Shown here: piece by piece, positions 1 to 64,000 of the stretch
Position numbering within the stretch: the stretch's first letter is position 1
How the letters are laid out: each line of letters starts with the position of its first letter
IMG/VR virus record: IMGVR_UViG_3300024294_000597
From: a virus
DNA: 64,000 nucleotides
Direction: 5' to 3' (one strand)
The notes under the pieces: generated by a model
The model's input: the letters and a program-made list of their open reading frames with translations, nothing else
The model's database searches: none
What the model was told of the DNA's origin: nothing
Made by a program: the position numbers and the translations under genes

Positions 1-46
1 CATACGGATTAACAGTCCGTTGTTCTACCAACTGAACTATTCGGGA
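1..46 (-). tRNA. tRNA-Asn(GTT), 5' part only (truncated by window edge)
   Basis: Reverse complement TCCCGAATAGTTCAGTTGGTAGAACAACGGACTGTTAATCCGT: D arm and anticodon arm with GTT. Confidence 0.9.
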
Positions 47-84
47 ACAATGCTCCCCAATATTGGAGAGCATATTATGTATAT

Positions 85-1575
85 TTATTTAACTGTTGGT
101 CTTAGCTTAGTCAATGCAATAAAGATTAAGCTAGATACAATTAAACCAGGAACTATCGGCTCAACAAAGTTGTATACACCCATATCATAAGTGATACCAG
201 TGAATAGCTTTGATTCTTTGAAGTGTACGAATAGTACCCAAATGATACTCACCGAAGCACCACCGATAAAACTAGTAAGAGCATGACGACCATTAGATAG
301 TCCTCTTGCCATACCAATAACGAGTGGAAGCATCGCCGCTCCTATAATACCAAAGTACAACGCAGTAGCACGTGCAATGATGGCCACTTGACCATTAAAT
401 GCAATAGTCATCCAGACTGCTAATACAATAACTGCAATCATAGAAATATATGCTACTTTCAAACTTGGGTTTTTAGTTTTGATAATATCATTTGAAATAG
501 TAGTTGATAACAAGTGCATCAAACTATTAAGTGTTGTAAATGCGGCCGCTAAAATTGTAACGAACAACGCACTACTTACCCAAGCAGGAAATCCTTCCTT
601 AATCCAATAAGGGATTACATTTGCAGTCCCTCCACCAGATGCTTGTGATACAGTGATACCTTCAGTCGCAAACGTATATGAGTTAGCCGAAATTGCCGCT
701 AACATAAATGTTACGATTGCTAGACCTGGGATAATAACACCCCACCTTGCAATAGTTTTAAAACTCTTTTCATCTTTAGCCATCATCCAACGTGTTTGTA
801 GTTGAGGCAAAGTGATAAGTCCTACTGGAATAGTGAATACCAATAATGTAGTAATCATTAACCAGCCTCTAGACCAAAACTCTGGCCAGCTAGTAAACCC
901 AGTAAATCCTAACTTATGCAAAGCATCACCTTCTGGAACTGCTGTCCAGGCTAGTGATAAGTTTTCCCAAAATCCAACTGCCTGCATATGACTAAACACT
1001 GTAATAGCAAGTACGATAAGTGAACCTAAAATAACAATGATACCTTGTACCATATCATTTTTTAGAACTGCACTCATTCCGCCATATGCGATTGTGCCAA
1101 ATACTAAAACACTAAATCCAACTACAGCAAGTGTGAAATCAACACCTGTAAATGCTGTAATAAATTTACCGACACCTATTAGCACCGCAACACAGTAAAA
1201 CGGAATTAATCCAACTGTGATGATTGCCAATAGTTTTGAAATCATTGGAGAGTTATAATGCTTACCAATCATTTCAATATAGGTTTTAGCTTTATGCTTT
1301 TTGTTTGCCTTATAAACTTTAGGACCGATATACACGGTCGCAAAATAAATTAAGCCTACAAATGGAATTGTCATTGTTAGTGGGACTGCAAATCCAATCC
1401 AACCAGCAAGGCCTCCGAATCCAATGATAGCAGACGTTGAAATTAACGTTGCACCATAAGACAGCCCTAGGTTCATATTACTATCTGATGTAGTTAGAAA
1501 GTAATTATCCCCTTTAGACCTGTAGGCTACATAACCTACTGCTACAATAAAAAGTAGCATTAATATTGTGTTCAT
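85..1575 (-). CDS. Sodium:solute symporter (SSS/PutP-like) family transporter
   Basis: 496 aa with about 13 hydrophobic segments; YGGMSAVLKNDMVQG and ILAAAFTT motifs typical of SSF; RBS AGGAGG. Confidence 0.85.
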   Translation of the reverse strand: MNTILMLLFIVAVGYVAYRSKGDNYFLTTSDSNMNLGLSYGATLISTSAIIGFGGLAGWIGFAVPLTMTIPFVGLIYFATVYIGPKVYKANKKHKAKTYIEMIGKHYNSPMISKLLAIITVGLIPFYCVAVLIGVGKFITAFTGVDFTLAVVGFSVLVFGTIAYGGMSAVLKNDMVQGIIVILGSLIVLAITVFSHMQAVGFWENLSLAWTAVPEGDALHKLGFTGFTSWPEFWSRGWLMITTLLVFTIPVGLITLPQLQTRWMMAKDEKSFKTIARWGVIIPGLAIVTFMLAAISANSYTFATEGITVSQASGGGTANVIPYWIKEGFPAWVSSALFVTILAAAFTTLNSLMHLLSTTISNDIIKTKNPSLKVAYISMIAVIVLAVWMTIAFNGQVAIIARATALYFGIIGAAMLPLVIGMARGLSNGRHALTSFIGGASVSIIWVLFVHFKESKLFTGITYDMGVYNFVEPIVPGLIVSSLIFIALTKLRPTVK

Positions 1576-1611
1576 AAATTGTCCTCCTAGACATTTATTG
1601 TCTTATTTTTC

Positions 1612-1702
1612 TGGCGGAGAGTGAGAGATTCGAACTCTCGGTGGACTATTCACCCACGCTGGTTTTCAAGACCAGTGCATTAAACCGCTCTGCCAACTCT
1701 CC
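1612..1702 (-). tRNA. tRNA-Ser(TGA)
   Basis: GGAGAGTTGGCAGAGCGG...CTGGTCTTGAAAACCAG, long variable arm, GTTCGAATC, encoded CCA. Confidence 0.95.
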
Positions 1703-1767
1703 AGAACAACCGCATTTATTGTACGGTTAATCCCTATTATACACTGAAAATTATACAGTGTCAATAC

Positions 1768-1950
1768 TTATTTCGTAATAGTTTTGTTATCGATTGGAAT
1801 GCAACTTATCGTTTGTCCTTTACCTGTAACTAGTATATGTGCTTTGCTGAGAGCATTACCGCACAGTTTTTCTTCACTGTAAGTACCTAAATGATAATAT
1901 TCCATATTACCTGCTGGTGTAACTGCTAACCATATTAGAATCCATATCAT
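1768..1950 (-). CDS. Small hypothetical protein with hydrophobic N-terminus and two Cys
   Basis: 60 aa ORF with AGGAGA RBS, between tRNAs. Confidence 0.6.
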   Translation of the reverse strand: MIWILIWLAVTPAGNMEYYHLGTYSEEKLCGNALSKAHILVTGKGQTISCIPIDNKTITK

Positions 1951-1989
1951 AACACTGTCTCCTCTATGCTATGGGATAATCTATAGAAT

Positions 1990-2064
1990 TGGAGCGGGTG
2001 ATGAGATTCGAACTCACGACAACCTCGTTGGCAACGAGGTACTCTACCACTGAGTTACACCCGC
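1990..2064 (-). tRNA. tRNA-Gly(GCC)
   Basis: GCGGGTGTAACTCAGTGGTAGAGTACCTCGTTGCCAACGAGG...TCCA cloverleaf. Confidence 0.95.
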
Positions 2065-2072
2065 CTTTTCTA

Positions 2073-2125
2073 TTGACTTCTAGTTATTTATCAAGTATAA
2101 TACACGTATATAAATAGATTGTCAA
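2073..2125. promoter_or_regulatory. Overlapping opposed sigma70 promoters plus a TATAAATA late motif
   Basis: Plus strand: TTGACT(2073)-17 nt-TATAAT(2096) toward the 2127 operon. Minus strand: TTGACA(2120-2125)-17 nt-TATTAT toward tRNA-Gly. TATAAATA at 2109-2116. Confidence 0.7.
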
Positions 2126-2126
2126 G

Positions 2127-2666
2127 ATGATTATTACAGAAGAACTAAAAGTAATAACACCTGAACTGAAAGATTTTCTAAAAGTATGCGATGAAAAAGA
2201 TTTCATGAACAACAATACATTAGAAAATATGAAGTTTGAATGGTGCTTAGAGCGAGGTGGCATGTGGTATGCTACCTATGACAATGGACGTATGGTTAGT
2301 GTCAGTGGAATACATCCATGGGCAAACGGTTGGCGTGCTTTATTCAGAGGTGTGCAGACTGAAAGCAAAAAGATAGGTTTGAACAGACACCATATGCAAA
2401 GCTATTGCTTTCATAGTCAGTTGCCATATCAGATTGAATATGCGTCAAGTAAAGAAACAGATTTAGATAATATGTTTATCTATATTACTACTAACACAGA
2501 GAATGATGCAAGTGGTAAGATGAATAGAATTGATAAAACATTCTTTCATTTAGAAAAGTTAGAGTTAGTTAAGAACTTAGGAACAAGTGAAGTTTTTGGT
2601 GTAAATCAAAACACGTGGATATTAAACATAAACAAATACAATGAAATTAGAAGACAGTATAACTAA
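2127..2666 (+). CDS. GNAT-like acyltransferase (putative)
   Basis: WYATYDNGRMVSVSGIH...WRALFRG pattern resembles GNAT strands b2-b4; first gene of operon. Confidence 0.5.
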   Translation: MIITEELKVITPELKDFLKVCDEKDFMNNNTLENMKFEWCLERGGMWYATYDNGRMVSVSGIHPWANGWRALFRGVQTESKKIGLNRHHMQSYCFHSQLPYQIEYASSKETDLDNMFIYITTNTENDASGKMNRIDKTFFHLEKLELVKNLGTSEVFGVNQNTWILNINKYNEIRRQYN

Positions 2667-3339
2667 AAACGAATTTGATGATATGCTTAAAGAAGGCTGT
2701 ATACTGCAAAGTAGCGGAACAACAGGCGTACCAAAGAATATATTTCAAAATCCTGATAAATTAAGACATGCAAATGCTGTTGCTAGAAAAATACAAGGTA
2801 TTGATAGTGATAGTAAAATACTTACTGTTTGTACATTACGGCATGCAGGTGGGCTATTAGCCCAAACATTGCCAGGATATGAAGTAGGGGCAGAAATCGA
2901 GGTAGAGAAATTTAACCCGTTCTCATGGGTCAGAAAGATACAAAACTTTTCTCATAGTCACCTGACGCCTGATATGGCAAGAGCAATAATGAAAACAAAA
3001 AGTTTTAATAGTCTTAATTTACAAGATAAGATTATCATGTGTGGCAGTGATAGAGTACATAGTTCTATTATAAAAGAATTTATTAACAAGGGAGCAATCT
3101 TTATTGTAAATTGGGGTATGACAGAAGTAGGACCAGTAGCAATTAACAAGACGTTTGTTCCTGGAATGGAAGTTCGTACTACTGAAACAATAATGGGCAA
3201 CGCCGCACAATGTGAAACTAAGATTGTAAATGATGAATTATATGTCAAGGGAGATATATGTGTATATGATGATTGGTTTGCTACTGGAGATTTAGTACAA
3301 AACAAGGAAGGTATGTTCTACTATGTTGGACGAAAGTAG
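2641..3339 (+). CDS. Minimal ANL-superfamily adenylation (AMP-binding) enzyme
   Basis: QSSGTTGVPK (A3), WGMTE (A5), FATGDL (A7), VGRK (A8); ends at the hinge, so the C-terminal subdomain is missing. Confidence 0.8.
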   Translation: MKLEDSITKNEFDDMLKEGCILQSSGTTGVPKNIFQNPDKLRHANAVARKIQGIDSDSKILTVCTLRHAGGLLAQTLPGYEVGAEIEVEKFNPFSWVRKIQNFSHSHLTPDMARAIMKTKSFNSLNLQDKIIMCGSDRVHSSIIKEFINKGAIFIVNWGMTEVGPVAINKTFVPGMEVRTTETIMGNAAQCETKIVNDELYVKGDICVYDDWFATGDLVQNKEGMFYYVGRK

Positions 3340-4090
3340 AATTATATTCATATCATTTGAACAGGGATGTGGTGGACATAAATTAGGGAGAGTATTGTCT
3401 TGCTTACCTGATGTATATTGGTATAGTCATAAAGATAACGGTACTAACCCATGGAATGTTTATTTTAAAAATTCAGATATACGACAACGGCATATAAGTC
3501 GCTATCATTTTGATAGACTAGTACCTAATGGTTCCTTGCCGCCAATACATGATTATGTAAAAGATTTTATACCAGATGAGGAACATTACTATACTAGGTT
3601 CTTTTACCCACGCTTCGAAAAGATGGGTGGCCATGCGATAATCAAAAAGAATAGAATTATTATATGCACACACGAATTGCCAGAGAAATTACTAAAAAGA
3701 TTTCCTAATGCAAAAGTATTAAATTTGATAGATGATGAATATACAACAGGCGAACGATACTTGCGAACAACTGCGGTGTTTCCTGGATTTCTTAAAATGA
3801 AATGGCTAGGTGGAGAAAATACAGAATATGGGAAAAAGCTAAGAACAATCGCCAAAGAGATAGGCTCTGATTTCACAATACGAGATATTTGGTCTTGGGA
3901 TAAATATAAATTGAAGTTCAATGATAAACATCACATTGAGTACTCTATGCATATACACGACATTATAAGAATGAATATGTGGAAAAGACGTTATCTACCC
4001 TCACGTTATATAAATTCATCAAACATATATGAAATAGATAAAAACTATGTAAACTATAAAGGTATAAAAAGGTTCTTGAATGATAGATGA
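3323..4090 (+). CDS. P-loop/sulfotransferase-like protein (divergent)
   Basis: N-terminal IIFISFEQGCGGHKL loop; IICTH...FPNAKVL segment as in the sulfotransferase fold. Confidence 0.45.
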   Translation: MLDESRIIFISFEQGCGGHKLGRVLSCLPDVYWYSHKDNGTNPWNVYFKNSDIRQRHISRYHFDRLVPNGSLPPIHDYVKDFIPDEEHYYTRFFYPRFEKMGGHAIIKKNRIIICTHELPEKLLKRFPNAKVLNLIDDEYTTGERYLRTTAVFPGFLKMKWLGGENTEYGKKLRTIAKEIGSDFTIRDIWSWDKYKLKFNDKHHIEYSMHIHDIIRMNMWKRRYLPSRYINSSNIYEIDKNYVNYKGIKRFLNDR

Positions 4091-4793
4091 AAGTAAACTT
4101 ATATTTTTTACAGGTGCTCCTGGAAGTAAATGGAGTGCAGTAAGTAATGTGTTGTCTATGACAAAAAAGATTAACATCAATACTACTGATAGAAATGAAG
4201 ATAGAGAATATACACATCCAACTAAATTTAATAAAGCACAACATCTAGGAAGTTACTTTGGCACGGGCATGGAGTTCGGTGAAGGTTGGCATGAGATTAA
4301 TAAGTTCTCAAAACAAGAAATATTAAATGAAATAGATAAAGCCTGGAAAGAAGAAAAAAGAACTGATTACAGAATTGTAAAATCACATATGATATCAAAC
4401 AACTTAGATTTTATTGCAGAGACATTTCCTAAGAGTAAGATTATAATAGTGTTCAGACCTATAGAAAGTTGTTATAAAGGTTGGTTTGGTGCAGGTGGGT
4501 TTGATATAACTTATCCAAAGTATCATGGTTACTATAAAGATGAACAAACTGCACGTGAATATATAAAAGAAGAAACTAAAGATGCAAGACAATGGATATT
4601 TAATAGAAACTTAACAATTCATACTGCAACCAGTAAGCATTGGAAAGATTATTGGGATATAACTGATAGTCAAAATAGATTTATAAAAAGTATAGAGGGT
4701 TATTTCTTTGAAAAGAAAGATCCTAGTAGAGATGTTTCGTTAGACACTCATATTGCTTATTATAATTTTGATAAAATAGATGAAAGATTATAA
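4080..4793 (+). CDS. P-loop/sulfotransferase-like protein (GAPGSKWS type)
   Basis: IFFTGAPGSKWS; IVKSH; FPKSKIIIVFRP mirrors the sulfotransferase KxH and 3'-PB motifs. Confidence 0.55.
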   Translation: MIDESKLIFFTGAPGSKWSAVSNVLSMTKKININTTDRNEDREYTHPTKFNKAQHLGSYFGTGMEFGEGWHEINKFSKQEILNEIDKAWKEEKRTDYRIVKSHMISNNLDFIAETFPKSKIIIVFRPIESCYKGWFGAGGFDITYPKYHGYYKDEQTAREYIKEETKDARQWIFNRNLTIHTATSKHWKDYWDITDSQNRFIKSIEGYFFEKKDPSRDVSLDTHIAYYNFDKIDERL

Positions 4794-5881
4794 TGTTATT
4801 AAAATATGCAATCGTTGTACTTAGAAGTGGCGATGACCATTTTGATAAGATTGCTCTAAATTATACACAATTAAGTTTAGACTATCAAGAATGCAATAGA
4901 TTACCAACAGAAAACCAAGTTGATTATTATGTAATGGACAGTTACACATACTTGCATGATTACGATATTGTTATGGTTGTCAATGCTGGAACTATATTCT
5001 TATGGGGTGCATACGAACATCATTATAAAAAAATGATTGAAGCATCAAATCATGAATATATACATTTTAGTGATGACGTTTGGTTTCATAAGCCATTGGG
5101 CGACGGCACAACCCACATAGAAGCAAAGTTTATTCATAAGTTAAACACAGATAGTGCAGAAGAATTCTACAATAGCCATGATACTATTTTAACAAGTTTA
5201 ATTGATGATAGCAATATTACATATCTAATGCACAATGAAATACCAAACTACGGAGATATAACTAAACCAGTTGATTGGGCAATAACAGTAAGCAGTGGAT
5301 TTTTCATTAACTGTATATTAGACCATCATGGGTTTAATGAGAAGTCTGTAATACATCATGTCGATATCTCAAAGATAAGTCTTCATGTTCACAAGTATAC
5401 TATTGAAAATTGGGATGGAAATGATTTTGAATCATGGATAGAACATCTTAACAATAAATTTCCTAGCATGTCACTTTGGAATAGAAAGAAATTTACTAGT
5501 GAAGATAGAAAATGGAAAGTCGTATGGGAAGATGTACAGAATCATTTCGGAGACAAATGGCAAGAACACTGGAACAAATATAAAAGTTTAAATCATAAGT
5601 GGCATAGAATGAATATAAAAGATATTAGTTCTATTGATACTAATGGGCAAGGAATGATATGGTGGGACGGTGCATTAAAAAGAATACCAAGTAACCTACT
5701 AAAGACAAGTAAACAAAGTCATCAAAATGCAATAGATTTCTTATGGAGATTACCAGAAGATACGATATGCTATGGCAACGACCATTGCAATTTGCAATTT
5801 GATGGTGTAAGTTCTAAACTAGCACTTAAAAAAGTTCTATCACACAATAGCAGAGAGAAATTATGGACGGACAAGATTTAA
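4793..5881 (+). CDS. Hypothetical protein, possible transferase domains
   Basis: 362 aa, translationally coupled; SSGF...HHVDIS resembles a degenerate Rossmann/SAM motif. Confidence 0.4.
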   Translation: MLLKYAIVVLRSGDDHFDKIALNYTQLSLDYQECNRLPTENQVDYYVMDSYTYLHDYDIVMVVNAGTIFLWGAYEHHYKKMIEASNHEYIHFSDDVWFHKPLGDGTTHIEAKFIHKLNTDSAEEFYNSHDTILTSLIDDSNITYLMHNEIPNYGDITKPVDWAITVSSGFFINCILDHHGFNEKSVIHHVDISKISLHVHKYTIENWDGNDFESWIEHLNNKFPSMSLWNRKKFTSEDRKWKVVWEDVQNHFGDKWQEHWNKYKSLNHKWHRMNIKDISSIDTNGQGMIWWDGALKRIPSNLLKTSKQSHQNAIDFLWRLPEDTICYGNDHCNLQFDGVSSKLALKKVLSHNSREKLWTDKI

Positions 5882-6564
5882 TATTGGCAACAGGTGCTCC
5901 TGGGAGTAGATGGAGTGGCACCTTACGTGCTATTAGTACTAATCCAAATATCAATATTAGTGACGAAAGAAGTGAACTAGAATACGCCAGAGACTATGTT
6001 ACGCCTGATGGTAAAACAAAACAGTATGGTTGGCATCGAGGTGCTTATTGGGGTCCATATCATAATCAAGGTCAAAGATTTGATAATCTACAAGATATGA
6101 CAAAAGATGAAATCATAAAAGAATTCAAAAAGCCATATAAAGATTTTAACTATGGTGTTAAGATAATAAAAAGTCATTGGTTTGCATATCATCTTCCTTT
6201 ACTACAAGACTTATTTCCAAAAGCAAAGATTATGGCTGTATATATGCCATCTGATTTTTGTTTTGATTGGTGGAGAAATAAAGTAGGTGGTTGGGATATA
6301 TCATATCCACATTATGATTGGTATGAGAATGATGCACGTATGATTAAACAGATTAACATAGAAAATACAAATATAGAAAACTTCTTTGATTTACAACAAC
6401 TATCAATATATGAAGTGTTTGAAAAACTTGGTCTACCATCTGAATTTAGAAGTGAAGAAGAATTAATTTCACAAGATTCTAAATTGAAAGATTTAACTAA
6501 GAATAAAGATTATAAAAAAGTTTTAGATAACACAGTACATCGTAGTTTTACTGGTATAAAATAA
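5863..6564 (+). CDS. P-loop/sulfotransferase-like protein, paralog of 4080..4793
   Basis: ILATGAPGSRWS; IIKSH; FPKAKI; GGWDISYPHY matches GGFDITYPKY in the paralog. Confidence 0.55.
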   Translation: MDGQDLILATGAPGSRWSGTLRAISTNPNINISDERSELEYARDYVTPDGKTKQYGWHRGAYWGPYHNQGQRFDNLQDMTKDEIIKEFKKPYKDFNYGVKIIKSHWFAYHLPLLQDLFPKAKIMAVYMPSDFCFDWWRNKVGGWDISYPHYDWYENDARMIKQINIENTNIENFFDLQQLSIYEVFEKLGLPSEFRSEEELISQDSKLKDLTKNKDYKKVLDNTVHRSFTGIK

Positions 6565-7151
6565 TGAAAGATGTACCTAACTCTGGAACATATGTAATGA
6601 TGTTGAGTGGCGGACTTGATAGTGCGTTACTCTCTTATCTAGTTCTAAAAGAGTTACCAAATACAAAGCTGGTCTTAAGTAGTGTATGTCATCAATCTTT
6701 AAATTACTATAATCTATTTAATGTAATAGCAATTACAAATTGGTTACATGCTAGATTTCCAAACAGAATTGAAGAACATTATATTGGTTACTATAAAGAT
6801 AGAAATGAAGCACGAAACAATAGAACCAAAACTAGAGATAGACTTATTGATAAACATAAAGCATCAGGTATATTAACTGGTATGACACTAAATCCCTCTG
6901 AATTAATGACAGAAGGACGTGATGAAAGTAGAGACAAAAAGCGAGAAATTAGAGTAATCTCATCACATGGGGTATATCATTATCGTCCGTTTATAAATAG
7001 TACTAAACAAACGGTAGCAGAATTATATAACGAACATAATTTACAAGACTTAGCAAATTTAACTATCAGTTGTGAAAGCGAAAGTTTGCCTAGACCATGT
7101 AAAGAATGTTGGTGGTGTAAAGAGAAGTATTGGGCTTTCGGTTACTATTAA
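6564..7151 (+). CDS. QueC-like PP-loop ATPase
   Basis: LSGGLDS PP-loop, RPF motif, C-x8-CxxCxxC Zn site. Confidence 0.75.
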   Translation: MKDVPNSGTYVMMLSGGLDSALLSYLVLKELPNTKLVLSSVCHQSLNYYNLFNVIAITNWLHARFPNRIEEHYIGYYKDRNEARNNRTKTRDRLIDKHKASGILTGMTLNPSELMTEGRDESRDKKREIRVISSHGVYHYRPFINSTKQTVAELYNEHNLQDLANLTISCESESLPRPCKECWWCKEKYWAFGYY

Positions 7152-7166
7152 TGTAAAGGACACGAA

Positions 7167-7847
7167 ATGTCATTAGGACTAGAAGAATATAATAAGTTTC
7201 ATCCAACTGTATTACAACCTCTTGATATGAAAATTGATGTAAATTTGTTTGAAGAACAAATGCATGAATACAGATACGCATTTAGACGTTGGGGTACTAA
7301 ACACACTGAATATCCAAGATATGGAGCTCCTCTCGTTAATTTAAACGGAGATATGTTCAACAATCCAGAACCTATATGTTATCCATTAAATCAATGGAAT
7401 GAAGGAAAGAAAGAAGAAGATAAAGTACGTGACCCGAAATGTACTTCACCTACTCCAATGTTGGCAGAATCATGCTTTGATCCTCTTGAACCAATTAAAC
7501 CTTTTATGTATAGAAGTGCTATATTAAAGTGGCATACTACTGGACATTTTAAACCTCATACAGATACTAAAATACCTAGTGATATTATTAGACTATGGGG
7601 AACAAATGATCCAGATAATATGATATTTCAATTTGATAAAGATAGAAAAACAGCTAGTCCAAGAGAAGTGGCAGAGGGTAATCTATCATATGATTTAGTA
7701 AGAGAAAAAGATATAGAAGCAGGTAGATTATATATAACAGATACACACGTAATACATGATGCAAGTTCTATCGGTGATAATGTATATCAATTTTTTATTT
7801 CATTAAGCACTGATAGTATGCCAACATTGAAAGAGTTACTATTATGA
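7167..7847 (+). CDS. 2OG-Fe(II) oxygenase (Asp/Asn beta-hydroxylase-like)
   Basis: RSAILKW...FKPHTD...GRLYITDTHVIH: HxD...H triad. Confidence 0.7.
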   Translation: MSLGLEEYNKFHPTVLQPLDMKIDVNLFEEQMHEYRYAFRRWGTKHTEYPRYGAPLVNLNGDMFNNPEPICYPLNQWNEGKKEEDKVRDPKCTSPTPMLAESCFDPLEPIKPFMYRSAILKWHTTGHFKPHTDTKIPSDIIRLWGTNDPDNMIFQFDKDRKTASPREVAEGNLSYDLVREKDIEAGRLYITDTHVIHDASSIGDNVYQFFISLSTDSMPTLKELLL

Positions 7848-8260
7848 ACTACACCAAATTAGACTTACCAAAAATACCAAAAGATTTGATACTTCCACTA
7901 GAAGAAGTATTGAAACTTGAAAATATATTTGGAGGCAAAAGTAAGAATTATACAATACATGAATGCCAACCAGAACTTAAGGAATATTTGCAAGAGTTAT
8001 TCCCTGATTGTACTAAATTTAGATATCAGACATTAACAAAGGATATACCAATACACACAGATAGAGGTAGAGAATTTGCAATTAATTATATTATACAAAC
8101 TGGTGGACAAAATGCAGAGACATGTTGGTATGAAGAATTTGTACAAGAACCTATAGATTCTGTTATAATACCCAAAGAAGAATGGCATAAATTAGCAGTA
8201 AACGTGCATCATACAGTAAGAAATATCACAGATTGGCGATTTGCTATCACTGTGTGCTAA
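7844..8260 (+). CDS. Cupin/2OG-Fe(II) oxygenase-like protein
   Basis: IPIHTD...AINY...WHKLAVNVHHTV...R. Confidence 0.65.
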   Translation: MNYTKLDLPKIPKDLILPLEEVLKLENIFGGKSKNYTIHECQPELKEYLQELFPDCTKFRYQTLTKDIPIHTDRGREFAINYIIQTGGQNAETCWYEEFVQEPIDSVIIPKEEWHKLAVNVHHTVRNITDWRFAITVC

Positions 8261-8294
8261 AATAGATAAATAGTAGTATATTAGGGAGACAACG

Positions 8295-8564
8295 ATGCCA
8301 CATATATTAAGATTTAAAAACGAAGGTACAGGCGAAGACGGTAAGCAATGCTCAGATGATGCACAGGCAATTTATGACCGTTATGTAGCCGAAAATAAAA
8401 TTATAGAAATGGATATCATTACTATGGGTTTAGCTGGTGAATACACTAAGATTGCTTTTGCAACATCAGAAGATTGTGATGCATTTAGACAAGAAATGTC
8501 TGATATCAATGAATCTGAAACAAGCGGTGATAATCGTTCAGATGTATCCAGATATGATGAATAA
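8295..8564 (+). CDS. Small acidic hypothetical protein
   Basis: 89 aa; GATAAATA late motif and AGGGAG RBS upstream. Confidence 0.7.
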   Translation: MPHILRFKNEGTGEDGKQCSDDAQAIYDRYVAENKIIEMDIITMGLAGEYTKIAFATSEDCDAFRQEMSDINESETSGDNRSDVSRYDE

Positions 8565-8575
8565 CTAAGGATTAT

Positions 8576-8746
8576 ATGAGAGACACTAAATCGCTAACCG
8601 GGTATACAACTAAGATGCTACGTGAAGCGAAACAGAAACTTCTTTCTCGTTTCCTACGAAAAGAAGTAAATATTGGAAACAATGGTACACAAGATTACAT
8701 AATAAAAAAAGGACCGAACAAAGGTTCAGTCGCAAAGAAAAAGTAA
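8576..8746 (+). CDS. Small basic protein (56 aa, MRDTKS...GTQDYIIKKGPNKG), not in ORF track
   Basis: AAGGA RBS, ATG at 8576, TAA at 8744; fills the gap between convergent genes. Confidence 0.65.
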   Translation: MRDTKSLTGYTTKMLREAKQKLLSRFLRKEVNIGNNGTQDYIIKKGPNKGSVAKKK

Positions 8747-9037
8747 TTAAAGTAAAGTTTTCAAAAAACCTATACCATCTATCATCAAATAAACGATATA
8801 CATAAAAGTAAATCCAAATGATTTACGGCTGAAAGCCGCCACCATTAATAATCCACTAGCAAGTATGAAAAAAATGTAAGCCCAAAACATTGGAGGATTT
8901 GGGCTATACCACATTAATATTATTGCGGCCATTAAGTTTAAGGTCATACCACTAACCTCTGTAGTAAATCTTACAGGGTTAGTGTTATAGTCTTCTTTGA
9001 TCCATTGCAGAACCCGTTTACGTCCTATTCTCGCCAT
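8747..9037 (-). CDS. Small membrane protein (3 TM)
   Basis: Three hydrophobic stretches. Confidence 0.6.
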   Translation of the reverse strand: MARIGRKRVLQWIKEDYNTNPVRFTTEVSGMTLNLMAAIILMWYSPNPPMFWAYIFFILASGLLMVAAFSRKSFGFTFMYIVYLMIDGIGFLKTLL

Positions 9038-9041
9038 ACAT

Positions 9042-9464
9042 CTATTTAGTCCTATTTCCTCTTAAAGCAAAAAATAAACCACCTACCCATAGAAATACGT
9101 GGAAGTTATCATATAAAATTACGTCTAATATACTTTCTGGTTCACCAACCCAGATAACACCTGTCATTATACAACAGATTGTGATACCACAAAATCGTGT
9201 AAGTAAATCACCGATATATGGCCATAACTTTTCTGTATTTAACAGTCCTCCTACGATTAGGCCTAAGCCTGCACCTAGTTCTCCGTAACTGACAACCCAC
9301 CAAACCAAGTATGGGAGACCAAAACTTTCAGCATCTTCTATTGATACTGGTAGCTTACTTAGACCTTGTTGAATAAACACAATGGCTAAAGGAATTCTGA
9401 ATAGCCAATGAGACAAACAGAACTCCGGTAGTTTTTCGCTTATACGTTTAAGATAGTTCATCAA
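9042..9464 (-). CDS. DoxX family membrane protein
   Basis: LFRIPLAIVFIQQGLSKL and ELGAGLGLIVG...LTR motifs. Confidence 0.75.
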   Translation of the reverse strand: MMNYLKRISEKLPEFCLSHWLFRIPLAIVFIQQGLSKLPVSIEDAESFGLPYLVWWVVSYGELGAGLGLIVGGLLNTEKLWPYIGDLLTRFCGITICCIMTGVIWVGEPESILDVILYDNFHVFLWVGGLFFALRGNRTK

Positions 9465-9885
9465 GCAATGCTTTCAGTTTCTTTTTACTTTTACCTCTGA
9501 CCTTTGCTTTGCTGATATCATTTAGTGGGACTTCCCCACCTTCTGCTACTGTTACAATAGCAATCATACCCATTGTTGCATGTGGAGTACACTGATATAG
9601 ATATACGCCTGGTACGTCAAAAGTAATACTTACTTCTTTATTATTTTTACTTTTCTTTGGAAGATCCCAACCGTCTGGTCCTGCAATAAAATGTACATTG
9701 TGACCTTTTGATGTCGGTACCCAAGTAATTGTATCGCCTACTTCAATGTTTGCGATATCTTCACTGTAGACCATCTTTGCTCCATCATCACGTTTGTTAA
9801 GCATTTCGATAGTCATATCATCTGCGTATGCAAACGTTCCAATTAAGAGGCTACTAGCGAGTGTAACGATATACGTTAATTTCAT
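9448..9885 (-). CDS. Pseudoazurin / type-1 blue copper protein
   Basis: Signal peptide; IEMLNK; GHN and YQCTPHATMGM give the His/Cys/His/Met ligands. Confidence 0.9.
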   Translation of the reverse strand: MKLTYIVTLASSLLIGTFAYADDMTIEMLNKRDDGAKMVYSEDIANIEVGDTITWVPTSKGHNVHFIAGPDGWDLPKKSKNNKEVSITFDVPGVYLYQCTPHATMGMIAIVTVAEGGEVPLNDISKAKVRGKSKKKLKALLDELS

Positions 9886-9920
9886 TTTGTATTTCCTTAT
9901 GTTGAGTTAGGTTTTAAAGA

Positions 9921-10005
9921 TGGTGCCCATGGAGGGACTTGAACCCCCACTCCGTAAAGAACAGGTACCTAAAACCTGCGTGTCTACCAATTTCACCACA
10001 TGGGC
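9921..10005 (-). tRNA. tRNA-Leu(TAG)
   Basis: GCCCATGTGGTGAAATTGGTAGACACGCAGGTTTTAGGTACCTG...CACCA. Confidence 0.95.
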
Positions 10006-10014
10006 TAAATTTTG

Positions 10015-10230
10015 TTATTCAGATTTTGAAAAATATTTCTCAATCATTTCTAGTCGGTCATTAGCGGCCGCAAGTTTATTAAGTTCTTCAATGACTGCCT
10101 CGGTAACATCTGAATGCTCTCCGATACCAGCAGGCATTGTTTGATAAACTTGAATGTTTGCTAGATGAACCGCTACTTCACCTTCTGCTTGTTTTTGTGC
10201 GGCTAGGATAATTGCTTCGCCTGGTTTCAT
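10015..10230 (-). CDS. Conserved phage hypothetical protein
   Basis: PAGIGEH motif protein recalled from marine T4-like phages; AAGG RBS. Confidence 0.65.
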   Translation of the reverse strand: MKPGEAIILAAQKQAEGEVAVHLANIQVYQTMPAGIGEHSDVTEAVIEELNKLAAANDRLEMIEKYFSKSE

Positions 10231-10251
10231 GGTTTTACCTTTCTTATTTTG

Positions 10252-10327
10252 TGGTGCCGATTGTCGGATTCGAACTGACGACCTACTGATTACAAATCAG
10301 TTGCTCTACCAACTGAGCTAAATCGGC
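10252..10327 (-). tRNA. tRNA-Thr(TGT)
   Basis: GCCGATTTAGCTCAGTTGGTAGAGCAACTGATTTGTAATCAG...CACCA. Confidence 0.95.
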
Positions 10328-10355
10328 ATATTATAACTACGTATTTATTTATCTT

Positions 10356-10444
10356 TAAGGGATTAACCGTGATCCCTTGCGTGTTTATTTCGTAACAACC
10401 CGTTCTTAACTTATACACTTTTGGTGTAGGTTTTTAAGAAACGC
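10356..10444 (-). ncRNA. Candidate structured small RNA
   Basis: Follows TAAATA; helices TTCTTAA/TTAAGAA, TACAC/GTGTA, AAGGGAT/ATCCCTT; no ORF. Confidence 0.45.
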
Positions 10445-10450
10445 TTTTAT

Positions 10451-10636
10451 TTATTCTTGTATTTCTATTTTTCTATGCGATAATTCAGAATACACTTCCA
10501 TCCAACGCATCAAATCATCATGTGTTGGTGAACCTTTTTTTCGTATCATGTAAAATTCTTTTAGTAACTCTTTCACTGAACGTGACTTCAAGTCTTGTTG
10601 ATACATACCTCGGGACCTTTCGAAATGTTTTCTCAT
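10451..10636 (-). CDS. Hypothetical protein (near-leaderless)
   Basis: 61 aa immediately after a GANTC-type promoter. Confidence 0.55.
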   Translation of the reverse strand: MRKHFERSRGMYQQDLKSRSVKELLKEFYMIRKKGSPTHDDLMRWMEVYSELSHRKIEIQE

Positions 10637-10645
10637 TGATTATTA

Positions 10646-10674
10646 AATATAACACAGATTCGTTGCATAGTCAA
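10646..10674 (-). promoter_or_regulatory. Sigma70 promoter with spacer CGAATC (GANTC at 10657)
   Basis: TTGACT ATGCAA CGAATC TGTGT TATATT. Confidence 0.7.
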
Positions 10675-10676
10675 TA

Positions 10677-11369
10677 CTAAAAATCAGTATTTTCATCTAC
10701 TGCATAGTTTGTCGCATCTGGGTCTATTGGCATTTCTGGAAGGTCTTCGTACGGAAATGCTTGAATTGAAACTGGAGAAACTGGCTGAGACATTACTTCC
10801 TCTTCTCTTCCATTTTCTCTCTGAGAAACACTATCATTTCCACTAGCATCTTCGGGTAATCCCATTCTAGGATTTACCTCTTTAAGTCCGCCACCATTTA
10901 TCCTAAAGTCATATGTAGAATATTCACCGCCATTGGTTTCTCCTCTACCTTTTAATTCACCTTCTTTATCTGAATCTGACTCCATCTTAGGACCCATTTG
11001 TTGCTTGATACCTTGTTCTGTTTTGTCTTTAGCATCTTGCATTGCTTTTTTATTATTCTTTGTATTTGGTATACTTACTGCACGTGGTTTATTTTTATTA
11101 GGTTCGATAACCCATACAAATATACTTTGTCCATCTGGAGATTCGATGTGTGATAGATATATTGAATCTTCTGGAATATTAACATTAATAGGATAACCAA
11201 GTATCTTGTCAACAGACATGTAGCTTATAGCTACAGATATCATCACTAATGGTATAATAAAACCTAACAGTAATGCATTTCTATGGTTCTTGATTGCAAA
11301 CCATAGCACAACACATGCTAGAAAAAATAGCGAAATAAATAGTGGTGCTAATTCTGCCGAATATAACAT
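10677..11369 (-). CDS. Membrane protein (2 N-terminal TM, acidic disordered tail)
   Basis: Hydrophobic N-terminus; third gene of the MotA/ExbB-like triad. Confidence 0.65.
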   Translation of the reverse strand: MLYSAELAPLFISLFFLACVVLWFAIKNHRNALLLGFIIPLVMISVAISYMSVDKILGYPINVNIPEDSIYLSHIESPDGQSIFVWVIEPNKNKPRAVSIPNTKNNKKAMQDAKDKTEQGIKQQMGPKMESDSDKEGELKGRGETNGGEYSTYDFRINGGGLKEVNPRMGLPEDASGNDSVSQRENGREEEVMSQPVSPVSIQAFPYEDLPEMPIDPDATNYAVDENTDF

Positions 11370-11392
11370 ATTGTTTCTCCATATGTAGAGGA

Positions 11393-12031
11393 CTAAAGCC
11401 CGCCTGCACTTGCCCTTCTCGTTATAATATTATTATCTAACGTATTGTATTTAACAAAATTACCATCTTTATCTATCCAAAAGTTGACTAATGGCAGTTG
11501 TTGTCCTCTTATGGAGTATTGTTTTTCACCTATTACTACTTCTACATAAGGATTAATCTTAATTACTTTAAACTTGACCACAATTTCAGATGCTTTTAAT
11601 TTCTTTCTGGCAGATGCATTTGGTGATGCTGAATATATATGTGCGGCAACTTGATATTGTCCCTTAGAAGTTCCACGCAAAGTGACAACTTCTCTATTGA
11701 TGTAGATTATATTGCGTTGTCCATATTCATCAATCGTCATATCATTGGCAGTTCCTAAATCATCTTTTTCAAGGTTCATTGCGCCTGCCATTTTCTTTAT
11801 GAAGGATACCGTATTGCCAGCTGGATCTTTAACCCATAAGTCAACATCATCAGGTAATGTATGAGGCCATTCTATAACAATCATGTACTCTGCTTTTTTA
11901 GGTACATCTTGTTTCTTTGTGATTGGGTTAATAAGGATAAAAGCAATAATGAACAGGAATACAAAACCTACTAGTAGATTAAATAGTAAGTCTGTAAATC
12001 CTACTGTACTTTTGTACTTATAACGGCTCAT
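11393..12031 (-). CDS. MotB/ExbD-like TM anchor fused to a YfaP/DUF2135-like domain
   Basis: GFTDLLFNLL: Asp in a single TM; DDVDLWVKDPAG...LEKDDLG...NRE...GQYQVAAHIY. Confidence 0.6.
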   Translation of the reverse strand: MSRYKYKSTVGFTDLLFNLLVGFVFLFIIAFILINPITKKQDVPKKAEYMIVIEWPHTLPDDVDLWVKDPAGNTVSFIKKMAGAMNLEKDDLGTANDMTIDEYGQRNIIYINREVVTLRGTSKGQYQVAAHIYSASPNASARKKLKASEIVVKFKVIKINPYVEVVIGEKQYSIRGQQLPLVNFWIDKDGNFVKYNTLDNNIITRRASAGGL

Positions 12032-12486
12032 TCGTAGTCACGACTCTCAAGATTAACTAATTGTATCTTAGTAAACTGACTGAATATTAGTCCGGTGAGA
12101 GTTGTGTACAATGCAGTACTCATTCCTAATGCCATTGCAGTGAGTGTCGATTTGAGACTGGCTGTATCTTCTACATCTAATCCTTCGAAACTAGAACCTA
12201 GCATAAGAATAAATCCTGCTACAGTTCCAATCATACCCAATGCTAACATACTTTCTGAGATAAACCATCCAATGCCTAATCCGGCTTCAATGGACTCACC
12301 TTTATTATGTTGAATAGTTAGCTTACCTATATATAGGCTTGCAAAAAAATATAATCCTATAATACCGAAACTAATTTTTGTAATATCTTTTTCGTATAAC
12401 TCATGGAATATTCCAAAGTAATGAGCGATACCCATTACAGTCAGTGATATACAAAAGAATAACCACCACCTAAGTGTCTTTGACAT
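12028..12486 (-). CDS. MotA/TolQ/ExbB proton channel family protein
   Basis: LGMIGTVAGF and GMSTALYTTLTGL signature helices. Confidence 0.8.
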   Translation of the reverse strand: MSKTLRWWLFFCISLTVMGIAHYFGIFHELYEKDITKISFGIIGLYFFASLYIGKLTIQHNKGESIEAGLGIGWFISESMLALGMIGTVAGFILMLGSSFEGLDVEDTASLKSTLTAMALGMSTALYTTLTGLIFSQFTKIQLVNLESRDYE

Positions 12487-12498
12487 GTCTTATTTTTC

Positions 12499-12738
12499 CT
12501 ATAATTTATCAACATGCTCCTGAACGCATTGAATGGCATCACCAATCGTGTGGATTAGGTTTGCGTATTCATCTTCAATCGCAATACCATAGAATTCTTC
12601 CACTTCAAATACAATTTCAACTGTATCGATACTATCAGCACCTAAGTCTTTTTTGAGATTTGTTTCATCATTCAAGTCAGTAACTTGTTTTTTCAATTTA
12701 CGTGCAACTATTTCATACACTTTGTCTTTTACTACCAT
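12499..12738 (-). CDS. acpP: Acyl carrier protein
   Basis: DLGADSIDTVEIV with the phosphopantetheine Ser; acidic, 79 aa. Confidence 0.92.
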   Translation of the reverse strand: MVVKDKVYEIVARKLKKQVTDLNDETNLKKDLGADSIDTVEIVFEVEEFYGIAIEDEYANLIHTIGDAIQCVQEHVDKL

Positions 12739-12760
12739 TATTCCCTGTAAGTCCTCTTAG

Positions 12761-13084
12761 TTATACTGAAAAGCTACTACCACACCCACATGTAGTACTC
12801 GCTCCTGGGTTATCGATTACAAATCTATCACCTTGTAGACTTGAAATGTAATCTACTTTTGCATCTGCTAGATACATAATGCTCATACTATCTACTACTA
12901 ACTTTACGCCATTAGTCTCGTAAATACTATCATCATCTTTAAGTTCTTTTTCAAAACCAAAACCATAACTGAAACCATGACACCCACCGCCTTCAACAAA
13001 CACTCTTAGTGCAGTATCAACCGATTCTCCCTGTTCAGTAATAATTTCTTCAACACGTTCTGCCGCTTTTTCTGTAAAAATCAT
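12761..13084 (-). CDS. A-type Fe-S carrier (ErpA/IscA family)
   Basis: GGGCHGFSYGF and TTCGCGSSFSV; start moved to the ATGA overlap. Confidence 0.92.
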   Translation of the reverse strand: MIFTEKAAERVEEIITEQGESVDTALRVFVEGGGCHGFSYGFGFEKELKDDDSIYETNGVKLVVDSMSIMYLADAKVDYISSLQGDRFVIDNPGASTTCGCGSSFSV

Positions 13085-13809
13085 ACTCGCCATACCTTTA
13101 TATCTCTGGACTGTTTGCTATACATAGAGTATTTCAAATCATCGTCCGTTGATTTAATTGAATAATCAACAGGGCCACCTGTCAAATATTCTTTATTATT
13201 CTTACTTTGGTACCACTTAAGACTTTCATCTGGATAGCCAATACCTAAACTGTAAGTTAAGTTATTATCTTCTGGTTTGATGCCTAACACTTCTCCCCAT
13301 ACTTCTTGACTATGCTTAGGTTCTTCTATGTAACCAAAGTTTTTTCCATAACCTGTAACATATCCCATTTGGTTTGCACTAAATGCCACTATGCCACTGG
13401 CTATACCAATCGATGTAAATGCATTATCCCATCTGCTTGATGCATTTGGGTCTCTTACACTTCCATCTTTTTCGTTATTACGAATTTCTTCTTCATTCAT
13501 TTTTCTATTAAAAACAAATAAACAATTTGCACCCATTTGAGGATTTCTTCCTACCCAATCTTTTACGCCTGGAATCATAGTGAAGCCCCATGAATGATCC
13601 TTGCATAGATAGTCTATCTTTTCTCTATCAGTAACAACATACAAATCAAAGAAACTTTCATCTTGCTTCGAAGGTGCCGTAGTTGCTAGATAGACCCAAT
13701 GGTCTATGTGGTCTTCATTAACTTTTTTAGAAAGGTCCCAGTTTCGTTGACACCTACGTGCTTGATTAATTGCATTTCTTTCTGCAATCATTTTTTCTTC
13801 GTTGGTCAT
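13081..13809 (-). CDS. Nitroreductase-fold flavoprotein
   Basis: RRCQRNWD, APSKQ, IGIASG, LGIGYP; ATGA-coupled start. Confidence 0.75.
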   Translation of the reverse strand: MTNEEKMIAERNAINQARRCQRNWDLSKKVNEDHIDHWVYLATTAPSKQDESFFDLYVVTDREKIDYLCKDHSWGFTMIPGVKDWVGRNPQMGANCLFVFNRKMNEEEIRNNEKDGSVRDPNASSRWDNAFTSIGIASGIVAFSANQMGYVTGYGKNFGYIEEPKHSQEVWGEVLGIKPEDNNLTYSLGIGYPDESLKWYQSKNNKEYLTGGPVDYSIKSTDDDLKYSMYSKQSRDIKVWRV

Positions 13810-14135
13810 ACTGTAAAACTCTCCCCACAACCACATCGTGCTTTTTCATTTGGATTGCTTACAAGTTCAAAATGCGAACTCATACTTTTCTCATCAGTAA
13901 CATAATCCAATGTTGCTTCATCGATAGTGTGAAAATATTTATGCTCTACTAGTATATCAAAATCGCTATACTTTATAGCAAAGTCATCAGTTATATTAAA
14001 ATTGTCATCTAATTGCACTTCATACATAAAGCCAGTACATCCTGCAGTTTTGATATGCAATCTTACATGTTTCTCTGGGTTTTGTGACAGCCAAGTTCTA
14101 ATTCGTTGAGTGGCGTTATCTGTTAAATACAACAT
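13806..14135 (-). CDS. A-type Fe-S carrier (IscA/SufA family)
   Basis: TAGCTGFMY and RCGCGESFTV. Confidence 0.88.
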   Translation of the reverse strand: MLYLTDNATQRIRTWLSQNPEKHVRLHIKTAGCTGFMYEVQLDDNFNITDDFAIKYSDFDILVEHKYFHTIDEATLDYVTDEKSMSSHFELVSNPNEKARCGCGESFTV

Positions 14136-14655
14136 ATGTTATCCCCTCCTCAATGTTTTCTTTTTTAGACTTTGCGTCTTGATGAATTTGTGATATTTCA
14201 TAAAATCTATTTAGTAATCCACTTGCTGTCCTGTAGTTTTGATAAACATCGATACTTTGTTCTATTTGGTCTTTGATAAATTGTGTCTGTTCTTTTAGTT
14301 CATCAATGAAGCTATTTATTTCGTCAATAGTAACCTGTTCTTCTAACTGCAACTTCAACTGATTAATAAACATCATATCATCAGGTCTTGCACCGTCTCT
14401 GAAATCATTTTCATGGCCCATTAGTTCAAGAATATACCTCGCACGTTGTATTGGATCTGCAAGAGTTTCAAAGGCTCTATTTGCAAATGATAATCTATCT
14501 TGACCTATGAATGATGCATCTTTTCTGAGTATCGTAATTATTTTTTTATAGTGTGTAGTAAGACTACGCACACTTATACCCTGCTTCTCATCGATGCCAA
14601 AGAACTTAAAGTAGTTCTTTTCTTCAAGACCATATATTCGTTTTATTCCAGACAT
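14116..14655 (-). CDS. HscB-like Fe-S co-chaperone lacking the HPD motif
   Basis: NYFKFFG...ANRAFETLADPIQRARYILELMG matches HscB; the HPD position reads RKD. Confidence 0.75.
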   Translation of the reverse strand: MSGIKRIYGLEEKNYFKFFGIDEKQGISVRSLTTHYKKIITILRKDASFIGQDRLSFANRAFETLADPIQRARYILELMGHENDFRDGARPDDMMFINQLKLQLEEQVTIDEINSFIDELKEQTQFIKDQIEQSIDVYQNYRTASGLLNRFYEISQIHQDAKSKKENIEEGITYVVFNR

Positions 14656-14698
14656 TTTTTATACCTATATTCTATAATATATCATTTGAGACACAAAG

Positions 14699-15166
14699 TC
14701 AAGTCGAAAAATCAATATTTTTTAACTTTTCAGTAAGTTCATGGTATGGTCGTAATCTTGGATCTGTCTTGTCGTTTTGATTAAATTGTAGACCATATCT
14801 CCAGCCTTCCTCTACTCGGCTAGAAACCCATCTATTGTGTCGCATTGATGATAAATCTATTTCGGTCTCACCCTCTGGGATGTCAAATTTTTCACTGGTA
14901 GTAATTTCCATAGTAAAATCTTTATCAGTCCATTTTTGCAGTAGTTGTAATACAACTTCCGCCTCCGCTTCTGTGACGGCTCTATTCATACGAAAATCAT
15001 ATACGTGAAAATCATCAAGCATATGATACACTACTGCGGTACCGTCTTCTCTTGGTTCAAAGATATTGGCAATAGCTTTATCCAGAACAGTAATCACGCC
15101 TTTAATATCGTGTTTATTCCATTCTTCTTTCATTGATAATCTAATGTGATGTTTGAACTGTGCCAT
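14699..15166 (-). CDS. RyR-domain protein
   Basis: HNRWVSSRVEEGWRYG...KTDPRLRPYHEL. Confidence 0.75.
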   Translation of the reverse strand: MAQFKHHIRLSMKEEWNKHDIKGVITVLDKAIANIFEPREDGTAVVYHMLDDFHVYDFRMNRAVTEAEAEVVLQLLQKWTDKDFTMEITTSEKFDIPEGETEIDLSSMRHNRWVSSRVEEGWRYGLQFNQNDKTDPRLRPYHELTEKLKNIDFST

Positions 15167-15181
15167 ATCTAAATTCCAATA

Positions 15182-15508
15182 TTAATATTCTTTCGGGCCT
15201 TTTGCCTCTTGTTTTTCTATAGCTGTATCTCTTGTATCTGATGCTTTCACCATTGTTGTTCCACTACGTACTTCAACTTGCTCAAACTTACTTGAACTTG
15301 AATTAACATATAAACCGAACCATGCCGCTCCAGCGCCTACAATTACTGATACCAATCCCGCTTGTTGTGTATTCGGGTCTGGTAGAGCCATAAACCATTG
15401 CGTCACATCATATAACAAATAAATGTACATACTAATAAACGCTCTTGGAAAAAGTCTCCATCTGCTAAAATATTCTGGTGCATTCCACCATATACTATTT
15501 CTATTCAT
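15182..15508 (-). CDS. Two-TM membrane protein, holin candidate
   Basis: Two TM helices and a charged C-terminal tail; GATAAATA upstream. Confidence 0.5.
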   Translation of the reverse strand: MNRNSIWWNAPEYFSRWRLFPRAFISMYIYLLYDVTQWFMALPDPNTQQAGLVSVIVGAGAAWFGLYVNSSSSKFEQVEVRSGTTMVKASDTRDTAIEKQEAKGPKEY

Positions 15509-15612
15509 TTCTTTATCCTCGCCTTTGATTATCTCTTATCATATGTATTTATCATTTGGAAATGGTGAGGTTGCGTGAATAGAGGGATTAATCTCATTAA
15601 ATTATGCAGTGA

Positions 15613-16200
15613 TTATGGTCTGACAAACCAATCTATTCGGGTGATATCAAGACCGGCAGTCGGCCTAGGTTCAGTATTAAGATATTTACAAAAATTAAGA
15701 TAAGACTCATCTAAGTTATTAGGGTCACGCATTTTACCCCAATTCCAAAAATCATTGATATGCAACTTATAATGATTATAACCTTTGATTTCTAATAACC
15801 ATTGTTTATATTCTTTTCGATTGGGAGCATCTATTACTCTATGTGGATTATTTTGATTTGAACGATGATGCAGATGTTCTAAGTCTGGTATAATAACTAT
15901 TGGCTTGGTAGTTGATGCATCTGCATCAAGCACCTGATGAGGAACTTGCGATTTAACGGCTATATCATAATTATTAAGTATAGCATCTTGTGTGGATTTA
16001 GAGATAGGTCTAGGGCTTTTTTTATTTAATACTAAATTTAAATCTTTATCTACATGCAAAGGCCCATCTAATTGCCGTGCGATACCAGTATCATTAATAG
16101 AAAAGGCTGTTGGTACTTGATAAAAGTTTCTATGTAGATTTATAAAATGACAAACTACACTCCCATAAGACCCAGGCCAAAAGACAACTGGATAAATCAT
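15613..16200 (-). CDS. Sulfotransferase-like P-loop protein (divergent)
   Basis: VVFWPGSYGSVV N-terminal loop; TAATG coupling to the upstream structural gene. Confidence 0.45.
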   Translation of the reverse strand: MIYPVVFWPGSYGSVVCHFINLHRNFYQVPTAFSINDTGIARQLDGPLHVDKDLNLVLNKKSPRPISKSTQDAILNNYDIAVKSQVPHQVLDADASTTKPIVIIPDLEHLHHRSNQNNPHRVIDAPNRKEYKQWLLEIKGYNHYKLHINDFWNWGKMRDPNNLDESYLNFCKYLNTEPRPTAGLDITRIDWFVRP

Positions 16201-16991
16201 TACGGAGTATCCGCTACTGAGCCCCAATCATCTGGCACATCGATGTTAATCCAACTACTGCCGTTATATCCTTCAAATCTACTAGTAGTTGAATTGAATC
16301 TAACCATACCTGATGTTGCTGAACCTGGTCTTTGTGCAGTTGTTCCTACTGGAAATTGTAAAGCGCCTGTAGCCGACGAACCAACTGTGCCTGATGTATA
16401 AACATCATTCCAAGTTTTAGTACTTGAACCTAAATCATAAGTTGCATCTGCATCTGGAACAATGTTTGAAACAATTTCTGCCGATAGTGCCACTGTATCT
16501 GTGTCTGCATTACCGAATGTAAGATTACCAGTTATAGTTGCATTACCTGAAACTGTTAGATTGTCTGTTATAGAAACATTACCAGAAAAATTAGCAGTAT
16601 TTGTATTAGTATTTAAAGACCATACATCACCAGTATACCCATCATATTGTAATGGTGTTTCTGCGATAGAACCCCAATCACTAGCAAGTCCGCCTACTAC
16701 TTCGTGCGGTTTCCAACTTGAAGATGAAGAATCATATCTAAGTACATATCCATCTGCTAATCCGGTTAAGTCAACATCTTCTAATTCACCTATGTAGTCA
16801 TGTGAGACTAACCATGATGATGAACTTCTATACTTAACTGTTTGTGTGTTTGTGTCAAACCAAATATCATTGTCTGCTACTGCATAGCCTGATGTATTTG
16901 GGTCACTGGTTCCTTGATAAAGGGTTACTCCAGTTTTTCCTATTTTAAAGTAAGGTACGCTGGTACCTTTTGCGTTTAATGTTACTGCCAT
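16200..16991 (-). CDS. Virion structural/fibre protein
   Basis: GYVLRYDS, PDADATYDLGSS and PVGTTAQRP...GMVRFNS...FEGYNGS fibre motifs. Confidence 0.75.
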   Translation of the reverse strand: MAVTLNAKGTSVPYFKIGKTGVTLYQGTSDPNTSGYAVADNDIWFDTNTQTVKYRSSSSWLVSHDYIGELEDVDLTGLADGYVLRYDSSSSSWKPHEVVGGLASDWGSIAETPLQYDGYTGDVWSLNTNTNTANFSGNVSITDNLTVSGNATITGNLTFGNADTDTVALSAEIVSNIVPDADATYDLGSSTKTWNDVYTSGTVGSSATGALQFPVGTTAQRPGSATSGMVRFNSTTSRFEGYNGSSWINIDVPDDWGSVADTP

Positions 16992-17087
16992 ATCTTCCTC
17001 AACGTTCTGTTTTTTTAAAGTCAGTGATTTCTCACTGTCGTTAAGTTATAGTATTACTTATCTATTTATCATAATTGTCAGAAAGGC

Positions 17088-17119
17088 AAAAAAAAGAGGG
17101 GACCCTTTCGGACCCCCTC
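17088..17119 (-). terminator. Intrinsic terminator after the 1594-aa gene
   Basis: GAGGGGGTCC-GAAA-GGGTCCCCTC followed by T8. Confidence 0.9.
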
Positions 17120-17146
17120 CCTTATATAGTATATAACAAGTCTAAC

Positions 17147-20100
17147 TTAGATTTGCTTGTACTCTGCTGTTACAATAACATTACCAGTTGATGGTGAAGC
17201 ACTTGATCCACCGTTACCGATAGATGCTGTTAGTGTTGCGCCACCTGAGGTTGCTGTTTCGTAACCTAGTTCCATAACATAGATTCCACCTTCTGATAGA
17301 TCCACGTCATTAACGCCTACTAGTGTATTTGTACCATCTGAGACAGTTAGTTCATCTGCGCCTACGAAAGCAGTTGTAACTTTTACAGTTATTTTGTTAA
17401 CGTAGTAAGATTTACCAGATACATTAGCGATTGCGCCTACAGTGAATGATGAAGAACCATTCGCCGCAAATGCTACACGCTTAACTCTGTCGTCTGAACC
17501 AGCAGTTGATGAATCAACGTATGATTTAGTAACAAAAGTCTCAGCCGCGCCACCTGACATGTCATAGCCGCTTGGAGCAACTACAAGACCGTCACCTTTT
17601 GGTGCTAGTGTAATATTAACATCTGTTGATGAACCAACACCTGCTAATTGTACTGAGCCTGTACCGTTTGTCATTGTAAAGTTATCAGCCGCTGATGATG
17701 TCTCTACGAATGTAGCGATAGCTGTATCATCTGCACCTTTAACTTGTACATTACCGTCTGCTGAACCACCGTTACCACCTTTGATGATAACTGCGCCAGA
17801 GGCACCAGAAGCCGAACCGTTACCACCTTTGATAACTAAGTCACCTGCCGCACCTGATGATGAATCACCACCTGATACTGTTAGGTCTGTATCTGCTTCA
17901 CCCTGAATTAGAGCTTCACCTGATTGACCTACGATGAATACATCACCACCGTTCTGACCTTGTAGATACATATCTACAGCGCCTGAACCTGATGCATTTT
18001 TGGCTGTTAGTGTTAACTTGCCAGAAGCGTTAGTTAAGTCTAGGAATTCTGCTGTTCCTGATGAGGCGTTTGCCGCATCTACAACTTTAACACCTGATGA
18101 GTTACGTACTTGCTGAATGTATTCCATTGCAAGTGCTGAACCGTCTGATGTCATTACTTTGTTGTCTGAACCTGCAGAAGTGATACCTGTACCACCATTT
18201 GCGATTGGTAAAGTTCCGTCAACGTCTGCTGTTAAATCAACTTTAGCGTAACCTAGAGCACCTGAGCCATTGACTTTAAGTACTGTTGAGTTTGCGCCTA
18301 GAGCCATTTCAGTCACGCCGCCTGAGCCGTCCATAGTCATTAATGATGATGCCGCATAACCTGATGTATCAGTGTGCGTACCACCCATTGACAATGGAAG
18401 TGCCTCTGCTAGTGTGATTTCGTTAACAGTTAGGTCGTTGATAGTTAAGTCAGCTTTAGCTGAACCTACATTCATTTCGAATGCATCTGATGTTTCATTC
18501 CATAGGATTGAAGCATTATCAGAAGTACCACGATTGACTTCTACGCCACCGTTTTCGCTTGGAGCACCAGTTTCATTTGAGTTTAGAACAATAGTGTTGT
18601 CTTCGATGTTTACTGTTTCTGATAGAGTAGTAGTTACTGAACCTGAAACTGTTAAGTCACCGTTTACAACCGCATTGCCTGTTACACTCAATGAAGCTAG
18701 AGTTGAAGCACCAGCGTCAAGTGTATTTGTACCTAAGTCAAGGTTAACACCGAATGTAGCATCTGTATCGTCTAATGTCAATACTGTTGCTGATGTTCCT
18801 GTGTCATCGATACCTGTTGAAGCAAAGTTTGAAACAGTACCACCGTCGATTGCGTCACCAGAGATTTGGTCGTTAGCAACTGTTAGAGTACCTGAAGATA
18901 CATCTAATGTCTTGCCTGCACCAACTGTGATATCGTAACCACCGATTGTGTTTCCTGTAGTACCAGCTAATGAAGCCGCTGAAATTGTACCACCATGTAC
19001 TTTATCACCATTGATTGCATCAGCATCTAATGTTAGAGTCTGACCGCTCATGTCAACATCCGTACCTGAGATATCACCGCCAGTAATAGTAGCGTTACCT
19101 GAGTTTAGGGCTGTTGCTGTAACTGTTGCCAACGAAGCTGTTCCGCCTGTTAGTGTTACATTGTTTGAAGATAAAGTTGAGAAAGTACCAGCCGCCGAAG
19201 TAGCCGCACCGATAACAACACCGTCAATAGCACCACCGTCAAAGTCTACAACTGATGAAGTCAAGTTTGCACCTGAAATCGCACCACCTGTGATTTGAGC
19301 GTTGGCTGTAGTTACTGTTGAACCGGTTACTGCCGCTGGAGTAGTTCCACCGATAATAGTTCCGTCAATAGCACCGCCATTTACGTCAACTGAGTCAGAT
19401 TTCATAGTTGTGAATGTTGCGGCCGCTGATGCGTTAGCACCAATAATTGCTCCGTCAACTGCACCACCATTGATGTCTGCTGAGTCTGTTGTCATTGTTG
19501 AGAACGTAGCCGCCGCTGATGTACCAGCGCCGATTGTTGTTCCGTCTATTGCACCACCGTCGATATCTACTGTACCAGAAGACATTGTATTGATTGTGAT
19601 AGCATTAATTGTACCACCTTCAATTTTGTCACCTGAGATTTGGTCATTTGCTAGAACCAGAGTACCAGCTGATAAATCTGCTGTATCTGATGCGCCTAGT
19701 GTTACACCACCAGTTAGAACACCGTCTTTAATTGATGCACCGTCGATTGTAATACCGTTACCTACTGTGTTTTCAGCTAAAGTATCCGCTTTTACTGTAC
19801 CTGTGAAAGTTGCATCTGAACCTGTCACTGCATTATCAAATGTAATGCCTGCGCCGTTTGATAGTTCTGCGATGTTATCAACTGAGATTGAGTCCATTGC
19901 TTGTGAACCAATTTTTAGGTCTGCTAGTGCAGTGCCTACTTTGAATTCCCAAACGTCATCTGTCTCATTCCACTGTAGAGTTGCATTGTCGGCTGTACCT
20001 CTGTCAATCTCAATACCAGCTGTACCGGCTGTTACGCCTGCCGCTGTTTCACCGTTGTTTAGAACGATTGAGTTGTCAGTGATTTCAGTGTTAGTTGTGT

Positions 20101-21931
20101 TAATTGATGTTAGAGTACCGTTAACTGTTAAGTCACCAGTTACTGTTACATCACCACCGAATGAAGCATCACCGTTAGCATCTAGTGTTAGTGCTGTTGA
20201 TGTTGCATTATCATCGATACCTGTTGATGCGAAGTCGGAAATAGTTCCGCCATCGATTTTGTCACCTGAGATAGCATCGTTATCGAATGTCAGTGTTTGA
20301 CCTGTCATATCGATTGATGTACCTGATACAGAACCACCTGTGATAGCCGCGCCTGCAGTTGTCATAGTTGAGAATGTACCTGCCGCTGATGTAGATGCAC
20401 CAATGATTGTTGCGTCTACTGTACCACCGTTAATGTCTGCGGTTGTCAATGTTGCGTCTGCGAATGTTGAAGTACCAGTTGCTGTTACGCCAGCATCTTT
20501 TAGTGATACGCCATCAATAGTAACACCATTACCTACAGTTTTTTCACTGATTGTGTCAACGTTTAGAGTATCAGTTGTTGTTGAACCTGCACCTGAGATG
20601 CCTGCACCAGCAACGTTAATACCTTGTGTTGTAACGATTAGTGAGTTGAAAGTAATGTCGCCACCGTTAGTGTACGCTTCGATTTCATCAACTTTTAGAG
20701 TTCCAGTTACGTTAGCATCTGCAAAAGTGGCATTCGCCGCCGTTGTAGCACCAATAACTGTTGCGTCAATGTTACCACCGTTAACGTCAACTGAGTCAGA
20801 TGTCATTGTTGAGAATGTACCTGCCGCTGATGTTGTTGCACCGATGATTACGTTGTCCATTGCTGAACCTGCCGCACCGTCTACGTCTAGTGTTCCGTCA
20901 ACGTCTAGTGTTTTACCAGCACCAACAGTTACATCAAACTGAGAGATAGTTACGCCTGTGCCACCTTGTAGGTTTGCAGAGTCGATTGTACCACCAGAAA
21001 TAACGTCACCTGATAATTGGTCGTTTGCTAGAGTTAATGTACCACCTGATAGGTCTACAGTACCACCAGTAATTGCTACTGAGTTAGCATCTTGTACAGA
21101 CATTGAACCTAGGCCCAAGTTTGAACGTGCTGTAGCTTTACCTGATGTTTGTGATGCATCTACACCTAAGCCACCGTTGGCTAAGCCTAGAGCACCTGAC
21201 ACTGCATCTGATGATGTTAGGTCAACTGCGCCATATGCCACACCGCCTGAACCATCTGATAATAGTGATTGACCAGTTGTTGTAGTACCTTTGATTGTTA
21301 GTTCATCTGAACCATTAACCATGATGTAAGTACCATCAACGTTTACGTTTAGTGTATTACCTGCTTTTGATAAGGCGTCACCAGCTGTGATTTGGCCTGT
21401 ACCTGTAAATTTAGTGAATACGATGTTTGATGAACCAACTGTAATTGGACCATCAGAAGTCATAACGTAACCTTGGTCTGAGTTTACTGTACCTTCTTCA
21501 ACAAAGAAGAATGCACCAACGAATTCGCCAGCCGCGTCCATGTCTGATGCTCTTGTTAGACCACTAGATGCATATTCGTAGATACCGTTTTCGCTTTGTG
21601 TTGTTTGATCCTTTAGAAGGACTCTGTCACCAGCATTTAAGTTTACACCGTCAAGTGTACTTGCTGGAGTAGAAATGTTTACGACACCAGTTGAAGCAAC
21701 ACGCACTGAGTCTTTTACATCAAGACCTTGTGCTACTGAATCAACATAGCTTTTGTTTGCCGCATGGTTGTCCGCTGTAGGTGTTGCTACGTTCATGTTG
21801 CCAAGTGTAGTACCGTCAGTTGTTACTTTGAACAGGGAATTACCTGAATCATATACAACACGACCGCCCGACTTACCGAACTGAACATCAGCACCAATAC
21901 CACGGATACCAAAGTTTTTAATGTCAGCCAT
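17147..21931 (-). CDS. Large G/T/A/D-rich virion fibre/decoration protein
   Basis: KSYVDSVAQGLDVKDSVRVAS...GDRVLLKDQT...ENGIY domain; repeated GGxIDGTxIG units; strong RBS. Confidence 0.8.
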   Translation of the reverse strand: MADIKNFGIRGIGADVQFGKSGGRVVYDSGNSLFKVTTDGTTLGNMNVATPTADNHAANKSYVDSVAQGLDVKDSVRVASTGVVNISTPASTLDGVNLNAGDRVLLKDQTTQSENGIYEYASSGLTRASDMDAAGEFVGAFFFVEEGTVNSDQGYVMTSDGPITVGSSNIVFTKFTGTGQITAGDALSKAGNTLNVNVDGTYIMVNGSDELTIKGTTTTGQSLLSDGSGGVAYGAVDLTSSDAVSGALGLANGGLGVDASQTSGKATARSNLGLGSMSVQDANSVAITGGTVDLSGGTLTLANDQLSGDVISGGTIDSANLQGGTGVTISQFDVTVGAGKTLDVDGTLDVDGAAGSAMDNVIIGATTSAAGTFSTMTSDSVDVNGGNIDATVIGATTAANATFADANVTGTLKVDEIEAYTNGGDITFNSLIVTTQGINVAGAGISGAGSTTTDTLNVDTISEKTVGNGVTIDGVSLKDAGVTATGTSTFADATLTTADINGGTVDATIIGASTSAAGTFSTMTTAGAAITGGSVSGTSIDMTGQTLTFDNDAISGDKIDGGTISDFASTGIDDNATSTALTLDANGDASFGGDVTVTGDLTVNGTLTSINTTNTEITDNSIVLNNGETAAGVTAGTAGIEIDRGTADNATLQWNETDDVWEFKVGTALADLKIGSQAMDSISVDNIAELSNGAGITFDNAVTGSDATFTGTVKADTLAENTVGNGITIDGASIKDGVLTGGVTLGASDTADLSAGTLVLANDQISGDKIEGGTINAITINTMSSGTVDIDGGAIDGTTIGAGTSAAATFSTMTTDSADINGGAVDGAIIGANASAAATFTTMKSDSVDVNGGAIDGTIIGGTTPAAVTGSTVTTANAQITGGAISGANLTSSVVDFDGGAIDGVVIGAATSAAGTFSTLSSNNVTLTGGTASLATVTATALNSGNATITGGDISGTDVDMSGQTLTLDADAINGDKVHGGTISAASLAGTTGNTIGGYDITVGAGKTLDVSSGTLTVANDQISGDAIDGGTVSNFASTGIDDTGTSATVLTLDDTDATFGVNLDLGTNTLDAGASTLASLSVTGNAVVNGDLTVSGSVTTTLSETVNIEDNTIVLNSNETGAPSENGGVEVNRGTSDNASILWNETSDAFEMNVGSAKADLTINDLTVNEITLAEALPLSMGGTHTDTSGYAASSLMTMDGSGGVTEMALGANSTVLKVNGSGALGYAKVDLTADVDGTLPIANGGTGITSAGSDNKVMTSDGSALAMEYIQQVRNSSGVKVVDAANASSGTAEFLDLTNASGKLTLTAKNASGSGAVDMYLQGQNGGDVFIVGQSGEALIQGEADTDLTVSGGDSSSGAAGDLVIKGGNGSASGASGAVIIKGGNGGSADGNVQVKGADDTAIATFVETSSAADNFTMTNGTGSVQLAGVGSSTDVNITLAPKGDGLVVAPSGYDMSGGAAETFVTKSYVDSSTAGSDDRVKRVAFAANGSSSFTVGAIANVSGKSYYVNKITVKVTTAFVGADELTVSDGTNTLVGVNDVDLSEGGIYVMELGYETATSGGATLTASIGNGGSSASPSTGNVIVTAEYKQI

Positions 21932-22145
21932 AATTTGTTTCTCCTTAGAATAATAGCTTATTAAGGTTAAGACATATAATATTGAATATACAATACGCCT
22001 ATCTATATTTTCTCAATTTTATTTGAAATGTAATTACCGGAAGAAACCTCAGTAATGATAAGAGATTAAGAACATCAGGCGAAAGCCCGGTAAAACTCTT
22101 ACTGATAGTATTTAGCTGTTAGATTAGTTATGTTTTATACGTAGT

Positions 22146-24191
22146 TTATACGTATGTTACTGTGACTTTGACTTCGCCAGCGTTTGCATTTAGATGTTTC
22201 AGTGAACATTTAATTTCTAATTCGGTTGCACCTTCATAATGAAAATCTGGAGTTGTAGTATATGAACCCCCACCTTCAATATCGTTTTGGTCCTCTGTCA
22301 TAAATCTGCTAGGGTCCGCAGTAGTGCCTATTTCCAATGATGGTATTTGATTTGTTGGACCACCTGCATACCCACTTAAAGGAGTAATAACTTCAACTAG
22401 AACACTTACAACCCTAGAGTTATCTGATATACGACCTAGAGTTACAACTTCTGTAGTACCAAATGAACTACTTGGCATTGTATATGTGTGTGATAGAGAA
22501 TTTGCATCTGTAGAAGCACTATCTTGGGTAGCAACAATATTCCATTGTGAACCATCCCATACGTGCATTGCCCATTCACCTTGTCCAGTGTCAAGAATAT
22601 AGACGCTATCACCTGGTAATTTAACTGGAATAGCATCACGGGCCGCTATATTAGAAACAACTGTAGTTCCTGCTTTACGAACACCTTGTTCAACGTTTAG
22701 GCCAACAGCATAAGAACCAGTATGCCCACTCAAAATACCGAAATCAGTAGTTGATGAACCCACAGTATCTTGTATTATTATTTCACCGCCGTCATTTCTT
22801 TCTAATTGTAGAACAAATACGTTTGAACTACCTGCGTAAGATGTACCTAATGATGCACAAGAATTCATGCCTGCAAAGTTATTATTGTTTGCATCTGGTG
22901 ATGTATTGGCAATAGTAATAGCACTACCTTGTGCGTGACTTATTACTAAGTTTCCTGAATTTACTGATGCTGTAATATCAGTAATACCTGCCGCATTAAT
23001 ATCTGCGGCCATATCGTCTGCAATAGCAACTGCCATACCATATGCGGCTTGTCCTGCCGCTGTCGTACTAAAGTTTACTACTGAACCATTTATTGCGGCC
23101 GAGAACGGTGCAAATCCGCCGATAAGACCGTATGCTGAACCATATGTGTTGATATCTGATGTTATTTCATTTGGTGCTGGGCTTGCCGATGCTGTTACTT
23201 TATGTATTGAAGTTTTTGTATTAATATCTTGTACAGCATTTTGTACACTTACAACCCCTAAACTACTTGTTATGAATACAACATCTTCACCGTTAATAGA
23301 CATAGTGTCGCCTGCTGTTGCTTGTCCGTTAATTACAGTACCACGTGTTGTACTGGGAACTGCATCTACAAGTTTTAAGAAAATAGCAACACCGGTATCT
23401 GATAAAGTTAAATCTCCTGAACCATCAACTGCTGGATAAACAAAATCACCTTTAGTTCCAGGCAACCCTGGTACAAAATCAATAACACCATTGGCAGGCC
23501 TTAAAAGAAATCTGTTTGGTCCTGGTCCCGGGTGAGTTACAGTTCCGCATAATCTTTCAATATTACTAGGAGACGCTAATTCAAAATCTCCAGTTGTCCC
23601 ATTAAGACAAATAACATCGCCTTCTTCAAATCCATTATTAGGTTGTTCAAGTACATAGTTCATTTGTGGGTTTAGATATTTGAAACGTGAATTAACATTT
23701 GCGTAGAAGTCACTTGAAACAATACCAGTTGGTAGTGGATCCAACATAGGATCACCTTCTTCATTAATTTGAAATACTACTGCACCACCTGGTACGTTAA
23801 ATATGCCTGTACCTGATGCACTTCTGAATGTGTTATATCTTAATCTGTCTTCTACTTGACATGTTATCGTGAATGCTGTTTTTTGTGAAATACTTACAAT
23901 TTGTAACGCACGACCATCAGTCGCACCTGCGATAAAATCACCTACTACAATATCATAACCGTTAAACGCCCTTGGTGTTCTAGTTAAATGAGAACCATGC
24001 TGTACTGTTGTTACAGTCATATTTATTTCCCATCTATATGATTTGGCGTTACCGCCACCTGACCACCATGGGTCTCCTTTGCCATCATCATACTCCCAAT
24101 TAGCTAGTGGAGTTGCTGATAAGACATTGCAGGGAAGAACTTTTGCTGGGACGTTTAGGTCGATTGCACTAGTCTTATAATTAATCGCCAT
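22146..24191 (-). CDS. Virion structural protein
   Basis: 681 aa, beta-rich, inside the structural cluster. Confidence 0.65.
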   Translation of the reverse strand: MAINYKTSAIDLNVPAKVLPCNVLSATPLANWEYDDGKGDPWWSGGGNAKSYRWEINMTVTTVQHGSHLTRTPRAFNGYDIVVGDFIAGATDGRALQIVSISQKTAFTITCQVEDRLRYNTFRSASGTGIFNVPGGAVVFQINEEGDPMLDPLPTGIVSSDFYANVNSRFKYLNPQMNYVLEQPNNGFEEGDVICLNGTTGDFELASPSNIERLCGTVTHPGPGPNRFLLRPANGVIDFVPGLPGTKGDFVYPAVDGSGDLTLSDTGVAIFLKLVDAVPSTTRGTVINGQATAGDTMSINGEDVVFITSSLGVVSVQNAVQDINTKTSIHKVTASASPAPNEITSDINTYGSAYGLIGGFAPFSAAINGSVVNFSTTAAGQAAYGMAVAIADDMAADINAAGITDITASVNSGNLVISHAQGSAITIANTSPDANNNNFAGMNSCASLGTSYAGSSNVFVLQLERNDGGEIIIQDTVGSSTTDFGILSGHTGSYAVGLNVEQGVRKAGTTVVSNIAARDAIPVKLPGDSVYILDTGQGEWAMHVWDGSQWNIVATQDSASTDANSLSHTYTMPSSSFGTTEVVTLGRISDNSRVVSVLVEVITPLSGYAGGPTNQIPSLEIGTTADPSRFMTEDQNDIEGGGSYTTTPDFHYEGATELEIKCSLKHLNANAGEVKVTVTYV

Positions 24192-24208
24192 TCAAATTAT
24201 TCCTATTC

Positions 24209-27200
24209 TTACATCATTGTAAACATGACCCATGCATGGGTATCAGTACCAAATGAACGAGATGCGCCGGTGTCTGCTTCTCTAAGTTTCAATGTAACTG
24301 TTGATGACCCTAGTGAACCAAATGCTGTTGGAGAACCGGCTGAACCGCCACCCGCTACTTTACGAGTTGATATATCTTTGTTCAGTGGCATTATAACGTA
24401 TTCATTTGAGCCTCTTGCATAGCCATATATTAATATATTAGCTGGCGGATAACTATGCCCTGAGAAAGTAATCTCAACGTCACCGCCTGTAGTTGATAAA
24501 ATTGTTGCACTTACACCACTTGAAGTGTTTGATATAGAACTCAAACTACCGTTAGTTGCATAATTTAATTTAAATTTCTCAGTAGAAGTTCCACCTCCAC
24601 CTCCACCACCAGATGCCGGAGCCGCTGGAGCATATGAATTGTTACTACTGTTCCACGTTAATACATCGCCATTATTTGGTGTATCTGTGGCAACATCTGA
24701 TAATTCTGTAATTGATTCGCTTGTTAAGTCAGTTGTGCTACCTGATGTAGCAACAAATTTTGTTCCGTCCCATGCTAAGTAATCGCCTGTGCTAACACCT
24801 GATATGTTTACATCTTGGAAGTCGCCAACAGAAGAACTTGATAAGTCTGGTGTACCGCCTGTTTCATTGACTGGTGCCCATTCTGAGCCTGACCATTTTA
24901 ATATTTGTCCCGTACTCGGAGCGTTAGCTGATACGTTTTGTAAATCGCCGATATTTGCATTCAATGAGAACACATCAGAATTTAACTGTAAACCAGTTCC
25001 TGCTGTGTATGTGTCACCTAGTAGATTTCCGGTATCTGTTAAGTCATCGATATCTGTAGGTATAGTTGGCTTATTCTTTATGTTTGTCCAATCCATTACG
25101 TCTTGGCTGTTGAACATCAAGTTTGCGCCAGTAGTATTAAGTGTGTTATTACCAATGTATAATGAGTTATCACTTAAGAACAAGTGTCTAATCTTTTTAG
25201 ATGCACTACCAATATCATATGTTTCAGTTGTATCTGGTAAGATATGAAAATCAAACTGACCCATATATGATTCAACATCTGAGTCACCGTATGATGAACC
25301 ACCGCCACCTGTTACAGTTGAGAATGTAAAGTTACCCGAACCATCAGTTGTAAGAACTTGGCCACTAGTACCAGAAGGCATAGTCAAATCGCTCAATGTA
25401 CTTGGTATCAAACTATTTGAGTCTGCTAACTGATTAATGTCTGTAATCGCTGTAGGCTTGCCTGTCAAGTCACTATAAGCACCGCTAAATGCATCTGTGA
25501 TGCCATAGCCTGCTAAGGTCGATGGTGTACTTGTTACATTGCTCCATGCTATAGATGATGCATTGCCTAATAAATTACTATTATCAGTTAGGTCACCCAA
25601 ATCTACTGGAATGCTTGGTTTGTTTGATAAAGATACATAGTTACCATCGAATGTAGTAAATCCTGTATCATTAGTCAAATCACTTACTTTAGATGGTATT
25701 GTTGGTTTACCAATCAAATCTGAATATATACCACTAAACGTACTAAAGTTAGTTAAGTTTGGAGGAGTATATGTGAACACACCTGACGCTGAACTATATG
25801 TAAGTGAACCATTACCACTTGCATTTTGTTGAGAAACAGAAACTGCCGTTCTTGCATCTGCATCTGAATATGTTGAACCACCACCTGTAGAAGCGATAGT
25901 TAATATACCACCTGCTCCTGGTGTGATAGTAATGTTTGCACCTGGCAATAGTTGTGAACCTAGTCTTTGGTCTACTCTTGAATCTGTATAATAAAGATTA
26001 TTCGTACCTTCAGTAATTATATCACTGTTAGTTGCTTGAATTCTTGAATCTACACGTGAATCTTTATAGTAAAGATTAGTCGAACCTTCTGCTAATGCAT
26101 CTGTGCTTGTCAGTACTAAATCATCGTCTGGTTCAAATCTATTTGCTGATGCGTTCCATTTTAGAACTTGTCCGTCAGTTAAGCCTGCTGTACTCACATC
26201 AAGTAAGTCATTTATACCTGCATTTAATGTAAACTCGCCGCTTACACTATTGTATTGTAAACCGACGCCTGCACTTAAATCTGTTAAGGCTATTCCTGCA
26301 CCACCAGTTGAAGTTGAGTCAGGCGATGCCGCCCATTGCGACCCATCCCATTTTAGAACTTCACCAGTTGCTGGAGTACTTGAACTTACGTTTGTCAGGT
26401 CACTTAATGATAAATCTAAATTCTGAATTGTAGCACCATTGAAGTCTACTGTACCTGAGAATGATGATGAACCATTTGATGAAATATTACCACCGAAACC
26501 TGCTGAACCACTCGTATTATCAAGTAGAACATTACCGTTAGTATCGTATAGTTTACCTTCGAATGCATTTGCTGTAACTGTAGTTGTTGTAGTAATACGA
26601 TTAAATGTTACATCGTCTGTAGTAGCAAGTGATTGGTCAGAAACAACTGCCTGAGAATATTCATACTGATTGTTAAGGTTGTTCCATACTAGAGTATCAC
26701 CGTTTGATGGATTATTCAGTCTATCAACATTTGATAAATGCTGTATGCTAGGATAAGAGTTTACCCACGCTGTACCGCTCCATTGCAATGATTGATATTG
26801 CTGTGTGTTTGCAATCGTTGTGTCCGATGCACCAGCGATTGAACCAGATAGATTTACTGTCTGATTTTCCCATTCACCTGATGTATTATTATATACTAAG
26901 AACTGACCATCTGTTGTGCCTGTTACTGTAACGTCATCTAAGTCATCTATAGTTTGCACAGAAGACCCACCAAGTGATGATAGGTCTACAGTATTACCAT
27001 TTGCTATAGTTAAGATATTGGTTGAAGTATCGAATGATAGAGTTTGGTTGTCTGTGTCTGTAAACATACCAGAAAAATCTACTGTATTACTTCCTGAGAT
27101 ACTTAATTGTGTTCCAGCTAAAGATAGTGACTGAGCGCCTGCGCCCGATAAACTTGATAAATCAACCCCATTGCCTCCAGATATCGATAAGGTCGTACCT

Positions 27201-28825
27201 GAAAATAGAAGTGTTTGGTTTGAAGGAATTGTTGGTTGATTTGATAGAGAATTATAATCTCCGTCGAATACACTACCTGGCATCCAGTGTCCCATTGACT
27301 GCGACCAAACTAATGCTTGACCGTTAGTTGGGATATGTCCTGGTGTCGTTGTATCTACGTCTGCCAATCCATTAAGGTCGGCCGCGCCAGCGCCACCACC
27401 TGCTAATGATGATAAGTCTACGTAGTTACCATTTGCTATGGTTAATCTGTTATTATTAGTGTCGAAAGATAATGTTTGATTATCTGTATCGGTGAACATA
27501 CCTGAGAAATCTACAGTGTTGCCACCTGATATCGAAAGTTGTGTTCCAGCTAATGTTAAATTCTGTGTCGTGCCTGCTAATAGGCTAGTTGTATCTGTTA
27601 AGTCTGATACATCTGCTGGTATTGTAGGCTTATTAGTTAGGCTATTATAGTCAGTACTGATAAGTGAACCAATGTCAACTGTGTTACCAGAAGAAATTGC
27701 TATCTGTGTGCCGTTTAAAGAAAGTGTTTGTGGAGTAGAGTTGCCTCCTCCTCCTGCACCTGTTGGATCAGCGGCTACCCACTGACTGCCGTTGTAAGTT
27801 AGTACTTGTCCTGTTGTACCTGATACAGTAAGTGTATCAGCCGCGACCGCAGTACCTTGGAATGTTTCAGCGTAAATATCATTATATTTGTATGTTGAAG
27901 AACCAATATCAAAAGTATTTGTTACTGTCGGTACAGTTGATTGGTCTAATCTTACAAATGGGTCATCATCATTGTATGTTGGTAATTGAACTGTATTACC
28001 GCCTGATATAGTAAGGGCCGTTCCCAATAAAGTAAGGCTTTGTGGAACACCAGCGTTACCGCCACCGCCACCGCCTGTAGGTTGTGAAGCAACCCAAGTA
28101 GAACCGTTCCATGTTAGTACATCACCTTGAGCAGTACCTACTAATGCTAGATTTTCTGCTAATACGGCAGTACCTTGGAATGTCTCTGCATAAATGTCAT
28201 TAAATCTTCTGGATGAAGAACCTAAATCAAATGTATTGTCTACAGTTGGTACGCTATGAGCATCTACTCTTAAGTATTTTGCGTCACTTTCTGTTTTTGA
28301 ATAAACATTAAGATTTGTTCTTGCTTGATTTTTGTCGGTTAAATCAGATAAATTGTTTGCAATCTCTAAACTGCCTGATAAACTTGCTGTTAGCGTAATA
28401 GTAAGAGTATCGTTTGCTTCTGCTATTGCAAGACCGCTACCTACACTAATACTTTTTGCTTCAAGTACATCACCTGATATTGAATTACCTTTAATAATTC
28501 CTAGTCCAGTACCAAGATTGGTACCACTAGATAAGCCTGCGGCAGATGCCGCAACATCAAATACTAAGGCTTGTCCGTTGTCTGTAATTGTTAAATTTGT
28601 GCCGGCTACAAGACTTTTTAATTCTAGGGCTGTTCCTGTCGCCTGTCCTAATCCAACTCCAGTACCTATGTTCGATACTGTTGTTAAACCAGCGCCGCCA
28701 GATGCACCCGTATTAGTTGCGTTTACAAACGCATTTTCACTAGCATCATAAACTAATATTTGGCTGTCCGACAAATTGCCAACTAGTTTAAATGTAGGAC
28801 TAAATGGTTGTGCGTTAATGCTCAT
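24209..28825 (-). CDS. Tail-fibre-like repeat protein
   Basis: Repeats of L.DL.DV...GQVLKWDG and QTLSLAGTQLSISGGNTVD; YxxLxNKPTIP units. Confidence 0.8.
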   Translation of the reverse strand: MSINAQPFSPTFKLVGNLSDSQILVYDASENAFVNATNTGASGGAGLTTVSNIGTGVGLGQATGTALELKSLVAGTNLTITDNGQALVFDVAASAAGLSSGTNLGTGLGIIKGNSISGDVLEAKSISVGSGLAIAEANDTLTITLTASLSGSLEIANNLSDLTDKNQARTNLNVYSKTESDAKYLRVDAHSVPTVDNTFDLGSSSRRFNDIYAETFQGTAVLAENLALVGTAQGDVLTWNGSTWVASQPTGGGGGGNAGVPQSLTLLGTALTISGGNTVQLPTYNDDDPFVRLDQSTVPTVTNTFDIGSSTYKYNDIYAETFQGTAVAADTLTVSGTTGQVLTYNGSQWVAADPTGAGGGGNSTPQTLSLNGTQIAISSGNTVDIGSLISTDYNSLTNKPTIPADVSDLTDTTSLLAGTTQNLTLAGTQLSISGGNTVDFSGMFTDTDNQTLSFDTNNNRLTIANGNYVDLSSLAGGGAGAADLNGLADVDTTTPGHIPTNGQALVWSQSMGHWMPGSVFDGDYNSLSNQPTIPSNQTLLFSGTTLSISGGNGVDLSSLSGAGAQSLSLAGTQLSISGSNTVDFSGMFTDTDNQTLSFDTSTNILTIANGNTVDLSSLGGSSVQTIDDLDDVTVTGTTDGQFLVYNNTSGEWENQTVNLSGSIAGASDTTIANTQQYQSLQWSGTAWVNSYPSIQHLSNVDRLNNPSNGDTLVWNNLNNQYEYSQAVVSDQSLATTDDVTFNRITTTTTVTANAFEGKLYDTNGNVLLDNTSGSAGFGGNISSNGSSSFSGTVDFNGATIQNLDLSLSDLTNVSSSTPATGEVLKWDGSQWAASPDSTSTGGAGIALTDLSAGVGLQYNSVSGEFTLNAGINDLLDVSTAGLTDGQVLKWNASANRFEPDDDLVLTSTDALAEGSTNLYYKDSRVDSRIQATNSDIITEGTNNLYYTDSRVDQRLGSQLLPGANITITPGAGGILTIASTGGGSTYSDADARTAVSVSQQNASGNGSLTYSSASGVFTYTPPNLTNFSTFSGIYSDLIGKPTIPSKVSDLTNDTGFTTFDGNYVSLSNKPSIPVDLGDLTDNSNLLGNASSIAWSNVTSTPSTLAGYGITDAFSGAYSDLTGKPTAITDINQLADSNSLIPSTLSDLTMPSGTSGQVLTTDGSGNFTFSTVTGGGGSSYGDSDVESYMGQFDFHILPDTTETYDIGSASKKIRHLFLSDNSLYIGNNTLNTTGANLMFNSQDVMDWTNIKNKPTIPTDIDDLTDTGNLLGDTYTAGTGLQLNSDVFSLNANIGDLQNVSANAPSTGQILKWSGSEWAPVNETGGTPDLSSSSVGDFQDVNISGVSTGDYLAWDGTKFVATSGSTTDLTSESITELSDVATDTPNNGDVLTWNSSNNSYAPAAPASGGGGGGGTSTEKFKLNYATNGSLSSISNTSSGVSATILSTTGGDVEITFSGHSYPPANILIYGYARGSNEYVIMPLNKDISTRKVAGGGSAGSPTAFGSLGSSTVTLKLREADTGASRSFGTDTHAWVMFTMM

Positions 28826-28837
28826 ATCTGTGTTCCT

Positions 28838-29209
28838 TTAGTAATTCAAAAAGATTTTCTCTACGTAACCCGCTTGAGTAAAATCTGATATACCCAAAGA
28901 AGTCCTGTCTAAAGATGCTCTTAAATAAACTAAGTTAGCCACGAATGTGAAACCTTCAACTCCTGTGAAGTTTGTGTAATCTTTGTAAGGCAATCCACTG
29001 AATAGTACGTCAAACCAGTCATCCTCTGTAGGATTAGTGGCTAATGTACCTTGGATTTTAATTCTACCTGAAAAATCTTGACCGTAAATTGCTACAGTAT
29101 GTATTCCATCTGTGTAACCGTAATAACTGTCACCAGGAACTGCATTGCCAGTAGTGTTTAGTTCAAGAGTACCTGTCTGTGGTAAAAGTGTAACTGTTTT
29201 ACGTGCCAT
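28838..29209 (-). CDS. Hypothetical late/structural protein
   Basis: GGAGA RBS; GATAAATA upstream. Confidence 0.6.
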   Translation of the reverse strand: MARKTVTLLPQTGTLELNTTGNAVPGDSYYGYTDGIHTVAIYGQDFSGRIKIQGTLATNPTEDDWFDVLFSGLPYKDYTNFTGVEGFTFVANLVYLRASLDRTSLGISDFTQAGYVEKIFLNY

Positions 29210-29265
29210 TTATTCTCCAACCTTTTCGTAATTAACTTGTATAGTTCGTTCAATAATAACTATAC

Positions 29266-29973
29266 TTATTTATCTAAATCACTTAATAGCACGGATTTTG
29301 TTATGGTACTAATGCACTCACTTGCAACAAAAGTTAGCAAATCTGTATCAATTCTCTCACGGCAATAAATTGCGTATAGTTGATACGGATGATGAATATA
29401 TCTGCCCTGTTTCTTTTGCATATATACAGGATCAAAACGCATCATATTAGAGTTAAGTCTATAATTTGGATTATGTGCATACATTTTGTACAAGTCGTGA
29501 CCTGTATGGTCAATAAAATCTCTATTAGGCTTGAATACTATCTTATATTGATATTTTTTAAACCATAGCGACCTCTTTATTTCTACTCTACGGTCAAAGC
29601 TATCTAATACCTCTTTTAGATTTTCAATCATAGGCTCAGCGTAGCTTTTATGCAAATCTACATATCTTTGTTTTGCTTCTTCATAATCAGACTTATGTTT
29701 AAAATACACATGAGTTAATGCACCATTATTGAATTTTACGTTTTTAAACTTTTTTAAGTAGTTATAGCAATTAATTCTAACTGATTTTTCTTCATCGTCA
29801 CGTGGCATATCAAACCACCAATCATTAATAGCTTGTGGATTTTCTTGGAAATGTCTTCGCCAAAATAAGCTGTCTTTATCTGGGAATCCAAATAAACGCT
29901 TAAATGATATCTTATATGGGTGAGTCCCATAAAATAATTTAGTTACTTTTTCCGTAATCAAAATCAATCTCAC
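29266..29973 (-). CDS. Hypothetical protein
   Basis: 235 aa ORF overlapping the end of clpA. Confidence 0.55.
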   Translation of the reverse strand: MRLILITEKVTKLFYGTHPYKISFKRLFGFPDKDSLFWRRHFQENPQAINDWWFDMPRDDEEKSVRINCYNYLKKFKNVKFNNGALTHVYFKHKSDYEEAKQRYVDLHKSYAEPMIENLKEVLDSFDRRVEIKRSLWFKKYQYKIVFKPNRDFIDHTGHDLYKMYAHNPNYRLNSNMMRFDPVYMQKKQGRYIHHPYQLYAIYCRERIDTDLLTFVASECISTITKSVLLSDLDK

Positions 29974-32170
29974 TATTTTTGATATTAATTGTTACTGCGC
30001 CACCATCGACAAGTTTTCCAAATAATATTTCTTTTGATAAAGGTTTCTTAATGTAATCATTGACTACTCGTTGTAAAGGTCTTGCTCCCATGTCAGGGAG
30101 ATATCCTTTATCTCTTAACCAAACTCTTGCTTCATCTGATAATTGTATAGATACATTTTTATCTGATAGCATTTCATTGATTTCTTTGATTGTTTTATCA
30201 ACAATCATGTCTATGTGTTCACGTTCCAATGAAACAAATTCAACCATTGCATCTAGTCTATTTCTAAACTCTGGTGAAAAGAATTTCTTAACTGCTTCAT
30301 ATGAAGCACCTTGATTTGAATTCGTGAACCCTATAGCACTCTTAGATTGTTGTGCCGCTCCTAAGTTACTAGTCATTATAAGAATAACATTGCTAAAGTC
30401 TGCTGTTTTACCAGTTGAACTAGTCAAACGACCATCGTCCATAACTTGTAATAAGAGGTTCATTACACTTGGATGGGCTTTCTCAACTTCATCTAATAGA
30501 ACAACACAGTTAGGTGTTTCATCTACGTCATTGATAAGTTGTCCAGCACCAGCCCCGCCTTCGGCGTGTCCTACATAGCCCGGAGGGGCACCGATAAGTT
30601 TAGATACAGAATGTTGTTCCATGTATTCTGACATATCGTACTTTCTAAGTTTGATATCAAGATTATCTGCTAATTGTCTACACAATTCAGTTTTACCTGT
30701 TCCTGTTGGACCTACAAACAAGAATGACCCTATAGGTTTATTTCTTGCCCTCATACCTGATTTAGATACGAGTATAGATTCAACTAATGAACCAACTGCT
30801 TTGTCTTGTCCAAATAGTTTTGTCTTAATACTTTCTTCTAGTTTTTCATAGTTCGCATTTTGTTTTGCGTCTATCATTTCTAAAGGAATTCTTGTAATTT
30901 TTGCTACGGCTTGTTGTATTTCTTCTTTAGAAATTTTACCTTTATGTTTGTGTAGCTTTGCTCTTGCACCTGCTACATCAATAACATCGATTGCTCTATC
31001 AGGGTTAAACTTACCATGCATATAACGTTCTGCTAAATCAACTGATAACTCTATCGCTTCGCTTGTATATTCTACTTCGTGATATGCTTCATAATATTGC
31101 TTCAAGCCTTTTAAAATTAATTTTGTATTCTCTGCACTTGGTTGGTCAATAACAAGTTTCTGAAAACGTCTTTGTAATGCTCTATCTTTTTCAAAGTTTT
31201 CTCTGTATTCTTCACTTGTTGTTGCACCAATACAATGCAATTTACCATTTGCTAATAATGGTTTCAATAAGTTTGCAATATCTATATTAGACCCACCTGC
31301 CGAACCTGCACCCATAATCATATGTATTTCATCAATGAATAAGATAACATCTTTCTTCAATGCTAGTTGGTCAAATACTGCTTTTGCTCTTTCTTCAAAT
31401 TCACCACGATACTTTGTACCTGCTACTAATGAAGTAACATCTAGTGAGTAAACTGTTTTTTCTTTTAATATCTCAGGAACTTGTCCTTCACCAATCATCA
31501 ATGCAAGACCTTCTGCTATAGCAGTTTTACCTACGCCTGGTTCACCGACTACGATTACATTATTCTTTTTACGTCTTGCTAATACTTCGGTCATTTCGAT
31601 TAGTTCATCTTCACGACCAATAACTGGATCAATTAGTCCATCCAATGCTTGTTGATTTAGATTTAAGCAATAATCTTCAAATCTAACAGGTGCGCCTTGT
31701 CCCTGTCCGCCACCAACCATGTCTCTACCTTGCTGAGTACCATAATATTCTTTTCTAAGAATATCAATGGCTTTATCACGGGTAACACCTGATTGCTTTA
31801 AAATATAATAAGCTGTAGAACCATTCTCACTCAATAGAGAAACAAATATATCTCTTACTTGAAGTTTGGAACGTCCACTAAAAATTACTTGTGTTACTGC
31901 ACGATTGAAAACACGGTCTAATGATAGAGTTTTTCTTGGCGTCTTAGTATCTTCGTTCTTCGTAATATCATCACGTTCATTGAGAAATTTTTCTAGTTCT
32001 TCTAAAATAAATTTTACGTCACATTTCATTTTTGATAACATGTCACTAACGTCTTCTTCTTCCATAATAGAATATAAAAGATGTTCTAGTGTTACATATT
32101 CGTGTGCGAGTGAATTTGCGTGTTGAACAGCACGTTCAATAGAAATGTTTACTCTATCTGCTTTGCTCAT
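29939..32170 (-). CDS. clpA: ATP-dependent Clp protease ATPase ClpA
   Basis: Clp N domain, two AAA+ modules (GEPGVGKT, GPTGTGKT), GYVG pore loop, IGF loop, no middle domain. Confidence 0.93.
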   Translation of the reverse strand: MSKADRVNISIERAVQHANSLAHEYVTLEHLLYSIMEEEDVSDMLSKMKCDVKFILEELEKFLNERDDITKNEDTKTPRKTLSLDRVFNRAVTQVIFSGRSKLQVRDIFVSLLSENGSTAYYILKQSGVTRDKAIDILRKEYYGTQQGRDMVGGGQGQGAPVRFEDYCLNLNQQALDGLIDPVIGREDELIEMTEVLARRKKNNVIVVGEPGVGKTAIAEGLALMIGEGQVPEILKEKTVYSLDVTSLVAGTKYRGEFEERAKAVFDQLALKKDVILFIDEIHMIMGAGSAGGSNIDIANLLKPLLANGKLHCIGATTSEEYRENFEKDRALQRRFQKLVIDQPSAENTKLILKGLKQYYEAYHEVEYTSEAIELSVDLAERYMHGKFNPDRAIDVIDVAGARAKLHKHKGKISKEEIQQAVAKITRIPLEMIDAKQNANYEKLEESIKTKLFGQDKAVGSLVESILVSKSGMRARNKPIGSFLFVGPTGTGKTELCRQLADNLDIKLRKYDMSEYMEQHSVSKLIGAPPGYVGHAEGGAGAGQLINDVDETPNCVVLLDEVEKAHPSVMNLLLQVMDDGRLTSSTGKTADFSNVILIMTSNLGAAQQSKSAIGFTNSNQGASYEAVKKFFSPEFRNRLDAMVEFVSLEREHIDMIVDKTIKEINEMLSDKNVSIQLSDEARVWLRDKGYLPDMGARPLQRVVNDYIKKPLSKEILFGKLVDGGAVTINIKNSEIDFDYGKSN

Positions 32171-32549
32171 TTTCTTCCTTGAATTTTATTTTTAGTGACA
32201 AGTCACCTAATATTTTCTTTACAACAATAGTGTCATTCATTCTAGTTTCGTAAGGAACTAAAACTTCAAAAGGAACATCCTGACACATAAATGTCTGTGT
32301 TGTTCCTAATATAATAGATAAGTCTTGCTTTGAAATAGGGACTGTTATGCTGAGTGTCCTTACGACACCATTTTTGGGTTTTTTATCTTTTAACTGTATA
32401 TAAGCAAGTCTTACCTTATCGAATGTTTCTCTATCGCCGTCGCCTGTATCTGGGTGATGTTTTTTCATAAGTCGTTTGTACGACATTCTTATATCATCAC
32501 TCGTAGAATATTTATCGATTTTTAAAACTGCGTATGGATCTGCTATCAT
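32154..32549 (-). CDS. J-domain (DnaJ-like) protein
   Basis: DPYAVL...KKHHPD. Confidence 0.85.
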   Translation of the reverse strand: MIADPYAVLKIDKYSTSDDIRMSYKRLMKKHHPDTGDGDRETFDKVRLAYIQLKDKKPKNGVVRTLSITVPISKQDLSIILGTTQTFMCQDVPFEVLVPYETRMNDTIVVKKILGDLSLKIKFKEENEQSR

Positions 32550-33004
32550 TTAAGAAATTTACCAAAGAAGTTTTCTTCGTCTTCGACTTCTATTTCGATT
32601 CCTTCTTGTTCATTTAATTCTTGTAATACCCCATCCGCTTCTTCATAATATTCTCTATATGCCACAATCACTGATTGCTGTTGGTCTAGTAATTCTAGTA
32701 TATCTGCGATATTATAAGATAATCCTTCATAATCTTCTGCATCTAACCCAAAGATTACGATAGCTTTGCCGTCTTTTTCTAATTTAGCAAATTCTTCTTC
32801 AACATTGTCTCTTGTGAGAACCATGAAATCAACATTACGCATATTCAATGTTTTAGTTTCGGGTAATATTAATTCAGGGCGTTGGATTGGCTCTGGCGTA
32901 TAAGTCACTGATTTTGGCGTAGAACTACAACTAGTTAATAGGAACGTAGTTAGGGTTAGCAATATCAGGACATGTAGTGTTTGCTTTGCTTTTTTTAGTA
33001 ACAT
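32546..33004 (-). CDS. o-spanin-like lipoprotein
   Basis: Lipobox LTSC followed by a Pro-rich segment; overlaps the 3' end of the i-spanin. Confidence 0.65.
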   Translation of the reverse strand: MLLKKAKQTLHVLILLTLTTFLLTSCSSTPKSVTYTPEPIQRPELILPETKTLNMRNVDFMVLTRDNVEEEFAKLEKDGKAIVIFGLDAEDYEGLSYNIADILELLDQQQSVIVAYREYYEEADGVLQELNEQEGIEIEVEDEENFFGKFLK

Positions 33005-33407
33005 TTATTTCTTCCTCGGTTAGTGGTGACCCACTTACTATCTCTAAACATCTTAACACATCTTTAGTACCTTTGTCAACTATTTTATCAATTAATCTTG
33101 GTTTTTGTTCAGCTAAGTAAGGCAAATCGTGTTCTTTGAGTTTATCTTCTAAACCTGATACACGACTTTCTGCGGCTTCGAATTCGGAAGAAACTTGAGT
33201 AAATTTCTCTTGCACTTTTTGTAAGTCTGCTAATGTTTGTGCTAATGCGGCTTGTGTTTCTTGTTGTGCCATTTCGGCTTTAGCGGCATTTTCTGCATAT
33301 ATACGTATTTGGTTTTGAGTATATTCGTAATATTTAAATAAAGCAAAACCAGCCGCGGCTAAAAAGCCTGCGATGATTAGATATTTTTTTATTTTAACTA
33401 AAAACAT
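32931..33407 (-). CDS. i-spanin-like protein
   Basis: N-terminal TM, coiled coil, C-terminal Cys. Confidence 0.65.
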   Translation of the reverse strand: MFLVKIKKYLIIAGFLAAAGFALFKYYEYTQNQIRIYAENAAKAEMAQQETQAALAQTLADLQKVQEKFTQVSSEFEAAESRVSGLEDKLKEHDLPYLAEQKPRLIDKIVDKGTKDVLRCLEIVSGSPLTEEEINVTKKSKANTTCPDIANPNYVPIN

Positions 33408-33623
33408 TTATTTGTACCTAAAAGTTATGCGACCCTTTGAAACATCATAAGGAGTCACTTCGATTTTAACTCTATCATGTAGAATAACTTTAATATTATT
33501 CTTTCTCATTCTTCCAGATAATGTACCATCAACTACGTGACCATTATCTAGTTTGACTTTGAAACATCCGGGAGTGATATCTATAACATCACCTTCAAAT
33601 TCCATTGCGGGTTCTTTAGCCAT
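33408..33623 (-). CDS. infA: Translation initiation factor IF-1
   Basis: FKVKLDNGH...SGRMRKNNIKVILHDRVKIEVTPYDVSKGRITFR. Confidence 0.95.
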   Translation of the reverse strand: MAKEPAMEFEGDVIDITPGCFKVKLDNGHVVDGTLSGRMRKNNIKVILHDRVKIEVTPYDVSKGRITFRYK

Positions 33624-34030
33624 TAATTACTTTTTAAGTATCCCTTAATATCTTTTTCTGTTACTGAAATTGTTTTACCTTCATAAAACTCTAAAGACCA
33701 TTCATCTGTTGTGCAAATACGTGATACTTCTTCAAGTAATTGTAAAGTTGTTTTCATAACATTTTCATTTTTCATTTCAACAAAACAAAGATAATTGCCT
33801 TCTTCGTCTGCATTAGGAGATACTTCTGTATCTAGGATATCAATGATGCCCTTCTCAAGGAAAGTTGCCAAATCTTGTGCAGGTCTATCATCCTTTACAT
33901 AAAAAGCTAAAACTATAACATCTTCTTCGTTCCCTGTCTTAGGAACAAATTCTGCTATTGAAACTCTGGGATGTATTAATGACGATAAATCATTAAAACC
34001 AACACCTTCTTTAATTTGTTCAAATTTCAT
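33623..34030 (-). CDS. Conserved jumbo-phage hypothetical protein
   Basis: 135 aa, translationally coupled. Confidence 0.6.
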   Translation of the reverse strand: MKFEQIKEGVGFNDLSSLIHPRVSIAEFVPKTGNEEDVIVLAFYVKDDRPAQDLATFLEKGIIDILDTEVSPNADEEGNYLCFVEMKNENVMKTTLQLLEEVSRICTTDEWSLEFYEGKTISVTEKDIKGYLKSN

Positions 34031-34032
34031 AA

Positions 34033-34563
34033 TTAAATATCCTGCTGTTGATTGGTTGCATCATCAAGCCCTTGAATTTCTGCGTTTCCTACAGCTTCTT
34101 GGTCTACTTTAATGTTACCAACTGCCATTTCCTCATCTGTGAATTCATCTACAAACTTACGTGGCATTAGAATGTCAACTAACCAAACTGTGTCAGATTT
34201 TAATTTTGGTTCGCCATTCTTGTTTAAATCTTCTGGTGATTTTGGAGTAATTGGTGTTTTTAGAGTACCCTGTTCGTACTTTACTTCACAGCCTAGTTTA
34301 GTCAATCTCAAACCTGCTCTTGGATCAGGCATATCATTGTATTGATACATCACTTTAACGTGTAACCAATAACGTGATAGCTTAGGTCCCATAGCAATTT
34401 CGCCCTTTGACCAGTTTTTATAAGCGTACATGCCAACTTCGTCCAATACTTTTTCAAATTCAAGTAGAACGTCTAGCAATGTGCCATTTTTATCGACATT
34501 TCTTATATTATCAATAATATCTTTTGAGTCTACATCTGACATGCTTTTCTCCATAATCTTCAT
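34033..34563 (-). CDS. Conserved jumbo-phage hypothetical protein
   Basis: YAYKNW...MPDPRAGLRL; GATAAATA upstream. Confidence 0.6.
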   Translation of the reverse strand: MKIMEKSMSDVDSKDIIDNIRNVDKNGTLLDVLLEFEKVLDEVGMYAYKNWSKGEIAMGPKLSRYWLHVKVMYQYNDMPDPRAGLRLTKLGCEVKYEQGTLKTPITPKSPEDLNKNGEPKLKSDTVWLVDILMPRKFVDEFTDEEMAVGNIKVDQEAVGNAEIQGLDDATNQQQDI

Positions 34564-34707
34564 ACATATCTATTTATCTTTTTTGTTTCATGTTAAATAT
34601 TTATTTCTATTCTAACAGTATTAGTACATAATTGCAACCTAAAAAAGATAAGTAATATTGAGTGTAATGCTCATTTCTGAAAATCCCTCTTTAAGGAGGA
34701 AAACAAT

Positions 34708-35448
34708 ATGGCACGAAAAAAACGTGTTGAAAAACATAATAACAAAGCAACAAATCGTAATAACGATTACGGTATAATCCCATTACATAAAAAAACAATT
34801 CCAACTATTTTACCCAGAAACGTATCACAAGAAGACTATCTATATCAGTTAGCTAATCCAGACAACAATATTGTATTTGCGATTGGTCCAGCTGGTACAG
34901 GTAAGACACTCCTATGTACGCAAATGGGTATAAAAGCATTCATGGAAAGAGAGGTGAAGAAAATAGTTATAACTCGTCCCGCTGTGTCGGTGGACGAGCA
35001 ACACGGGTTCTTGCCCGGTGACTTAAATGAAAAAATGTCACCATGGACGAGACCTATATTTGATATATTTGAGAAGCATTTTTCGATGCAACAAATCGAA
35101 ATGATGCTTGAGGAAAATTTGATTGAGATAGCCCCACTAGCATATATGCGTGGTCGCACATTTGAAAATTCGTGGATCATAGCTGATGAAATGCAGAATG
35201 CAACGAAATCTCAAATGAAAATGTTATTAACCAGAATAGGTGTTAATACAAAGATGATTGTAACAGGCGACTTAAAACAGCATGATAGAGGATTTTCAGA
35301 AAACGGTCTTTCAGATTTTGTCGAACTTGTACGCAACTACGAAAACGCTAAACTAAAACATATTAGTATTAGTAGGTTCGAGTTAATGGATGTTGAAAGA
35401 CATCCTGCGGTTACAGAAGTTTTAAAAATTTACGGAGAAGACGATTAA
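34708..35448 (+). CDS. phoH: PhoH family ATPase
   Basis: GPAGTGKT, GFLPG, PLAYMRGRTF, DEMQN, TGD..QHD. Confidence 0.95.
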   Translation: MARKKRVEKHNNKATNRNNDYGIIPLHKKTIPTILPRNVSQEDYLYQLANPDNNIVFAIGPAGTGKTLLCTQMGIKAFMEREVKKIVITRPAVSVDEQHGFLPGDLNEKMSPWTRPIFDIFEKHFSMQQIEMMLEENLIEIAPLAYMRGRTFENSWIIADEMQNATKSQMKMLLTRIGVNTKMIVTGDLKQHDRGFSENGLSDFVELVRNYENAKLKHISISRFELMDVERHPAVTEVLKIYGEDD

Positions 35449-35450
35449 AA

Positions 35451-35478
35451 GTGATGAGGGAGTTCGCTCCCTCATTAT
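35451..35478. terminator. Hairpin between convergent genes
   Basis: GTGATGAGGGAG-TTCG-CTCCCTCATTAT. Confidence 0.75.
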
Positions 35479-36059
35479 TACCTATGATTTGGTATAACGA
35501 TATCTACAATCTCAGACCAAGTATCAACAACCGGAATATCTTGTACATCTGCACCTACGCTGTGTGCATGACTTATAAGAATTGGTTTCAACCCATACTT
35601 GAGACCACAAACTGCATTCTCAGGCTTATCTTCAATCCAATACAGCCCTGTTCCTTCGTAAGGTAAAAGACCTTCGTCTTTATCAGCACCGGTATCTAAA
35701 CAAACAAGTTCAGTAAATACCCCTTTTCCAAATACATCATCTAAGTTTTGCTGTCTTAGTGCTTTTGTATTTTCATCTAAACTTAATGAAGTGACACAGT
35801 GAAAAGTGTAACCTGCTTCTACCAGAGCGGCAACACCGCTTCTTGCATCACGCAAGACAGGAAGATTAAGCATCCATGAACTATTGTTGAATTCTTTGAT
35901 TAGTTTTTTAACTTCAACTTTTTTCATAGCAAATACGTCTGCCATGTTATAGACACCTTCATTTTGTGTGTCATATCCTTTTGATTTCATCCATTGATAA
36001 AAAGAAGTTTCCCAATCGAGGAGAACCCCATCACAATCTGTCACTATAATTTTCTGCAT
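35478..36059 (-). CDS. HAD-family 5'(3')-nucleotidase
   Basis: TDCDGVLLDW and WIEDK. Confidence 0.8.
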   Translation of the reverse strand: MQKIIVTDCDGVLLDWETSFYQWMKSKGYDTQNEGVYNMADVFAMKKVEVKKLIKEFNNSSWMLNLPVLRDARSGVAALVEAGYTFHCVTSLSLDENTKALRQQNLDDVFGKGVFTELVCLDTGADKDEGLLPYEGTGLYWIEDKPENAVCGLKYGLKPILISHAHSVGADVQDIPVVDTWSEIVDIVIPNHR

Positions 36060-36086
36060 GTTTTTTGATTTCTTTCTGATTACTTA

Positions 36087-36117
36087 TATATAATAGCATG
36101 ATTCGTAATTTTGTCAA
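36087..36117 (-). promoter_or_regulatory. Sigma70 promoter with spacer CGAATC (GANTC at 36100)
   Basis: TTGACA AAATTA CGAATC ATGC TATTAT. Confidence 0.8.
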
Positions 36118-36122
36118 GTTTT

Positions 36123-37487
36123 TCACACTTTTTCTTTAGTTACTAATCTCCAAACTTCGGGCAAAGCAGTCTTAATATTTTTGCCTCTACGTTTGTCCAA
36201 TAAAATAGAATACTTATAAAAATCTAATATTTCTGTTCTACTTGGTTCTTGTGCTATTAATGACTTTCCTTTACGAACAGTTTCTTTCAACATACGTATC
36301 GTAGTCATGTTCCAATGATTACCTGCTTGATAGTGTTTATCTTTTATATCACCTAACCATTTTTCGATTCTTCTAAACAAATCTTTATCTCCTTCACCGT
36401 TATTTTCATGAGGGAAAAGTTTTGGTTGGAGATATGCAGGATACATTACATTATTAAGATAAATGTTTATACCTTCTCCTTGATTAATCAACAAGGCTTT
36501 TTGTATGTTATCTCCTCTTATTTCTAAGCATAAGTCTAACCACCATTGAAACATTTCAGGAATGTGATTGGCGTTATACACACTCAGCGTTGGTTCCCAT
36601 TTTACTTGAAAACCTTCATATTTCATTGATAATTCTAGCCAACTTCTGGCTGTTGCGTTTACAGTTTCCCAAGAACTTAAATGTCTCGTATAGTCATTTA
36701 CTTCCTCGGTTCCGTCAATGCTCAACGATATTTTTACTTCTTTAAATTGTTTCAACCTATTGATAATTTTATCCTTTGGTATCCAACTTGCATTTGTAAA
36801 AATATGCAAAGCAATATTCTTTGCGTAACCTGTTTCAATAATAAAGTCTACAATACTTCCGAACTTTGGATGTAACATTGGCTCACCGCCAACGAACTTT
36901 ATTCTATTAACATGTTCATAATCTTGTTTGTTATAGTCGATTTGTAGTTTCGTGTCTGTACCATACACTCCTCTACCAAACCCCATTTCATCATTTAACC
37001 ATCTATCATCTTCTTCCCACTTTGTACTTAATGAAGAAGAACATATATTACATGCAAGATTACAATAATTTCCTAAATTCATTTCAATATAAGTTAATTT
37101 AGGTGTTTGTATGTAATCTATTACTTCTGCCCAATCACCTTGGCTATCATGTGTTAAACCTGCATCAACTTTTTGTTCAAGCATTATCTCATTTGCTTGT
37201 TGTCGTAATGAATATATTCCTTGTTCTTCTTCTTCGTAACATTTCCAACAACCAGGATCTTTTTTTCCAGATAGTGAATTTTTTCTTAATTCATTCCATT
37301 TGTCTGAATGAAAGGTTTCATTGAAACTCTTTACTGGTTCCATTGGCCAAGCTACAGGATGATTTTTAGGGTCTTCCAAATCGCCTTTTTTATTATTATA
37401 TCTACAACAGGGATTACTTAATCTACCGTTCCAAAGTGCAACATGATTAAAGAAGTATTTGCAATAAGTTTTAGATGATATAGACAT
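36123..37487 (-). CDS. Radical SAM protein with N-terminal twitch/SPASM-like domain
   Basis: CNLACNIC, GGEP, SIDG; N-terminal C...PCC...CWKC. Confidence 0.88.
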   Translation of the reverse strand: MSISSKTYCKYFFNHVALWNGRLSNPCCRYNNKKGDLEDPKNHPVAWPMEPVKSFNETFHSDKWNELRKNSLSGKKDPGCWKCYEEEEQGIYSLRQQANEIMLEQKVDAGLTHDSQGDWAEVIDYIQTPKLTYIEMNLGNYCNLACNICSSSLSTKWEEDDRWLNDEMGFGRGVYGTDTKLQIDYNKQDYEHVNRIKFVGGEPMLHPKFGSIVDFIIETGYAKNIALHIFTNASWIPKDKIINRLKQFKEVKISLSIDGTEEVNDYTRHLSSWETVNATARSWLELSMKYEGFQVKWEPTLSVYNANHIPEMFQWWLDLCLEIRGDNIQKALLINQGEGINIYLNNVMYPAYLQPKLFPHENNGEGDKDLFRRIEKWLGDIKDKHYQAGNHWNMTTIRMLKETVRKGKSLIAQEPSRTEILDFYKYSILLDKRRGKNIKTALPEVWRLVTKEKV

Positions 37488-37720
37488 TATTTCTTCTTCT
37501 TTAAAATTACTCTGAATGCACCTGCGTTTCTATCTAATCTTCTAGTTTCTCTAACATAAGGATCCGCTTCGCACCATTTTTCAAATTCTTTCGACATTTC
37601 ACCCTGTCCTACTACAACTACTATTTGTTTATGCCCTTGCATATATGCGTCAACAGTAGAACTACGAAAACGTTTCCAACCATCATGTACTCTCAGACCA
37701 TGTAAATCAATTTTATGCAT
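37487..37720 (-). CDS. Stand-alone Smr domain protein
   Basis: IDLHG...VVVGQG...NAGA. Confidence 0.8.
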   Translation of the reverse strand: MHKIDLHGLRVHDGWKRFRSSTVDAYMQGHKQIVVVVGQGEMSKEFEKWCEADPYVRETRRLDRNAGAFRVILKKKK

Positions 37721-38153
37721 GAATATTCTTATCCCACGTAAACTTGGCAGAAAACATATTTACTCTGCTTGAATCTGGTGATAAGACAACATATGGCAAT
37801 CTTTCATTGATGAAAAATATCTTATTAGTTTGTAATTTAAAAGATTTTCCGTCTACTCGTATTTCAACATTACCTTGTGTTACTAGAAAAAATAGTCCTG
37901 TAGGTTCATCATAGTTTAAATTCATCTTTGAGTCACTTTGAAACGGTTCAGGAAATGTATCGGCACTTATATCAGTAATTGTAGTTTTTAAGATACTATT
38001 AATGGAATCTACAATCAATTTAGCGTCAGAGGTGTCTCCGCTTACAATCATTTTATTGATTTTATTACCAATAGGAGCTGATATTGTACCTAAAATCTTT
38101 GTACTAGGCATGTTGTATTCTGCGTTAAACTTATCTCTTTGTATTTTGCTCAT
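37713..38153 (-). CDS. Cupin-like hypothetical protein
   Basis: FFLVTQGNVEIRVDG...IFFIN. Confidence 0.45.
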   Translation of the reverse strand: MSKIQRDKFNAEYNMPSTKILGTISAPIGNKINKMIVSGDTSDAKLIVDSINSILKTTITDISADTFPEPFQSDSKMNLNYDEPTGLFFLVTQGNVEIRVDGKSFKLQTNKIFFINERLPYVVLSPDSSRVNMFSAKFTWDKNIHA

Positions 38154-38593
38154 CTTATGTTTATTTTTTCATTATAGAATTGGTTATATTTTTCTTTATT
38201 AAAGTTTATTTGATTAGTCATTAGATATGCTGATAATTCTATTATTTTTTCTTCAATCATATCAGGATGAATACAAATATAATTACCTTCCAGTTTATTT
38301 AGAAACTTATAGATTTCATCATTAATGTCTTGTGTATTGTATCTCCAGTTTCTCCTGCTCCATATCTTCATTTCCTTGGGAGATTCTGTATTATACTTAC
38401 CTTTGATAGTCCCATTGTGTAAACAGTCATATGGCTTGGTTAAACAAATTATATTACTATCACCGGGCTCTAATTCATCAAATTTAAAGAAACCATTTTT
38501 ATCCCAATCAAATGACTTATAATCATACGGGAGTAAACTTCCAATGAAGTCTTGAATGCCATCTTCAAAGTCAAATATATGTATACTAGCCAT
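38150..38593 (-). CDS. Hypothetical protein
   Basis: Coupled ORF in operon. Confidence 0.55.
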   Translation of the reverse strand: MASIHIFDFEDGIQDFIGSLLPYDYKSFDWDKNGFFKFDELEPGDSNIICLTKPYDCLHNGTIKGKYNTESPKEMKIWSRRNWRYNTQDINDEIYKFLNKLEGNYICIHPDMIEEKIIELSAYLMTNQINFNKEKYNQFYNEKINIR

Positions 38594-38596
38594 GTG

Positions 38597-38935
38597 TTAC
38601 TCAGTAGGTTGCTTTTCGCTTTTACCTTTATTAATCAGGCCGCCATCTTTGCATTCCTCGATAAATTTATTATAATGCTGAGGATATTTAATCATAACAT
38701 GTTGGACTATTTTATTATAGTCCTTTGTTTCAGCCGAATTCTTTTCTATTTTAGCATCCGTAAGATTTATAATTGTTGTAGAATGGTCCCAATATCGTTT
38801 ACGCAATCTTGTAACAAAATAACAATCTTCTATCATTGTCCATTTGCCTTTTTTGCCAAAGTCCTTCATTGATGTATTCTGACCTTCTGCAGGCCTAAAT
38901 GTGTGTGCTAAAACTATGTATGCTTTTTTTGCCAT
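38597..38935 (-). CDS. Hypothetical protein
   Basis: Coupled ORF in operon. Confidence 0.6.
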   Translation of the reverse strand: MAKKAYIVLAHTFRPAEGQNTSMKDFGKKGKWTMIEDCYFVTRLRKRYWDHSTTIINLTDAKIEKNSAETKDYNKIVQHVMIKYPQHYNKFIEECKDGGLINKGKSEKQPTE

Positions 38936-38936
38936 A

Positions 38937-39338
38937 TTATTCTATCGTAATCTTTGCTTTGTTAACTACTAACTTATTATTTTCAGTAATATTTATCATT
39001 GCCATAAACCAATCTTCTGAGATTATATAACTACTTGTATTTGTGCATTGTTCAATCACTTTTTCTAATATACTTTCTTTATAACCTGCAGGGTTAGGGT
39101 CTCCTATAATCACATAGTTGAATTTCTTGTCAGACACTTCGCTATCCCAATAATTGATTGCACCAGGCAAATCATTAGTAGTGTTTAGTGCTATTTTTAT
39201 TCCTTCACCTTCTTCGTATATAGACTTGAATGGGTTAACTGGTTCATTATCTTCGCAAAGTTTAATTACTTCTTTGTACAACATCAGTTTGTATTGGGAT
39301 TGTTTATCCTCTGAAATGATTACTTTTGGTTCATACAT
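38937..39338 (-). CDS. Hypothetical protein
   Basis: Coupled ORF in operon. Confidence 0.55.
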   Translation of the reverse strand: MYEPKVIISEDKQSQYKLMLYKEVIKLCEDNEPVNPFKSIYEEGEGIKIALNTTNDLPGAINYWDSEVSDKKFNYVIIGDPNPAGYKESILEKVIEQCTNTSSYIISEDWFMAMINITENNKLVVNKAKITIE

Positions 39339-39342
39339 TTTT

Positions 39343-40269
39343 TTACTTTGCTATATACTGTAACTCTAGCAATGTTGCACTTAGATTAATTTCAGGGTCA
39401 GCAACTAATGAGTGATTAACTAATCCATCACGAATGCACAATAATGCTTTGCCTTTTTTCATATCATCTTGTCCGAACCAGTCTAAGTTTTCATATAACT
39501 TACGATATACGCCTTCATATTCTTCCGCACGTGCTTTTGATACGATAAGTTTACGTGCTTCCGATACTTTTCCTAATTGAAATAGTGCTACATATTCTAG
39601 TATCCAATCGCTTTCACCACTTTCACCTTGACCAGGTTGTTGCAAAGCACCATCAACAATATTTTGTTGAACCATATTGATACATTTACGTAAATCAGGA
39701 TATGCTGACCTAACATAAACATCAAGTATTTCTAAATCTGGATTAATTCCTTCTGTGATAAGAATTTCAGCAACACGGGCTGTGAATTCATTCGTATCTA
39801 GTTTTTCAATATGATAACCTTGACAACGTGAATGAATTGCTGGAATAACTTTGTTTGGATAATTACATGTTAGAATAAATCTACATGTGGAAGAATATGT
39901 CTCCATCATATTACGTAGAATTGCTTGTGCGTTCTGTGATAGATAATCAGATTCATCTAGTAATACATATTTGAATTCACCACCAAAAGGAAGCGAACTA
40001 GCAAAACCATTAATCTTAGTACGCATTGTATCTACGTTGTTTTCGCTTGATGCATTGATAAACATTACATCACCATCATCAACACCAAGTTCTTTTAACA
40101 AAACTTTCGCTAATGTAGTTTTACCTGTACCTGCTGAGCCTGAGAACAGTAGATGCGGAATCGCTCCACTTTCTACCCAACTCTGTACTTGATGTTTTTG
40201 TTTCTCATCCCTGAAAACATACTGACCTATGTTACTTGGTCGATACTTTTCTACCCACAATTCTTTCAA
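39343..40269 (-). CDS. Sliding clamp loader subunit (RFC/gp44-like)
   Basis: LWVEKYRP, GSAGTGKTT, LLDESD, SRC. Confidence 0.93.
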   Translation of the reverse strand: MKELWVEKYRPSNIGQYVFRDEKQKHQVQSWVESGAIPHLLFSGSAGTGKTTLAKVLLKELGVDDGDVMFINASSENNVDTMRTKINGFASSLPFGGEFKYVLLDESDYLSQNAQAILRNMMETYSSTCRFILTCNYPNKVIPAIHSRCQGYHIEKLDTNEFTARVAEILITEGINPDLEILDVYVRSAYPDLRKCINMVQQNIVDGALQQPGQGESGESDWILEYVALFQLGKVSEARKLIVSKARAEEYEGVYRKLYENLDWFGQDDMKKGKALLCIRDGLVNHSLVADPEINLSATLLELQYIAK

Positions 40270-40381
40270 GTTCTTCTCCGTTTTCGTTTATAAATTTTCT
40301 AGCAATGTCATTGACGGGCTTATCATCTGAAAGCAGTGGCATCCATTCGAATTCTTCCTGCATTTCAGTGTCTTTTGACAT
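40232..40381 (-). CDS. Small hypothetical protein
   Basis: Start placed after TTGACA(40415)-17 nt-TATAAT(40392). Confidence 0.45.
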   Translation of the reverse strand: MSKDTEMQEEFEWMPLLSDDKPVNDIARKFINENGEELERIVGRKVSTK

Positions 40382-40423
40382 TCTTTTGTTTATTATAATT
40401 CCTTTTTTGAACTTTGTCAAGAC

Positions 40424-40843
40424 TTAATCCTCTTTATCCCATGGCATGGGATTATCACGTTGATTATAGTACTCTTTTTTCATTTCAAGCATTGCACGAT
40501 ATGGAACACGATGTTCAAAACAGGCCGCATGTGCGGCTGACATTCTTACGAATCTTTGCCCATCCCTATTCTTGGGACCTACAAACATTTCAATACCTTT
40601 GGCTTTTCCCACCCATTCGTTCTGCCAATGTTCTATCATGTCTTCAAACGCTTCTTTATCCCAATAATACGTCATAGCAAAATTGTCAGAAACTTTTACT
40701 GTCATTTTCAAACGTTCTCGGTGTTTGAAATAGTATATCTTAATATCACTTTCGAATGGTTTAATATAATCAAATTGTTTTGAAAACTTATCCATTCTTT
40801 CAAATAGTGCATCTAAGTTTTCAGATTCTTTATTTACACTCAT
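40424..40843 (-). CDS. Hypothetical protein
   Basis: ATGA-coupled ORF. Confidence 0.6.
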   Translation of the reverse strand: MSVNKESENLDALFERMDKFSKQFDYIKPFESDIKIYYFKHRERLKMTVKVSDNFAMTYYWDKEAFEDMIEHWQNEWVGKAKGIEMFVGPKNRDGQRFVRMSAAHAACFEHRVPYRAMLEMKKEYYNQRDNPMPWDKED

Positions 40844-41031
40844 ATGTAATTTTCTATCCCACTATCTTGACCTAACCATTCTTTAACTTCTTCAATACGA
40901 TGGTATTTTAATGTTTTAGGTCTTTGTTGTTTTATTGTTTCTAAATGTAGTGTTGCTTCTTCCAATGTTTTAAATTTAGCAACCACTACTTCATTTTCAA
41001 CTCTCGGTGTGTAGATGATTTCAAAAGACAT
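40840..41031 (-). CDS. Hypothetical protein
   Basis: AGGA RBS. Confidence 0.55.
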   Translation of the reverse strand: MSFEIIYTPRVENEVVVAKFKTLEEATLHLETIKQQRPKTLKYHRIEEVKEWLGQDSGIENYI

Positions 41032-41040
41032 TTTATATTC

Positions 41041-41253
41041 CTATTCGTCTATTTTTGCAAATTCTGTTACAGGTTTGCCATTCTCATCAAATGTGCGTGT
41101 TTTAACCTTAAGATATCCGTTATTGTGAAGCATGTCAACCATACTTCCAGCACCCTGTTCTCTACCTACGTCCTTGCCCTTCATATATCCCATAACAAAT
41201 AGTATAAGTCCAAAAAGTACAGCAATATATCCTGGGTTTATTCCAAAATCCAT
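41041..41253 (-). CDS. Small single-TM protein
   Basis: GAGGAG RBS; sigma70 promoter upstream. Confidence 0.6.
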   Translation of the reverse strand: MDFGINPGYIAVLFGLILFVMGYMKGKDVGREQGAGSMVDMLHNNGYLKVKTRTFDENGKPVTEFAKIDE

Positions 41254-41312
41254 AAGTTTCTCCTCTGAGTTATATACATAATAATAACACTAAACACATA
41301 AAGTGTCAAGTG

Positions 41313-41741
41313 TTATTTTTTTAGTTTTTCTATTTCTTGTGAATTAGCGGCTATCTTCTCGTCTTGCACTTTGTCTATGAGCGCCTTCATCTTTAATGCT
41401 ACTTCCTCATCTGTGTCAACGTGTAGGTCTTTTTTGATAACTTTCTCTAATTTTAGTACTGGTATTCTTTCATTTGGAACATATCTCCATGTGTATCCTC
41501 TATCAGAATAAACACCAAATACAGTTTGTCTTGCACCAATCTTTACAATCATTGCTAGTTCGCCATCAAGTAGTACTTCATCGCCTTCATTAAATGCAGG
41601 ATCCATTTTGAATTTTAATCCTTTAGCCAATCCTGTAGCAAAGTCTTTAAACCATATGGCAACAACTAAAGATATTAAGACACCAATCCATGGTAGTAAG
41701 AAATCAGATAATTCCATGCTTAGTGAGTTAAGGTCTGTCAT
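41313..41741 (-). CDS. Minimal MscS-like channel protein
   Basis: KDFATGLAKGL...FNEGDEVLLDG...IVKIGARQT...VPN; start at MTDLNS after TATAAATA and GGGAGA. Confidence 0.7.
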   Translation of the reverse strand: MTDLNSLSMELSDFLLPWIGVLISLVVAIWFKDFATGLAKGLKFKMDPAFNEGDEVLLDGELAMIVKIGARQTVFGVYSDRGYTWRYVPNERIPVLKLEKVIKKDLHVDTDEEVALKMKALIDKVQDEKIAANSQEIEKLKK

Positions 41742-41794
41742 TTTGTCTCTCCCATTATAGTCGTATTTATACAATAATTGACATTGACGGCTAT

Positions 41795-41896
41795 TTGACG
41801 GTGTCAATTTTTTGAATGGATTTTATGTCAAATTTATTTTTTTACAATATAATATAATTTACGTAGAAAGCACGTTTCCTGTGTCAATTTTTTGAA
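41795..41896. promoter_or_regulatory. Repeated operator-like motif GTGTCAATTTTTTGAA
   Basis: Exact 16-mer at 41801 and 41881; partial copy at 41825; TTGAC-GGT-GTCAA palindrome at 41795. Confidence 0.5.
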
Positions 41897-42016
41897 CTTA
41901 AATGATAAATATTAACATTGAGTAAAGTTTGTACTTAAAGTATAAATTTACATGGTTAATAACTGAGCATGAATGTATTAAACACTTCATATCTTGGACT
42001 TAGAGGAGACACTTAC

Positions 42017-42607
42017 ATGAGCCTAAAAAAGAAATTTCTTTCTCATAATATTGCCTTGGCAACTATCTTTATTATATTAATGGGTGCTATTAGTATTCCT
42101 GTGTCTGCGGATGCGGATCCTATCGTTACTAATTCTACTAGTAATAGCACAGTTAAGTCTAATAATGATACCGACACTACCGTAAAAAGCCCACCACCTA
42201 GTGCGATATCGCCTTCCATTAATGGAAGTAATTCTGATTTATGTACTGTTGGTGTCAGTGGTGCAGTACAAACACAGATTTTAGGTGTGTCTACCGGGCA
42301 AACTTATAGGGATGCCAATTGTGAAAGGCTCAAACTTTCTAAAACACTATACGACATGGGTATGAAGGTCGCGGCGGTCTCAGTAATGTGCCAAGACCGA
42401 AGAGTGTTTGATGCTATGTCTATGGCAGGTACCCCTTGTCCATATAATGGTAAAATTGGCGAAGAAGCATATGAACTGTGGAAGAAAAATCCACAAGAAA
42501 TGCCTAAAAAGGTTTATGTAGATGATGAAAAGAGAATTGCAAAAGAAGGGATGCGTGAAGGGCTTACTATTGCAGGCGTTCTTGCTTTGCTGGCTTTCGC
42601 TCTGTAA
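42017..42607 (+). CDS. Secreted, C-terminally anchored Cys-containing protein
   Basis: GAGGAG RBS; signal peptide; DLC, NCER, MCQD, TPCP; C-terminal hydrophobic anchor. Confidence 0.7.
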   Translation: MSLKKKFLSHNIALATIFIILMGAISIPVSADADPIVTNSTSNSTVKSNNDTDTTVKSPPPSAISPSINGSNSDLCTVGVSGAVQTQILGVSTGQTYRDANCERLKLSKTLYDMGMKVAAVSVMCQDRRVFDAMSMAGTPCPYNGKIGEEAYELWKKNPQEMPKKVYVDDEKRIAKEGMREGLTIAGVLALLAFAL

Positions 42608-45600
42608 TATAGCATACGCAACCGATACTACTGCACCAGATAATCCAACAACTACTAGTCCAGATACCTTAGATTTAGATGATGGTACCATATCCAATCC
42701 AACATATGGTTGTCCTGCAGGTACCTCTGCGGCATATGTATATGGAAGCGGAAGTTCTGTAAGGTGGGGAGAGTGTCAAAATACATTTGCTATTTCTTAT
42801 GCAATTAACCAAGCACTACAAGGCACAGGCGTAAGTATAGACAAGGTTCACTATCAATGGAAGTATATTCATTGCTTTAATGAACCTGGTAAATTTTGTA
42901 GTGTTGATATTGAAGACAGAGTAAACCTCTCAACAGGTGAGATTACTGATGATACTTATTGGGACGAATTAGTTGTAGTTGTAGAAGTTACAGATTCTAG
43001 TGGTAACGTAGTTGAAACTAAAACATGGACTATGGATACATGGTATGACTGGACATCAAGCAATAGTCACAGTACTAATGAAGTACAAGAAGGTACAACT
43101 GTTTGGCAGATACATGAAGACAATATAGAAATTTACAATCATATAGATAAAGTAGGAACAATACGTACACCAAATGCATTAGGAGATGTTCGTTTTAGAA
43201 TTACTGGATACGATAAAGGTAATTGGGATGGTTATTACGGACCTATCGTAAACGATATAAAAACTTGGTTTACTTATAGAGCAAACCCTTGTAATGATAC
43301 TGCACTTTATGATCCAAGTTGTCCAGGATATGCTACTGCATATGCGGCATGGGAATATGACCAAAATTGTGCCGCTAATGCACTTTATGATCCCGGCTGT
43401 CCTGGGTATTCTACTGCATATTTCAATCAACAGTGTAGTGCAGACCCATTATATGATAGTGGTTGTGATGGCTACGCAGAAGCATATTACAATCAACAAT
43501 GTAGTGCGGATCCACTTTACGATAGTGGATGTGATGGATATGCCGCGGCTTACTTGACTCAACAATGTAATTTAGACCAACATCATAGCAGTGAATGTCC
43601 ATATTATAATTGGGCTATTACTACTGTCACAGCCGGTTGGGGAGAAAATGCGGCAGGACAAGGTAGTGATTTTATTGAAATAGTTAAAGCCTCTAGCACT
43701 GATAGGTGGTGGGCATTATGGTATAACGAATCAGAAATAGACGCAGGCGATTGGGTTGCTAAATGTAAGACTTACGATGATGGATGTGAAGATGCAGTTA
43801 TTAGTAGTATTACTTTTAATTATAGTAATGGTCAGCATTATGCATTTCTATACACAAAAGACACAGATGGTAATACCTTTATCCCTACAAACGGTGACAA
43901 ATATAGATTTTTAACAAAGACACAGTTAGATACATACTGTGATTCGAGTTCACTTTATAGTCCAATGTGTGATGGATATGCGGCCGCATACTTTACACAA
44001 CAATGCACAGCCAATCCACTTTACAACAGTGAATGCGATGGCTATGCGGCGGCTTACTTAGAACAGCAATGTGGTATAAGTGCATTACACTCTACGTCAT
44101 GTTCAGGTTATGCCGCGGCTTACTTGGCTCAGCAATGTAGTTTAAATCCTTTACATGATAGTTCGTGCAGTGGATATGCAACCGCATATTTCAATCAACA
44201 ATGTAGTTTAGATGCTTTATACAACAGCGAATGTCCAGGTTATGACACTGCATATTTCAATCAACAATGTAGTTTAGATGCAACATACAACAGTGAATGT
44301 CCGGGCTATGAAAGTGCTTACTTTACACAACAATGTAATGCAGACCCATTATACAATAGTGAATGTAGTGGATACGATACAGCATATTTTACACAGCAAT
44401 GTACAGCCAATCCACTTTATAACAGTGAATGTAGTGGATACGATACAGCATACTTTAATCAGCAATGTGGATTAAGTGCATTATACAACAGCGAATGTGA
44501 TGGATATGATGAGGCTTACTTGTCTCAACAGTGTGGCATCAACACGTTATATGATAGTAGTTGTGATGGATATGAAGAAGCATATACACTGGCACAGTGT
44601 AATGAGAATCCATTGTATGCTGAAAGTTGCGAAGGTTACGACATATCATATTTCAATCAGCAATGTAGCTTTGACCCACAATATGATACACAGTGTCCAG
44701 GTTATCAAGCACCTGTAGAAGATACTGTTGACCCAGTTGCTATTGATGATGGAATAAGCACAGGTGATGCAGTTGTTGATAGTATTATTGCAACACCAGA
44801 CTTACCAACTGTAAACTTAATACCTGAACTTCCAGCTATTGAAGTTGAGATTTTACCAGTTACTCCAATAGAACCAGAAGTAGTAGAGGTTCCGGTTCCA
44901 GATGCTGTGGAACAAATTGAAATAGAAATTGAAGCAGAGATAGAACAACTTGAAATGGAATTAGAAGTTCCAGAAGACACATCATCAAATGATACAATGG
45001 AACTAGAAGTAGAGACAGAAGAAAGTGAGCCAGAGACAATAGAAGATATAGCAGAGGAAAGTACAGAAAATGAGGACACTAGTGAGGAGTCTACAGAAAG
45101 TAACGAAGAAGAAAGTACAGAAGAAGAAAGTACAGAAGAAGAAAGTACAGAAGAAGAATCAACTGACGAAGAAAATGAATCTGAGGAAAATACTGATGAA
45201 TCTGAGAATGAAGAAAGTGAGGAAGAGTCAGAAGAAGTAGAAGAATCTGAAAGTGAGGAAGAAGCTACAGAAGAAGATGAAGCGGAAGAAGAGTCTGAAA
45301 GTGAAGAATCTGAAACTAAGTCTGATACAAAAACAGAAGCAAAACCTAAGTCTACTAAAAAGCAACCATTAACTAAAGAACAAAAAAGAAAAGCAAAAAT
45401 TAAAAAGATGAAACAAATTATCAAAGATAAACTAAAACAATTAGCAGATGTTATGGGTAAAGCAGTGTCGCTAGAGCAACAACAGGCTCTACAGGCACAA
45501 ATAACTGCACTTATAAATTACGTACCTGGATTCAACGCATATAGCGAATCTTATATACCAGGCAGAGATTTTTATCTACCAGATGATATCTACTTAGATA

Positions 45601-45698
45601 AAAAGATACCGGAAAATCAGAGAGGATTACGCAATGGTTTAGCAAGTGAAATATTACATGAGAAAATGGTTGATATGCAATATGAGGGGATGGAATAA
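42522..45698 (+). CDS. Large secreted protein with 17 C-x9-C repeats and a Glu-rich stalk
   Basis: Signal peptide, ~22-aa repeats, acidic region, basic segment. Confidence 0.8.
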   Translation: MMKRELQKKGCVKGLLLQAFLLCWLSLCNIAYATDTTAPDNPTTTSPDTLDLDDGTISNPTYGCPAGTSAAYVYGSGSSVRWGECQNTFAISYAINQALQGTGVSIDKVHYQWKYIHCFNEPGKFCSVDIEDRVNLSTGEITDDTYWDELVVVVEVTDSSGNVVETKTWTMDTWYDWTSSNSHSTNEVQEGTTVWQIHEDNIEIYNHIDKVGTIRTPNALGDVRFRITGYDKGNWDGYYGPIVNDIKTWFTYRANPCNDTALYDPSCPGYATAYAAWEYDQNCAANALYDPGCPGYSTAYFNQQCSADPLYDSGCDGYAEAYYNQQCSADPLYDSGCDGYAAAYLTQQCNLDQHHSSECPYYNWAITTVTAGWGENAAGQGSDFIEIVKASSTDRWWALWYNESEIDAGDWVAKCKTYDDGCEDAVISSITFNYSNGQHYAFLYTKDTDGNTFIPTNGDKYRFLTKTQLDTYCDSSSLYSPMCDGYAAAYFTQQCTANPLYNSECDGYAAAYLEQQCGISALHSTSCSGYAAAYLAQQCSLNPLHDSSCSGYATAYFNQQCSLDALYNSECPGYDTAYFNQQCSLDATYNSECPGYESAYFTQQCNADPLYNSECSGYDTAYFTQQCTANPLYNSECSGYDTAYFNQQCGLSALYNSECDGYDEAYLSQQCGINTLYDSSCDGYEEAYTLAQCNENPLYAESCEGYDISYFNQQCSFDPQYDTQCPGYQAPVEDTVDPVAIDDGISTGDAVVDSIIATPDLPTVNLIPELPAIEVEILPVTPIEPEVVEVPVPDAVEQIEIEIEAEIEQLEMELEVPEDTSSNDTMELEVETEESEPETIEDIAEESTENEDTSEESTESNEEESTEEESTEEESTEEESTDEENESEENTDESENEESEEESEEVEESESEEEATEEDEAEEESESEESETKSDTKTEAKPKSTKKQPLTKEQKRKAKIKKMKQIIKDKLKQLADVMGKAVSLEQQQALQAQITALINYVPGFNAYSESYIPGRDFYLPDDIYLDKKIPENQRGLRNGLASEILHEKMVDMQYEGME
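43290..44700 (+). repeat. Coding 66-nt tandem repeats (5 + 12 units, YFNQQCxxxPLYNSECxGYxxA)
   Basis: Units counted in the translation; the two blocks are separated by a ~110-aa insert. Confidence 0.9.
45108..45165 (+). repeat. 15-nt coding repeat GAAGAAAGTACAGAA (EEEST)
   Basis: Directly visible tandem copies. Confidence 0.85.
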
Positions 45699-46027
45699 TG
45701 TTAAATTGTTTAGTATTGGGTTTGGCACTTTCAGCACATGTGGGATTAGAAGGAAAATATAACAATCTTCACCCATATGCAATGTGTGAAACCGAAAAGA
45801 CTATTGTAGGAACTTACTATAATAGTTTAGACCGATGGAGTCTTATTGGGGCATATAAATATAGTCTTAATAAAGACCTGTCATTAGATATTGGCGTTGC
45901 CACTGGATATGACTATGATGTTGTACCAATGGCTAGATTAAGATATAAAAACTTATTCGTTATGCCAACTGTTGAAGATGAAGAAAGGACTGGTGTCGTG
46001 TTTGGCATACAGTTTGAATTAAAATAG
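45698..46027 (+). CDS. Small outer-membrane beta-barrel (PagP-like fold, putative)
   Basis: SAH, YYNS, GVATGY, alternating strands, C-terminal FGIQF signal. Confidence 0.55.
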   Translation: MLNCLVLGLALSAHVGLEGKYNNLHPYAMCETEKTIVGTYYNSLDRWSLIGAYKYSLNKDLSLDIGVATGYDYDVVPMARLRYKNLFVMPTVEDEERTGVVFGIQFELK

Positions 46028-46036
46028 GAGCAACTT

Positions 46037-46546
46037 ATGAGTGACAAAACAACAGTAGAAGTTGGTGGAGTTAAATTCACTGGTGGAAAGTTATTTTTAG
46101 TTATAACAATTCTGAGTACACTTGGTGGCGCCGCATGGGGAGGCTTTGAATTTTATAATGACTATAGAAATATGAAAGCCAAGATAGAACGCTATGTAGC
46201 ACCAGACTTAAGTGGAATTAGAGCAGAACTACAAGTAGTTAACACAAAACTTGATGAAGCATTAGACTATTCTAAAGATATTAAAAACGGATTACGTGAT
46301 GATATTGTTAGATTGGAACGTATTGTAGATTCAATAGAAGATGATATTAACAAAGTAGAAGATAATGTACGTGAACAGATTGATTTAGCTGACCAGCGTT
46401 TTGAAAATAAACGTGACCAGTTACTTACAGACTATGAACAAAAAGCAGATAGTTTACGCACAAGCACTGATTTAAAACTTAAAGAACTAGAAACTAGATT
46501 GAATAAACGTTTGCAAAGGGCGTTAGACAATCCATTAGCAAATTAA
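46037..46546 (+). CDS. Single-TM coiled-coil protein
   Basis: TM followed by heptads; AGGAG RBS. Confidence 0.7.
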   Translation: MSDKTTVEVGGVKFTGGKLFLVITILSTLGGAAWGGFEFYNDYRNMKAKIERYVAPDLSGIRAELQVVNTKLDEALDYSKDIKNGLRDDIVRLERIVDSIEDDINKVEDNVREQIDLADQRFENKRDQLLTDYEQKADSLRTSTDLKLKELETRLNKRLQRALDNPLAN

Positions 46547-46550
46547 TAAT

Positions 46551-46628
46551 TGGTCGGGGTGGTAGGATTCGAACCTACGCTCTCCTGGTCCCAAACCAGG
46601 CGCTTTAGCCAGACTAAGCTACACCCCG
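46551..46628 (-). tRNA. tRNA-Pro(TGG)
   Basis: CGGGGTGTAGCTTAGTCTGGCTAAAGCGCCTGGTTTGGGACCAGG...ACCA. Confidence 0.95.
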
Positions 46629-46632
46629 ATAA

Positions 46633-46977
46633 TTATGGTAAACAAGGTTTAATAGAATTCTTATAATACAAAACCGTTTTATCATTTGTTGTTTCTACAC
46701 GATGGATTACCGATTCTTTTGGTCGTCCAAAACATTTATTCAAACTTTGACCTGGAAAACGATAACGAGTATTCATTTTTAGAAACTCCCACTGTTTTGC
46801 ATTTCGAATTCTAATATTCTCATTTCTTTTGCTATCAATACAAAAAGCAACATCTGACAAGTTATCATAATCAGCCATACACTTTTTTGCAATAAAGTTT
46901 TTAGCATCCGCGCCCGTAGAGATTAGTAAACACGTAATCAATACGGTTGCAAATTGAGCCGATAATTTAGTATCCAT
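46633..46977 (-). CDS. Secreted hypothetical protein
   Basis: Signal peptide and Cys pairs. Confidence 0.55.
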   Translation of the reverse strand: MDTKLSAQFATVLITCLLISTGADAKNFIAKKCMADYDNLSDVAFCIDSKRNENIRIRNAKQWEFLKMNTRYRFPGQSLNKCFGRPKESVIHRVETTNDKTVLYYKNSIKPCLP

Positions 46978-47135
46978 TATTCAGGCTCCACCCAAGGATA
47001 ACAAGGAATAATACTTTGCTTACAATAACGAGCATTATCTACCAATAGGAATGGAACTCCTACAATAAAGAACAAAATAATAGCAAATGCTTTACCTAGT
47101 CCTTTTAGTGTGCAATAATTAGTTTGTTCACTCAT
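46977..47135 (-). CDS. Small membrane protein
   Basis: Start at MSEQTN; one TM. Confidence 0.5.
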   Translation of the reverse strand: MSEQTNYCTLKGLGKAFAIILFFIVGVPFLLVDNARYCKQSIIPCYPWVEPE

Positions 47136-47556
47136 GTTCGCCACCTCGGCCTCGACCAAAGCCACCAAAATATTGTGGCTTGCGTTTTGCTGTTTCGAAT
47201 GTTGCTACAGTAATAGCAATGGCACCAAGTAATAGTGTATGTAGCATCATACTGAACACTCCTGCCCACATGCTACCTACAATAATAGCAAATACAATAC
47301 ACCACATCCATGCTAATACTTGCATAATCATATGTCGTGTACTAAAATCTGGAATATTACTTAGTGGATTCTTTTCGTGATCCATTACTACATTCCAACT
47401 GTTAAAAATAAATTCTCTCATTGATATTACCTTTCTAAATATTATCTTTGTAGGATAATGAGCATCCATATCATCACGATATTCAATCGCATCATGTACA
47501 TCATGGAATTCTTGGGATATTTTTTTATCCTTAAACCATGCCGTTACTTTATACAT
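47128..47556 (-). CDS. Membrane protein (NPLSNIPD...QVLAWMWC family)
   Basis: Two TM; AAGGA RBS. Confidence 0.6.
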   Translation of the reverse strand: MYKVTAWFKDKKISQEFHDVHDAIEYRDDMDAHYPTKIIFRKVISMREFIFNSWNVVMDHEKNPLSNIPDFSTRHMIMQVLAWMWCIVFAIIVGSMWAGVFSMMLHTLLLGAIAITVATFETAKRKPQYFGGFGRGRGGEHE

Positions 47557-47573
47557 CTATTATCCTTTCTTCT

Positions 47574-47647
47574 TGGCATCGGTGCAGGGAGTCGAACCCC
47601 GGCTTACAGTTTTGGAGACTGTCGTGCTACCGTAACACTTCACCGAT
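47574..47647 (-). tRNA. tRNA-Trp(CCA)
   Basis: ACAGTCTCCAAAACTGT anticodon arm; GGTTCGACTCC; CCA end. Confidence 0.93.
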
Positions 47648-47653
47648 AAATTT

Positions 47654-47730
47654 TGGTAGACCCCGCCGGACTTGAACCGACACTCGACCCGTTATGAGCG
47701 GGTGGCTTTAACCAATTAAGCTAGAGGTCT
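47654..47730 (-). tRNA. tRNA with CAT anticodon, probably Ile2 (lysidine)
   Basis: CCCGCTCATAACGGG arm; lacks initiator features; resembles bacterial tRNA-Ile2. Confidence 0.85.
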
Positions 47731-47737
47731 ATAATAT

Positions 47738-47815
47738 TGGCCTCCACTAGAGGACTCGAACCTCTGACCTAGTGCTTAGAAGGCACTTGCTCTAATCCAA
47801 CTGAGCTAAGTGGAG
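47738..47815 (-). tRNA. tRNA-Arg(TCT)
   Basis: AGTGCCTTCTAAGCACT arm; CCA end. Confidence 0.95.
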
Positions 47816-47823
47816 AAATTAAA

Positions 47824-47898
47824 TGGTACACCCTACGAGAATCGAACTCGTCTTTCCAGGTTGAAAACCTGGCGTCCTAACCGATAGACGAAGGGTGC
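47824..47898 (-). tRNA. tRNA-Glu(TTC)
   Basis: CCAGGTTTTCAACCTGG arm; CCA end. Confidence 0.95.
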
Positions 47899-47906
47899 GT
47901 AATGAT

Positions 47907-47993
47907 TGGTGCCTCCTCCCGGACTCGAACCGGGACGCTTTTAAAGGCGAGAGATTTTAAGTCTCTTGTGTCTACCTATTCCACCAAGGAGGC
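47907..47993 (-). tRNA. tRNA-Leu(TAA)
   Basis: AGAGACTTAAAATCTCT arm, long variable arm, CCA end. Confidence 0.95.
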
Positions 47994-47998
47994 TAAAC

Positions 47999-48292
47999 TT
48001 AAACATCTTCCTCCATTGGTTGTTCGGTTGAAATCGTATGCATCTTCATAATGATGAAGTCTATATCATCGGGTGTTAATCCCTGTCGAACTGTATTATC
48101 TTTTTCTGTAATACCTGGTAGTTCGGTTAGTTCATCATTTACCAATGCACCAATTTCGTAAAGTGGTTTATGGGATTCTTTAATGACACTTAGTGCATAT
48201 TTAGAACCAAAGTTAATACGAGTACGCATTATGCGACCAGAATTATCTGATTTAAATGTTAGGTCACTAAATTTTAAACGAGATTTAAGCAT
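47999..48292 (-). CDS. Hypothetical early protein
   Basis: Start moved to MLKSRL, overlapping the upstream stop. Confidence 0.55.
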   Translation of the reverse strand: MLKSRLKFSDLTFKSDNSGRIMRTRINFGSKYALSVIKESHKPLYEIGALVNDELTELPGITEKDNTVRQGLTPDDIDFIIMKMHTISTEQPMEEDV

Positions 48293-48458
48293 TATAATTA
48301 GGCGCCATATCACGCTCAAATTGGTTAACGACCATTTTCTTATCTTCAATCATTCGTTCAATGATTGCATAGCCGCTACGCTTTTCGTCACTTGCACCTT
48401 CTGTGATAAGAATAAGTGCATTCTCTAAACTTTCGATGTCATTCAATAAATCTATCAT
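48285..48458 (-). CDS. Small protein (57 aa, MIDLLNDIESLENAL...EGASDEKR), not in ORF track
   Basis: ATGA overlap with the upstream gene; AAGGA RBS. Confidence 0.6.
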   Translation of the reverse strand: MIDLLNDIESLENALILITEGASDEKRSGYAIIERMIEDKKMVVNQFERDMAPNYNA

Positions 48459-48676
48459 GAGTAATCCTTCTCAATCCATTCTGTTGCATCACCTGTATAC
48501 ATTACACCATAGAACTGTGTATTGATACAATTTGGTCCGGTATATTTCCAACGCACATCCATACACATGCCACTGGCAGATCCGGTTTCTTTAACTGCGT
48601 AACCAATCTCTACTAAATCTCCAAAGCAGTACTCACGTGCACCACCGGCTTCGATAATATTTGGACACATATTCAT
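48455..48676 (-). CDS. Hypothetical early protein
   Basis: Start moved downstream of a TTGACA-17 nt-TATACT promoter that overlaps the previous gene end. Confidence 0.55.
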   Translation of the reverse strand: MNMCPNIIEAGGAREYCFGDLVEIGYAVKETGSASGMCMDVRWKYTGPNCINTQFYGVMYTGDATEWIEKDYS

Positions 48677-48735
48677 GTCAATCTCTGCCTTAAGATTAGT
48701 TTGTTTTGTTTGATTACTTAAGTTAGTATACATGA

Positions 48736-49059
48736 TTATGAGCCTACTGTCAACTCAATAAAATCATTTTCTACATTATAATCCAGTTGTTCAACGTAGA
48801 CACCCCAATACCCACAAGCATCCATAAGATGTTGTGAAGCCTTGAGAACAGAAGGAACGTCCCATTCACCGTTGACTACTTTAACTTTGTGACCTGATGC
48901 CCACTGCATCATAAAGAAATCATCCGTATTCAAACGATAGTCGGCCATATCGGTTCGCAATTCATATTCGCCATCTGCAATACCCATTGCTTTTGTTGTC
49001 TCACAATCGAATACCATACGGTTTTCGTTAAGATTTGAATAGATAGATTGATTTGTCAT
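48736..49059 (-). CDS. Hypothetical early protein
   Basis: Has its own promoter cassette. Confidence 0.65.
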   Translation of the reverse strand: MTNQSIYSNLNENRMVFDCETTKAMGIADGEYELRTDMADYRLNTDDFFMMQWASGHKVKVVNGEWDVPSVLKASQHLMDACGYWGVYVEQLDYNVENDFIELTVGS

Positions 49060-49061
49060 AG

Positions 49062-49122
49062 TGATTCTCTTTCTCTTTGATTACTTAATTAATATAGCAC
49101 GATTCGTAATATTGTCAAGTTT
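49062..49122 (-). promoter_or_regulatory. Early promoter/leader repeat, copy 1 (GANTC at 49101 and 49063)
   Basis: TTGACA ATATTA CGAATC GTGC TATATT; 59 of 61 nt identical to 49369-49429. Confidence 0.85.
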
Positions 49123-49366
49123 AAAATTCAGCAACTTCGTTGGTTACAAGATTACGCATTTCAAGTATTACATATGGAACCTTGGTTGACATTGTTACTT
49201 TACCAGCCCAATCACATGCGTCTTCCCAATCAACAAAATTCATTGTTTCTACTGTTTCAAGACCTTCGGCAATCCCTGACAAATGATATTTCTTCATTTC
49301 AACTTTGAACTGCATACCTAAAAAATCTGATTTAAGTGTTTCAAGCATTTGAATTTCATTTTGCAT
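49121..49366 (-). CDS. Hypothetical early protein
   Basis: Flanked by 61-nt direct repeats. Confidence 0.65.
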   Translation of the reverse strand: MQNEIQMLETLKSDFLGMQFKVEMKKYHLSGIAEGLETVETMNFVDWEDACDWAGKVTMSTKVPYVILEMRNLVTNEVAEF

Positions 49367-49368
49367 AA

Positions 49369-49429
49369 TGATTCTCTTTCTCTCTGATTACTTAATTAAT
49401 ATAGCACGATTCGTGATATTGTCAAGTTT
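49369..49429 (-). promoter_or_regulatory. Early promoter/leader repeat, copy 2 (GANTC at 49408 and 49370)
   Basis: TTGACA ATATCA CGAATC GTGC TATATT. Confidence 0.85.
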
Positions 49430-49590
49430 TATATAGCAAGTATTAATTTCATTTCGTTAACAATATCTTTGTATGTTTGAATCTTCTTTTCAATCGCATA
49501 CTTTTTCATTTTTACTGATGAAGTGTTACCAGCAAAAGTAGTTAGATATTTTTCTAACTTTTTGATTTCGTTTTCGTATTGTTCTATCAT
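49429..49590 (-). CDS. Small protein (53 aa, MIEQYENEIKKLEKY), not in ORF track
   Basis: Own promoter and GAGAGAG leader. Confidence 0.6.
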   Translation of the reverse strand: MIEQYENEIKKLEKYLTTFAGNTSSVKMKKYAIEKKIQTYKDIVNEMKLILAI

Positions 49591-49614
49591 TTTTCTCTCT
49601 CTTGATTATGTATT

Positions 49615-49643
49615 TAATATAACACGATTCGGGGATTTGTCAA
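49615..49643 (-). promoter_or_regulatory. Sigma70 promoter with spacer CGAATC (GANTC at 49626)
   Basis: TTGACA AATCCC CGAATC GTGT TATATT. Confidence 0.8.
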
Positions 49644-49647
49644 GTTT

Positions 49648-50775
49648 TTAGTCGTCCCTTTCACCATATCCATAATCGATAACAACTGGAAATCTTGGAA
49701 CGCCATCATTAGATAATTCAAAGTATCTGCAAGTAGCCCACGTGGGAGTTTCAGCATTTAGGAGTTCTTTTAATTTCTCTTGTGAACCTCTAACACCTGA
49801 ACTGAATTTTGTACCATTTGCAAGTTGAAGATTAAACCTTTTTGCATAACCTGACCAGTTACCATTACCTTCCTCAATACTTACTACAGTAAATTCTTCT
49901 GTGATAAATTCTTTTCGCTTTAGAAGATTTTTACTTCTCTTACATTCGTAAGCAGTATCCTGTCTAACCATTTGACCTTCATACCCTGCCTCTGTGTATT
50001 CACCATACATTTTATCAATTTCGGCAGTAGTATCTGTTTTAGTAGTTTCAACTAAAACAACCATTAATGGATTAGCAAACTTTCCAACATTATCTTCTAA
50101 CCATTTACTTCTTTCAGTAAATGTCATATCTGGATTGTTTTTATCAAACATATCATAAACATGATACTCAACTAATTCTGCACTCTCGGCAATTTCTTCT
50201 GGTCTACATTTTACTTTTCTAACAAGCGAAACAATCTTTTGAAAGTCTGCTTTAAGATTATGATTGTAAAGTTCACCATCTAAAACTACACTAGGATTAT
50301 TATCAATTATAGTTTGTAGAGTTTTCATAATGTGCGGACAACTATTGATTGGCTTTCCGCTCCTTGAATTCATACCATGTTTATCAACTAAACATCTAAT
50401 ACCATCTAGTTTCGGTTGTGTGTAACCGCTAGTAACTGGCTTCTTTGTAAAATCATTAGCTAACATAGGTTTGAATAGTTCGTAACTATCAACATCATCT
50501 ATGTTTTCAAAATATTCTTTATCTGCTTTTTGGTCCCAACTAGATTTTGCTTCTGAAATGGCTTGGGTCTTGGCAGTTGTTCCATTTGCTTTGCCAACAT
50601 TCTTAGCAATAGACATATTCCATTCGCTAGTAACTTTCTGACCATCAATCAACCCGGCAATAGTTCTTGTACCAGCAACATCATCCGAATCAAAACCGTA
50701 TTCTACAGTCCAAATCCTTAATTTGCCCTTTGTATCTCTTTTATATAAACTCGCCAAACTTGTGATATTTTGCAT
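49648..50775 (-). CDS. ATP-dependent DNA ligase
   Basis: QPKLDGIR, LDGELY, EGQMVR, LLKRK, PRFP. Confidence 0.93.
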   Translation of the reverse strand: MQNITSLASLYKRDTKGKLRIWTVEYGFDSDDVAGTRTIAGLIDGQKVTSEWNMSIAKNVGKANGTTAKTQAISEAKSSWDQKADKEYFENIDDVDSYELFKPMLANDFTKKPVTSGYTQPKLDGIRCLVDKHGMNSRSGKPINSCPHIMKTLQTIIDNNPSVVLDGELYNHNLKADFQKIVSLVRKVKCRPEEIAESAELVEYHVYDMFDKNNPDMTFTERSKWLEDNVGKFANPLMVVLVETTKTDTTAEIDKMYGEYTEAGYEGQMVRQDTAYECKRSKNLLKRKEFITEEFTVVSIEEGNGNWSGYAKRFNLQLANGTKFSSGVRGSQEKLKELLNAETPTWATCRYFELSNDGVPRFPVVIDYGYGERDD

Positions 50776-50819
50776 ATTTTCTCCTGATCCTGATTATGTA
50801 TATATAATAACATGGAATG

Positions 50820-51212
50820 CTATTTTGTCAAGTTTTTTTCAGCATTTCGGTATGCTTTTAGCATAACTTCCTGCATATCAAATGCTTCAATTTCCCAAGG
50901 ACGCTTTAAGTAAGGAACATCAGAACACTCAAATAGTGGATGTTCTTTTCTTACATCTTGTTTAATATGTACAAATTCGTGGAATATGCTTGTAAGTAAA
51001 TCATCTTCACTCAAACCCTTACGTACACGCATTGTATATTCACGGTATTCATCACCGCTTATTACGTCTGCATCAACTTTGATATTAGGGCGAATTTCAA
51101 TATCTATTTCTATATTCTTGTGCCGTGGGAGCAAGTAGTCCTTAGCAAACCAAAGTGCCTTAACTACCAATTCTTTCTCTTTTTTCAGGCCGCCTTTTAT
51201 AGAATATAGCAT
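50820..51212 (-). CDS. Zn-metallopeptidase-like protein
   Basis: HEFVH...PWEIEA. Confidence 0.75.
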   Translation of the reverse strand: MLYSIKGGLKKEKELVVKALWFAKDYLLPRHKNIEIDIEIRPNIKVDADVISGDEYREYTMRVRKGLSEDDLLTSIFHEFVHIKQDVRKEHPLFECSDVPYLKRPWEIEAFDMQEVMLKAYRNAEKNLTK

Positions 51213-51264
51213 ATTTTTCTCTCATTGATATTTACTAGGATATTCTTGGTATTAAATGCGTAGA

Positions 51265-51870
51265 TTATTGTGCTACGTTGTCTCCGAATTCAGAGTAATT
51301 GTGAAAAACATAGTTCCAAAGTTGACTGATATTTTCAATTTCTGAACCTAACTTTAGAGCATATGTTGAAATCTGATTTGATACAGAATTATAATCAACA
51401 TCATCTAACAGACAATCTTCAAGCATTTTTGTAACGCATTCTTTTACTTGAACATAACGCATGTTTTCTAGTTTACGTGCAACCCATTTCTTACCTGCAT
51501 AACGTCCTGTCTGCATACGTACTTTTGGGTCACGTGTAATGCAAGTGTATCCTTCTGATTCATAGATTTCAGAAAATAACTGATACTCAGATTGTAAATC
51601 TTCTTTATCAACATCACCTAATTCTTCATAAGAAACAGTCCATTCATCTTTTTTAGTACTGCTAAGAATTCGTAGGAAAGTTGTAGTAGAACCTGATTGA
51701 GCAGAATCTTTTCCTGAAAGAGCATATGCGGCTTTTGAAAACGCATTTGTAACTGTTACGTTCTGCTTATAATTTTCTTGTGAAGTTTGCCAAATGTGAT
51801 ACATTTTTCGAGTATCATTTGCAAAAATGCAAAATGTATGGGGAACTTTAATTGTTTCTAACTCTGACAT
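51265..51870 (-). CDS. Hypothetical early protein
   Basis: AAGGA RBS; GANTC promoter upstream. Confidence 0.6.
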   Translation of the reverse strand: MSELETIKVPHTFCIFANDTRKMYHIWQTSQENYKQNVTVTNAFSKAAYALSGKDSAQSGSTTTFLRILSSTKKDEWTVSYEELGDVDKEDLQSEYQLFSEIYESEGYTCITRDPKVRMQTGRYAGKKWVARKLENMRYVQVKECVTKMLEDCLLDDVDYNSVSNQISTYALKLGSEIENISQLWNYVFHNYSEFGDNVAQ

Positions 51871-51898
51871 ACTAAGTCCTTTTTTCTGAGTATGTATA

Positions 51899-51927
51899 TA
51901 CTATAACACGATTCGCTAGTTTGTCAA
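51899..51927 (-). promoter_or_regulatory. Sigma70 promoter with spacer CGAATC (GANTC at 51910)
   Basis: TTGACA AACTAG CGAATC GTGT TATAGT. Confidence 0.8.
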
Positions 51928-51929
51928 GT

Positions 51930-52412
51930 TTATGGAGAGTATTCGAAATTTTGAGTATCATCATTAATGCTAATTTGTTTAGCACCATTACTGATATGAA
52001 AATGAGTGGCCATCGGAGTAAGTGGTGATAGTGTTACAACTTTTTCTATTCCTTTTTTCTTAGCAAGTTCTAAAACTTTTTTTACTATTTCTTTTCCTGC
52101 TCCACGTTTACGTGACCATACGGTATAAGCAACTGCAACTTTATTATCTTTTTTTAGATACGCAAGTTCACTCATCATGTCTAACTCACGTACACTTGTT
52201 GGTACGTCAGGAGTGAATGCGACACAAATAATTGCTTCTATGTTTTCCTCATATTGTAGTCCGTAAATTTTGCGTCCATTAGTAATTCTCCATCCCAAAG
52301 TTAACTCTGGTCTAACTGGATCTTCTGTAACATCGATATCGTCTAGTTCAACTAATTCTGTTCCCTTGACCCATCTAAAGTAATCATTAATTTTATCTTT
52401 AACTATTCTCAA
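51930..52412 (-). CDS. GNAT-like protein
   Basis: YTVWSRKRGAGKEIV acetyl-CoA loop; A..FH..NG motif. Confidence 0.65.
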   Translation of the reverse strand: MRIVKDKINDYFRWVKGTELVELDDIDVTEDPVRPELTLGWRITNGRKIYGLQYEENIEAIICVAFTPDVPTSVRELDMMSELAYLKKDNKVAVAYTVWSRKRGAGKEIVKKVLELAKKKGIEKVVTLSPLTPMATHFHISNGAKQISINDDTQNFEYSP

Positions 52413-52424
52413 AATACAATCTCT

Positions 52425-53321
52425 TTATTCAAACAGACTGCCAAAGGCATCTGTTTGGTTAGGGTTAATACGCAACTGTTTTGGATAACCTGTTCTTTCT
52501 TTTTTTATTAGTTGCGTCCACTTACTTTTGTCATTTGGTAAGTTATATTTCTTTGCAATATAATCATCACGCATCTTTTCATCATCTTTACGAGTTTCAG
52601 TATCACTCCAAGTTGATCCAGCCGTCATTTCTTTCAGCATTATATTACGCAACATATAAGTTCCTTTGTTTGCCATTACACAAGAAACTATAAATTCATC
52701 ATCTTCACCACCAAGTATGGGTTTTGTACCTAATGGATGTACATTAAAGTACTCGTCCATCATTAAACGTTCTGGATTGTTTCGTAGAAAAAACATAGTA
52801 CCTTTCATGTGGGTAAGTTTTCTATCGAATACAAATTCTGCATTCCAGTCTACATCTTTGTAGTCTTTATCTACTCCATTAAATTTGTCATAGAAAGCCC
52901 CATCGCCCGGTCTTTGGTCGTTGTGCGGCGAGAATAACGTAACATCACTAAACTTTCCCGGATTGCTACGTAGAGCATCGACAATGTTGATATGAGTGTG
53001 GTCAAAATTAGGATGCATATTAAGGATTGCATCACTATCTGCAAAGATACCCCACTCCTCATTTGTATCATAGAAATAATTAAATAGTACATTTCTTGCA
53101 CTTGCAGGAGGAATAGGATTGTCAAGACGGTCGATATACACAACCCGAGGATCATTCCAATATTCCACTTCATCAAAGTCCATAGCGAGAATTCGTATCT
53201 CAAGTTCTTTGTCATAATCTAACCACCACTCTACTTGCTTATTATGATTAACACTTCTCTTATTTCTTGTCTCTGCATTATCACGTGACCCATGATATGC
53301 AATGATATGAATTGCTTTCAT
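52425..53321 (-). CDS. GT-A glycosyltransferase-like protein
   Basis: ASARN, IFADSD, GEDDEF. Confidence 0.65.
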   Translation of the reverse strand: MKAIHIIAYHGSRDNAETRNKRSVNHNKQVEWWLDYDKELEIRILAMDFDEVEYWNDPRVVYIDRLDNPIPPASARNVLFNYFYDTNEEWGIFADSDAILNMHPNFDHTHINIVDALRSNPGKFSDVTLFSPHNDQRPGDGAFYDKFNGVDKDYKDVDWNAEFVFDRKLTHMKGTMFFLRNNPERLMMDEYFNVHPLGTKPILGGEDDEFIVSCVMANKGTYMLRNIMLKEMTAGSTWSDTETRKDDEKMRDDYIAKKYNLPNDKSKWTQLIKKERTGYPKQLRINPNQTDAFGSLFE

Positions 53322-54925
53322 TATTTTATACCTATCAACATAAACCTATTGTATCGGTCACAATCTTTGGTTCCAACAAATAGTATTTCAGACATTATAT
53401 ACTTTTCTTGCAATTCTGTCAAGTCATTAACAGTGTTTATATGTTCATCAATTTCATGGAAATCATTCGTTTGTATAGCTACAACTGTGCCTGGTTTGAT
53501 TTTATTAAACCATTCTTCTGTCATATGTTCTGCACTTGTATTGATAACTAAGTCATGTTTATCATAATCGTAGTCATATGCGTCTTCTACTAAGCCTGAG
53601 TACGTATTATTGAACTGATTAAGTTTGTTACTAAATTTTATTGCTTCTGGATCCATATCAATATTTGTAATATGATGTACAATATTTCTTTTGTGTGTCC
53701 AGAATGTCGATATACCCAACCAACCACCTATGAATACTGCATCTTCAAAGCGTCTATTTAACTTAACTAAATTATCAATTAACCATGTTTTGCTTTCTAC
53801 TTGATAATTAGAATGTGCGTCTACGATGTTTACTTCTGGAGCTTCCTTGAATGCTCCCATTAACATACCAAAATATGGATCTTGTTCTGTATTAAAGTAC
53901 TCATACATGAAATGGATACATCTTTCAGGGTTGAATCTATTCTTTATACCACTGTAAAGATATTGTAAAAATATTTGTAAATGTTCAGACTTATATTTCT
54001 TATCCCATATAAGTTTTTCTATAGCATTAAATACGTGGTCTTGGTTGCTATCAATAACAGCCAATCTCATTAATTCTAAGTCTTCTACATTTGGATGATT
54101 TGTCCACTCAGCATATCGTTGAATACCATTTAGCATATATCTACCATCAGGGTATGTCGTATCGAATTCGACTATTGGTTGTGCCTTCCAATTCTTTCTT
54201 TGCTTAAACCAAGTGTTCAACCATTTCCAATTATTAATTCTGTGTAACTTATCACCTTTGCCCACGTTAACAGTACCATAATTTTCGCCCATTATGGCCC
54301 CTAATAAGATTTCTGCACGAAATCCTACATCCTCTAATGGGGTCTTCCATTCTTTTAATTTGGTTCTTCTATCTTGTGTTGCAATGCCACTTGCTAGTTT
54401 AGTGCTTTCTCTAAATGCACCTTTCCACGCATTAAAGGCTGTTGTATTAAAACGTGTTTCATTAGAAACATGTTCTATTGGTAAGTAAGGAAATCCACGC
54501 CTTGCTACTTCTGATGTAACATCAACACCTGGAAACTCTACATGAGCCCAAGCCTTATCAAAGAATGCTTCACGGGCAAATAGCTTAACACCGCCGTAGC
54601 CGTATGTCATTCCTGTTGCTGGATTTGTTGCTCTCCAAACATGTGTGCATTGTGCTGAACATGTTTCGGGATATACTTCATCTGTTGTGCTTGGTATATA
54701 TGAAAAGTCGAAATCATCAACAATCCATGCATCGCCATCTACAACAAAGAAATGGTCAGTCTTTGATTGTCTTGCACATTCTTTATGAGCATTATAGATA
54801 CCATCTACGTCTGCTACATTAACCACACGTTGTGGGAAACCTGACCTGTCTTTTATTCTGTCATAGTTTTCTTGTGAAAAATCGTTCTTATATGTTAGAT
54901 AGAATATATCCAATAATGGTTGCAT
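53321..54925 (-). CDS. Glycosyltransferase-like domain fused to a SAM methyltransferase-like domain
   Basis: N-terminal FFVVDGD, GYGGVKL; C-terminal FIGGWLG, NIDMD, VINTSAEH. Confidence 0.7.
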   Translation of the reverse strand: MQPLLDIFYLTYKNDFSQENYDRIKDRSGFPQRVVNVADVDGIYNAHKECARQSKTDHFFVVDGDAWIVDDFDFSYIPSTTDEVYPETCSAQCTHVWRATNPATGMTYGYGGVKLFAREAFFDKAWAHVEFPGVDVTSEVARRGFPYLPIEHVSNETRFNTTAFNAWKGAFRESTKLASGIATQDRRTKLKEWKTPLEDVGFRAEILLGAIMGENYGTVNVGKGDKLHRINNWKWLNTWFKQRKNWKAQPIVEFDTTYPDGRYMLNGIQRYAEWTNHPNVEDLELMRLAVIDSNQDHVFNAIEKLIWDKKYKSEHLQIFLQYLYSGIKNRFNPERCIHFMYEYFNTEQDPYFGMLMGAFKEAPEVNIVDAHSNYQVESKTWLIDNLVKLNRRFEDAVFIGGWLGISTFWTHKRNIVHHITNIDMDPEAIKFSNKLNQFNNTYSGLVEDAYDYDYDKHDLVINTSAEHMTEEWFNKIKPGTVVAIQTNDFHEIDEHINTVNDLTELQEKYIMSEILFVGTKDCDRYNRFMLIGIK

Positions 54926-54928
54926 GAC

Positions 54929-55252
54929 CTAGTTTACATCATCTGGCTTTGTTTCACTAGTTCCTAACATTGCTTCTGGATCACCCATCCAAATCTCGGT
55001 TTCTTCACCATCTATGTCAACGGTCATTGATTCTGTCCATCTTGCATGTTCCATTAGTACCCACTGTCCGGCTACTACTGATTCTTGCTCAGGTCCCACT
55101 GCATAGACTTGCGCCCAACGTGGTCTAATGCCACGCTCGCCTGCTGACATTTTAGAATCATCTAAAACGATAACTCCGCCTTTTGTTGTTTTTTCCCCTT
55201 TATCCAAGTTCTTCAAAAGAACTCGGTCCCTGATTGGTCTTAAACTCGCCAT
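54929..55252 (-). CDS. groES: Co-chaperonin GroES-like protein
   Basis: LRPIRDRVL...TKGGVIV...VYAVGP. Confidence 0.85.
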   Translation of the reverse strand: MASLRPIRDRVLLKNLDKGEKTTKGGVIVLDDSKMSAGERGIRPRWAQVYAVGPEQESVVAGQWVLMEHARWTESMTVDIDGEETEIWMGDPEAMLGTSETKPDDVN

Positions 55253-55260
55253 GTTTTCCT

Positions 55261-55692
55261 CTATTTCTTTTTAGATGTTTTTTTTGAAGTCTTCTTAACT
55301 TCTGATGCTTTTACAAAATTACCTTCTTCGTCTTCTACCCAATCTTCTTCTGTAACTTCCTCAGCTACTGGATCAGGTTCAGTAATAGTTTCAGTTTCGA
55401 CAACTGGCTCTACCCAATCATCTTCTGTTTGCTTTGGTGCATCCTGTTGTGTCCTTGCCGCATCATCTTCATTATCGATTTTTATGGATGATTTAACTAC
55501 CGCACGTGGATTATTTACGTTATAATGTTCACGTGCAATTTCATCGGCAGATTTTATAACTCTACCACCACGACCCAATTGGTCGCCTCGGGCATTAGTA
55601 GACGTATTGCCTACTGAGATATTCTTTTCCGATTTCGCCATCAGTTTAGCAAGGTCTACATTGATGCCACGCATACTTTTATATTGTTTCAT
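55261..55692 (-). CDS. Conserved hypothetical protein
   Basis: NARGDQLGRGG; GAGGA RBS. Confidence 0.65.
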   Translation of the reverse strand: MKQYKSMRGINVDLAKLMAKSEKNISVGNTSTNARGDQLGRGGRVIKSADEIAREHYNVNNPRAVVKSSIKIDNEDDAARTQQDAPKQTEDDWVEPVVETETITEPDPVAEEVTEEDWVEDEEGNFVKASEVKKTSKKTSKKK

Positions 55693-55907
55693 TGTATATC
55701 CTCGTTTTCATTTATTTCAAAAACTTTTTTTAATAAAGTTTTTATTTGTGTTTCGACATAATTCTTCTTATCATGTCTTTTTACAAATGGGTTATTTGAC
55801 TCATACGAATTATGAATTTGATTAGTTGCACATTTTACCAGACGTTCTTCTTTTGACGTTAAACAACGTTTGCTATTAGGAAATCTAACTATTGTATCAT
55901 TTGTCAT
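55689..55907 (-). CDS. Hypothetical protein
   Basis: ATGA overlaps at both ends. Confidence 0.55.
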   Translation of the reverse strand: MTNDTIVRFPNSKRCLTSKEERLVKCATNQIHNSYESNNPFVKRHDKKNYVETQIKTLLKKVFEINENEDIQ

Positions 55908-56467
55908 TTTAAAAACTCATTTATATCCAACTCGTATTTGATGCTATCAACTTTGTGTATACCTATTAAGTATAGCACATAACTGGCAACACTACTTCCT
56001 CTGCCGACACCCCATATAATATTGTTCTTTCTCAGTGTATCAACAATATAAACGCATACTTTAAGTACGTCTATTATACCGTATTTATCATATAAATATA
56101 ACTCATTGCACGTTCTGTTCATTTGAGGCAAATCATCAGGACATTTATCTAATACGTAATTCCATATGTCCATATTCTTGTATTCGTCAGGAATAAACCA
56201 TTCTTTCTGATTTTCATTATCAAATTCAGCTATTTCCTTAGATAATTTCTGTATGGGTTGAATTAAGTCTTTTTCAACATTATTTAATGATAATGCTTTA
56301 TTGTACTTTTCAATATCATCATGCCACTCCATTTCAGTGACTTTAGATATGTCTTCGCCATTATAAAGCATTTCGTATAAATCTTGACGATTATATACGA
56401 TTCTTCCGTACTGGTCTTTAAGACCGTCAATCTTTGATGATTTTAGGTTTCCAGCCATTAATGTCAA
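55904..56467 (-). CDS. DNA polymerase III alpha (DnaE) stand-alone fragment
   Basis: WGVGRGSSVASYVLYLIGIHKVDSIKYEL...F; ends before the PDID catalytic motif. Confidence 0.85.
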   Translation of the reverse strand: MTLMAGNLKSSKIDGLKDQYGRIVYNRQDLYEMLYNGEDISKVTEMEWHDDIEKYNKALSLNNVEKDLIQPIQKLSKEIAEFDNENQKEWFIPDEYKNMDIWNYVLDKCPDDLPQMNRTCNELYLYDKYGIIDVLKVCVYIVDTLRKNNIIWGVGRGSSVASYVLYLIGIHKVDSIKYELDINEFLK

Positions 56468-57089
56468 CTACTTCTCCGCCGTCGGGTTTCAATTCTAATT
56501 CTCCCATAGTTAATTTATCTATAGTATCTAATATAGTATCAAATTCTGGAGGGTTTGTCAAGTCCGTATTTTCATTTACTTCATAATCTTGTGTTTCTAC
56601 GGTTCCTCTTGACCACCATGGGTAGTTATAATAGTAATTTTCGTGTCCTATCCAGTCTTTTAGTGTTGGTAACGCTGGATAATTAATGTCTGCATATGTA
56701 TATGACATCTTGGGATTAGTGTATGTACTTCCAATAGTCACTGATACGATTTCAATGTCATTCTCGCATATTGCATTTAGCTTCGCATGTAATGTCATTG
56801 CTATGATATCGCTCGTAGGCACAAATGGAAATACTACTACTTTATTCTTTAGATGCATCATATCAATGGTAGATGCCTTATGGGTAAAAATAGATTGGTG
56901 TAGTATATCTTCAACAAAATACTTCATTTTTAAAAATGCCGCATTTCCTTTAGCTATTTCTGGAGTGTTCCAAGCAAAATCTATTTTAATATTAAAAGTA
57001 TCACTTAGTAAAAATGGGTCTGCCTGCATCATTGTGACACTAAACTTTGCTTCGTATGTTGTGTAACTATTTACATATTCGTCTGTCAA
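56427..57089 (-). CDS. Conserved jumbo-phage hypothetical protein
   Basis: 220 aa ORF coupled to the DnaE fragment. Confidence 0.6.
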   Translation of the reverse strand: MTDEYVNSYTTYEAKFSVTMMQADPFLLSDTFNIKIDFAWNTPEIAKGNAAFLKMKYFVEDILHQSIFTHKASTIDMMHLKNKVVVFPFVPTSDIIAMTLHAKLNAICENDIEIVSVTIGSTYTNPKMSYTYADINYPALPTLKDWIGHENYYYNYPWWSRGTVETQDYEVNENTDLTNPPEFDTILDTIDKLTMGELELKPDGGEVVDINGWKPKIIKD

Positions 57090-57090
57090 T

Positions 57091-57483
57091 TTATACCTCT
57101 GTTTTATTGGCTATTAGGTTTTGGTCTGTTATTTTACCTTCCATTACAAAGTATGTGCCTTGCTGGTGGTCAGCTTCATTAATTGTGTAAAAATCATACA
57201 TTAAAAACATTTTAGGGAATTCTGCACTTATTTTCAATATATATTTTATCAAATCTAATTTCCCCCCAAATGTCTCAAAATGCAATATATCATGTCCTAT
57301 ATCAAATTTCATAATCTTGATGTTAAATAATGGATGCCATTGATTGTACCAATCTTTATCCATGTATTCAACGAATTTAGTTATTGTAACATCATCACAA
57401 TCACATGTCAAGCTATGATATACGTTTGTTATCCTTTGTGGTTTCTTCGCCGGTACCGGTAAGTTCTCCGTCGTCTGATTCAT
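57091..57483 (-). CDS. Hypothetical protein
   Basis: AGGAGA RBS. Confidence 0.6.
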   Translation of the reverse strand: MNQTTENLPVPAKKPQRITNVYHSLTCDCDDVTITKFVEYMDKDWYNQWHPLFNIKIMKFDIGHDILHFETFGGKLDLIKYILKISAEFPKMFLMYDFYTINEADHQQGTYFVMEGKITDQNLIANKTEV

Positions 57484-57709
57484 TGTCTTCTCCTATAACC
57501 ATAGAATTTGGAGTTTTTTGATTTATTATCTCAAATCTCATTTTTTCAAAGCGTTCTGAATATTCTAGTTTCAACTCCTCTAAATGATGTTGTAACTGTT
57601 CCAGAACATGTTCTTGTCCCAAGCGATAAGCGATTTCCATCTTAGATTGCAAATCAGTTATCTTCTTATCTAGGTCCTCTTCGGAAAGACTTTTATAATC
57701 TGTGTACAT
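57413..57709 (-). CDS. Coiled-coil hypothetical protein
   Basis: Heptad pattern; TAAATA upstream. Confidence 0.6.
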   Translation of the reverse strand: MYTDYKSLSEEDLDKKITDLQSKMEIAYRLGQEHVLEQLQHHLEELKLEYSERFEKMRFEIINQKTPNSMVIGEDNESDDGELTGTGEETTKDNKRIS

Positions 57710-57735
57710 AATATTTACTCTCTATTTACAAGTAT

Positions 57736-58998
57736 TTAGTCAAAATAATTTTGCATTCCGCCTTCTCTGACAGTATCAACTGTTAAGCAATGCAGTCCTG
57801 CATCCCAAAAGTTTCTATGTCTAAATCGGCAATATACAGGTTCGATATTGTGCTGTTTTAATTTGTCATTTACTTCCTTCTGATAATTCATTGATAATAT
57901 TACGTTAGGTGAAACGCTTAACATATTCACTTCAAATATTGATTCTTCTGCTAGGCCTACCCATTTGGATAGCCATGAATTTACATATTTAGAAAAATCA
58001 GGATTAGCATCACTTTCAGGATGCCACCATCTTCCTGCATTTTGTTTCTTTTGATGTCCCCAACCTTTACCAAAATCATCAGTCATTATTGCTGGGTTTT
58101 CTATAGTCATTATATCCCATCCAGGAAAAGTTTTAGCAAATATATTTTTATCTACCCATGGCGCACAAATTACTAACCCCGGTTTAGGTGTGCAAAATGT
58201 ACCATCGTTGTGTCCGCCAATTGCTACAGTTGGTGTTTTAAATTGTGGATACATATGGCCTAAAATAATATTTAAGTTTTGCACATCTTCCGTATCTACG
58301 ATTAATCTATCTCCGCATCTTGTGACAGTAGGTGCCCAAAACTGTTGTGTGTTTGCTCTGTATCTTTCAAACATGTCTCCTTCGCTTTCTGCTATAACTT
58401 TTCTTTTATAACCTTGTGCGTCAAGCCATTCAACAGGAAGTCCATTTTCTTCCATATTTTGTATTGATGGTCGCAACTCTCCTATCTTGTTTTTTCCAAC
58501 ACTCAATCTTGTATCTAAAACCTTAGGGTCAATCAGCGCCTGTCCGCCTTCTTGTAGTTGTTCTATTTGATTAAATCCGTTTGTATATAGAAGTTTATCT
58601 CCCATCGATATAAAAAAATCTCTAGGCGATAAGCAAGGTTTAGGAATACCATGTCCGCCAAACCGGGCTTTCCTAGTCATACCTGAACAATGTTTAGCAT
58701 GTGCAACCCATTCCATAACTGTTTTAAAGTCTGAAACATTTGCTTCTCCTTCTGCTAAATCTGATAACATTGTCATATTTGCAGGAGTTCTAATAACATC
58801 TATTCCCATATCTTCCATGGTTTTTTGAATGCCATCTAAATCTTCATGGGTCTCGTAAAGTATCTGTTGTACTAAGTCCCGAGTTTTTGTATCAGGCAAA
58901 TCTTCAAAAAATTCAGGTTCAAATACATTACCTAATATAACTTGTTTTAATGGATCCCAACCATTATAAGAATTAATTTTGTTTACTCTATAATTCAT
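57736..58998 (-). CDS. Amidinotransferase (glycine/inosamine-phosphate amidinotransferase-like)
   Basis: NSYNGWDPLKQVILG, SPRD, GHND, GLHCLT catalytic Cys; start at MNYRV. Confidence 0.85.
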   Translation of the reverse strand: MNYRVNKINSYNGWDPLKQVILGNVFEPEFFEDLPDTKTRDLVQQILYETHEDLDGIQKTMEDMGIDVIRTPANMTMLSDLAEGEANVSDFKTVMEWVAHAKHCSGMTRKARFGGHGIPKPCLSPRDFFISMGDKLLYTNGFNQIEQLQEGGQALIDPKVLDTRLSVGKNKIGELRPSIQNMEENGLPVEWLDAQGYKRKVIAESEGDMFERYRANTQQFWAPTVTRCGDRLIVDTEDVQNLNIILGHMYPQFKTPTVAIGGHNDGTFCTPKPGLVICAPWVDKNIFAKTFPGWDIMTIENPAIMTDDFGKGWGHQKKQNAGRWWHPESDANPDFSKYVNSWLSKWVGLAEESIFEVNMLSVSPNVILSMNYQKEVNDKLKQHNIEPVYCRFRHRNFWDAGLHCLTVDTVREGGMQNYFD

Positions 58999-59320
58999 CT
59001 GGAAAATCTCTGTATAAAAAATGTTGTATTGTTTCAACATCTACCATGTGATTAAATCCGTGATGTTCATTTTCTATATTTTCTTCATTTCGTAGTACAC
59101 CAGTCATTGCGTTATCAAGCTGTTGCATGTTTTTGAATTCCATATCGATACGAAATTCAGGTAAGTCCATAGAACGAAATCCTAATTTCATTCGTGTAAG
59201 TCTGTAGCTTTCCATATGCCCTAGTTCTACCATCTTGTCTAAAAATAATTTCATTTTTTTAGCAAAATGATGAGCATCTATTTTTGCATTATGGTCAGCA
59301 TAGATTGTATATACATCCAT
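58988..59320 (-). CDS. Small alpha/beta protein resembling an alphaproteobacterial DUF
   Basis: YRLTRMKLGF...LPEF...EFKNMQQLD. Confidence 0.55.
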   Translation of the reverse strand: MDVYTIYADHNAKIDAHHFAKKMKLFLDKMVELGHMESYRLTRMKLGFRSMDLPEFRIDMEFKNMQQLDNAMTGVLRNEENIENEHHGFNHMVDVETIQHFLYRDFPDEL

Positions 59321-59745
59321 TAAATTGGTCCTAATATCTCAAAGCCTTTGATTTGTTTTTTATAGGTATGTGCTTCGCCTAAATACAAATACTTATAGCC
59401 TTTATCTTTATATATTGCACATTCATTTCTTAAACTTTTTATACCTAAATGCAATTTAGGAGTTTCGTAATCCCAAGCAAACTGTAGTGCTTCAACGCTT
59501 TCATGGTCTTGTATCATAATACAACTGAATGCAACAAGTTTATCTTCTTCATCGTAGTATCCAATAATATCATTTTGCAAATAATCATTATCGAACATAG
59601 GCATTACACTTTTAAAACCTTTGTATCTACAATACTTTTTATATATTTCGTTAAGTTCAGGTATATTTGGATTTTTTAAAAATTTACAATTTAGCAAAAC
59701 AGAATAATTAGTTTGTTCTAAATCTATCCGGGCATAAGTTGTCAT
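59320..59745 (-). CDS. ATE/Bpt C-terminal-like (tRNA-dependent aminoacyl transferase) GNAT domain
   Basis: KLVAFS...FAWDY...LHLGIKSL..E...GYKYLYLG...YK. Confidence 0.6.
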   Translation of the reverse strand: MTTYARIDLEQTNYSVLLNCKFLKNPNIPELNEIYKKYCRYKGFKSVMPMFDNDYLQNDIIGYYDEEDKLVAFSCIMIQDHESVEALQFAWDYETPKLHLGIKSLRNECAIYKDKGYKYLYLGEAHTYKKQIKGFEILGPI

Positions 59746-59772
59746 ATTGTAACTCCTAGTTACATCTATTTA

Positions 59773-60255
59773 TTATTTCTGAAATCGCCATCTTACAACA
59801 TCATCATAGTTTTCTTTTGGCCAATTATCATAATACCCTTGGTTCTTTAAAATTTCACTTGCATTATTTAACTTCGATAGTCTTTGCACTAATACCAATA
59901 TGCATTTACCAAAATTCATTGATGCACCATTTAATATTTCTGGATCATTGGGATGGTCTTCTAGTGCTACTATATCCTTAGACATTGCAATATCATTAAA
60001 GTCTGTTACCATGGTTGAAAGTTCTTTTGGAGTCAAATCTTCTGTTGGACAATAAACAACAACAACCTCATATTTGTCATCCCAATTATCAACGAGAGAA
60101 TCAATCAGAGGTGATATAGTATGCTTTCCTACTGAGACATAATTGATTCTCTCTTTGAGCATGGCCTGTTTCGCAAAAGGACATGGCACTTGCCCAATCT
60201 GGTCATTGTGCGTTGACACAAATTCTTCAATCCATTTTTTAATTTCTGAAATCAA
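59773..60255 (-). CDS. DUF1415-like protein
   Basis: WIEEFV...PCPFAK; HP; LVQR. Confidence 0.6.
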   Translation of the reverse strand: MISEIKKWIEEFVSTHNDQIGQVPCPFAKQAMLKERINYVSVGKHTISPLIDSLVDNWDDKYEVVVVYCPTEDLTPKELSTMVTDFNDIAMSKDIVALEDHPNDPEILNGASMNFGKCILVLVQRLSKLNNASEILKNQGYYDNWPKENYDDVVRWRFQK

Positions 60256-60662
60256 AGGTCGCCCTCTTTGCGATTTTCTGAATAGTGAACGTCAAACTCA
60301 CCACCGGGATATCGTGCTTTTAGCTTTTCTACATTCTCTGCTAAAACTTCATTAGGGTCCAAACCCAATGCACGACAACTATTAACCCAATACCACATAA
60401 TATCACCAAGTTCTCGTTTAGCGTGAAAGATAGTCTCGCTATCAAGTGGTTTACCTTGAAATATACATTTTTTAACAATCTCTGCAAACTCTCCTCCTTC
60501 TGACGCAATACCAATTGCACCTGTCATAAGCAATGCCATATTGACACCTGTTTCTTTATCAAGGTTTTTAAGTGTAGAAGTTAGTGCATCTGTATTGCCT
60601 GACTGTTCGGATGTTACCTCTTGTACAAAATCTTTGTACTTGTTCAAGTCTACTTGTTTCAT
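60252..60662 (-). CDS. mazG: MazG-like nucleotide pyrophosphohydrolase
   Basis: EGGEFAEIVKK...RELGDIMWY...NVEKLKARYP. Confidence 0.9.
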   Translation of the reverse strand: MKQVDLNKYKDFVQEVTSEQSGNTDALTSTLKNLDKETGVNMALLMTGAIGIASEGGEFAEIVKKCIFQGKPLDSETIFHAKRELGDIMWYWVNSCRALGLDPNEVLAENVEKLKARYPGGEFDVHYSENRKEGDL

Positions 60663-60700
60663 TTTAATTCCTTTACTACTAGTATAAGATTTATTATATA

Positions 60701-63562
60701 CTATTCAGTATCAGAAGTCAATAACAAAGTGTCCCCGCCTATAGCTGTTGTGTTAATACTTATATGCTTTTCCCATACATATGGAGTTAAATAATTAGGT
60801 CCACCTGCTTTAGGACCTGTTCCACTTAAACCTGATCCACCAAATGGCTGTGTCTCTATGACTGCTCCGATTTGGTCTCTATTTACATAAACATTTCCTA
60901 CATTCAATGTCTTTGCAATATGTTCATAAAATCTATTAACACGTGAATGAACACTCAGTGTTAATCCAAATTTACTTTTGTTTATAAAATCTAATATCTC
61001 TGGTAACTCAGACTTTTCGTAAACATACACATGCAATACTGGGCCAAAGATTTCTTCATCAAAATATTTCTTATAATCTGATACAGTATATGCACATGGT
61101 GGGACAACTAGATTTGGTAAAGTTTTTCCATTACGTGATTTCATTGCAATAAGTTCTTCTGTTTCTTCCAGTACCCCAATACGTGCTTGAATACGTGAAT
61201 ATGCCGGTCCATCGATAACCCTAGATATATCTGTATTCAAATCATCTGCATGTCCAAGTGTCATTACTTTTATCTTTTGTGCTAACATGCGAATAACTTC
61301 CGCACTATTATCTTTTTGAACAAAGAGAAATCTGGTCGCACTGCATCGTTGTCCTGCACTATCAAATGCACCATATGTAACATCTTCTACTACTTGCTCT
61401 GGTAAACATGTTGAATCTGTTATCATACAGTTTATGCCACCTGTTTCTGCGATAAACGGTATAATGGGACCATCACGTTCTGCAATTAACCTTTGAATGG
61501 CTTTAGCACTACTATGAGAGCCTGTGAACGTTACACCCGCTATACGCTCATCTTTGACAGCCATAGACGCACTCTCAATGCTAGGGTCACACATACGCAA
61601 TGCATCTACTGGAATGCCAACATAATGCATACTTGCAATCGCAACCTTGGCAATCTCAACTGTCTGTGGTGCTGGTTTTGCCAGTACTGTGTTTCCTGTA
61701 ATCAATGCGGCTACTACTGGTCCTAAAAATATCGCATAAGGGAAGTTCCATGGGGCAATCACCATCCAAACTCCACGTGGATTAACTAATGTAGTATTAT
61801 GCTCTCCTGTATACCCCAACTTAACATCTACATTGTACATTTTTTCTGCCTGTTCAACATAGTATCTTATGAAGTCGATTGTTTCTCTTACTTCTGCTAT
61901 TGCGTTAGGATATGTTTTATAAGAATATTTTACAAGTCTATTTGCCGCACTAACCATTTCTGCTTCTATACTGTCTGCACATGCTAATAGTAATTTCTTT
62001 CTGTGTTCAAATGTTGTATTGGCCCATTGGGGCTGATAGTTTTCTAAAAGTGTTATCGTATCTTTTACTGAAATTACTTCTTCATCGTGTGGAGGATGCG
62101 TTGGCGAATCCAACATGTAATCAATCATTGCAGGATCTGATAGGTCGTAACCTTTGCTATTCTTTCTTCCAGGATATAATTGATCCCAAGTTTTTAATGA
62201 TGTTTTTTTCTTTTTGACTTCTATAAATGGGTCAGTCACTTCTAAGCTATATACAAAACTAGTGTTTGCCCCATTTTCTAATAATCGTCTTATTAGGTAT
62301 GCAAGTAAATCTTTGTACTCTCCTACCGGAGCATAAATTCTAATTTTATGATTTGATGTTTTTCTTATGTAATCAAATAAACTATTTCCCATACCAAACA
62401 ATTTTTGAAATTCAAAGTCTTCATTGCAATCATTACAGTTTTTTAATGCATGAATAATTGCTGATACAGTATATGGATTATGTGTTGCAAATGCACTTTT
62501 TAAATTTTTAGATTGTACTAATTTTCTAGCACATGCTAGATAAGATATGTCCGTATTTTCTTTTCTAGTAAATACTGGGTATTCTAGTCCATCTTGTTGA
62601 GCGTATTTTATCTCAGTATCCCAATATGCACCTTTAACGAGCCGTATAACTACCCTTGTGTCGTTATGCTCTGCTATTGTCTGTAAGGTATTAATAGTCC
62701 AAAATGCACGTTTCTGATAAGCCTGTAGAGCAAATCCAACAGTATCATTTTTAAATTTATAAGTTGTTAATAATTCTTCTAATACCATAATACTAATATC
62801 TAGTCTACGTGCCTCTTCTGCATCGATAAACATAGTAGTATTGTTTTCTTCGCATACTCTAGCTATAGCGGCTAATTTAGGTACTAGTGTGTGTAAAACA
62901 TCTATGTGGTTCTTTAATTCGTATCTAGGGTGTATTGCGGACAGTTTTATAGATATAGACTCTTTTGATTTTGTTGCCGCCTCAAGATATCTTTCATAAT
63001 ATAAATTCGCATCTTCCCAATTTGTTGCGGCTTCGCCCAACATATCAAACGAATAAGTGTATCCAGGTTTTTTCTTTTTGATTGCAGTATCAATACTATT
63101 GCCCATAACAAATAATGTGCCCATATGTTTTACCATAGATTTTGTTATTTTTCTTACCGTTGGCCAGCCAAGCCTAGCAACTATGCCTTCATATGCAGAA
63201 AGTTGTTGTGCCTGCGTCAAAGCGGTGCTGGCAACTTTAGAATAAAAACTATTATTTGCTAAGTTATTCCATTGAGCGTTTGATAACTTATCTTTTATAA
63301 GTTCATCCTGCGTATCACTATCTGGTGTTCGTAAAAGAGATTCACAAAGGGTCATAAGTGCCATACCTTCAGGTGCACTCATATCATATGACTTCATAAT
63401 TTGAGTCAGGTAATGTTCTTCGGTAAGTTTAGATTGAATTTGTTTGGCATCAGTCATAATAGACTGACGGTCTTTACTAGATAAACGACACGCAATTAAT
63501 AGTTTTTCAACTATATCTAATTCGTTTTTTCTATAATAGTCATTATGTGGATAACACTTCAT
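60701..63562 (-). CDS. putA: Bifunctional proline dehydrogenase / glutamate semialdehyde dehydrogenase PutA
   Basis: SFDMLGE, IDAEE, RLVKGAYWD, FATHN, YLIRRLLENGAN; PWNFP, ETGG, SAGQRCSA, EIFGP; no RHH domain. Confidence 0.95.
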   Translation of the reverse strand: MKCYPHNDYYRKNELDIVEKLLIACRLSSKDRQSIMTDAKQIQSKLTEEHYLTQIMKSYDMSAPEGMALMTLCESLLRTPDSDTQDELIKDKLSNAQWNNLANNSFYSKVASTALTQAQQLSAYEGIVARLGWPTVRKITKSMVKHMGTLFVMGNSIDTAIKKKKPGYTYSFDMLGEAATNWEDANLYYERYLEAATKSKESISIKLSAIHPRYELKNHIDVLHTLVPKLAAIARVCEENNTTMFIDAEEARRLDISIMVLEELLTTYKFKNDTVGFALQAYQKRAFWTINTLQTIAEHNDTRVVIRLVKGAYWDTEIKYAQQDGLEYPVFTRKENTDISYLACARKLVQSKNLKSAFATHNPYTVSAIIHALKNCNDCNEDFEFQKLFGMGNSLFDYIRKTSNHKIRIYAPVGEYKDLLAYLIRRLLENGANTSFVYSLEVTDPFIEVKKKKTSLKTWDQLYPGRKNSKGYDLSDPAMIDYMLDSPTHPPHDEEVISVKDTITLLENYQPQWANTTFEHRKKLLLACADSIEAEMVSAANRLVKYSYKTYPNAIAEVRETIDFIRYYVEQAEKMYNVDVKLGYTGEHNTTLVNPRGVWMVIAPWNFPYAIFLGPVVAALITGNTVLAKPAPQTVEIAKVAIASMHYVGIPVDALRMCDPSIESASMAVKDERIAGVTFTGSHSSAKAIQRLIAERDGPIIPFIAETGGINCMITDSTCLPEQVVEDVTYGAFDSAGQRCSATRFLFVQKDNSAEVIRMLAQKIKVMTLGHADDLNTDISRVIDGPAYSRIQARIGVLEETEELIAMKSRNGKTLPNLVVPPCAYTVSDYKKYFDEEIFGPVLHVYVYEKSELPEILDFINKSKFGLTLSVHSRVNRFYEHIAKTLNVGNVYVNRDQIGAVIETQPFGGSGLSGTGPKAGGPNYLTPYVWEKHISINTTAIGGDTLLLTSDTE

Positions 63563-63595
63563 TAAGTTCTCTTTGCTCTACTTATATATGTATTT

Positions 63596-63822
63596 ATCTA
63601 CCGCAACTGTAGTTTCAGTGGATTGCACTCGAAAGTGCAACCCTATATTCTGAATAGAAGACCTCTATGTTGCTGTTGCAATGCAAATCTCGGTTCGAAC
63701 CTTTTGCACCTCACAAATAGAAGGGACTTCGCAATAATTCAATATAATCGCTTACTTGCGATATACTTTTGGGTTGCGATAGTAAACTGTAAAACAGAGA
63801 ACTACTTGTATTTCCCATACAA
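63596..63822 (-). ncRNA. Candidate ~225-nt multibranch structured RNA
   Basis: After TAAATA; closing stem CTATCGCAAC/GTTGCGGTAG, UUCG-capped hairpin, long central arm; G-U pairs favour the minus strand. Confidence 0.6.
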
Positions 63823-63861
63823 ATATTTATTATTTTAGTCGATAATCGATTTAAAACAAGC

Positions 63862-63965
63862 AAAAAAAGACCCGATAGTATTGCTACTACCGGGTCAGTT
63901 GGCGAAGAGGACTAGAGAACGGTGCAGGGAGCACCGTACTAAAGTGCAGGCTAAAAGCCTGCATA
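63862..63965 (-). ncRNA. Candidate ~100-nt three-hairpin sRNA with intrinsic terminator
   Basis: TAAATA, then TGCAGGC/GCCTGCA, ACGGTGC-TCCCT-GCACCGT, GACCCGGTAGTA/TACTATCGGGTC followed by T7. Confidence 0.65.
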
Positions 63966-64000
63966 AGTATTTACTACAATTTGTGGTTTAGTTTACTTAC

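What the first reader, a model, noticed from the sequence alone, without database searches (positions are those of the whole stretch)
42017..46546. Four-gene envelope cassette with a 17-repeat disulfide protein, a small beta-barrel and a membrane coiled coil
Seen: a plus-strand island ending at tRNA-Pro in which all four products have export or membrane signals. They are a Cys-rich anchored protein, a 1058-aa protein (globular domain, 5+12 C-x9-C repeats of ~22 aa split by an inserted domain, Glu-rich stalk, basic segment), an OM barrel-like protein and an IM coiled coil. Inference: a trans-envelope assembly displayed by the infected cell, e.g. for superinfection exclusion, grazer avoidance or metal/nutrient capture. 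I do not recognise the repeat as a named family.
Basis: partly seen in the sequence, partly recalled or inferred. Interest (0 to 1): 0.72.

Follow-up and report, generated by a model that had tools for sequence, protein, structure and literature searches.

The report
Exported three-gene phage envelope module
A giant ocean phage carries a tightly linked set of genes for proteins sent into the host's cell envelope. The set is shared by thousands of aquatic phages, including cultured SAR11 phages, matches no described system, and is not the phage's membrane-fusing lysis pair (spanin), which sits 9 kb away in the same window.

Summary
Window 42017-46546 (+) encodes four genes, here called A to D.
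- A: 196 aa, with a signal peptide, a domain with four invariant Cys, and a C-terminal membrane anchor.
- B: 1058 aa, with a signal peptide, a lectin-like beta-sandwich, 5+12 C-x9-C repeats of 22 aa split by a fast-evolving insert, a Glu-rich disordered tract, a basic helix and a conserved end domain.
- C: 109 aa, a possible PagP-like outer-membrane protein.
- D: 169 aa, with a membrane anchor, a coiled coil and an invariant C-terminal ALDNPLA.

The conserved unit is A-B-D. It keeps the same order in about 78 IMG/VR loci and occurs in podo-, sipho-, T4-like and jumbo phages, including the cultured Pelagibacter phages HTVC115P, 033P, 202P, Baldr and Mosig. C is an insert found in about a quarter of loci. 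No protein matches Pfam, NCBIfam, PADLOC or PDB, and the families are found only in phages.

In small phages the module lies beside holin-like, endolysin or spanin genes, or just before the terminase. In T4-like carriers it follows a late promoter. This window also holds a canonical overlapped spanin pair (32546-33407, minus strand), so A-B-D is not a spanin substitute.

Best reading (about 0.4, inferred): an inner-membrane-anchored periplasmic stalk complex that acts around lysis. Superinfection exclusion or receptor masking remains open. A cell-surface trans-envelope assembly is not supported. This scan has found the same module before on other DNA (e1-3261130, e1-5406388).

The parts
41941..41948 (+). 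TATAAATT, a one-mismatch copy of the T4-type late promoter box, 69 nt upstream of the ATG of A. It is a weak candidate only.
   Evidence: Sequence read. The exact TATAAATA box lies within 100 nt upstream of A in 18 of 53 non-redundant related loci, against 0.028 expected. The box is not conserved in the close relative G001.
42017..42607 (+). Gene A, 196 aa. It has a Sec signal peptide (about aa 1-33), a Ser/Thr- and Pro-rich N-terminal stretch, a conserved core (aa ~60-155) with four invariant Cys (76, 102, 125, 141), and a C-terminal hydrophobic anchor (aa ~181-196).
   Evidence: The 49-sequence alignment A2 gives the invariant columns. AlphaFold shows a helical core at 100-160 with pLDDT about 90. 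There is no fold match: Z <= 3.5 and Foldseek E > 2. phrog_20531, function unknown, E 5e-16. dN/dS 0.17 against G001.
42522..42620 (+). Signal peptide of B (aa 1-33). Its coding sequence overlaps the 3' end of A by 86 nt in another frame.
   Evidence: (helix 3-28). The A/B overlap is conserved in related loci.
42639..43286 (+). B head (aa 40-255): a lectin/CBM-like beta-sandwich.
   Evidence: pLDDT > 90. Foldseek matches the Fbs1 sugar-binding domain, CBM27, the BT0996-C CBM and Bd1399 at E 4e-5 to 3e-4 with target TM-score 0.4-0.5. Homologues in cultured phages give weak CBM_4_9 hits. dN/dS 0.21.
43287..43625 (+). B repeat block 1: five 22-aa C-x9-C units (aa 256-368).
   Evidence: Cys, Gly-Tyr and Gln-Gln positions are invariant in alignment A1.
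43626..43937 (+). B inserted alpha/beta domain (aa 369-472), the fastest-evolving part of the cassette.
   Evidence: pLDDT 76-88. Only 40% aa identity and dN/dS 0.83 against G001, while the flanking parts give 0.08-0.23.
43938..44726 (+). B repeat block 2: twelve 22-aa C-x9-C units (aa 473-735). The repeats contain no Lys or Arg.
   Evidence: G001 has 11 units in total against 17 here. Copy number ranges from 4 to 23 in 50 non-redundant loci.
44727..45362 (+). B Pro/Val/Glu linker and Glu/Ser/Thr-rich disordered tract (aa 736-947).
   Evidence: pLDDT < 50. 50% Asp/Glu and net charge -70 over aa 796-947.
45363..45698 (+). B basic helix and conserved C-terminal domain (aa 948-1058), plus the stop codon. 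This is the only part of B shared by all versions of the module.
   Evidence: Helices 952-998 and 1033-1055. Invariant Q987, Y1007 and Q1053. dN/dS 0.085. Retained in the repeat-less B of HTVC115P, 202P, 033P, Baldr and Mosig.
45698..46027 (+). Gene C, 109 aa: an accessory, possibly PagP-like small outer-membrane beta protein.
   Evidence: phrog_3600 'PagP' at E 6e-13. Atlas feature score 0.91 to PagP clusters. No Pfam PagP hit. About half of the family ends in F/Y-x-F. Only 32 close clusters are known. Present in about 17 of 78 loci.
46037..46546 (+). Gene D, 169 aa. It has an N-terminal membrane segment (aa ~19-39, nt 46091-46153), a conserved juxtamembrane FE-Y-DY...APDLS stretch, a coiled coil of variable length, and an invariant C-terminal ALDNPLA (aa 162-168, nt 46520-46540).
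   Evidence: Alignment A3. Only generic coiled-coil matches in Pfam, PDB and PADLOC. dN/dS 0.08.
46551..46628 (-). tRNA-Pro (tgg), which marks the right boundary of the island.

Best explanation
The finding is one copy of a widespread, phage-only, three-gene envelope module (A-B-D). Here it carries a lineage-specific PagP-like insert (C).

Shown:
- All three core products carry export or membrane signals.
- They are inherited together across unrelated phage types.
- They evolve under purifying selection.

Inferred architecture:
- D sits in the inner membrane, N-terminus in and C-terminus out. It projects a coiled coil of variable length into the periplasm, ending in the invariant peptide ALDNPLA.
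- B is exported by Sec and folds in the oxidising periplasm. It forms a strongly acidic stalk: a lectin-like head, a rod of 17 helix-loop units whose paired Cys are expected to form disulfides, a hypervariable insert, a Glu-rich flexible tract, then a basic helix and a conserved end domain.
- That end domain, and/or the small A protein (four invariant Cys, probably two disulfides, itself membrane-tethered in this lineage), docks on D.
- The result would be an inner-membrane-anchored periplasmic stalk whose variable head engages a glycan of the wall or outer envelope.

Inferred role: it is made late and acts at or around host lysis, as an accessory to the holin-endolysin-spanin pathway and not a replacement for it. 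Possible jobs are coupling, timing or completing envelope breakdown, or dealing with envelope debris.
For: Co-inheritance. A, B and D lie in the same order in all complete loci of 78 IMG/VR hits. The same holds in metagenome contigs of 55-322 kb. It also holds in cultured phages of four body plans: HTVC115P, HTVC202P, HTVC033P, Baldr, Mosig and uvMED S28-C10, with reduced forms in CRP-207 and CRP-810.

Family size. B has at least 2559 relatives. A has 1999 cluster-50 representatives, all 76-370 aa.

Export. Signal peptides are found in 48 of 49 A and 60 of 62 B homologues. A has four invariant Cys, and the sampled repeat Cys of B (eight checked positions) are invariant or nearly so.

Topology of D. 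Some homologues have N-terminal extensions of about 130 aa with no signal peptide, which must stay cytoplasmic.

Structure. Searches (B; A).

Lysis neighbourhood:
- S28-C10: holin-like 3-TM protein, then A, B, D, then terminase, in the T7 gp17.5-19 slot.
- HTVC033P: amidase endolysin, a 128-aa membrane protein (phrog_2524, unknown function; holin-like only on my reading of its sequence), two small genes, then A, B, D.
- MW202481: A, B, then a holin-like protein and a lysozyme.
- HTVC202P and Baldr: A, B, D directly before the large terminase subunit.
- L066, L049 and L053-55: a canonical i-/o-spanin pair directly upstream of A.
- Holin-like 2-TM genes lie inside or next to the module in about 9 loci.

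Late timing. An exact TATAAATA box lies upstream of A in 18 of 53 loci, against 0.028 expected.

Selection. dN/dS is 0.08-0.35 for all four genes against the complete relative G001.
Against: - No experiment and no homology to any protein of known function supports the role. It rests on neighbourhood alone, and regions next to lysis cassettes are also classic sites for unrelated accessory ('moron') genes.
- In the jumbo phages, including this window, the module is an isolated counter-oriented island. It lies 9 kb from the spanins, and in G001 about 165 kb from the only Phage_lysozyme hit.
- This window has only an imperfect late box, which is not conserved in G001.
- No complex was modelled, so who binds whom is a guess.
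- The phage already has a full spanin pair, so what extra lysis step is needed is unclear.
- A-like domains occur alone, in early or middle regions of Achromobacter N4-like phages and in Ralstonia jumbo phages. That fits host-takeover or exclusion roles better.
Confidence: 0.4

Rival explanations
1. Superinfection exclusion or receptor and debris masking. The inner-membrane-anchored, strongly acidic brush with a variable lectin-like head either intercepts incoming phages in the periplasm, or is released at lysis and covers receptors so that progeny are not lost on debris or on already infected cells.
For: - The module is phage-only and is shared by unrelated phages that infect the same hosts (SAR11, roseobacters), as expected for a host-envelope or phage-versus-phage function.
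- The head type differs between lineages, and the inserted domain of B evolves almost neutrally or under diversifying pressure (dN/dS 0.83, 40% identity), while its neighbours are conserved.
- Mature B up to the basic helix has a net charge of about -157 and no Lys or Arg in its repeats.
- Accessory genes include a lipid-A-modifier-like protein (C) and lipoproteins.
- Stand-alone A-like proteins sit in early or middle regions of N4-like phages.
Against: - The T4-type late promoter and the late-region position in T7-like and lambda-like carriers are unusual for exclusion genes of the Imm/Sp type, which are early.
- There are no PADLOC hits beyond coiled-coil noise.
- The core has no route for B to reach the cell surface before lysis.
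- Nothing has been tested.
Confidence: 0.25
2. One reading: a four-part trans-envelope assembly (inner-membrane coiled coil, outer-membrane barrel, displayed repeat protein) shown on the surface of the infected cell.
For: - All four genes are adjacent and co-oriented.
- C gives PagP-like outer-membrane leads, and about half of its family ends in an F/Y-x-F beta-signal-like C-terminus.
- B looks like a fibre with a lectin head.
Against: - C is absent from about 75% of loci and from every cultured carrier, and other unrelated genes or none occupy its place.
- At 109 aa, C is too small for a translocating barrel and lacks a canonical signal peptide.
- PagP-type barrels are enzymes, not secretion pores (established knowledge).
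- The core contains no autotransporter, two-partner-secretion or secretin-like component.
Confidence: 0.08
3. A non-canonical spanin. D would be the i-spanin, and A and/or B would replace the outer-membrane lipoprotein partner, so the module would do the outer-membrane disruption step of lysis.
For: D has the i-spanin layout: N-terminal membrane segment, periplasmic coiled coil and a conserved C-terminal contact motif. The module sits in the T7 gp18.5/18.7 slot in S28-C10 and before the terminase in three other phages. Earlier follow-ups in this scan named spanins as the closest known system.
Against: - This window encodes its own canonical overlapped pair: an i-spanin at 32931-33407 (phrog_739) and a lipobox o-spanin at 32546-33004 (phrog_812).
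- The same pair lies immediately upstream of A in L066, L049 and L053-55.
- D matches no spanin PHROG.
- No lipobox ORF lies in or beside D in the window. Only 7 of the 84 D-family ORFs scanned had any lipobox-like ORF within 150 nt, and 3 of those belong to the separate canonical spanin pair of L053-55.
- A has an SPase-I type signal, not a lipobox.
Confidence: 0.05
4. Virion component: B would be a fibre or decoration protein of the phage particle.
For: B is long and modular, with a lectin-like head and a repeat rod, like many receptor-binding proteins. In S28-C10 the module follows the tail-fibre genes.
Against: A and B carry Sec signal peptides, conserved in 48 of 49 and 60 of 62 homologues, and D has a membrane anchor. 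B has 43 Cys; 34 of them sit in the 17 C-x9-C pairs, which suggests disulfides that need an oxidising compartment. Tailed-phage particles assemble in the cytoplasm (established knowledge). There are no PHROG structural hits.
Confidence: 0.03

Closest known systems
Two-component spanins (lambda Rz/Rz1, T4 PseT.3/PseT.2, T7 gp18.5/18.7)
   Same: D shares the i-spanin layout: a type II inner-membrane anchor, a periplasmic coiled coil and a conserved C-terminal contact end. The module is late and lies in or beside lysis cassettes in small phages.
   Different: There is no lipoprotein partner and no match to spanin families. The conserved membrane and juxtamembrane region of D is unlike a simple anchor. 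Two further exported proteins are obligatory. The carrier phage has a canonical spanin pair of its own.
T4 periplasmic and envelope accessory proteins (RI antiholin, Sp/spackle, Imm)
   Same: These are phage-made proteins exported to, or anchored in, the envelope of the infected cell. They tune lysis timing or block superinfection and do not build virions. This comparison rests on established knowledge and was not tested here.
   Different: There is no sequence or fold relation. Those proteins are small and single, and mostly early. Here there is a three-protein set with a stalk protein of 460-1160 aa and a late promoter.
TonB/TolA-type periplasm-spanning proteins
   Same: An inner-membrane anchor plus an extended, charge-patterned (acidic then basic) spacer and a conserved C-terminal domain. 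One B homologue is annotated 'tonB' in GenBank.
   Different: Neither the window's B nor the B homologue annotated 'tonB' gives any significant Pfam hit, so no TonB C-terminal domain was detected. In B the anchor is on a separate protein, and B itself is Sec-exported. No ExbBD/TolQR-like partner is present.
PagP lipid A palmitoyltransferase (for C only)
   Same: A small beta-rich protein with an aromatic C-terminal motif. It matches phrog_3600, annotated PagP, and protein-language-model neighbours are PagP clusters.
   Different: At 109 aa it is about two thirds of the length of a PagP barrel. There is no Pfam PF07017 match and no canonical signal peptide. Catalytic residues could not be checked.
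Mu gp25 releasin (DUF2730)
   Same: A small lysis-region protein with an N-terminal membrane segment and a helical domain. The D homologue of S28-C10 is annotated DUF2730 in GenBank.
   Different: There is no PF10805 hit for D or for that homologue. The releasin is N-out/C-in with a cytoplasmic domain (PMC9239132), whereas D is inferred to be N-in/C-out.

Membership tests
Two-component spanin | The i-spanin has an N-terminal membrane segment and a periplasmic coiled coil. | tested here: met
   D has one N-terminal hydrophobic segment followed by a coiled coil. The N-in/C-out topology is inferred from long signal-less N-terminal extensions in homologues.
Two-component spanin | A partner o-spanin: a small lipobox lipoprotein encoded embedded in, overlapping or adjacent to the i-spanin. 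| tested here: not met
   There is no lipobox ORF in or within 150 nt of D in the window. Only 7 of the 84 D-family ORFs scanned had any lipobox-like ORF nearby, and 3 of those belong to a separate canonical spanin pair.
Two-component spanin | Profile match to known spanin families. | tested here: not met
   D has no spanin PHROG at E <= 0.1. The window's own pair at 32546-33407 matches phrog_739 and phrog_812, 'Rz-like spanin'.
Unimolecular spanin (T1 gp11 type) | An N-terminal lipobox signal plus a C-terminal membrane segment on one protein. | tested here: not met
   A has the C-terminal segment but an SPase-I type signal without Cys. In the lipobox scan of 60 non-redundant module loci, only one A homologue (L024) had a lipobox, and a third of the A family lacks the C-terminal segment.
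PagP (Pfam PF07017), for C | Profile match to the PagP family. | tested here: inconclusive
   There is no Pfam hit at E <= 1 and none in the relative's whole genome. However, phrog_3600 'PagP' hits at E 6e-13 over the last third of that profile, and 27 of 30 Atlas neighbours are PagP clusters at score 0.91.
PagP (Pfam PF07017), for C | An eight-stranded outer-membrane barrel with a His/Asp/Ser active site. | not tested
His14, His25, Asn42 and Ser43 are invariant in the family.
DUF2730 / Mu releasin, for D | PF10805 profile match and N-out/C-in topology. | tested here: not met
   There is no hit for D or for the S28-C10 homologue annotated DUF2730. The topology is opposite to that described in PMC9239132.
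TonB, for B | A TonB C-terminal domain and an N-terminal membrane anchor. | tested here: not met
   There are no TonB-family Pfam hits for B or for the homologue annotated 'tonB'. B has a cleavable signal peptide, not an anchor.
Carbohydrate-binding module / lectin-like beta-sandwich, for the B head | Jelly-roll fold similar to solved sugar-binding domains. | tested here: met
   Foldseek E 4e-5 to 3e-4, probability 1.0 and target TM-score 0.4-0.5 to the Fbs1 sugar-binding domain, CBM27 and BT0996-C. This is a match at fold level only, and sugar binding was not tested. CBM_4_9 hits in homologues fall below the cut-off.
CHCH twin C-x9-C domain | Two antiparallel helices, each containing one C-x9-C, cross-linked by two disulfides. 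| tested here: not met
   In the model the first Cys ends a 12-residue helix and the second lies in the following loop. Units are stacked in tandem with period 22. There is no Pfam CHCH hit.
Known anti-phage defence proteins (PADLOC) | Profile match. | tested here: not met
   None for A, B or C. D gives only coiled-coil-level matches to ZorA/Leo tails at E 0.002-0.02.

The most novel reading that the evidence does not exclude
A-B-D is a previously undescribed class of phage envelope machinery, carried by a large share of aquatic phages of SAR11, roseobacters and other Proteobacteria. It would be an inner-membrane-anchored periplasmic stalk complex that performs a step no current model includes. 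That step could be a fourth component of Gram-negative lysis, needed in Mg/Ca-rich seawater. Alternatively it could be a periplasmic barrier against superinfecting phages.
Probability: 0.45. Interest if true: 0.82.

Novelty: categorically new. Interest (0 to 1): 0.7.

Why it matters
SAR11 and its phages are among the most abundant biological entities in the ocean, yet how these phages handle the host envelope is almost unannotated. This module is present in cultured pelagiphages of four body plans and in thousands of metagenomic phages. It takes up to about 10% of a 32-40 kb genome and is under purifying selection, so it must matter for fitness.

If it acts in lysis, the three-step holin-endolysin-spanin model is incomplete for marine hosts. 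If it is a superinfection barrier, it bears on co-infection and competition among ocean phages.

Cultured carriers (HTVC115P, 033P, 202P, Baldr, Mosig, CRP-207, CRP-810) make the question testable. The 22-aa Cys-pair helix-loop repeat and the four-Cys domain of A also appear to be new structural families.

Tried and rejected
- Sequence libraries. Pfam, NCBIfam, PHROGs and PADLOC on all four proteins gave nothing with a known function, except the PagP lead for C. Pfam on 62 B homologues gave only single chance hits.
- Solved structures by profile. Searches for A, D and C returned noise or generic coiled coils.
- Fold searches for A (Foldseek PDB, VIA wide, BFVD) found no known fold; the only BFVD matches at E <= 0.001 were its own uncharacterised phage relatives.
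- Megablast and tblastn of B against cultured phages found nothing, probably because of low-complexity filtering. A and D were used as probes instead.
- Cellular homologues of A. All 29 'genome' hits are phage contigs in metagenome bins of unrelated phyla, or one single-cell genome.
- Domain fusions of A in 1.8 billion representatives: none among the 150 best hits listed.
- Conserved flanking genes: none. Flanks hold homing endonucleases, gp32 and the like.
- Length compensation between B and the D coiled coil: none found, rho 0.11.
- 'Lysozyme' next to the module in CRP-810 and CRP-207. These are mis-annotated D homologues, so that argument was dropped.
- DUF2730 and TonB annotations of homologues were not reproduced.
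- The 16-bp repeats upstream of A were considered as operators of the cassette. They read better as leftward early-type promoters.
- The holin identity of neighbouring 2- and 3-TM proteins could not be confirmed by PHROGs.
- No whole genome is held for the window, so the complete relative G001 was used.

Full report
WHAT IS THERE

The window is part of an uncultured marine jumbo phage. Its clamp loader (39343-40269, minus strand) is 58% identical to that of Pseudomonas phage PA5oct. The whole window is collinear, at 72-87% nucleotide identity (mostly 80-87%), with a complete 342,607-bp IMG/VR genome with terminal repeats, here called G001.

On a mostly minus-strand background, four plus-strand genes fill 42017-46546. 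They end at tRNA-Pro. I call them A (196 aa), B (1058 aa), C (109 aa) and D (169 aa). The start of B overlaps the end of A by 86 nt.

- B has 17 C-x9-C motifs in register, 5 + 12, with a period of 22 residues.
- It has a tract that is 50% Asp/Glu with net charge -70, then a Lys-rich segment.
- A has four Cys and a hydrophobic C-terminus.
- D has one N-terminal membrane segment and a coiled coil.

The one soft point is C. Its hydrophobic N-terminus has no basic n-region in any of 20 relatives and contains invariant residues, so a cleaved signal peptide is doubtful.

STRUCTURES

The AlphaFold model of B was built on 62 sequences (mean pLDDT 70). It shows, in order:
- a signal helix;
- a confident beta-sandwich at 40-255 (pLDDT > 90);
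- repeat units of a 12-residue helix plus a 10-residue loop (pLDDT 70-88);
- a small alpha/beta insert at 369-472;
- a disordered acidic tract;
- C-terminal helices at 952-998 and 1033-1055.

The head resembles solved sugar-binding jelly rolls: the Fbs1 sugar-binding domain, CBM27, a Bacteroides CBM and Bdellovibrio Bd1399. Foldseek gives E 4e-5 to 3e-4 and target TM-score 0.4-0.5. This is a fold-level likeness only.

The repeat is not a CHCH twin C-x9-C. The first Cys closes a helix and the second lies in the loop.

A folds into a small helical core (residues 100-160, pLDDT about 90). No match was found in the PDB by Foldseek or by an exhaustive structural aligner (Z <= 3.5), and BFVD matches at E <= 0.001 are only its own uncharacterised phage relatives.

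None of the four proteins matches Pfam, NCBIfam, PADLOC or PDB sequences meaningfully.

THE CONSERVED UNIT IS A-B-D

B has at least 2559 relatives in metagenomes. I called ORFs and ran iterated profile searches over 78 IMG/VR loci. A lies directly upstream of B, and D downstream, in essentially every locus that is complete on that side.

C is present in only about 17 loci. Elsewhere B is followed directly by D, or by other small envelope proteins. These include membrane-plus-coiled-coil proteins, secreted Cys proteins, two-TM holin-like proteins and lipoproteins.

Flanking genes are not conserved, so A-B-D moves as a unit.

A is the best conserved member, with 33 invariant columns including the four Cys. 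It has 1999 cluster-50 representatives, and all 150 best hits listed are 76-370 aa with no fusions. Its only 'cellular' hits are phage contigs in bins of unrelated phyla, plus one single-cell genome.

D has a conserved membrane and juxtamembrane region, a coiled coil whose length varies by insertions, and an invariant C-terminal ALDNPLA. Homologues with N-terminal extensions of about 130 residues and no signal peptide imply an N-in/C-out topology.

Repeat number in B ranges from 4 to 23, and is zero in several cultured phages (see the next section). In the repeat-less pelagiphage versions (HTVC115P, 202P, 033P, Baldr, Mosig), B still has a signal peptide, a beta-sandwich head, a charged linker, a basic helix and the conserved end domain. 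The roseophage B-position proteins are much reduced and are described under 'Cultured carriers and host range'. So the end domain is the constant part of B, and the rod is optional.

The C-terminal anchor of A and the acidic tract of B occur together in one large subtype and are both absent in another. This may simply reflect ancestry.

SELECTION

I compared the window with G001 by dN/dS.

| Gene or part | dN/dS |
|---|---|
| A | 0.17 |
| B (whole) | 0.35 |
| C | 0.11 |
| D | 0.08 |
| B end domain | 0.085 |
| B head | 0.21 |
| B repeats | 0.22 |
| B acidic stalk | 0.56 |
| B insert (369-472) | 0.83 |

The insert is only 40% identical between the two phages. G001 has 11 repeats against 17 here. 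All four are therefore real, constrained genes, with one hypervariable domain.

CULTURED CARRIERS AND HOST RANGE

A and D homologues identify the module in these phages:
- Pelagibacter phages HTVC115P (gp54, gp53, gp49), HTVC202P (gp24-26), HTVC033P (gp46-44), Baldr and HTVC023P;
- the T4-like Pelagibacter phage Mosig;
- the T7-like uvMED S28-C10.

Roseobacter phages CRP-207 and CRP-810 carry A and D homologues, with a shorter protein in the B position that did not match the B profile.

No cyanophage, vibriophage or enterobacterial phage among 50,697 records has it.

A stand-alone A-like domain also ends 300-360-aa secreted low-complexity proteins. These occur in Ralstonia phages RSP15, RSL1 and RsoM2USA, and in the Achromobacter N4-like phages JWAlpha and JWDelta, where the gene lies in the early or middle region.

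CONTEXT AND TIMING

In small phages the module sits in or beside the lysis region.
- S28-C10: tail fibre..., a 3-TM holin-like protein, A, B, D, two small genes, large terminase. This is the T7 gp17.5-19 slot.
- HTVC033P: an amidase endolysin and a 128-aa membrane protein (phrog_2524, unknown function; holin-like only on my reading of its sequence) lie three genes upstream of A.
- MW202481: A and B are followed by a holin-like protein and a lysozyme.
- HTVC202P and Baldr: A-B-D lies immediately before the terminase.
- L066, L049 and L053-55: a canonical spanin pair lies directly upstream of A.

The holin calls rest on topology only. PHROGs gave them no function. Two GenBank 'lysozyme' labels next to the module, CRP-810 gp51 and CRP-207 gp73, are in fact D homologues.

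The exact T4 late box TATAAATA lies within 100 nt upstream of A in 18 of 53 non-redundant loci. The expected count per window is 0.028. This window has only TATAAATT at 41941, and G001 does not conserve it, so timing in this phage is not established.

NOT THE SPANIN

A lipobox scan of G001 led back to the window.
- 32931-33407 (minus strand) encodes a 158-aa protein with a membrane segment and coiled coil. It matches phrog_739, 'Rz-like spanin'.
- 32546-33004 (minus strand), overlapping it by 74 nt, encodes a 152-aa lipoprotein with the lipobox LLTSC. It matches phrog_812, 'Rz-like spanin'.

So the phage has a canonical overlapped spanin pair 9 kb from the cassette.

D matches no spanin family. 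There is no lipobox ORF in or next to D. A has an ordinary signal peptide, not a lipobox. Membership in the two-component or unimolecular spanins is therefore tested and not met, although D works like an i-spanin in layout.

The DUF2730 (Mu releasin) and TonB labels attached to homologues in GenBank were not reproduced. The releasin also has the opposite topology (PMC9239132).

INTERPRETATION

Shown: this is a phage-only, co-inherited, constrained set of three exported or membrane proteins. It is often late, and often lies by lysis genes.

Inferred: D anchors the set in the inner membrane and projects its C-terminal peptide into the periplasm. The conserved end domain of B and/or A dock there. 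B extends as an acidic stalk whose lectin-like head and hypervariable insert bind an envelope glycan or another variable ligand.

I rate 'a periplasmic stalk complex acting around lysis, accessory to the spanins' at about 0.4. I rate superinfection exclusion or receptor and debris masking at about 0.25. The hypervariable insert, the polyanionic brush, the lipid-A-modifier-like C and the early stand-alone A-like genes speak for that second reading.

A spanin substitute gets about 0.05 and a virion part about 0.03. The remainder is unknown.

C itself is best described as a possible PagP-like outer-membrane protein: phrog_3600 at E 6e-13 and Atlas score 0.91, but no Pfam PF07017 hit.

EARLIER NOTES

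This scan has met the same module on other genomes. Two follow-ups (e1-3261130, e1-5406388) independently reached 'undescribed three-gene envelope module, next to lysis genes, closest to spanins'.

My results agree on the module. They add the canonical spanin pair in the same phage, the per-domain selection pattern, the D topology argument, the accessory status and PagP lead for C, the promoter statistics, and the stand-alone A-like genes.

Noticed in passing
window 32546-33407 (-): A canonical overlapped two-component spanin. The i-spanin is 32931-33407 (158 aa, phrog_739). The o-spanin is 32546-33004 (152 aa, lipobox LLTSC, Pro-rich, phrog_812). The two genes overlap by 74 nt, and the pair sits between a J-domain protein and an IF1-like small gene, not in a lysis cassette.
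   Followed up: yes
window 41801-41816 and 41881-41896: Two exact 16-bp direct repeats (GTGTCAATTTTTTGAA), 80 bp apart, in the divergent intergenic region upstream of A. Both are conserved in the relative G001. Their reverse complement contains AAATTGACA, so they look like two leftward early-type promoters for the minus-strand genes.
   Followed up: partly
G001 (IMGVR_UViG_3300020469_003050, 342,607 bp; loci L126-L143): A complete genome with terminal repeats from a close relative of the window's phage. It is collinear with the window, with blocks at 72-87% nucleotide identity (mostly 80-87%). The window maps to G001 47159..1 and 342607..324845. Its only Phage_lysozyme hit is at 169777-170034, far from both the spanins and the module.
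   Followed up: partly
L084:6162-6584 (CRP-810 gp51) and L125:3292-3873 (CRP-207 gp73): Both are annotated 'lysozyme' in GenBank. They are in fact D homologues: a membrane segment, a coiled coil and a C-terminal NPL motif, with no muramidase domain.
   Followed up: yes
L065:8559-8921, L020:9909-10289, L060:9468-9809, L079:5764-6156: A recurrent lipoprotein family of 113-130 aa (lipobox, then PSFWDDN or a similar motif) lies inside or right next to the A-B-D module in several otherwise different phages.
   Followed up: no
L075:8295-9406, L079:8600-9648, L050:9448-10539: Tandem duplication of D: two paralogues, both ending in the NPL motif. They are followed by a 92-95-aa secreted Cys- and Pro-rich protein.
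   Followed up: partly
window 46633-46977 (-), 47128-47556 (-), 41313-41807 (-): More small envelope-type proteins flank the island: a 114-aa protein with a signal peptide and Cys, and two membrane proteins. None matches any PHROG.
   Followed up: partly
L001:9032-9969: In a 322-kb relative, two extra genes sit between C and D: a 95-aa Cys-rich protein and a 217-aa Cys-rich protein that starts with a C-x3-C-x2-C-like motif. A radical SAM/SPASM gene lies just downstream of D on the other strand.
   Followed up: no

Follow-up and report, generated by a model that had tools for sequence, protein, structure and literature searches.

A conserved four-armed RNA structure upstream of putA in uncultured marine jumbo phages, apparently the relic of a decayed protein-coding gene

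The DNA immediately upstream of a viral putA gene displays a large multibranched RNA structure, which raises the question of whether it is an RNA gene in its own right or part of the gene that follows it. The locus lies on the minus strand of a 64,000-nt stretch of viral DNA (IMG/VR record IMGVR_UViG_3300024294_000597), and we refer to this whole stretch as the window. An initial annotation had favoured an independent phage noncoding RNA, acting as a 6S-like polymerase decoy, a protein sponge or an antitoxin mimic. PHROG matches to a tail fibre, a head decoration protein, a ClpA-like ATPase and a DNA ligase mark the window as phage DNA. On the minus strand, the order from 5' to 3' is an sRNA-like unit, a TAAATA box, an ATG, the multibranched region, a second TAAATA box and the putA ATG at 63562. 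The putA gene (60701–63562, minus strand) encodes a 953 aa bifunctional proline dehydrogenase/P5C dehydrogenase, with Pro_dh (1.7e-81) and Aldedh (2.6e-79) domains, while no RHH domain was detected in the window PutA. The neighbouring sRNA-like unit (63862–63960, minus strand) has its own TAAATA box (63973–63968) and an intrinsic terminator and is kept in all related loci; it is a separate transcription unit that forms the upstream border of the leader.

The core of the element folds on the minus strand with a minimum free energy (MFE) of -66.5 kcal/mol (z -4.27), a stability reached by 0 of 200 dinucleotide shuffles; the fold of the plus strand of the same stretch is weaker (z -2.98), while the full window leader with its flanks reaches z -5.48. 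The closing stem P1 is formed by the 5' strand GUUUACUAUCGCAAC (63787–63773) and the 3' strand GUUGCGGUAG A UAAAU (63607–63592), and together with three arms it makes a four-way junction. The arms are P2 (63747–63762), a hairpin of AUCGC, a 6-nt loop and GCGAU; P3 (63657–63730), a long interrupted arm with the apical loop UCGA; and P4 (63614–63654), in which an internal loop separates the UUCAG/CUGAA base from a 10-bp hairpin with a UUCG cap. Both strands of P1 and the P3 arm are defined by the MFE fold together with covariation. All the helices first read from the letters are present in the sequence and in the MFE fold, and the 10-bp closing stem originally described is longer by GUUUA/UAAAU. 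The assignment to the minus (putA) strand also holds, several G-U pairs allowing the full structure on that strand only. The exception is the 5' hairpin TTGTAT/ATACAA, which is not a conserved feature: it carries a mismatch in L001-type sequences and is absent from clade B (the clades are defined below). A transcript starting 5–7 nt past the first TAAATA would cut this hairpin.

The cmscan check that had been proposed showed that no Rfam family fits the element. With 4227 models, no match was obtained within 63545–63830 even at E up to 10, nothing besides tRNAs was found at gathering scores over the whole window, and the relatives L019, L021 and L024 gave no match to the element either. Weak matches to SdsR, SraC and anti-hemB (E 0.14–0.78) fall on the neighbouring sRNA-like unit, not on the element. 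ARAGORN identified ten ordinary tRNAs elsewhere in the window and none at the element. A tRNA-like T-loop reading of GGUUCGAACC was rejected, as homologues display a covarying 3-bp stem with a UCGA loop, not a T-arm, and ARAGORN was negative.

Related viral and marine metagenome contigs were recovered by PutA-based and pattern-based scans. One contig (L016) is identical to the window, and another belongs to a complete genome of 342,607 bp, bounded by terminal repeats, in which the element is present once; a search of the window, of loci totalling ~150 kb and of four viral records, the complete genome among them, revealed no second copy. A phage-specific PutA clade comprises ~70 clusters at 61–100% identity, beyond which the next matches drop to 41%. 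Among 50,697 records of cultured phages, blastn returned no match to the region; protein searches of phage records returned for PutA only a distant match of 37% identity, probably a host-like putA, and for the ClpA protein a distant match, at 46% identity, to PA5oct-like jumbo phages. The exact core pattern had no match in 185,579 species genomes, and a PutA-based scan of species genomes, run with poor peptide patterns, yielded no confirmed match. Clade A, which contains the window, and clade B share one layout, namely the sRNA, TAAATA, the structure, TAAATA and putA, and wherever the element occurs, putA follows it directly on the same strand.

We followed up on the suggestion that homologues be examined for covariation, and compensatory pairs were observed in every helix among 13 distinct metagenomic sequences. 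A covariance model built on clade A alone scores clade B at 85–94 bits and the variants L049 and L051 at 59–72 bits. In the structural alignment of the 13 sequences, which was fitted by the covariance model and is thereby biased towards structure, 98.1% of the cells are standard pairs and 38 of 59 pairs have changed on both sides (28 of 59 in a set of 10 sequences); controls in which the 3' partner was slid by 1–3 columns gave 3–8 double-change pairs and 36–49% pairing. Two observations argue against an artefact of the fitting: the P1–P4 architecture was recovered independently when clade B and L001-type sequences were folded singly, and compensations also occur within clades, two of them in P3 of clade A and a change from G-C to A-U in P4 of clade B. 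Across the homologues, 12 of the 13 P1 pairs have changed on both sides, and all five P2 pairs covary, with four different stem sequences. Compensatory pairs are found in P3 of clade A, L051 and L021, and the P4 base covaries in L021, L049 and L051. The P4 hairpin is wholly different in sequence in clades A and B, L049, L051 and L021, yet it is always paired. The element is a conserved four-armed RNA structure of uncultured marine jumbo phages. The first reading of the locus is thus sustained as regards a conserved minus-strand RNA that shows covariation and matches no Rfam model, while its stand-alone RNA gene is not supported.

The origin of the structure, which the initial annotation had missed, became visible in relatives that still carry a gene at this position. 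L024 has an intact ORF of 178 aa in the interval that separates the sRNA-like unit from putA, and the codons of this ORF for RSPFSLPGAISLEAHDCVHAIVGRGLLNQD are the P3/P4 sequence. This gene, here called gene X (~179 aa), has more than 200 homologues, bacterial ones included; it belongs to no Pfam or NCBIfam family, a weak Coq4 lead being the only one to its function, and in a bacterium it does not adjoin putA. Intact copies of gene X occur in many phage loci; they start 5 nt past a TAAATA box (TAAATA-N5-ATG), a spacing that is the same at every intact gene X start, and overlap the putA start by ATGA. A tblastn search with gene X retrieved RSPFYL*GA from the window, and from clade B LIKLSTRFRSPFSL*GAI together with H.CVHAI in another frame. 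At the nucleotide level the leaders of the window, clade B and L021 are collinear with gene X, and the alignment reveals disabling changes common to clades A and B: an in-frame TGA, a 42-nt N-terminal deletion and the loss of ~225 nt. The window relic is frameshifted as well. The lower part of P3 comes from the gene X codons RSPF.L(P)G and (V)GRGLL, and the second TAAATA box is homologous to the codons for LYKYY (TATAAATAC). Because the window element is collinear with intact gene X and shares these disabling changes with clade B, it is, on sequence evidence, the relic of a dead gene of the P0121 family, and would now serve as a putA leader. The first TAAATA box (63824–63829, minus strand) is the putative promoter box of the relic; it is followed by 5 nt and by an ATG (63818–63816) that is the old gene X start, and the block AATAAATATTTGNATGG at this box is kept in every clade A and clade B sequence. 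In the window this ATG opens a uORF of 35 codons (63711–63818, minus strand), which ends at a TGA that was formerly a Pro codon of gene X.

The relic has been under selection and has not evolved neutrally since its inactivation. Four-fold degenerate sites of putA are 51% identical between the window and clade B (L002), and 38% identical between the window and L021. In the comparison with L002, the P3-lower 5' block is identical at 24 of 25 positions (binomial P 1e-6), the block made of the P3-lower 3' strand, J3/4 and the P4 base at 31 of 36 (P 1e-5), and the P4-base 3' block at 7 of 7 (P 9e-3); P1, P2 and the P4 hairpin have an identity of 15–37%, at or below the neutral level, with pairing retained. 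We consider the relic to be non-neutral because the blocks are 86–100% identical against 51% at neutral sites and because pairing survives full sequence turnover.

Besides, the decay of gene X has happened more than once. L021, a more distant locus found by a PutA profile search, retains only P3–P4; the middle of its P3 has been remade into an 8-bp helix without mismatches, topped by a new apical hairpin, and it bears many compensatory changes. In the PutA tree L021 falls in clade C among members with an intact gene X, apart from clades A and B, and as intact gene X is widespread in clade C, the L021 relic represents a second, independent decay. In L023, L025 and L026 the sRNA-like unit is directly followed by a short putA leader and the structure is absent; the deletion in L023/L026 and that in L025 each count as an additional independent loss. 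Helices resembling P1, P3 and P4 are also predicted in the mRNA of the intact gene X of L024 (z -5.9, with 15 of 15 P3-lower pairs) and of L027 (z -4.2, with 13 of 15), and in intact gene X the P3-lower helix displays a synonymous compensatory swap of GAAG/CUUC to GUAG/CUAC. In the derived intact genes L031 and L043 the fold is lost, with z of -1.45 and -2.2 and 7–10 of the 15 P3-lower pairs. The fold therefore seems to be older than the decay of gene X. In L024 and L027 the core fold lies ~300 nt from the putA start, and consequently its original role was not the masking of putA.

We then considered how the relic relates to putA in its present position. No terminator was found between the structure and putA in any clade; within 63400–64000 the sole minus-strand terminator is that of the upstream sRNA-like unit (63896–63869), and none follows P1. 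Whole-leader folds added outer helices in 10 of 10 clade A and B sequences. The purine-rich stretch that immediately precedes the putA AUG is there paired to a pyrimidine tract on the 5' side of P1, and an outermost helix joins the conserved 5' AUGGGAA... to putA codons 2–5. In the window, the 5' strand of these helices spans 63788–63818 on the minus strand; it includes AUGGGAAAUAC, which pairs with putA codons 2–5, and GUUCUCUGUUUUAC (63802–63789), which pairs with the purine-rich ribosome-binding region. The 3' strand (63548–63581) covers that region (63581–63566), the putA AUG (63562–63560) and codons 2–5 (GUGUUAUCCA, 63557–63548), so that the ribosome-binding region and the AUG are predicted to be buried. 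The computed duplex between the window flanks has an energy of -22.6 kcal/mol, compared to -9.2 +/- 2.6 kcal/mol for shuffles, and three sequence types that differ at paired positions gave -19 to -23 kcal/mol (z -3.9 to -6.3). The outer helices are short in L051 and L049, and the outermost one is weakened in L010. The bases of the outermost helix are also constrained by the promoter/ATG context and by Tyr-Pro codons, and for this reason its conservation is not independent evidence.

The second TAAATA box (63591–63596, minus strand) lies within the 3' strand of the P1 extension and is a putative proximal promoter of putA. In L051 it stands exactly 5 nt before the putA ATG, which matches the spacing at the gene X start, and this suggests that the box is probably a real putA promoter, as had been proposed from the window, giving a leaderless putA mRNA in L051. 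L021 has no internal TAAATA box, and putA must therefore be transcribed through the element there; this locus also displays a three-part arrangement of Shine-Dalgarno (SD) mimic, anti-SD and SD downstream of the core. The independent 6S-like, sponge or antitoxin-mimic RNA gene is made less likely by the missing terminator, by flanks that pair with the putA start and by the read-through in L021.

The explanation that we favour, and which we put forward tentatively, is that the element is a structured leader that silences the translation of long putA transcripts and is bypassed by an internal promoter. The ancestral order, still seen in sister phages, would have been the sRNA-like unit, the TAAATA-N5-ATG of gene X, and then putA overlapping the gene X stop. 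In the window lineage the frame of gene X and about half of its length were lost, while the RNA fold that already lay over codons ~35–97 (P1, P3 and P4) would have been retained and P2 and compact hairpins added. The deletions would have moved the start region of the relic beside the putA start, and the two flanks, now able to pair, would close the four-way junction and hide the putA ribosome-binding region and AUG. Transcripts from the upstream TAAATA, or those reading through from further upstream, would be poorly translated for putA; those from the second TAAATA, in the P1 3' strand, would lack the masking strand and be translated. The long transcript, the activity of both promoters and the silencing of translation are inferences.

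Leaders of this kind are known from phage T4. Transcripts of the T4 genes e, soc, 49 and I-TevI that start upstream hide the Shine-Dalgarno region, the AUG or both in a helix, and a TATAAATA-type promoter between the masking strand and the start gives shorter transcripts that are translated (PMC3014915). The window resembles these genes in its succession of a predicted masking strand (63818–63788), a TAAATA box that may act as a promoter (63596–63591) and the putA start (63562). The T4 leaders are however simple local hairpins, whereas here ~210 nt separate the two strands, which a conserved four-way junction brings together, and the two promoter-like boxes of the window are alike, with no early/late distinction visible. 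The window phage is moreover an uncultured marine jumbo phage, not an established T4-like one.

Three points speak against masking as the whole explanation: the two TAAATA boxes are alike and no temporal difference is evident, the masking of a start site needs no four-way junction, and the near-invariant P3-lower and P4-base sequences are left unexplained. The P3–P4 core may have a further role, in the binding of a protein, a small molecule or an RNA. It is conceivable, if rather doubtful, that P1, P3 and P4 together constitute an autonomous functional RNA, either a metabolite- or protein-binding site or a processed stable RNA, which arose within gene X and has outlived at least two decays of that gene.

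One way in which such a core could act is as a sensor, in which P3–P4 would bind a small molecule (proline, glutamate, P5C, FAD or NAD+) or a protein and switch putA translation, with binding either stabilising or opening P1 and the outer helices. The likeness to riboswitches is evident in a metabolic-gene 5' leader with covarying helices around a conserved core and pairing at the ribosome-binding region. Near-invariant core blocks within covarying peripheral helices are the usual signature of a binding pocket, and the element is always found directly upstream of one metabolic gene, as a single copy in the complete 342.6-kb genome; the SD mimic, anti-SD and SD downstream of the core in L021 fit such a switch as well. 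We nevertheless regard a sensor as unlikely. None of the 4227 Rfam models matched, even at the relaxed threshold given above, the element is restricted to one phage lineage, and its exact pattern is present in 0 of 185,579 species genomes. The seemingly invariant bases are inherited gene X codons, and they have changed with compensation in L051 and L021. Many orthologous putA genes lack the element; the phage putA genes of L023, L025 and L026 do without it, which also weighs against a proline riboswitch, the less favoured option of the initial annotation, and loci with intact gene X can have weak structure (z -1.5 to -2.2). Finally, no classic expression platform, be it a terminator or a single anti-SD hairpin, is common to all clades.

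Again with the core in mind, the first TAAATA could drive an independent or processed stable RNA that acts in trans as a decoy, a sponge or a partner of the neighbouring sRNA, putA being expressed from the second box only. This gains from the probable reality of the second promoter and from the leaderless putA of L051; L051 has no Shine-Dalgarno-like tract, so that a long transcript could hardly express putA there. The conservation of the core also exceeds what masking needs, the fold predates the decay of gene X, and inspection of the sequence reveals a resemblance between the 5' strand of P3 and the sRNA seed. We consider such an RNA to be distinctly unlikely, since no intrinsic terminator follows P1 in any clade to give it a defined 3' end, its flanks can pair with the region where putA starts, the internal promoter box is missing from L021, and neither 6S RNA nor any other Rfam model matches. 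Predicted duplexes between the sRNA and the leader were no better than shuffles in clades A and B; pairing of the seed was thus rejected for these clades, and it is a lead only for the UUGGCGAA site of other lineages.

Another proposal retains the long transcript and gives the relic a coupling function: ribosomes starting at the relic AUG, probably in leaderless fashion, would translate the uORF, unzip the masking strand and open the putA start, replacing the stop/start overlap that once coupled gene X to putA. The relic AUG stands 5 nt past the TAAATA box in 13 of 13 distinct clade A and B leaders, as at intact gene X, and most uORF variants (17–35 codons) span both the masking strand and the P1 5' strand. 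The same conservation of the AUG is however explicable by promoter context and pairing. Besides, the length of the uORF varies among homologues (4, 11, 17, 24 or 35 codons), being reduced to 4 codons in L049 and 11 in L051, while L021 has no AUG; the uORF peptide is variable, and L010 differs from L001 by three substitutions, every one of them non-synonymous. We hold coupling by the relic to be improbable. A small protein was rejected on both strands, given a uORF of 4–35 codons without a conserved peptide on the minus strand, and 1- and 2-nt indels within clade A in the 71-aa frame of the plus strand (63623–63838). Sensing of proline codons by the uORF was likewise discarded, as there is a single Pro codon and it is missing in L010.

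The least probable reading, and one that we disfavour, is that the element is functionless debris of gene X with an accidentally stable fold: the homology with its stop codon, frameshifts and deletions, the outright loss in L023, L025 and L026 that shows the element to be dispensable, and a P3 complementarity that stems in part from the encoded amino acids (7–10 of 15 pairs in weakly structured intact genes) would suit it, but against it stand blocks 86–100% identical against 51% at neutral sites, P1, P2 and P4 helices unrelated in sequence across five lineages with 98% of cells paired, a z of -3.3 to -5.5 in every relic, and the retention of the same part in two independent decays.

The element has partial parallels in other systems. 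In mammals, exons of Xist derive from the Lnx3 pseudogene; there too a coding frame was lost while part of the sequence is still selected at the RNA level, although the phage element is a cis-leader of ~270 nt and not a long nuclear RNA, and its fold seemingly predates the loss of the frame. In the RNA phage MS2, long-distance RNA pairing couples the translation of the coat gene to that of replicase. The phage leader likewise has an upstream translated region paired with a downstream start, so that upstream ribosomes could open the start, but its upstream frame is a decayed remnant of 4–35 codons without a conserved product. 6S RNA folds into a long, irregular hairpin that has a bubble at its centre, and the likeness is limited to that of a structured phage or bacterial RNA of ~200 nt; the present element has a four-way junction, matches no 6S model and lacks a defined 3' end. 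Literature searches yielded no publication describing this RNA or any leader of a phage putA gene. The element appears to be a new structured RNA family, whose mechanism would be a variant of the T4-type masking leaders that differs in its long-range closure and in its origin.

Altogether, these data add an undescribed, covariation-supported RNA family from abundant uncultured marine jumbo phages. They also carry a caution for genome scans, in that a convincing novel noncoding RNA beside a gene can prove to be the remains of a dead ORF, an origin that only relatives still carrying the gene reveal. The most unusual aspect of the case is its evolutionary series. The related loci range from an intact gene with the fold, through a lost frame with the fold kept (twice), to the deletion of everything, and include loci where the fold is lost and the gene kept; this graded series makes the birth of a regulatory RNA from coding sequence directly testable. 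The RNA is tied to a phage-borne gene of proline catabolism, and it thereby bears on the timing or gating of auxiliary metabolism. If P1, P3 and P4 do constitute an autonomous functional RNA, this would be a documented case, from a virus of bacteria, of a protein-coding gene that became a structured RNA regulating an auxiliary metabolic gene.

The relic of gene X that now forms the structured leader of putA in the window (63563-63818, minus strand) has intact counterparts in related viral and marine metagenome loci (L024:968-1504; also L027, L031, L035, L039, L042 and L043). The intact gene X mRNA is unusually structured in two of them (L024:966-1520, z -5.9; L027:1199-1753, z -4.2), where it carries the same P1, P3 and P4 helices, the closing stem and two of the arms, as the relic, and a compensatory pair of synonymous changes falls within these helices. 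According to the predicted folds, gene X of L024 and L027 is a coding sequence overlapped by an RNA fold; its orthologues in L031 and L043 have unstructured mRNAs.

A self-contained sRNA-like unit (63862-63973) lies upstream of the leader on the same strand. It has its own TAAATA box and two hairpins with covariation across the relatives; its single-stranded UUCUCUAGUCCUCUUCGCCAACU is invariant, and U7 follows its 12-bp terminator. This unit is found in all related loci. Some relatives have no gene X-putA cassette between the unit and mazG, and the phages L036 and L041, which lack both genes, keep the unit directly upstream of mazG. Within the unit, UUCGCCAA is perfectly complementary to UUGGCGAA, a sequence retained both where gene X encodes YRFGER and in the short leaders that precede putA in L021, L023 and L026. 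Duplexes predicted between the unit and the UUGGCGAA sites gave only a marginal gain over shuffled sequences; by complementarity, these sites are possibly a target of the sRNA-like unit.

The motif TAAATA-N5-ATG occurs with fixed spacing in the window (63816-63829) and at the gene X starts of L024, L027 and L031, and it is found at putA itself in L051 (690-706), a locus with a variant of the structured leader. This fixed spacing suggests that TAAATA-type promoters give rise to leaderless mRNAs in these phages. The sRNA-like unit and tRNA genes, for example tRNA-Thr at 10327, likewise have a TAAATA box 5-15 nt upstream, and 28 of the 78 boxes are intergenic, intergenic sequence making up 16% of the window. 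Positions 1-48000 hold ten to eleven tRNA genes, all on the minus strand: single genes for Ser, Gly, Leu, Thr and Pro come first, a five-gene cluster occupies 47574-47993, and a truncated tRNA sits at the window edge.

The phage PutA (60701-63562), in which no RHH DNA-binding domain was detected, belongs to a tight and abundant marine clade of about 70 clusters that share 61-100% identity, the next relatives being at 41%. Its carriers are jumbo phages, one of them with a complete 342.6-kb genome and terminal repeats. Directly downstream of putA is a MazG-like pyrophosphohydrolase gene (60252-60662), followed by a weak match to DUF6875 (59773-60255), and in relatives this neighbourhood contains PRA-PH/MazG-type and ATE_C-domain genes.

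The gene X product, of about 179 aa, has more than 200 homologues in both phages and bacteria and no model in Pfam or NCBIfam; it displays an HDxxH...E motif, and a weak Coq4-like lead is the sole indication of function. In Kordiimonas, gene X adjoins an ABC transporter gene, not putA. In phages, gene X overlaps the start of putA (ATGA), which suggests that the two genes are translationally coupled and that gene X shares a function with proline oxidation.
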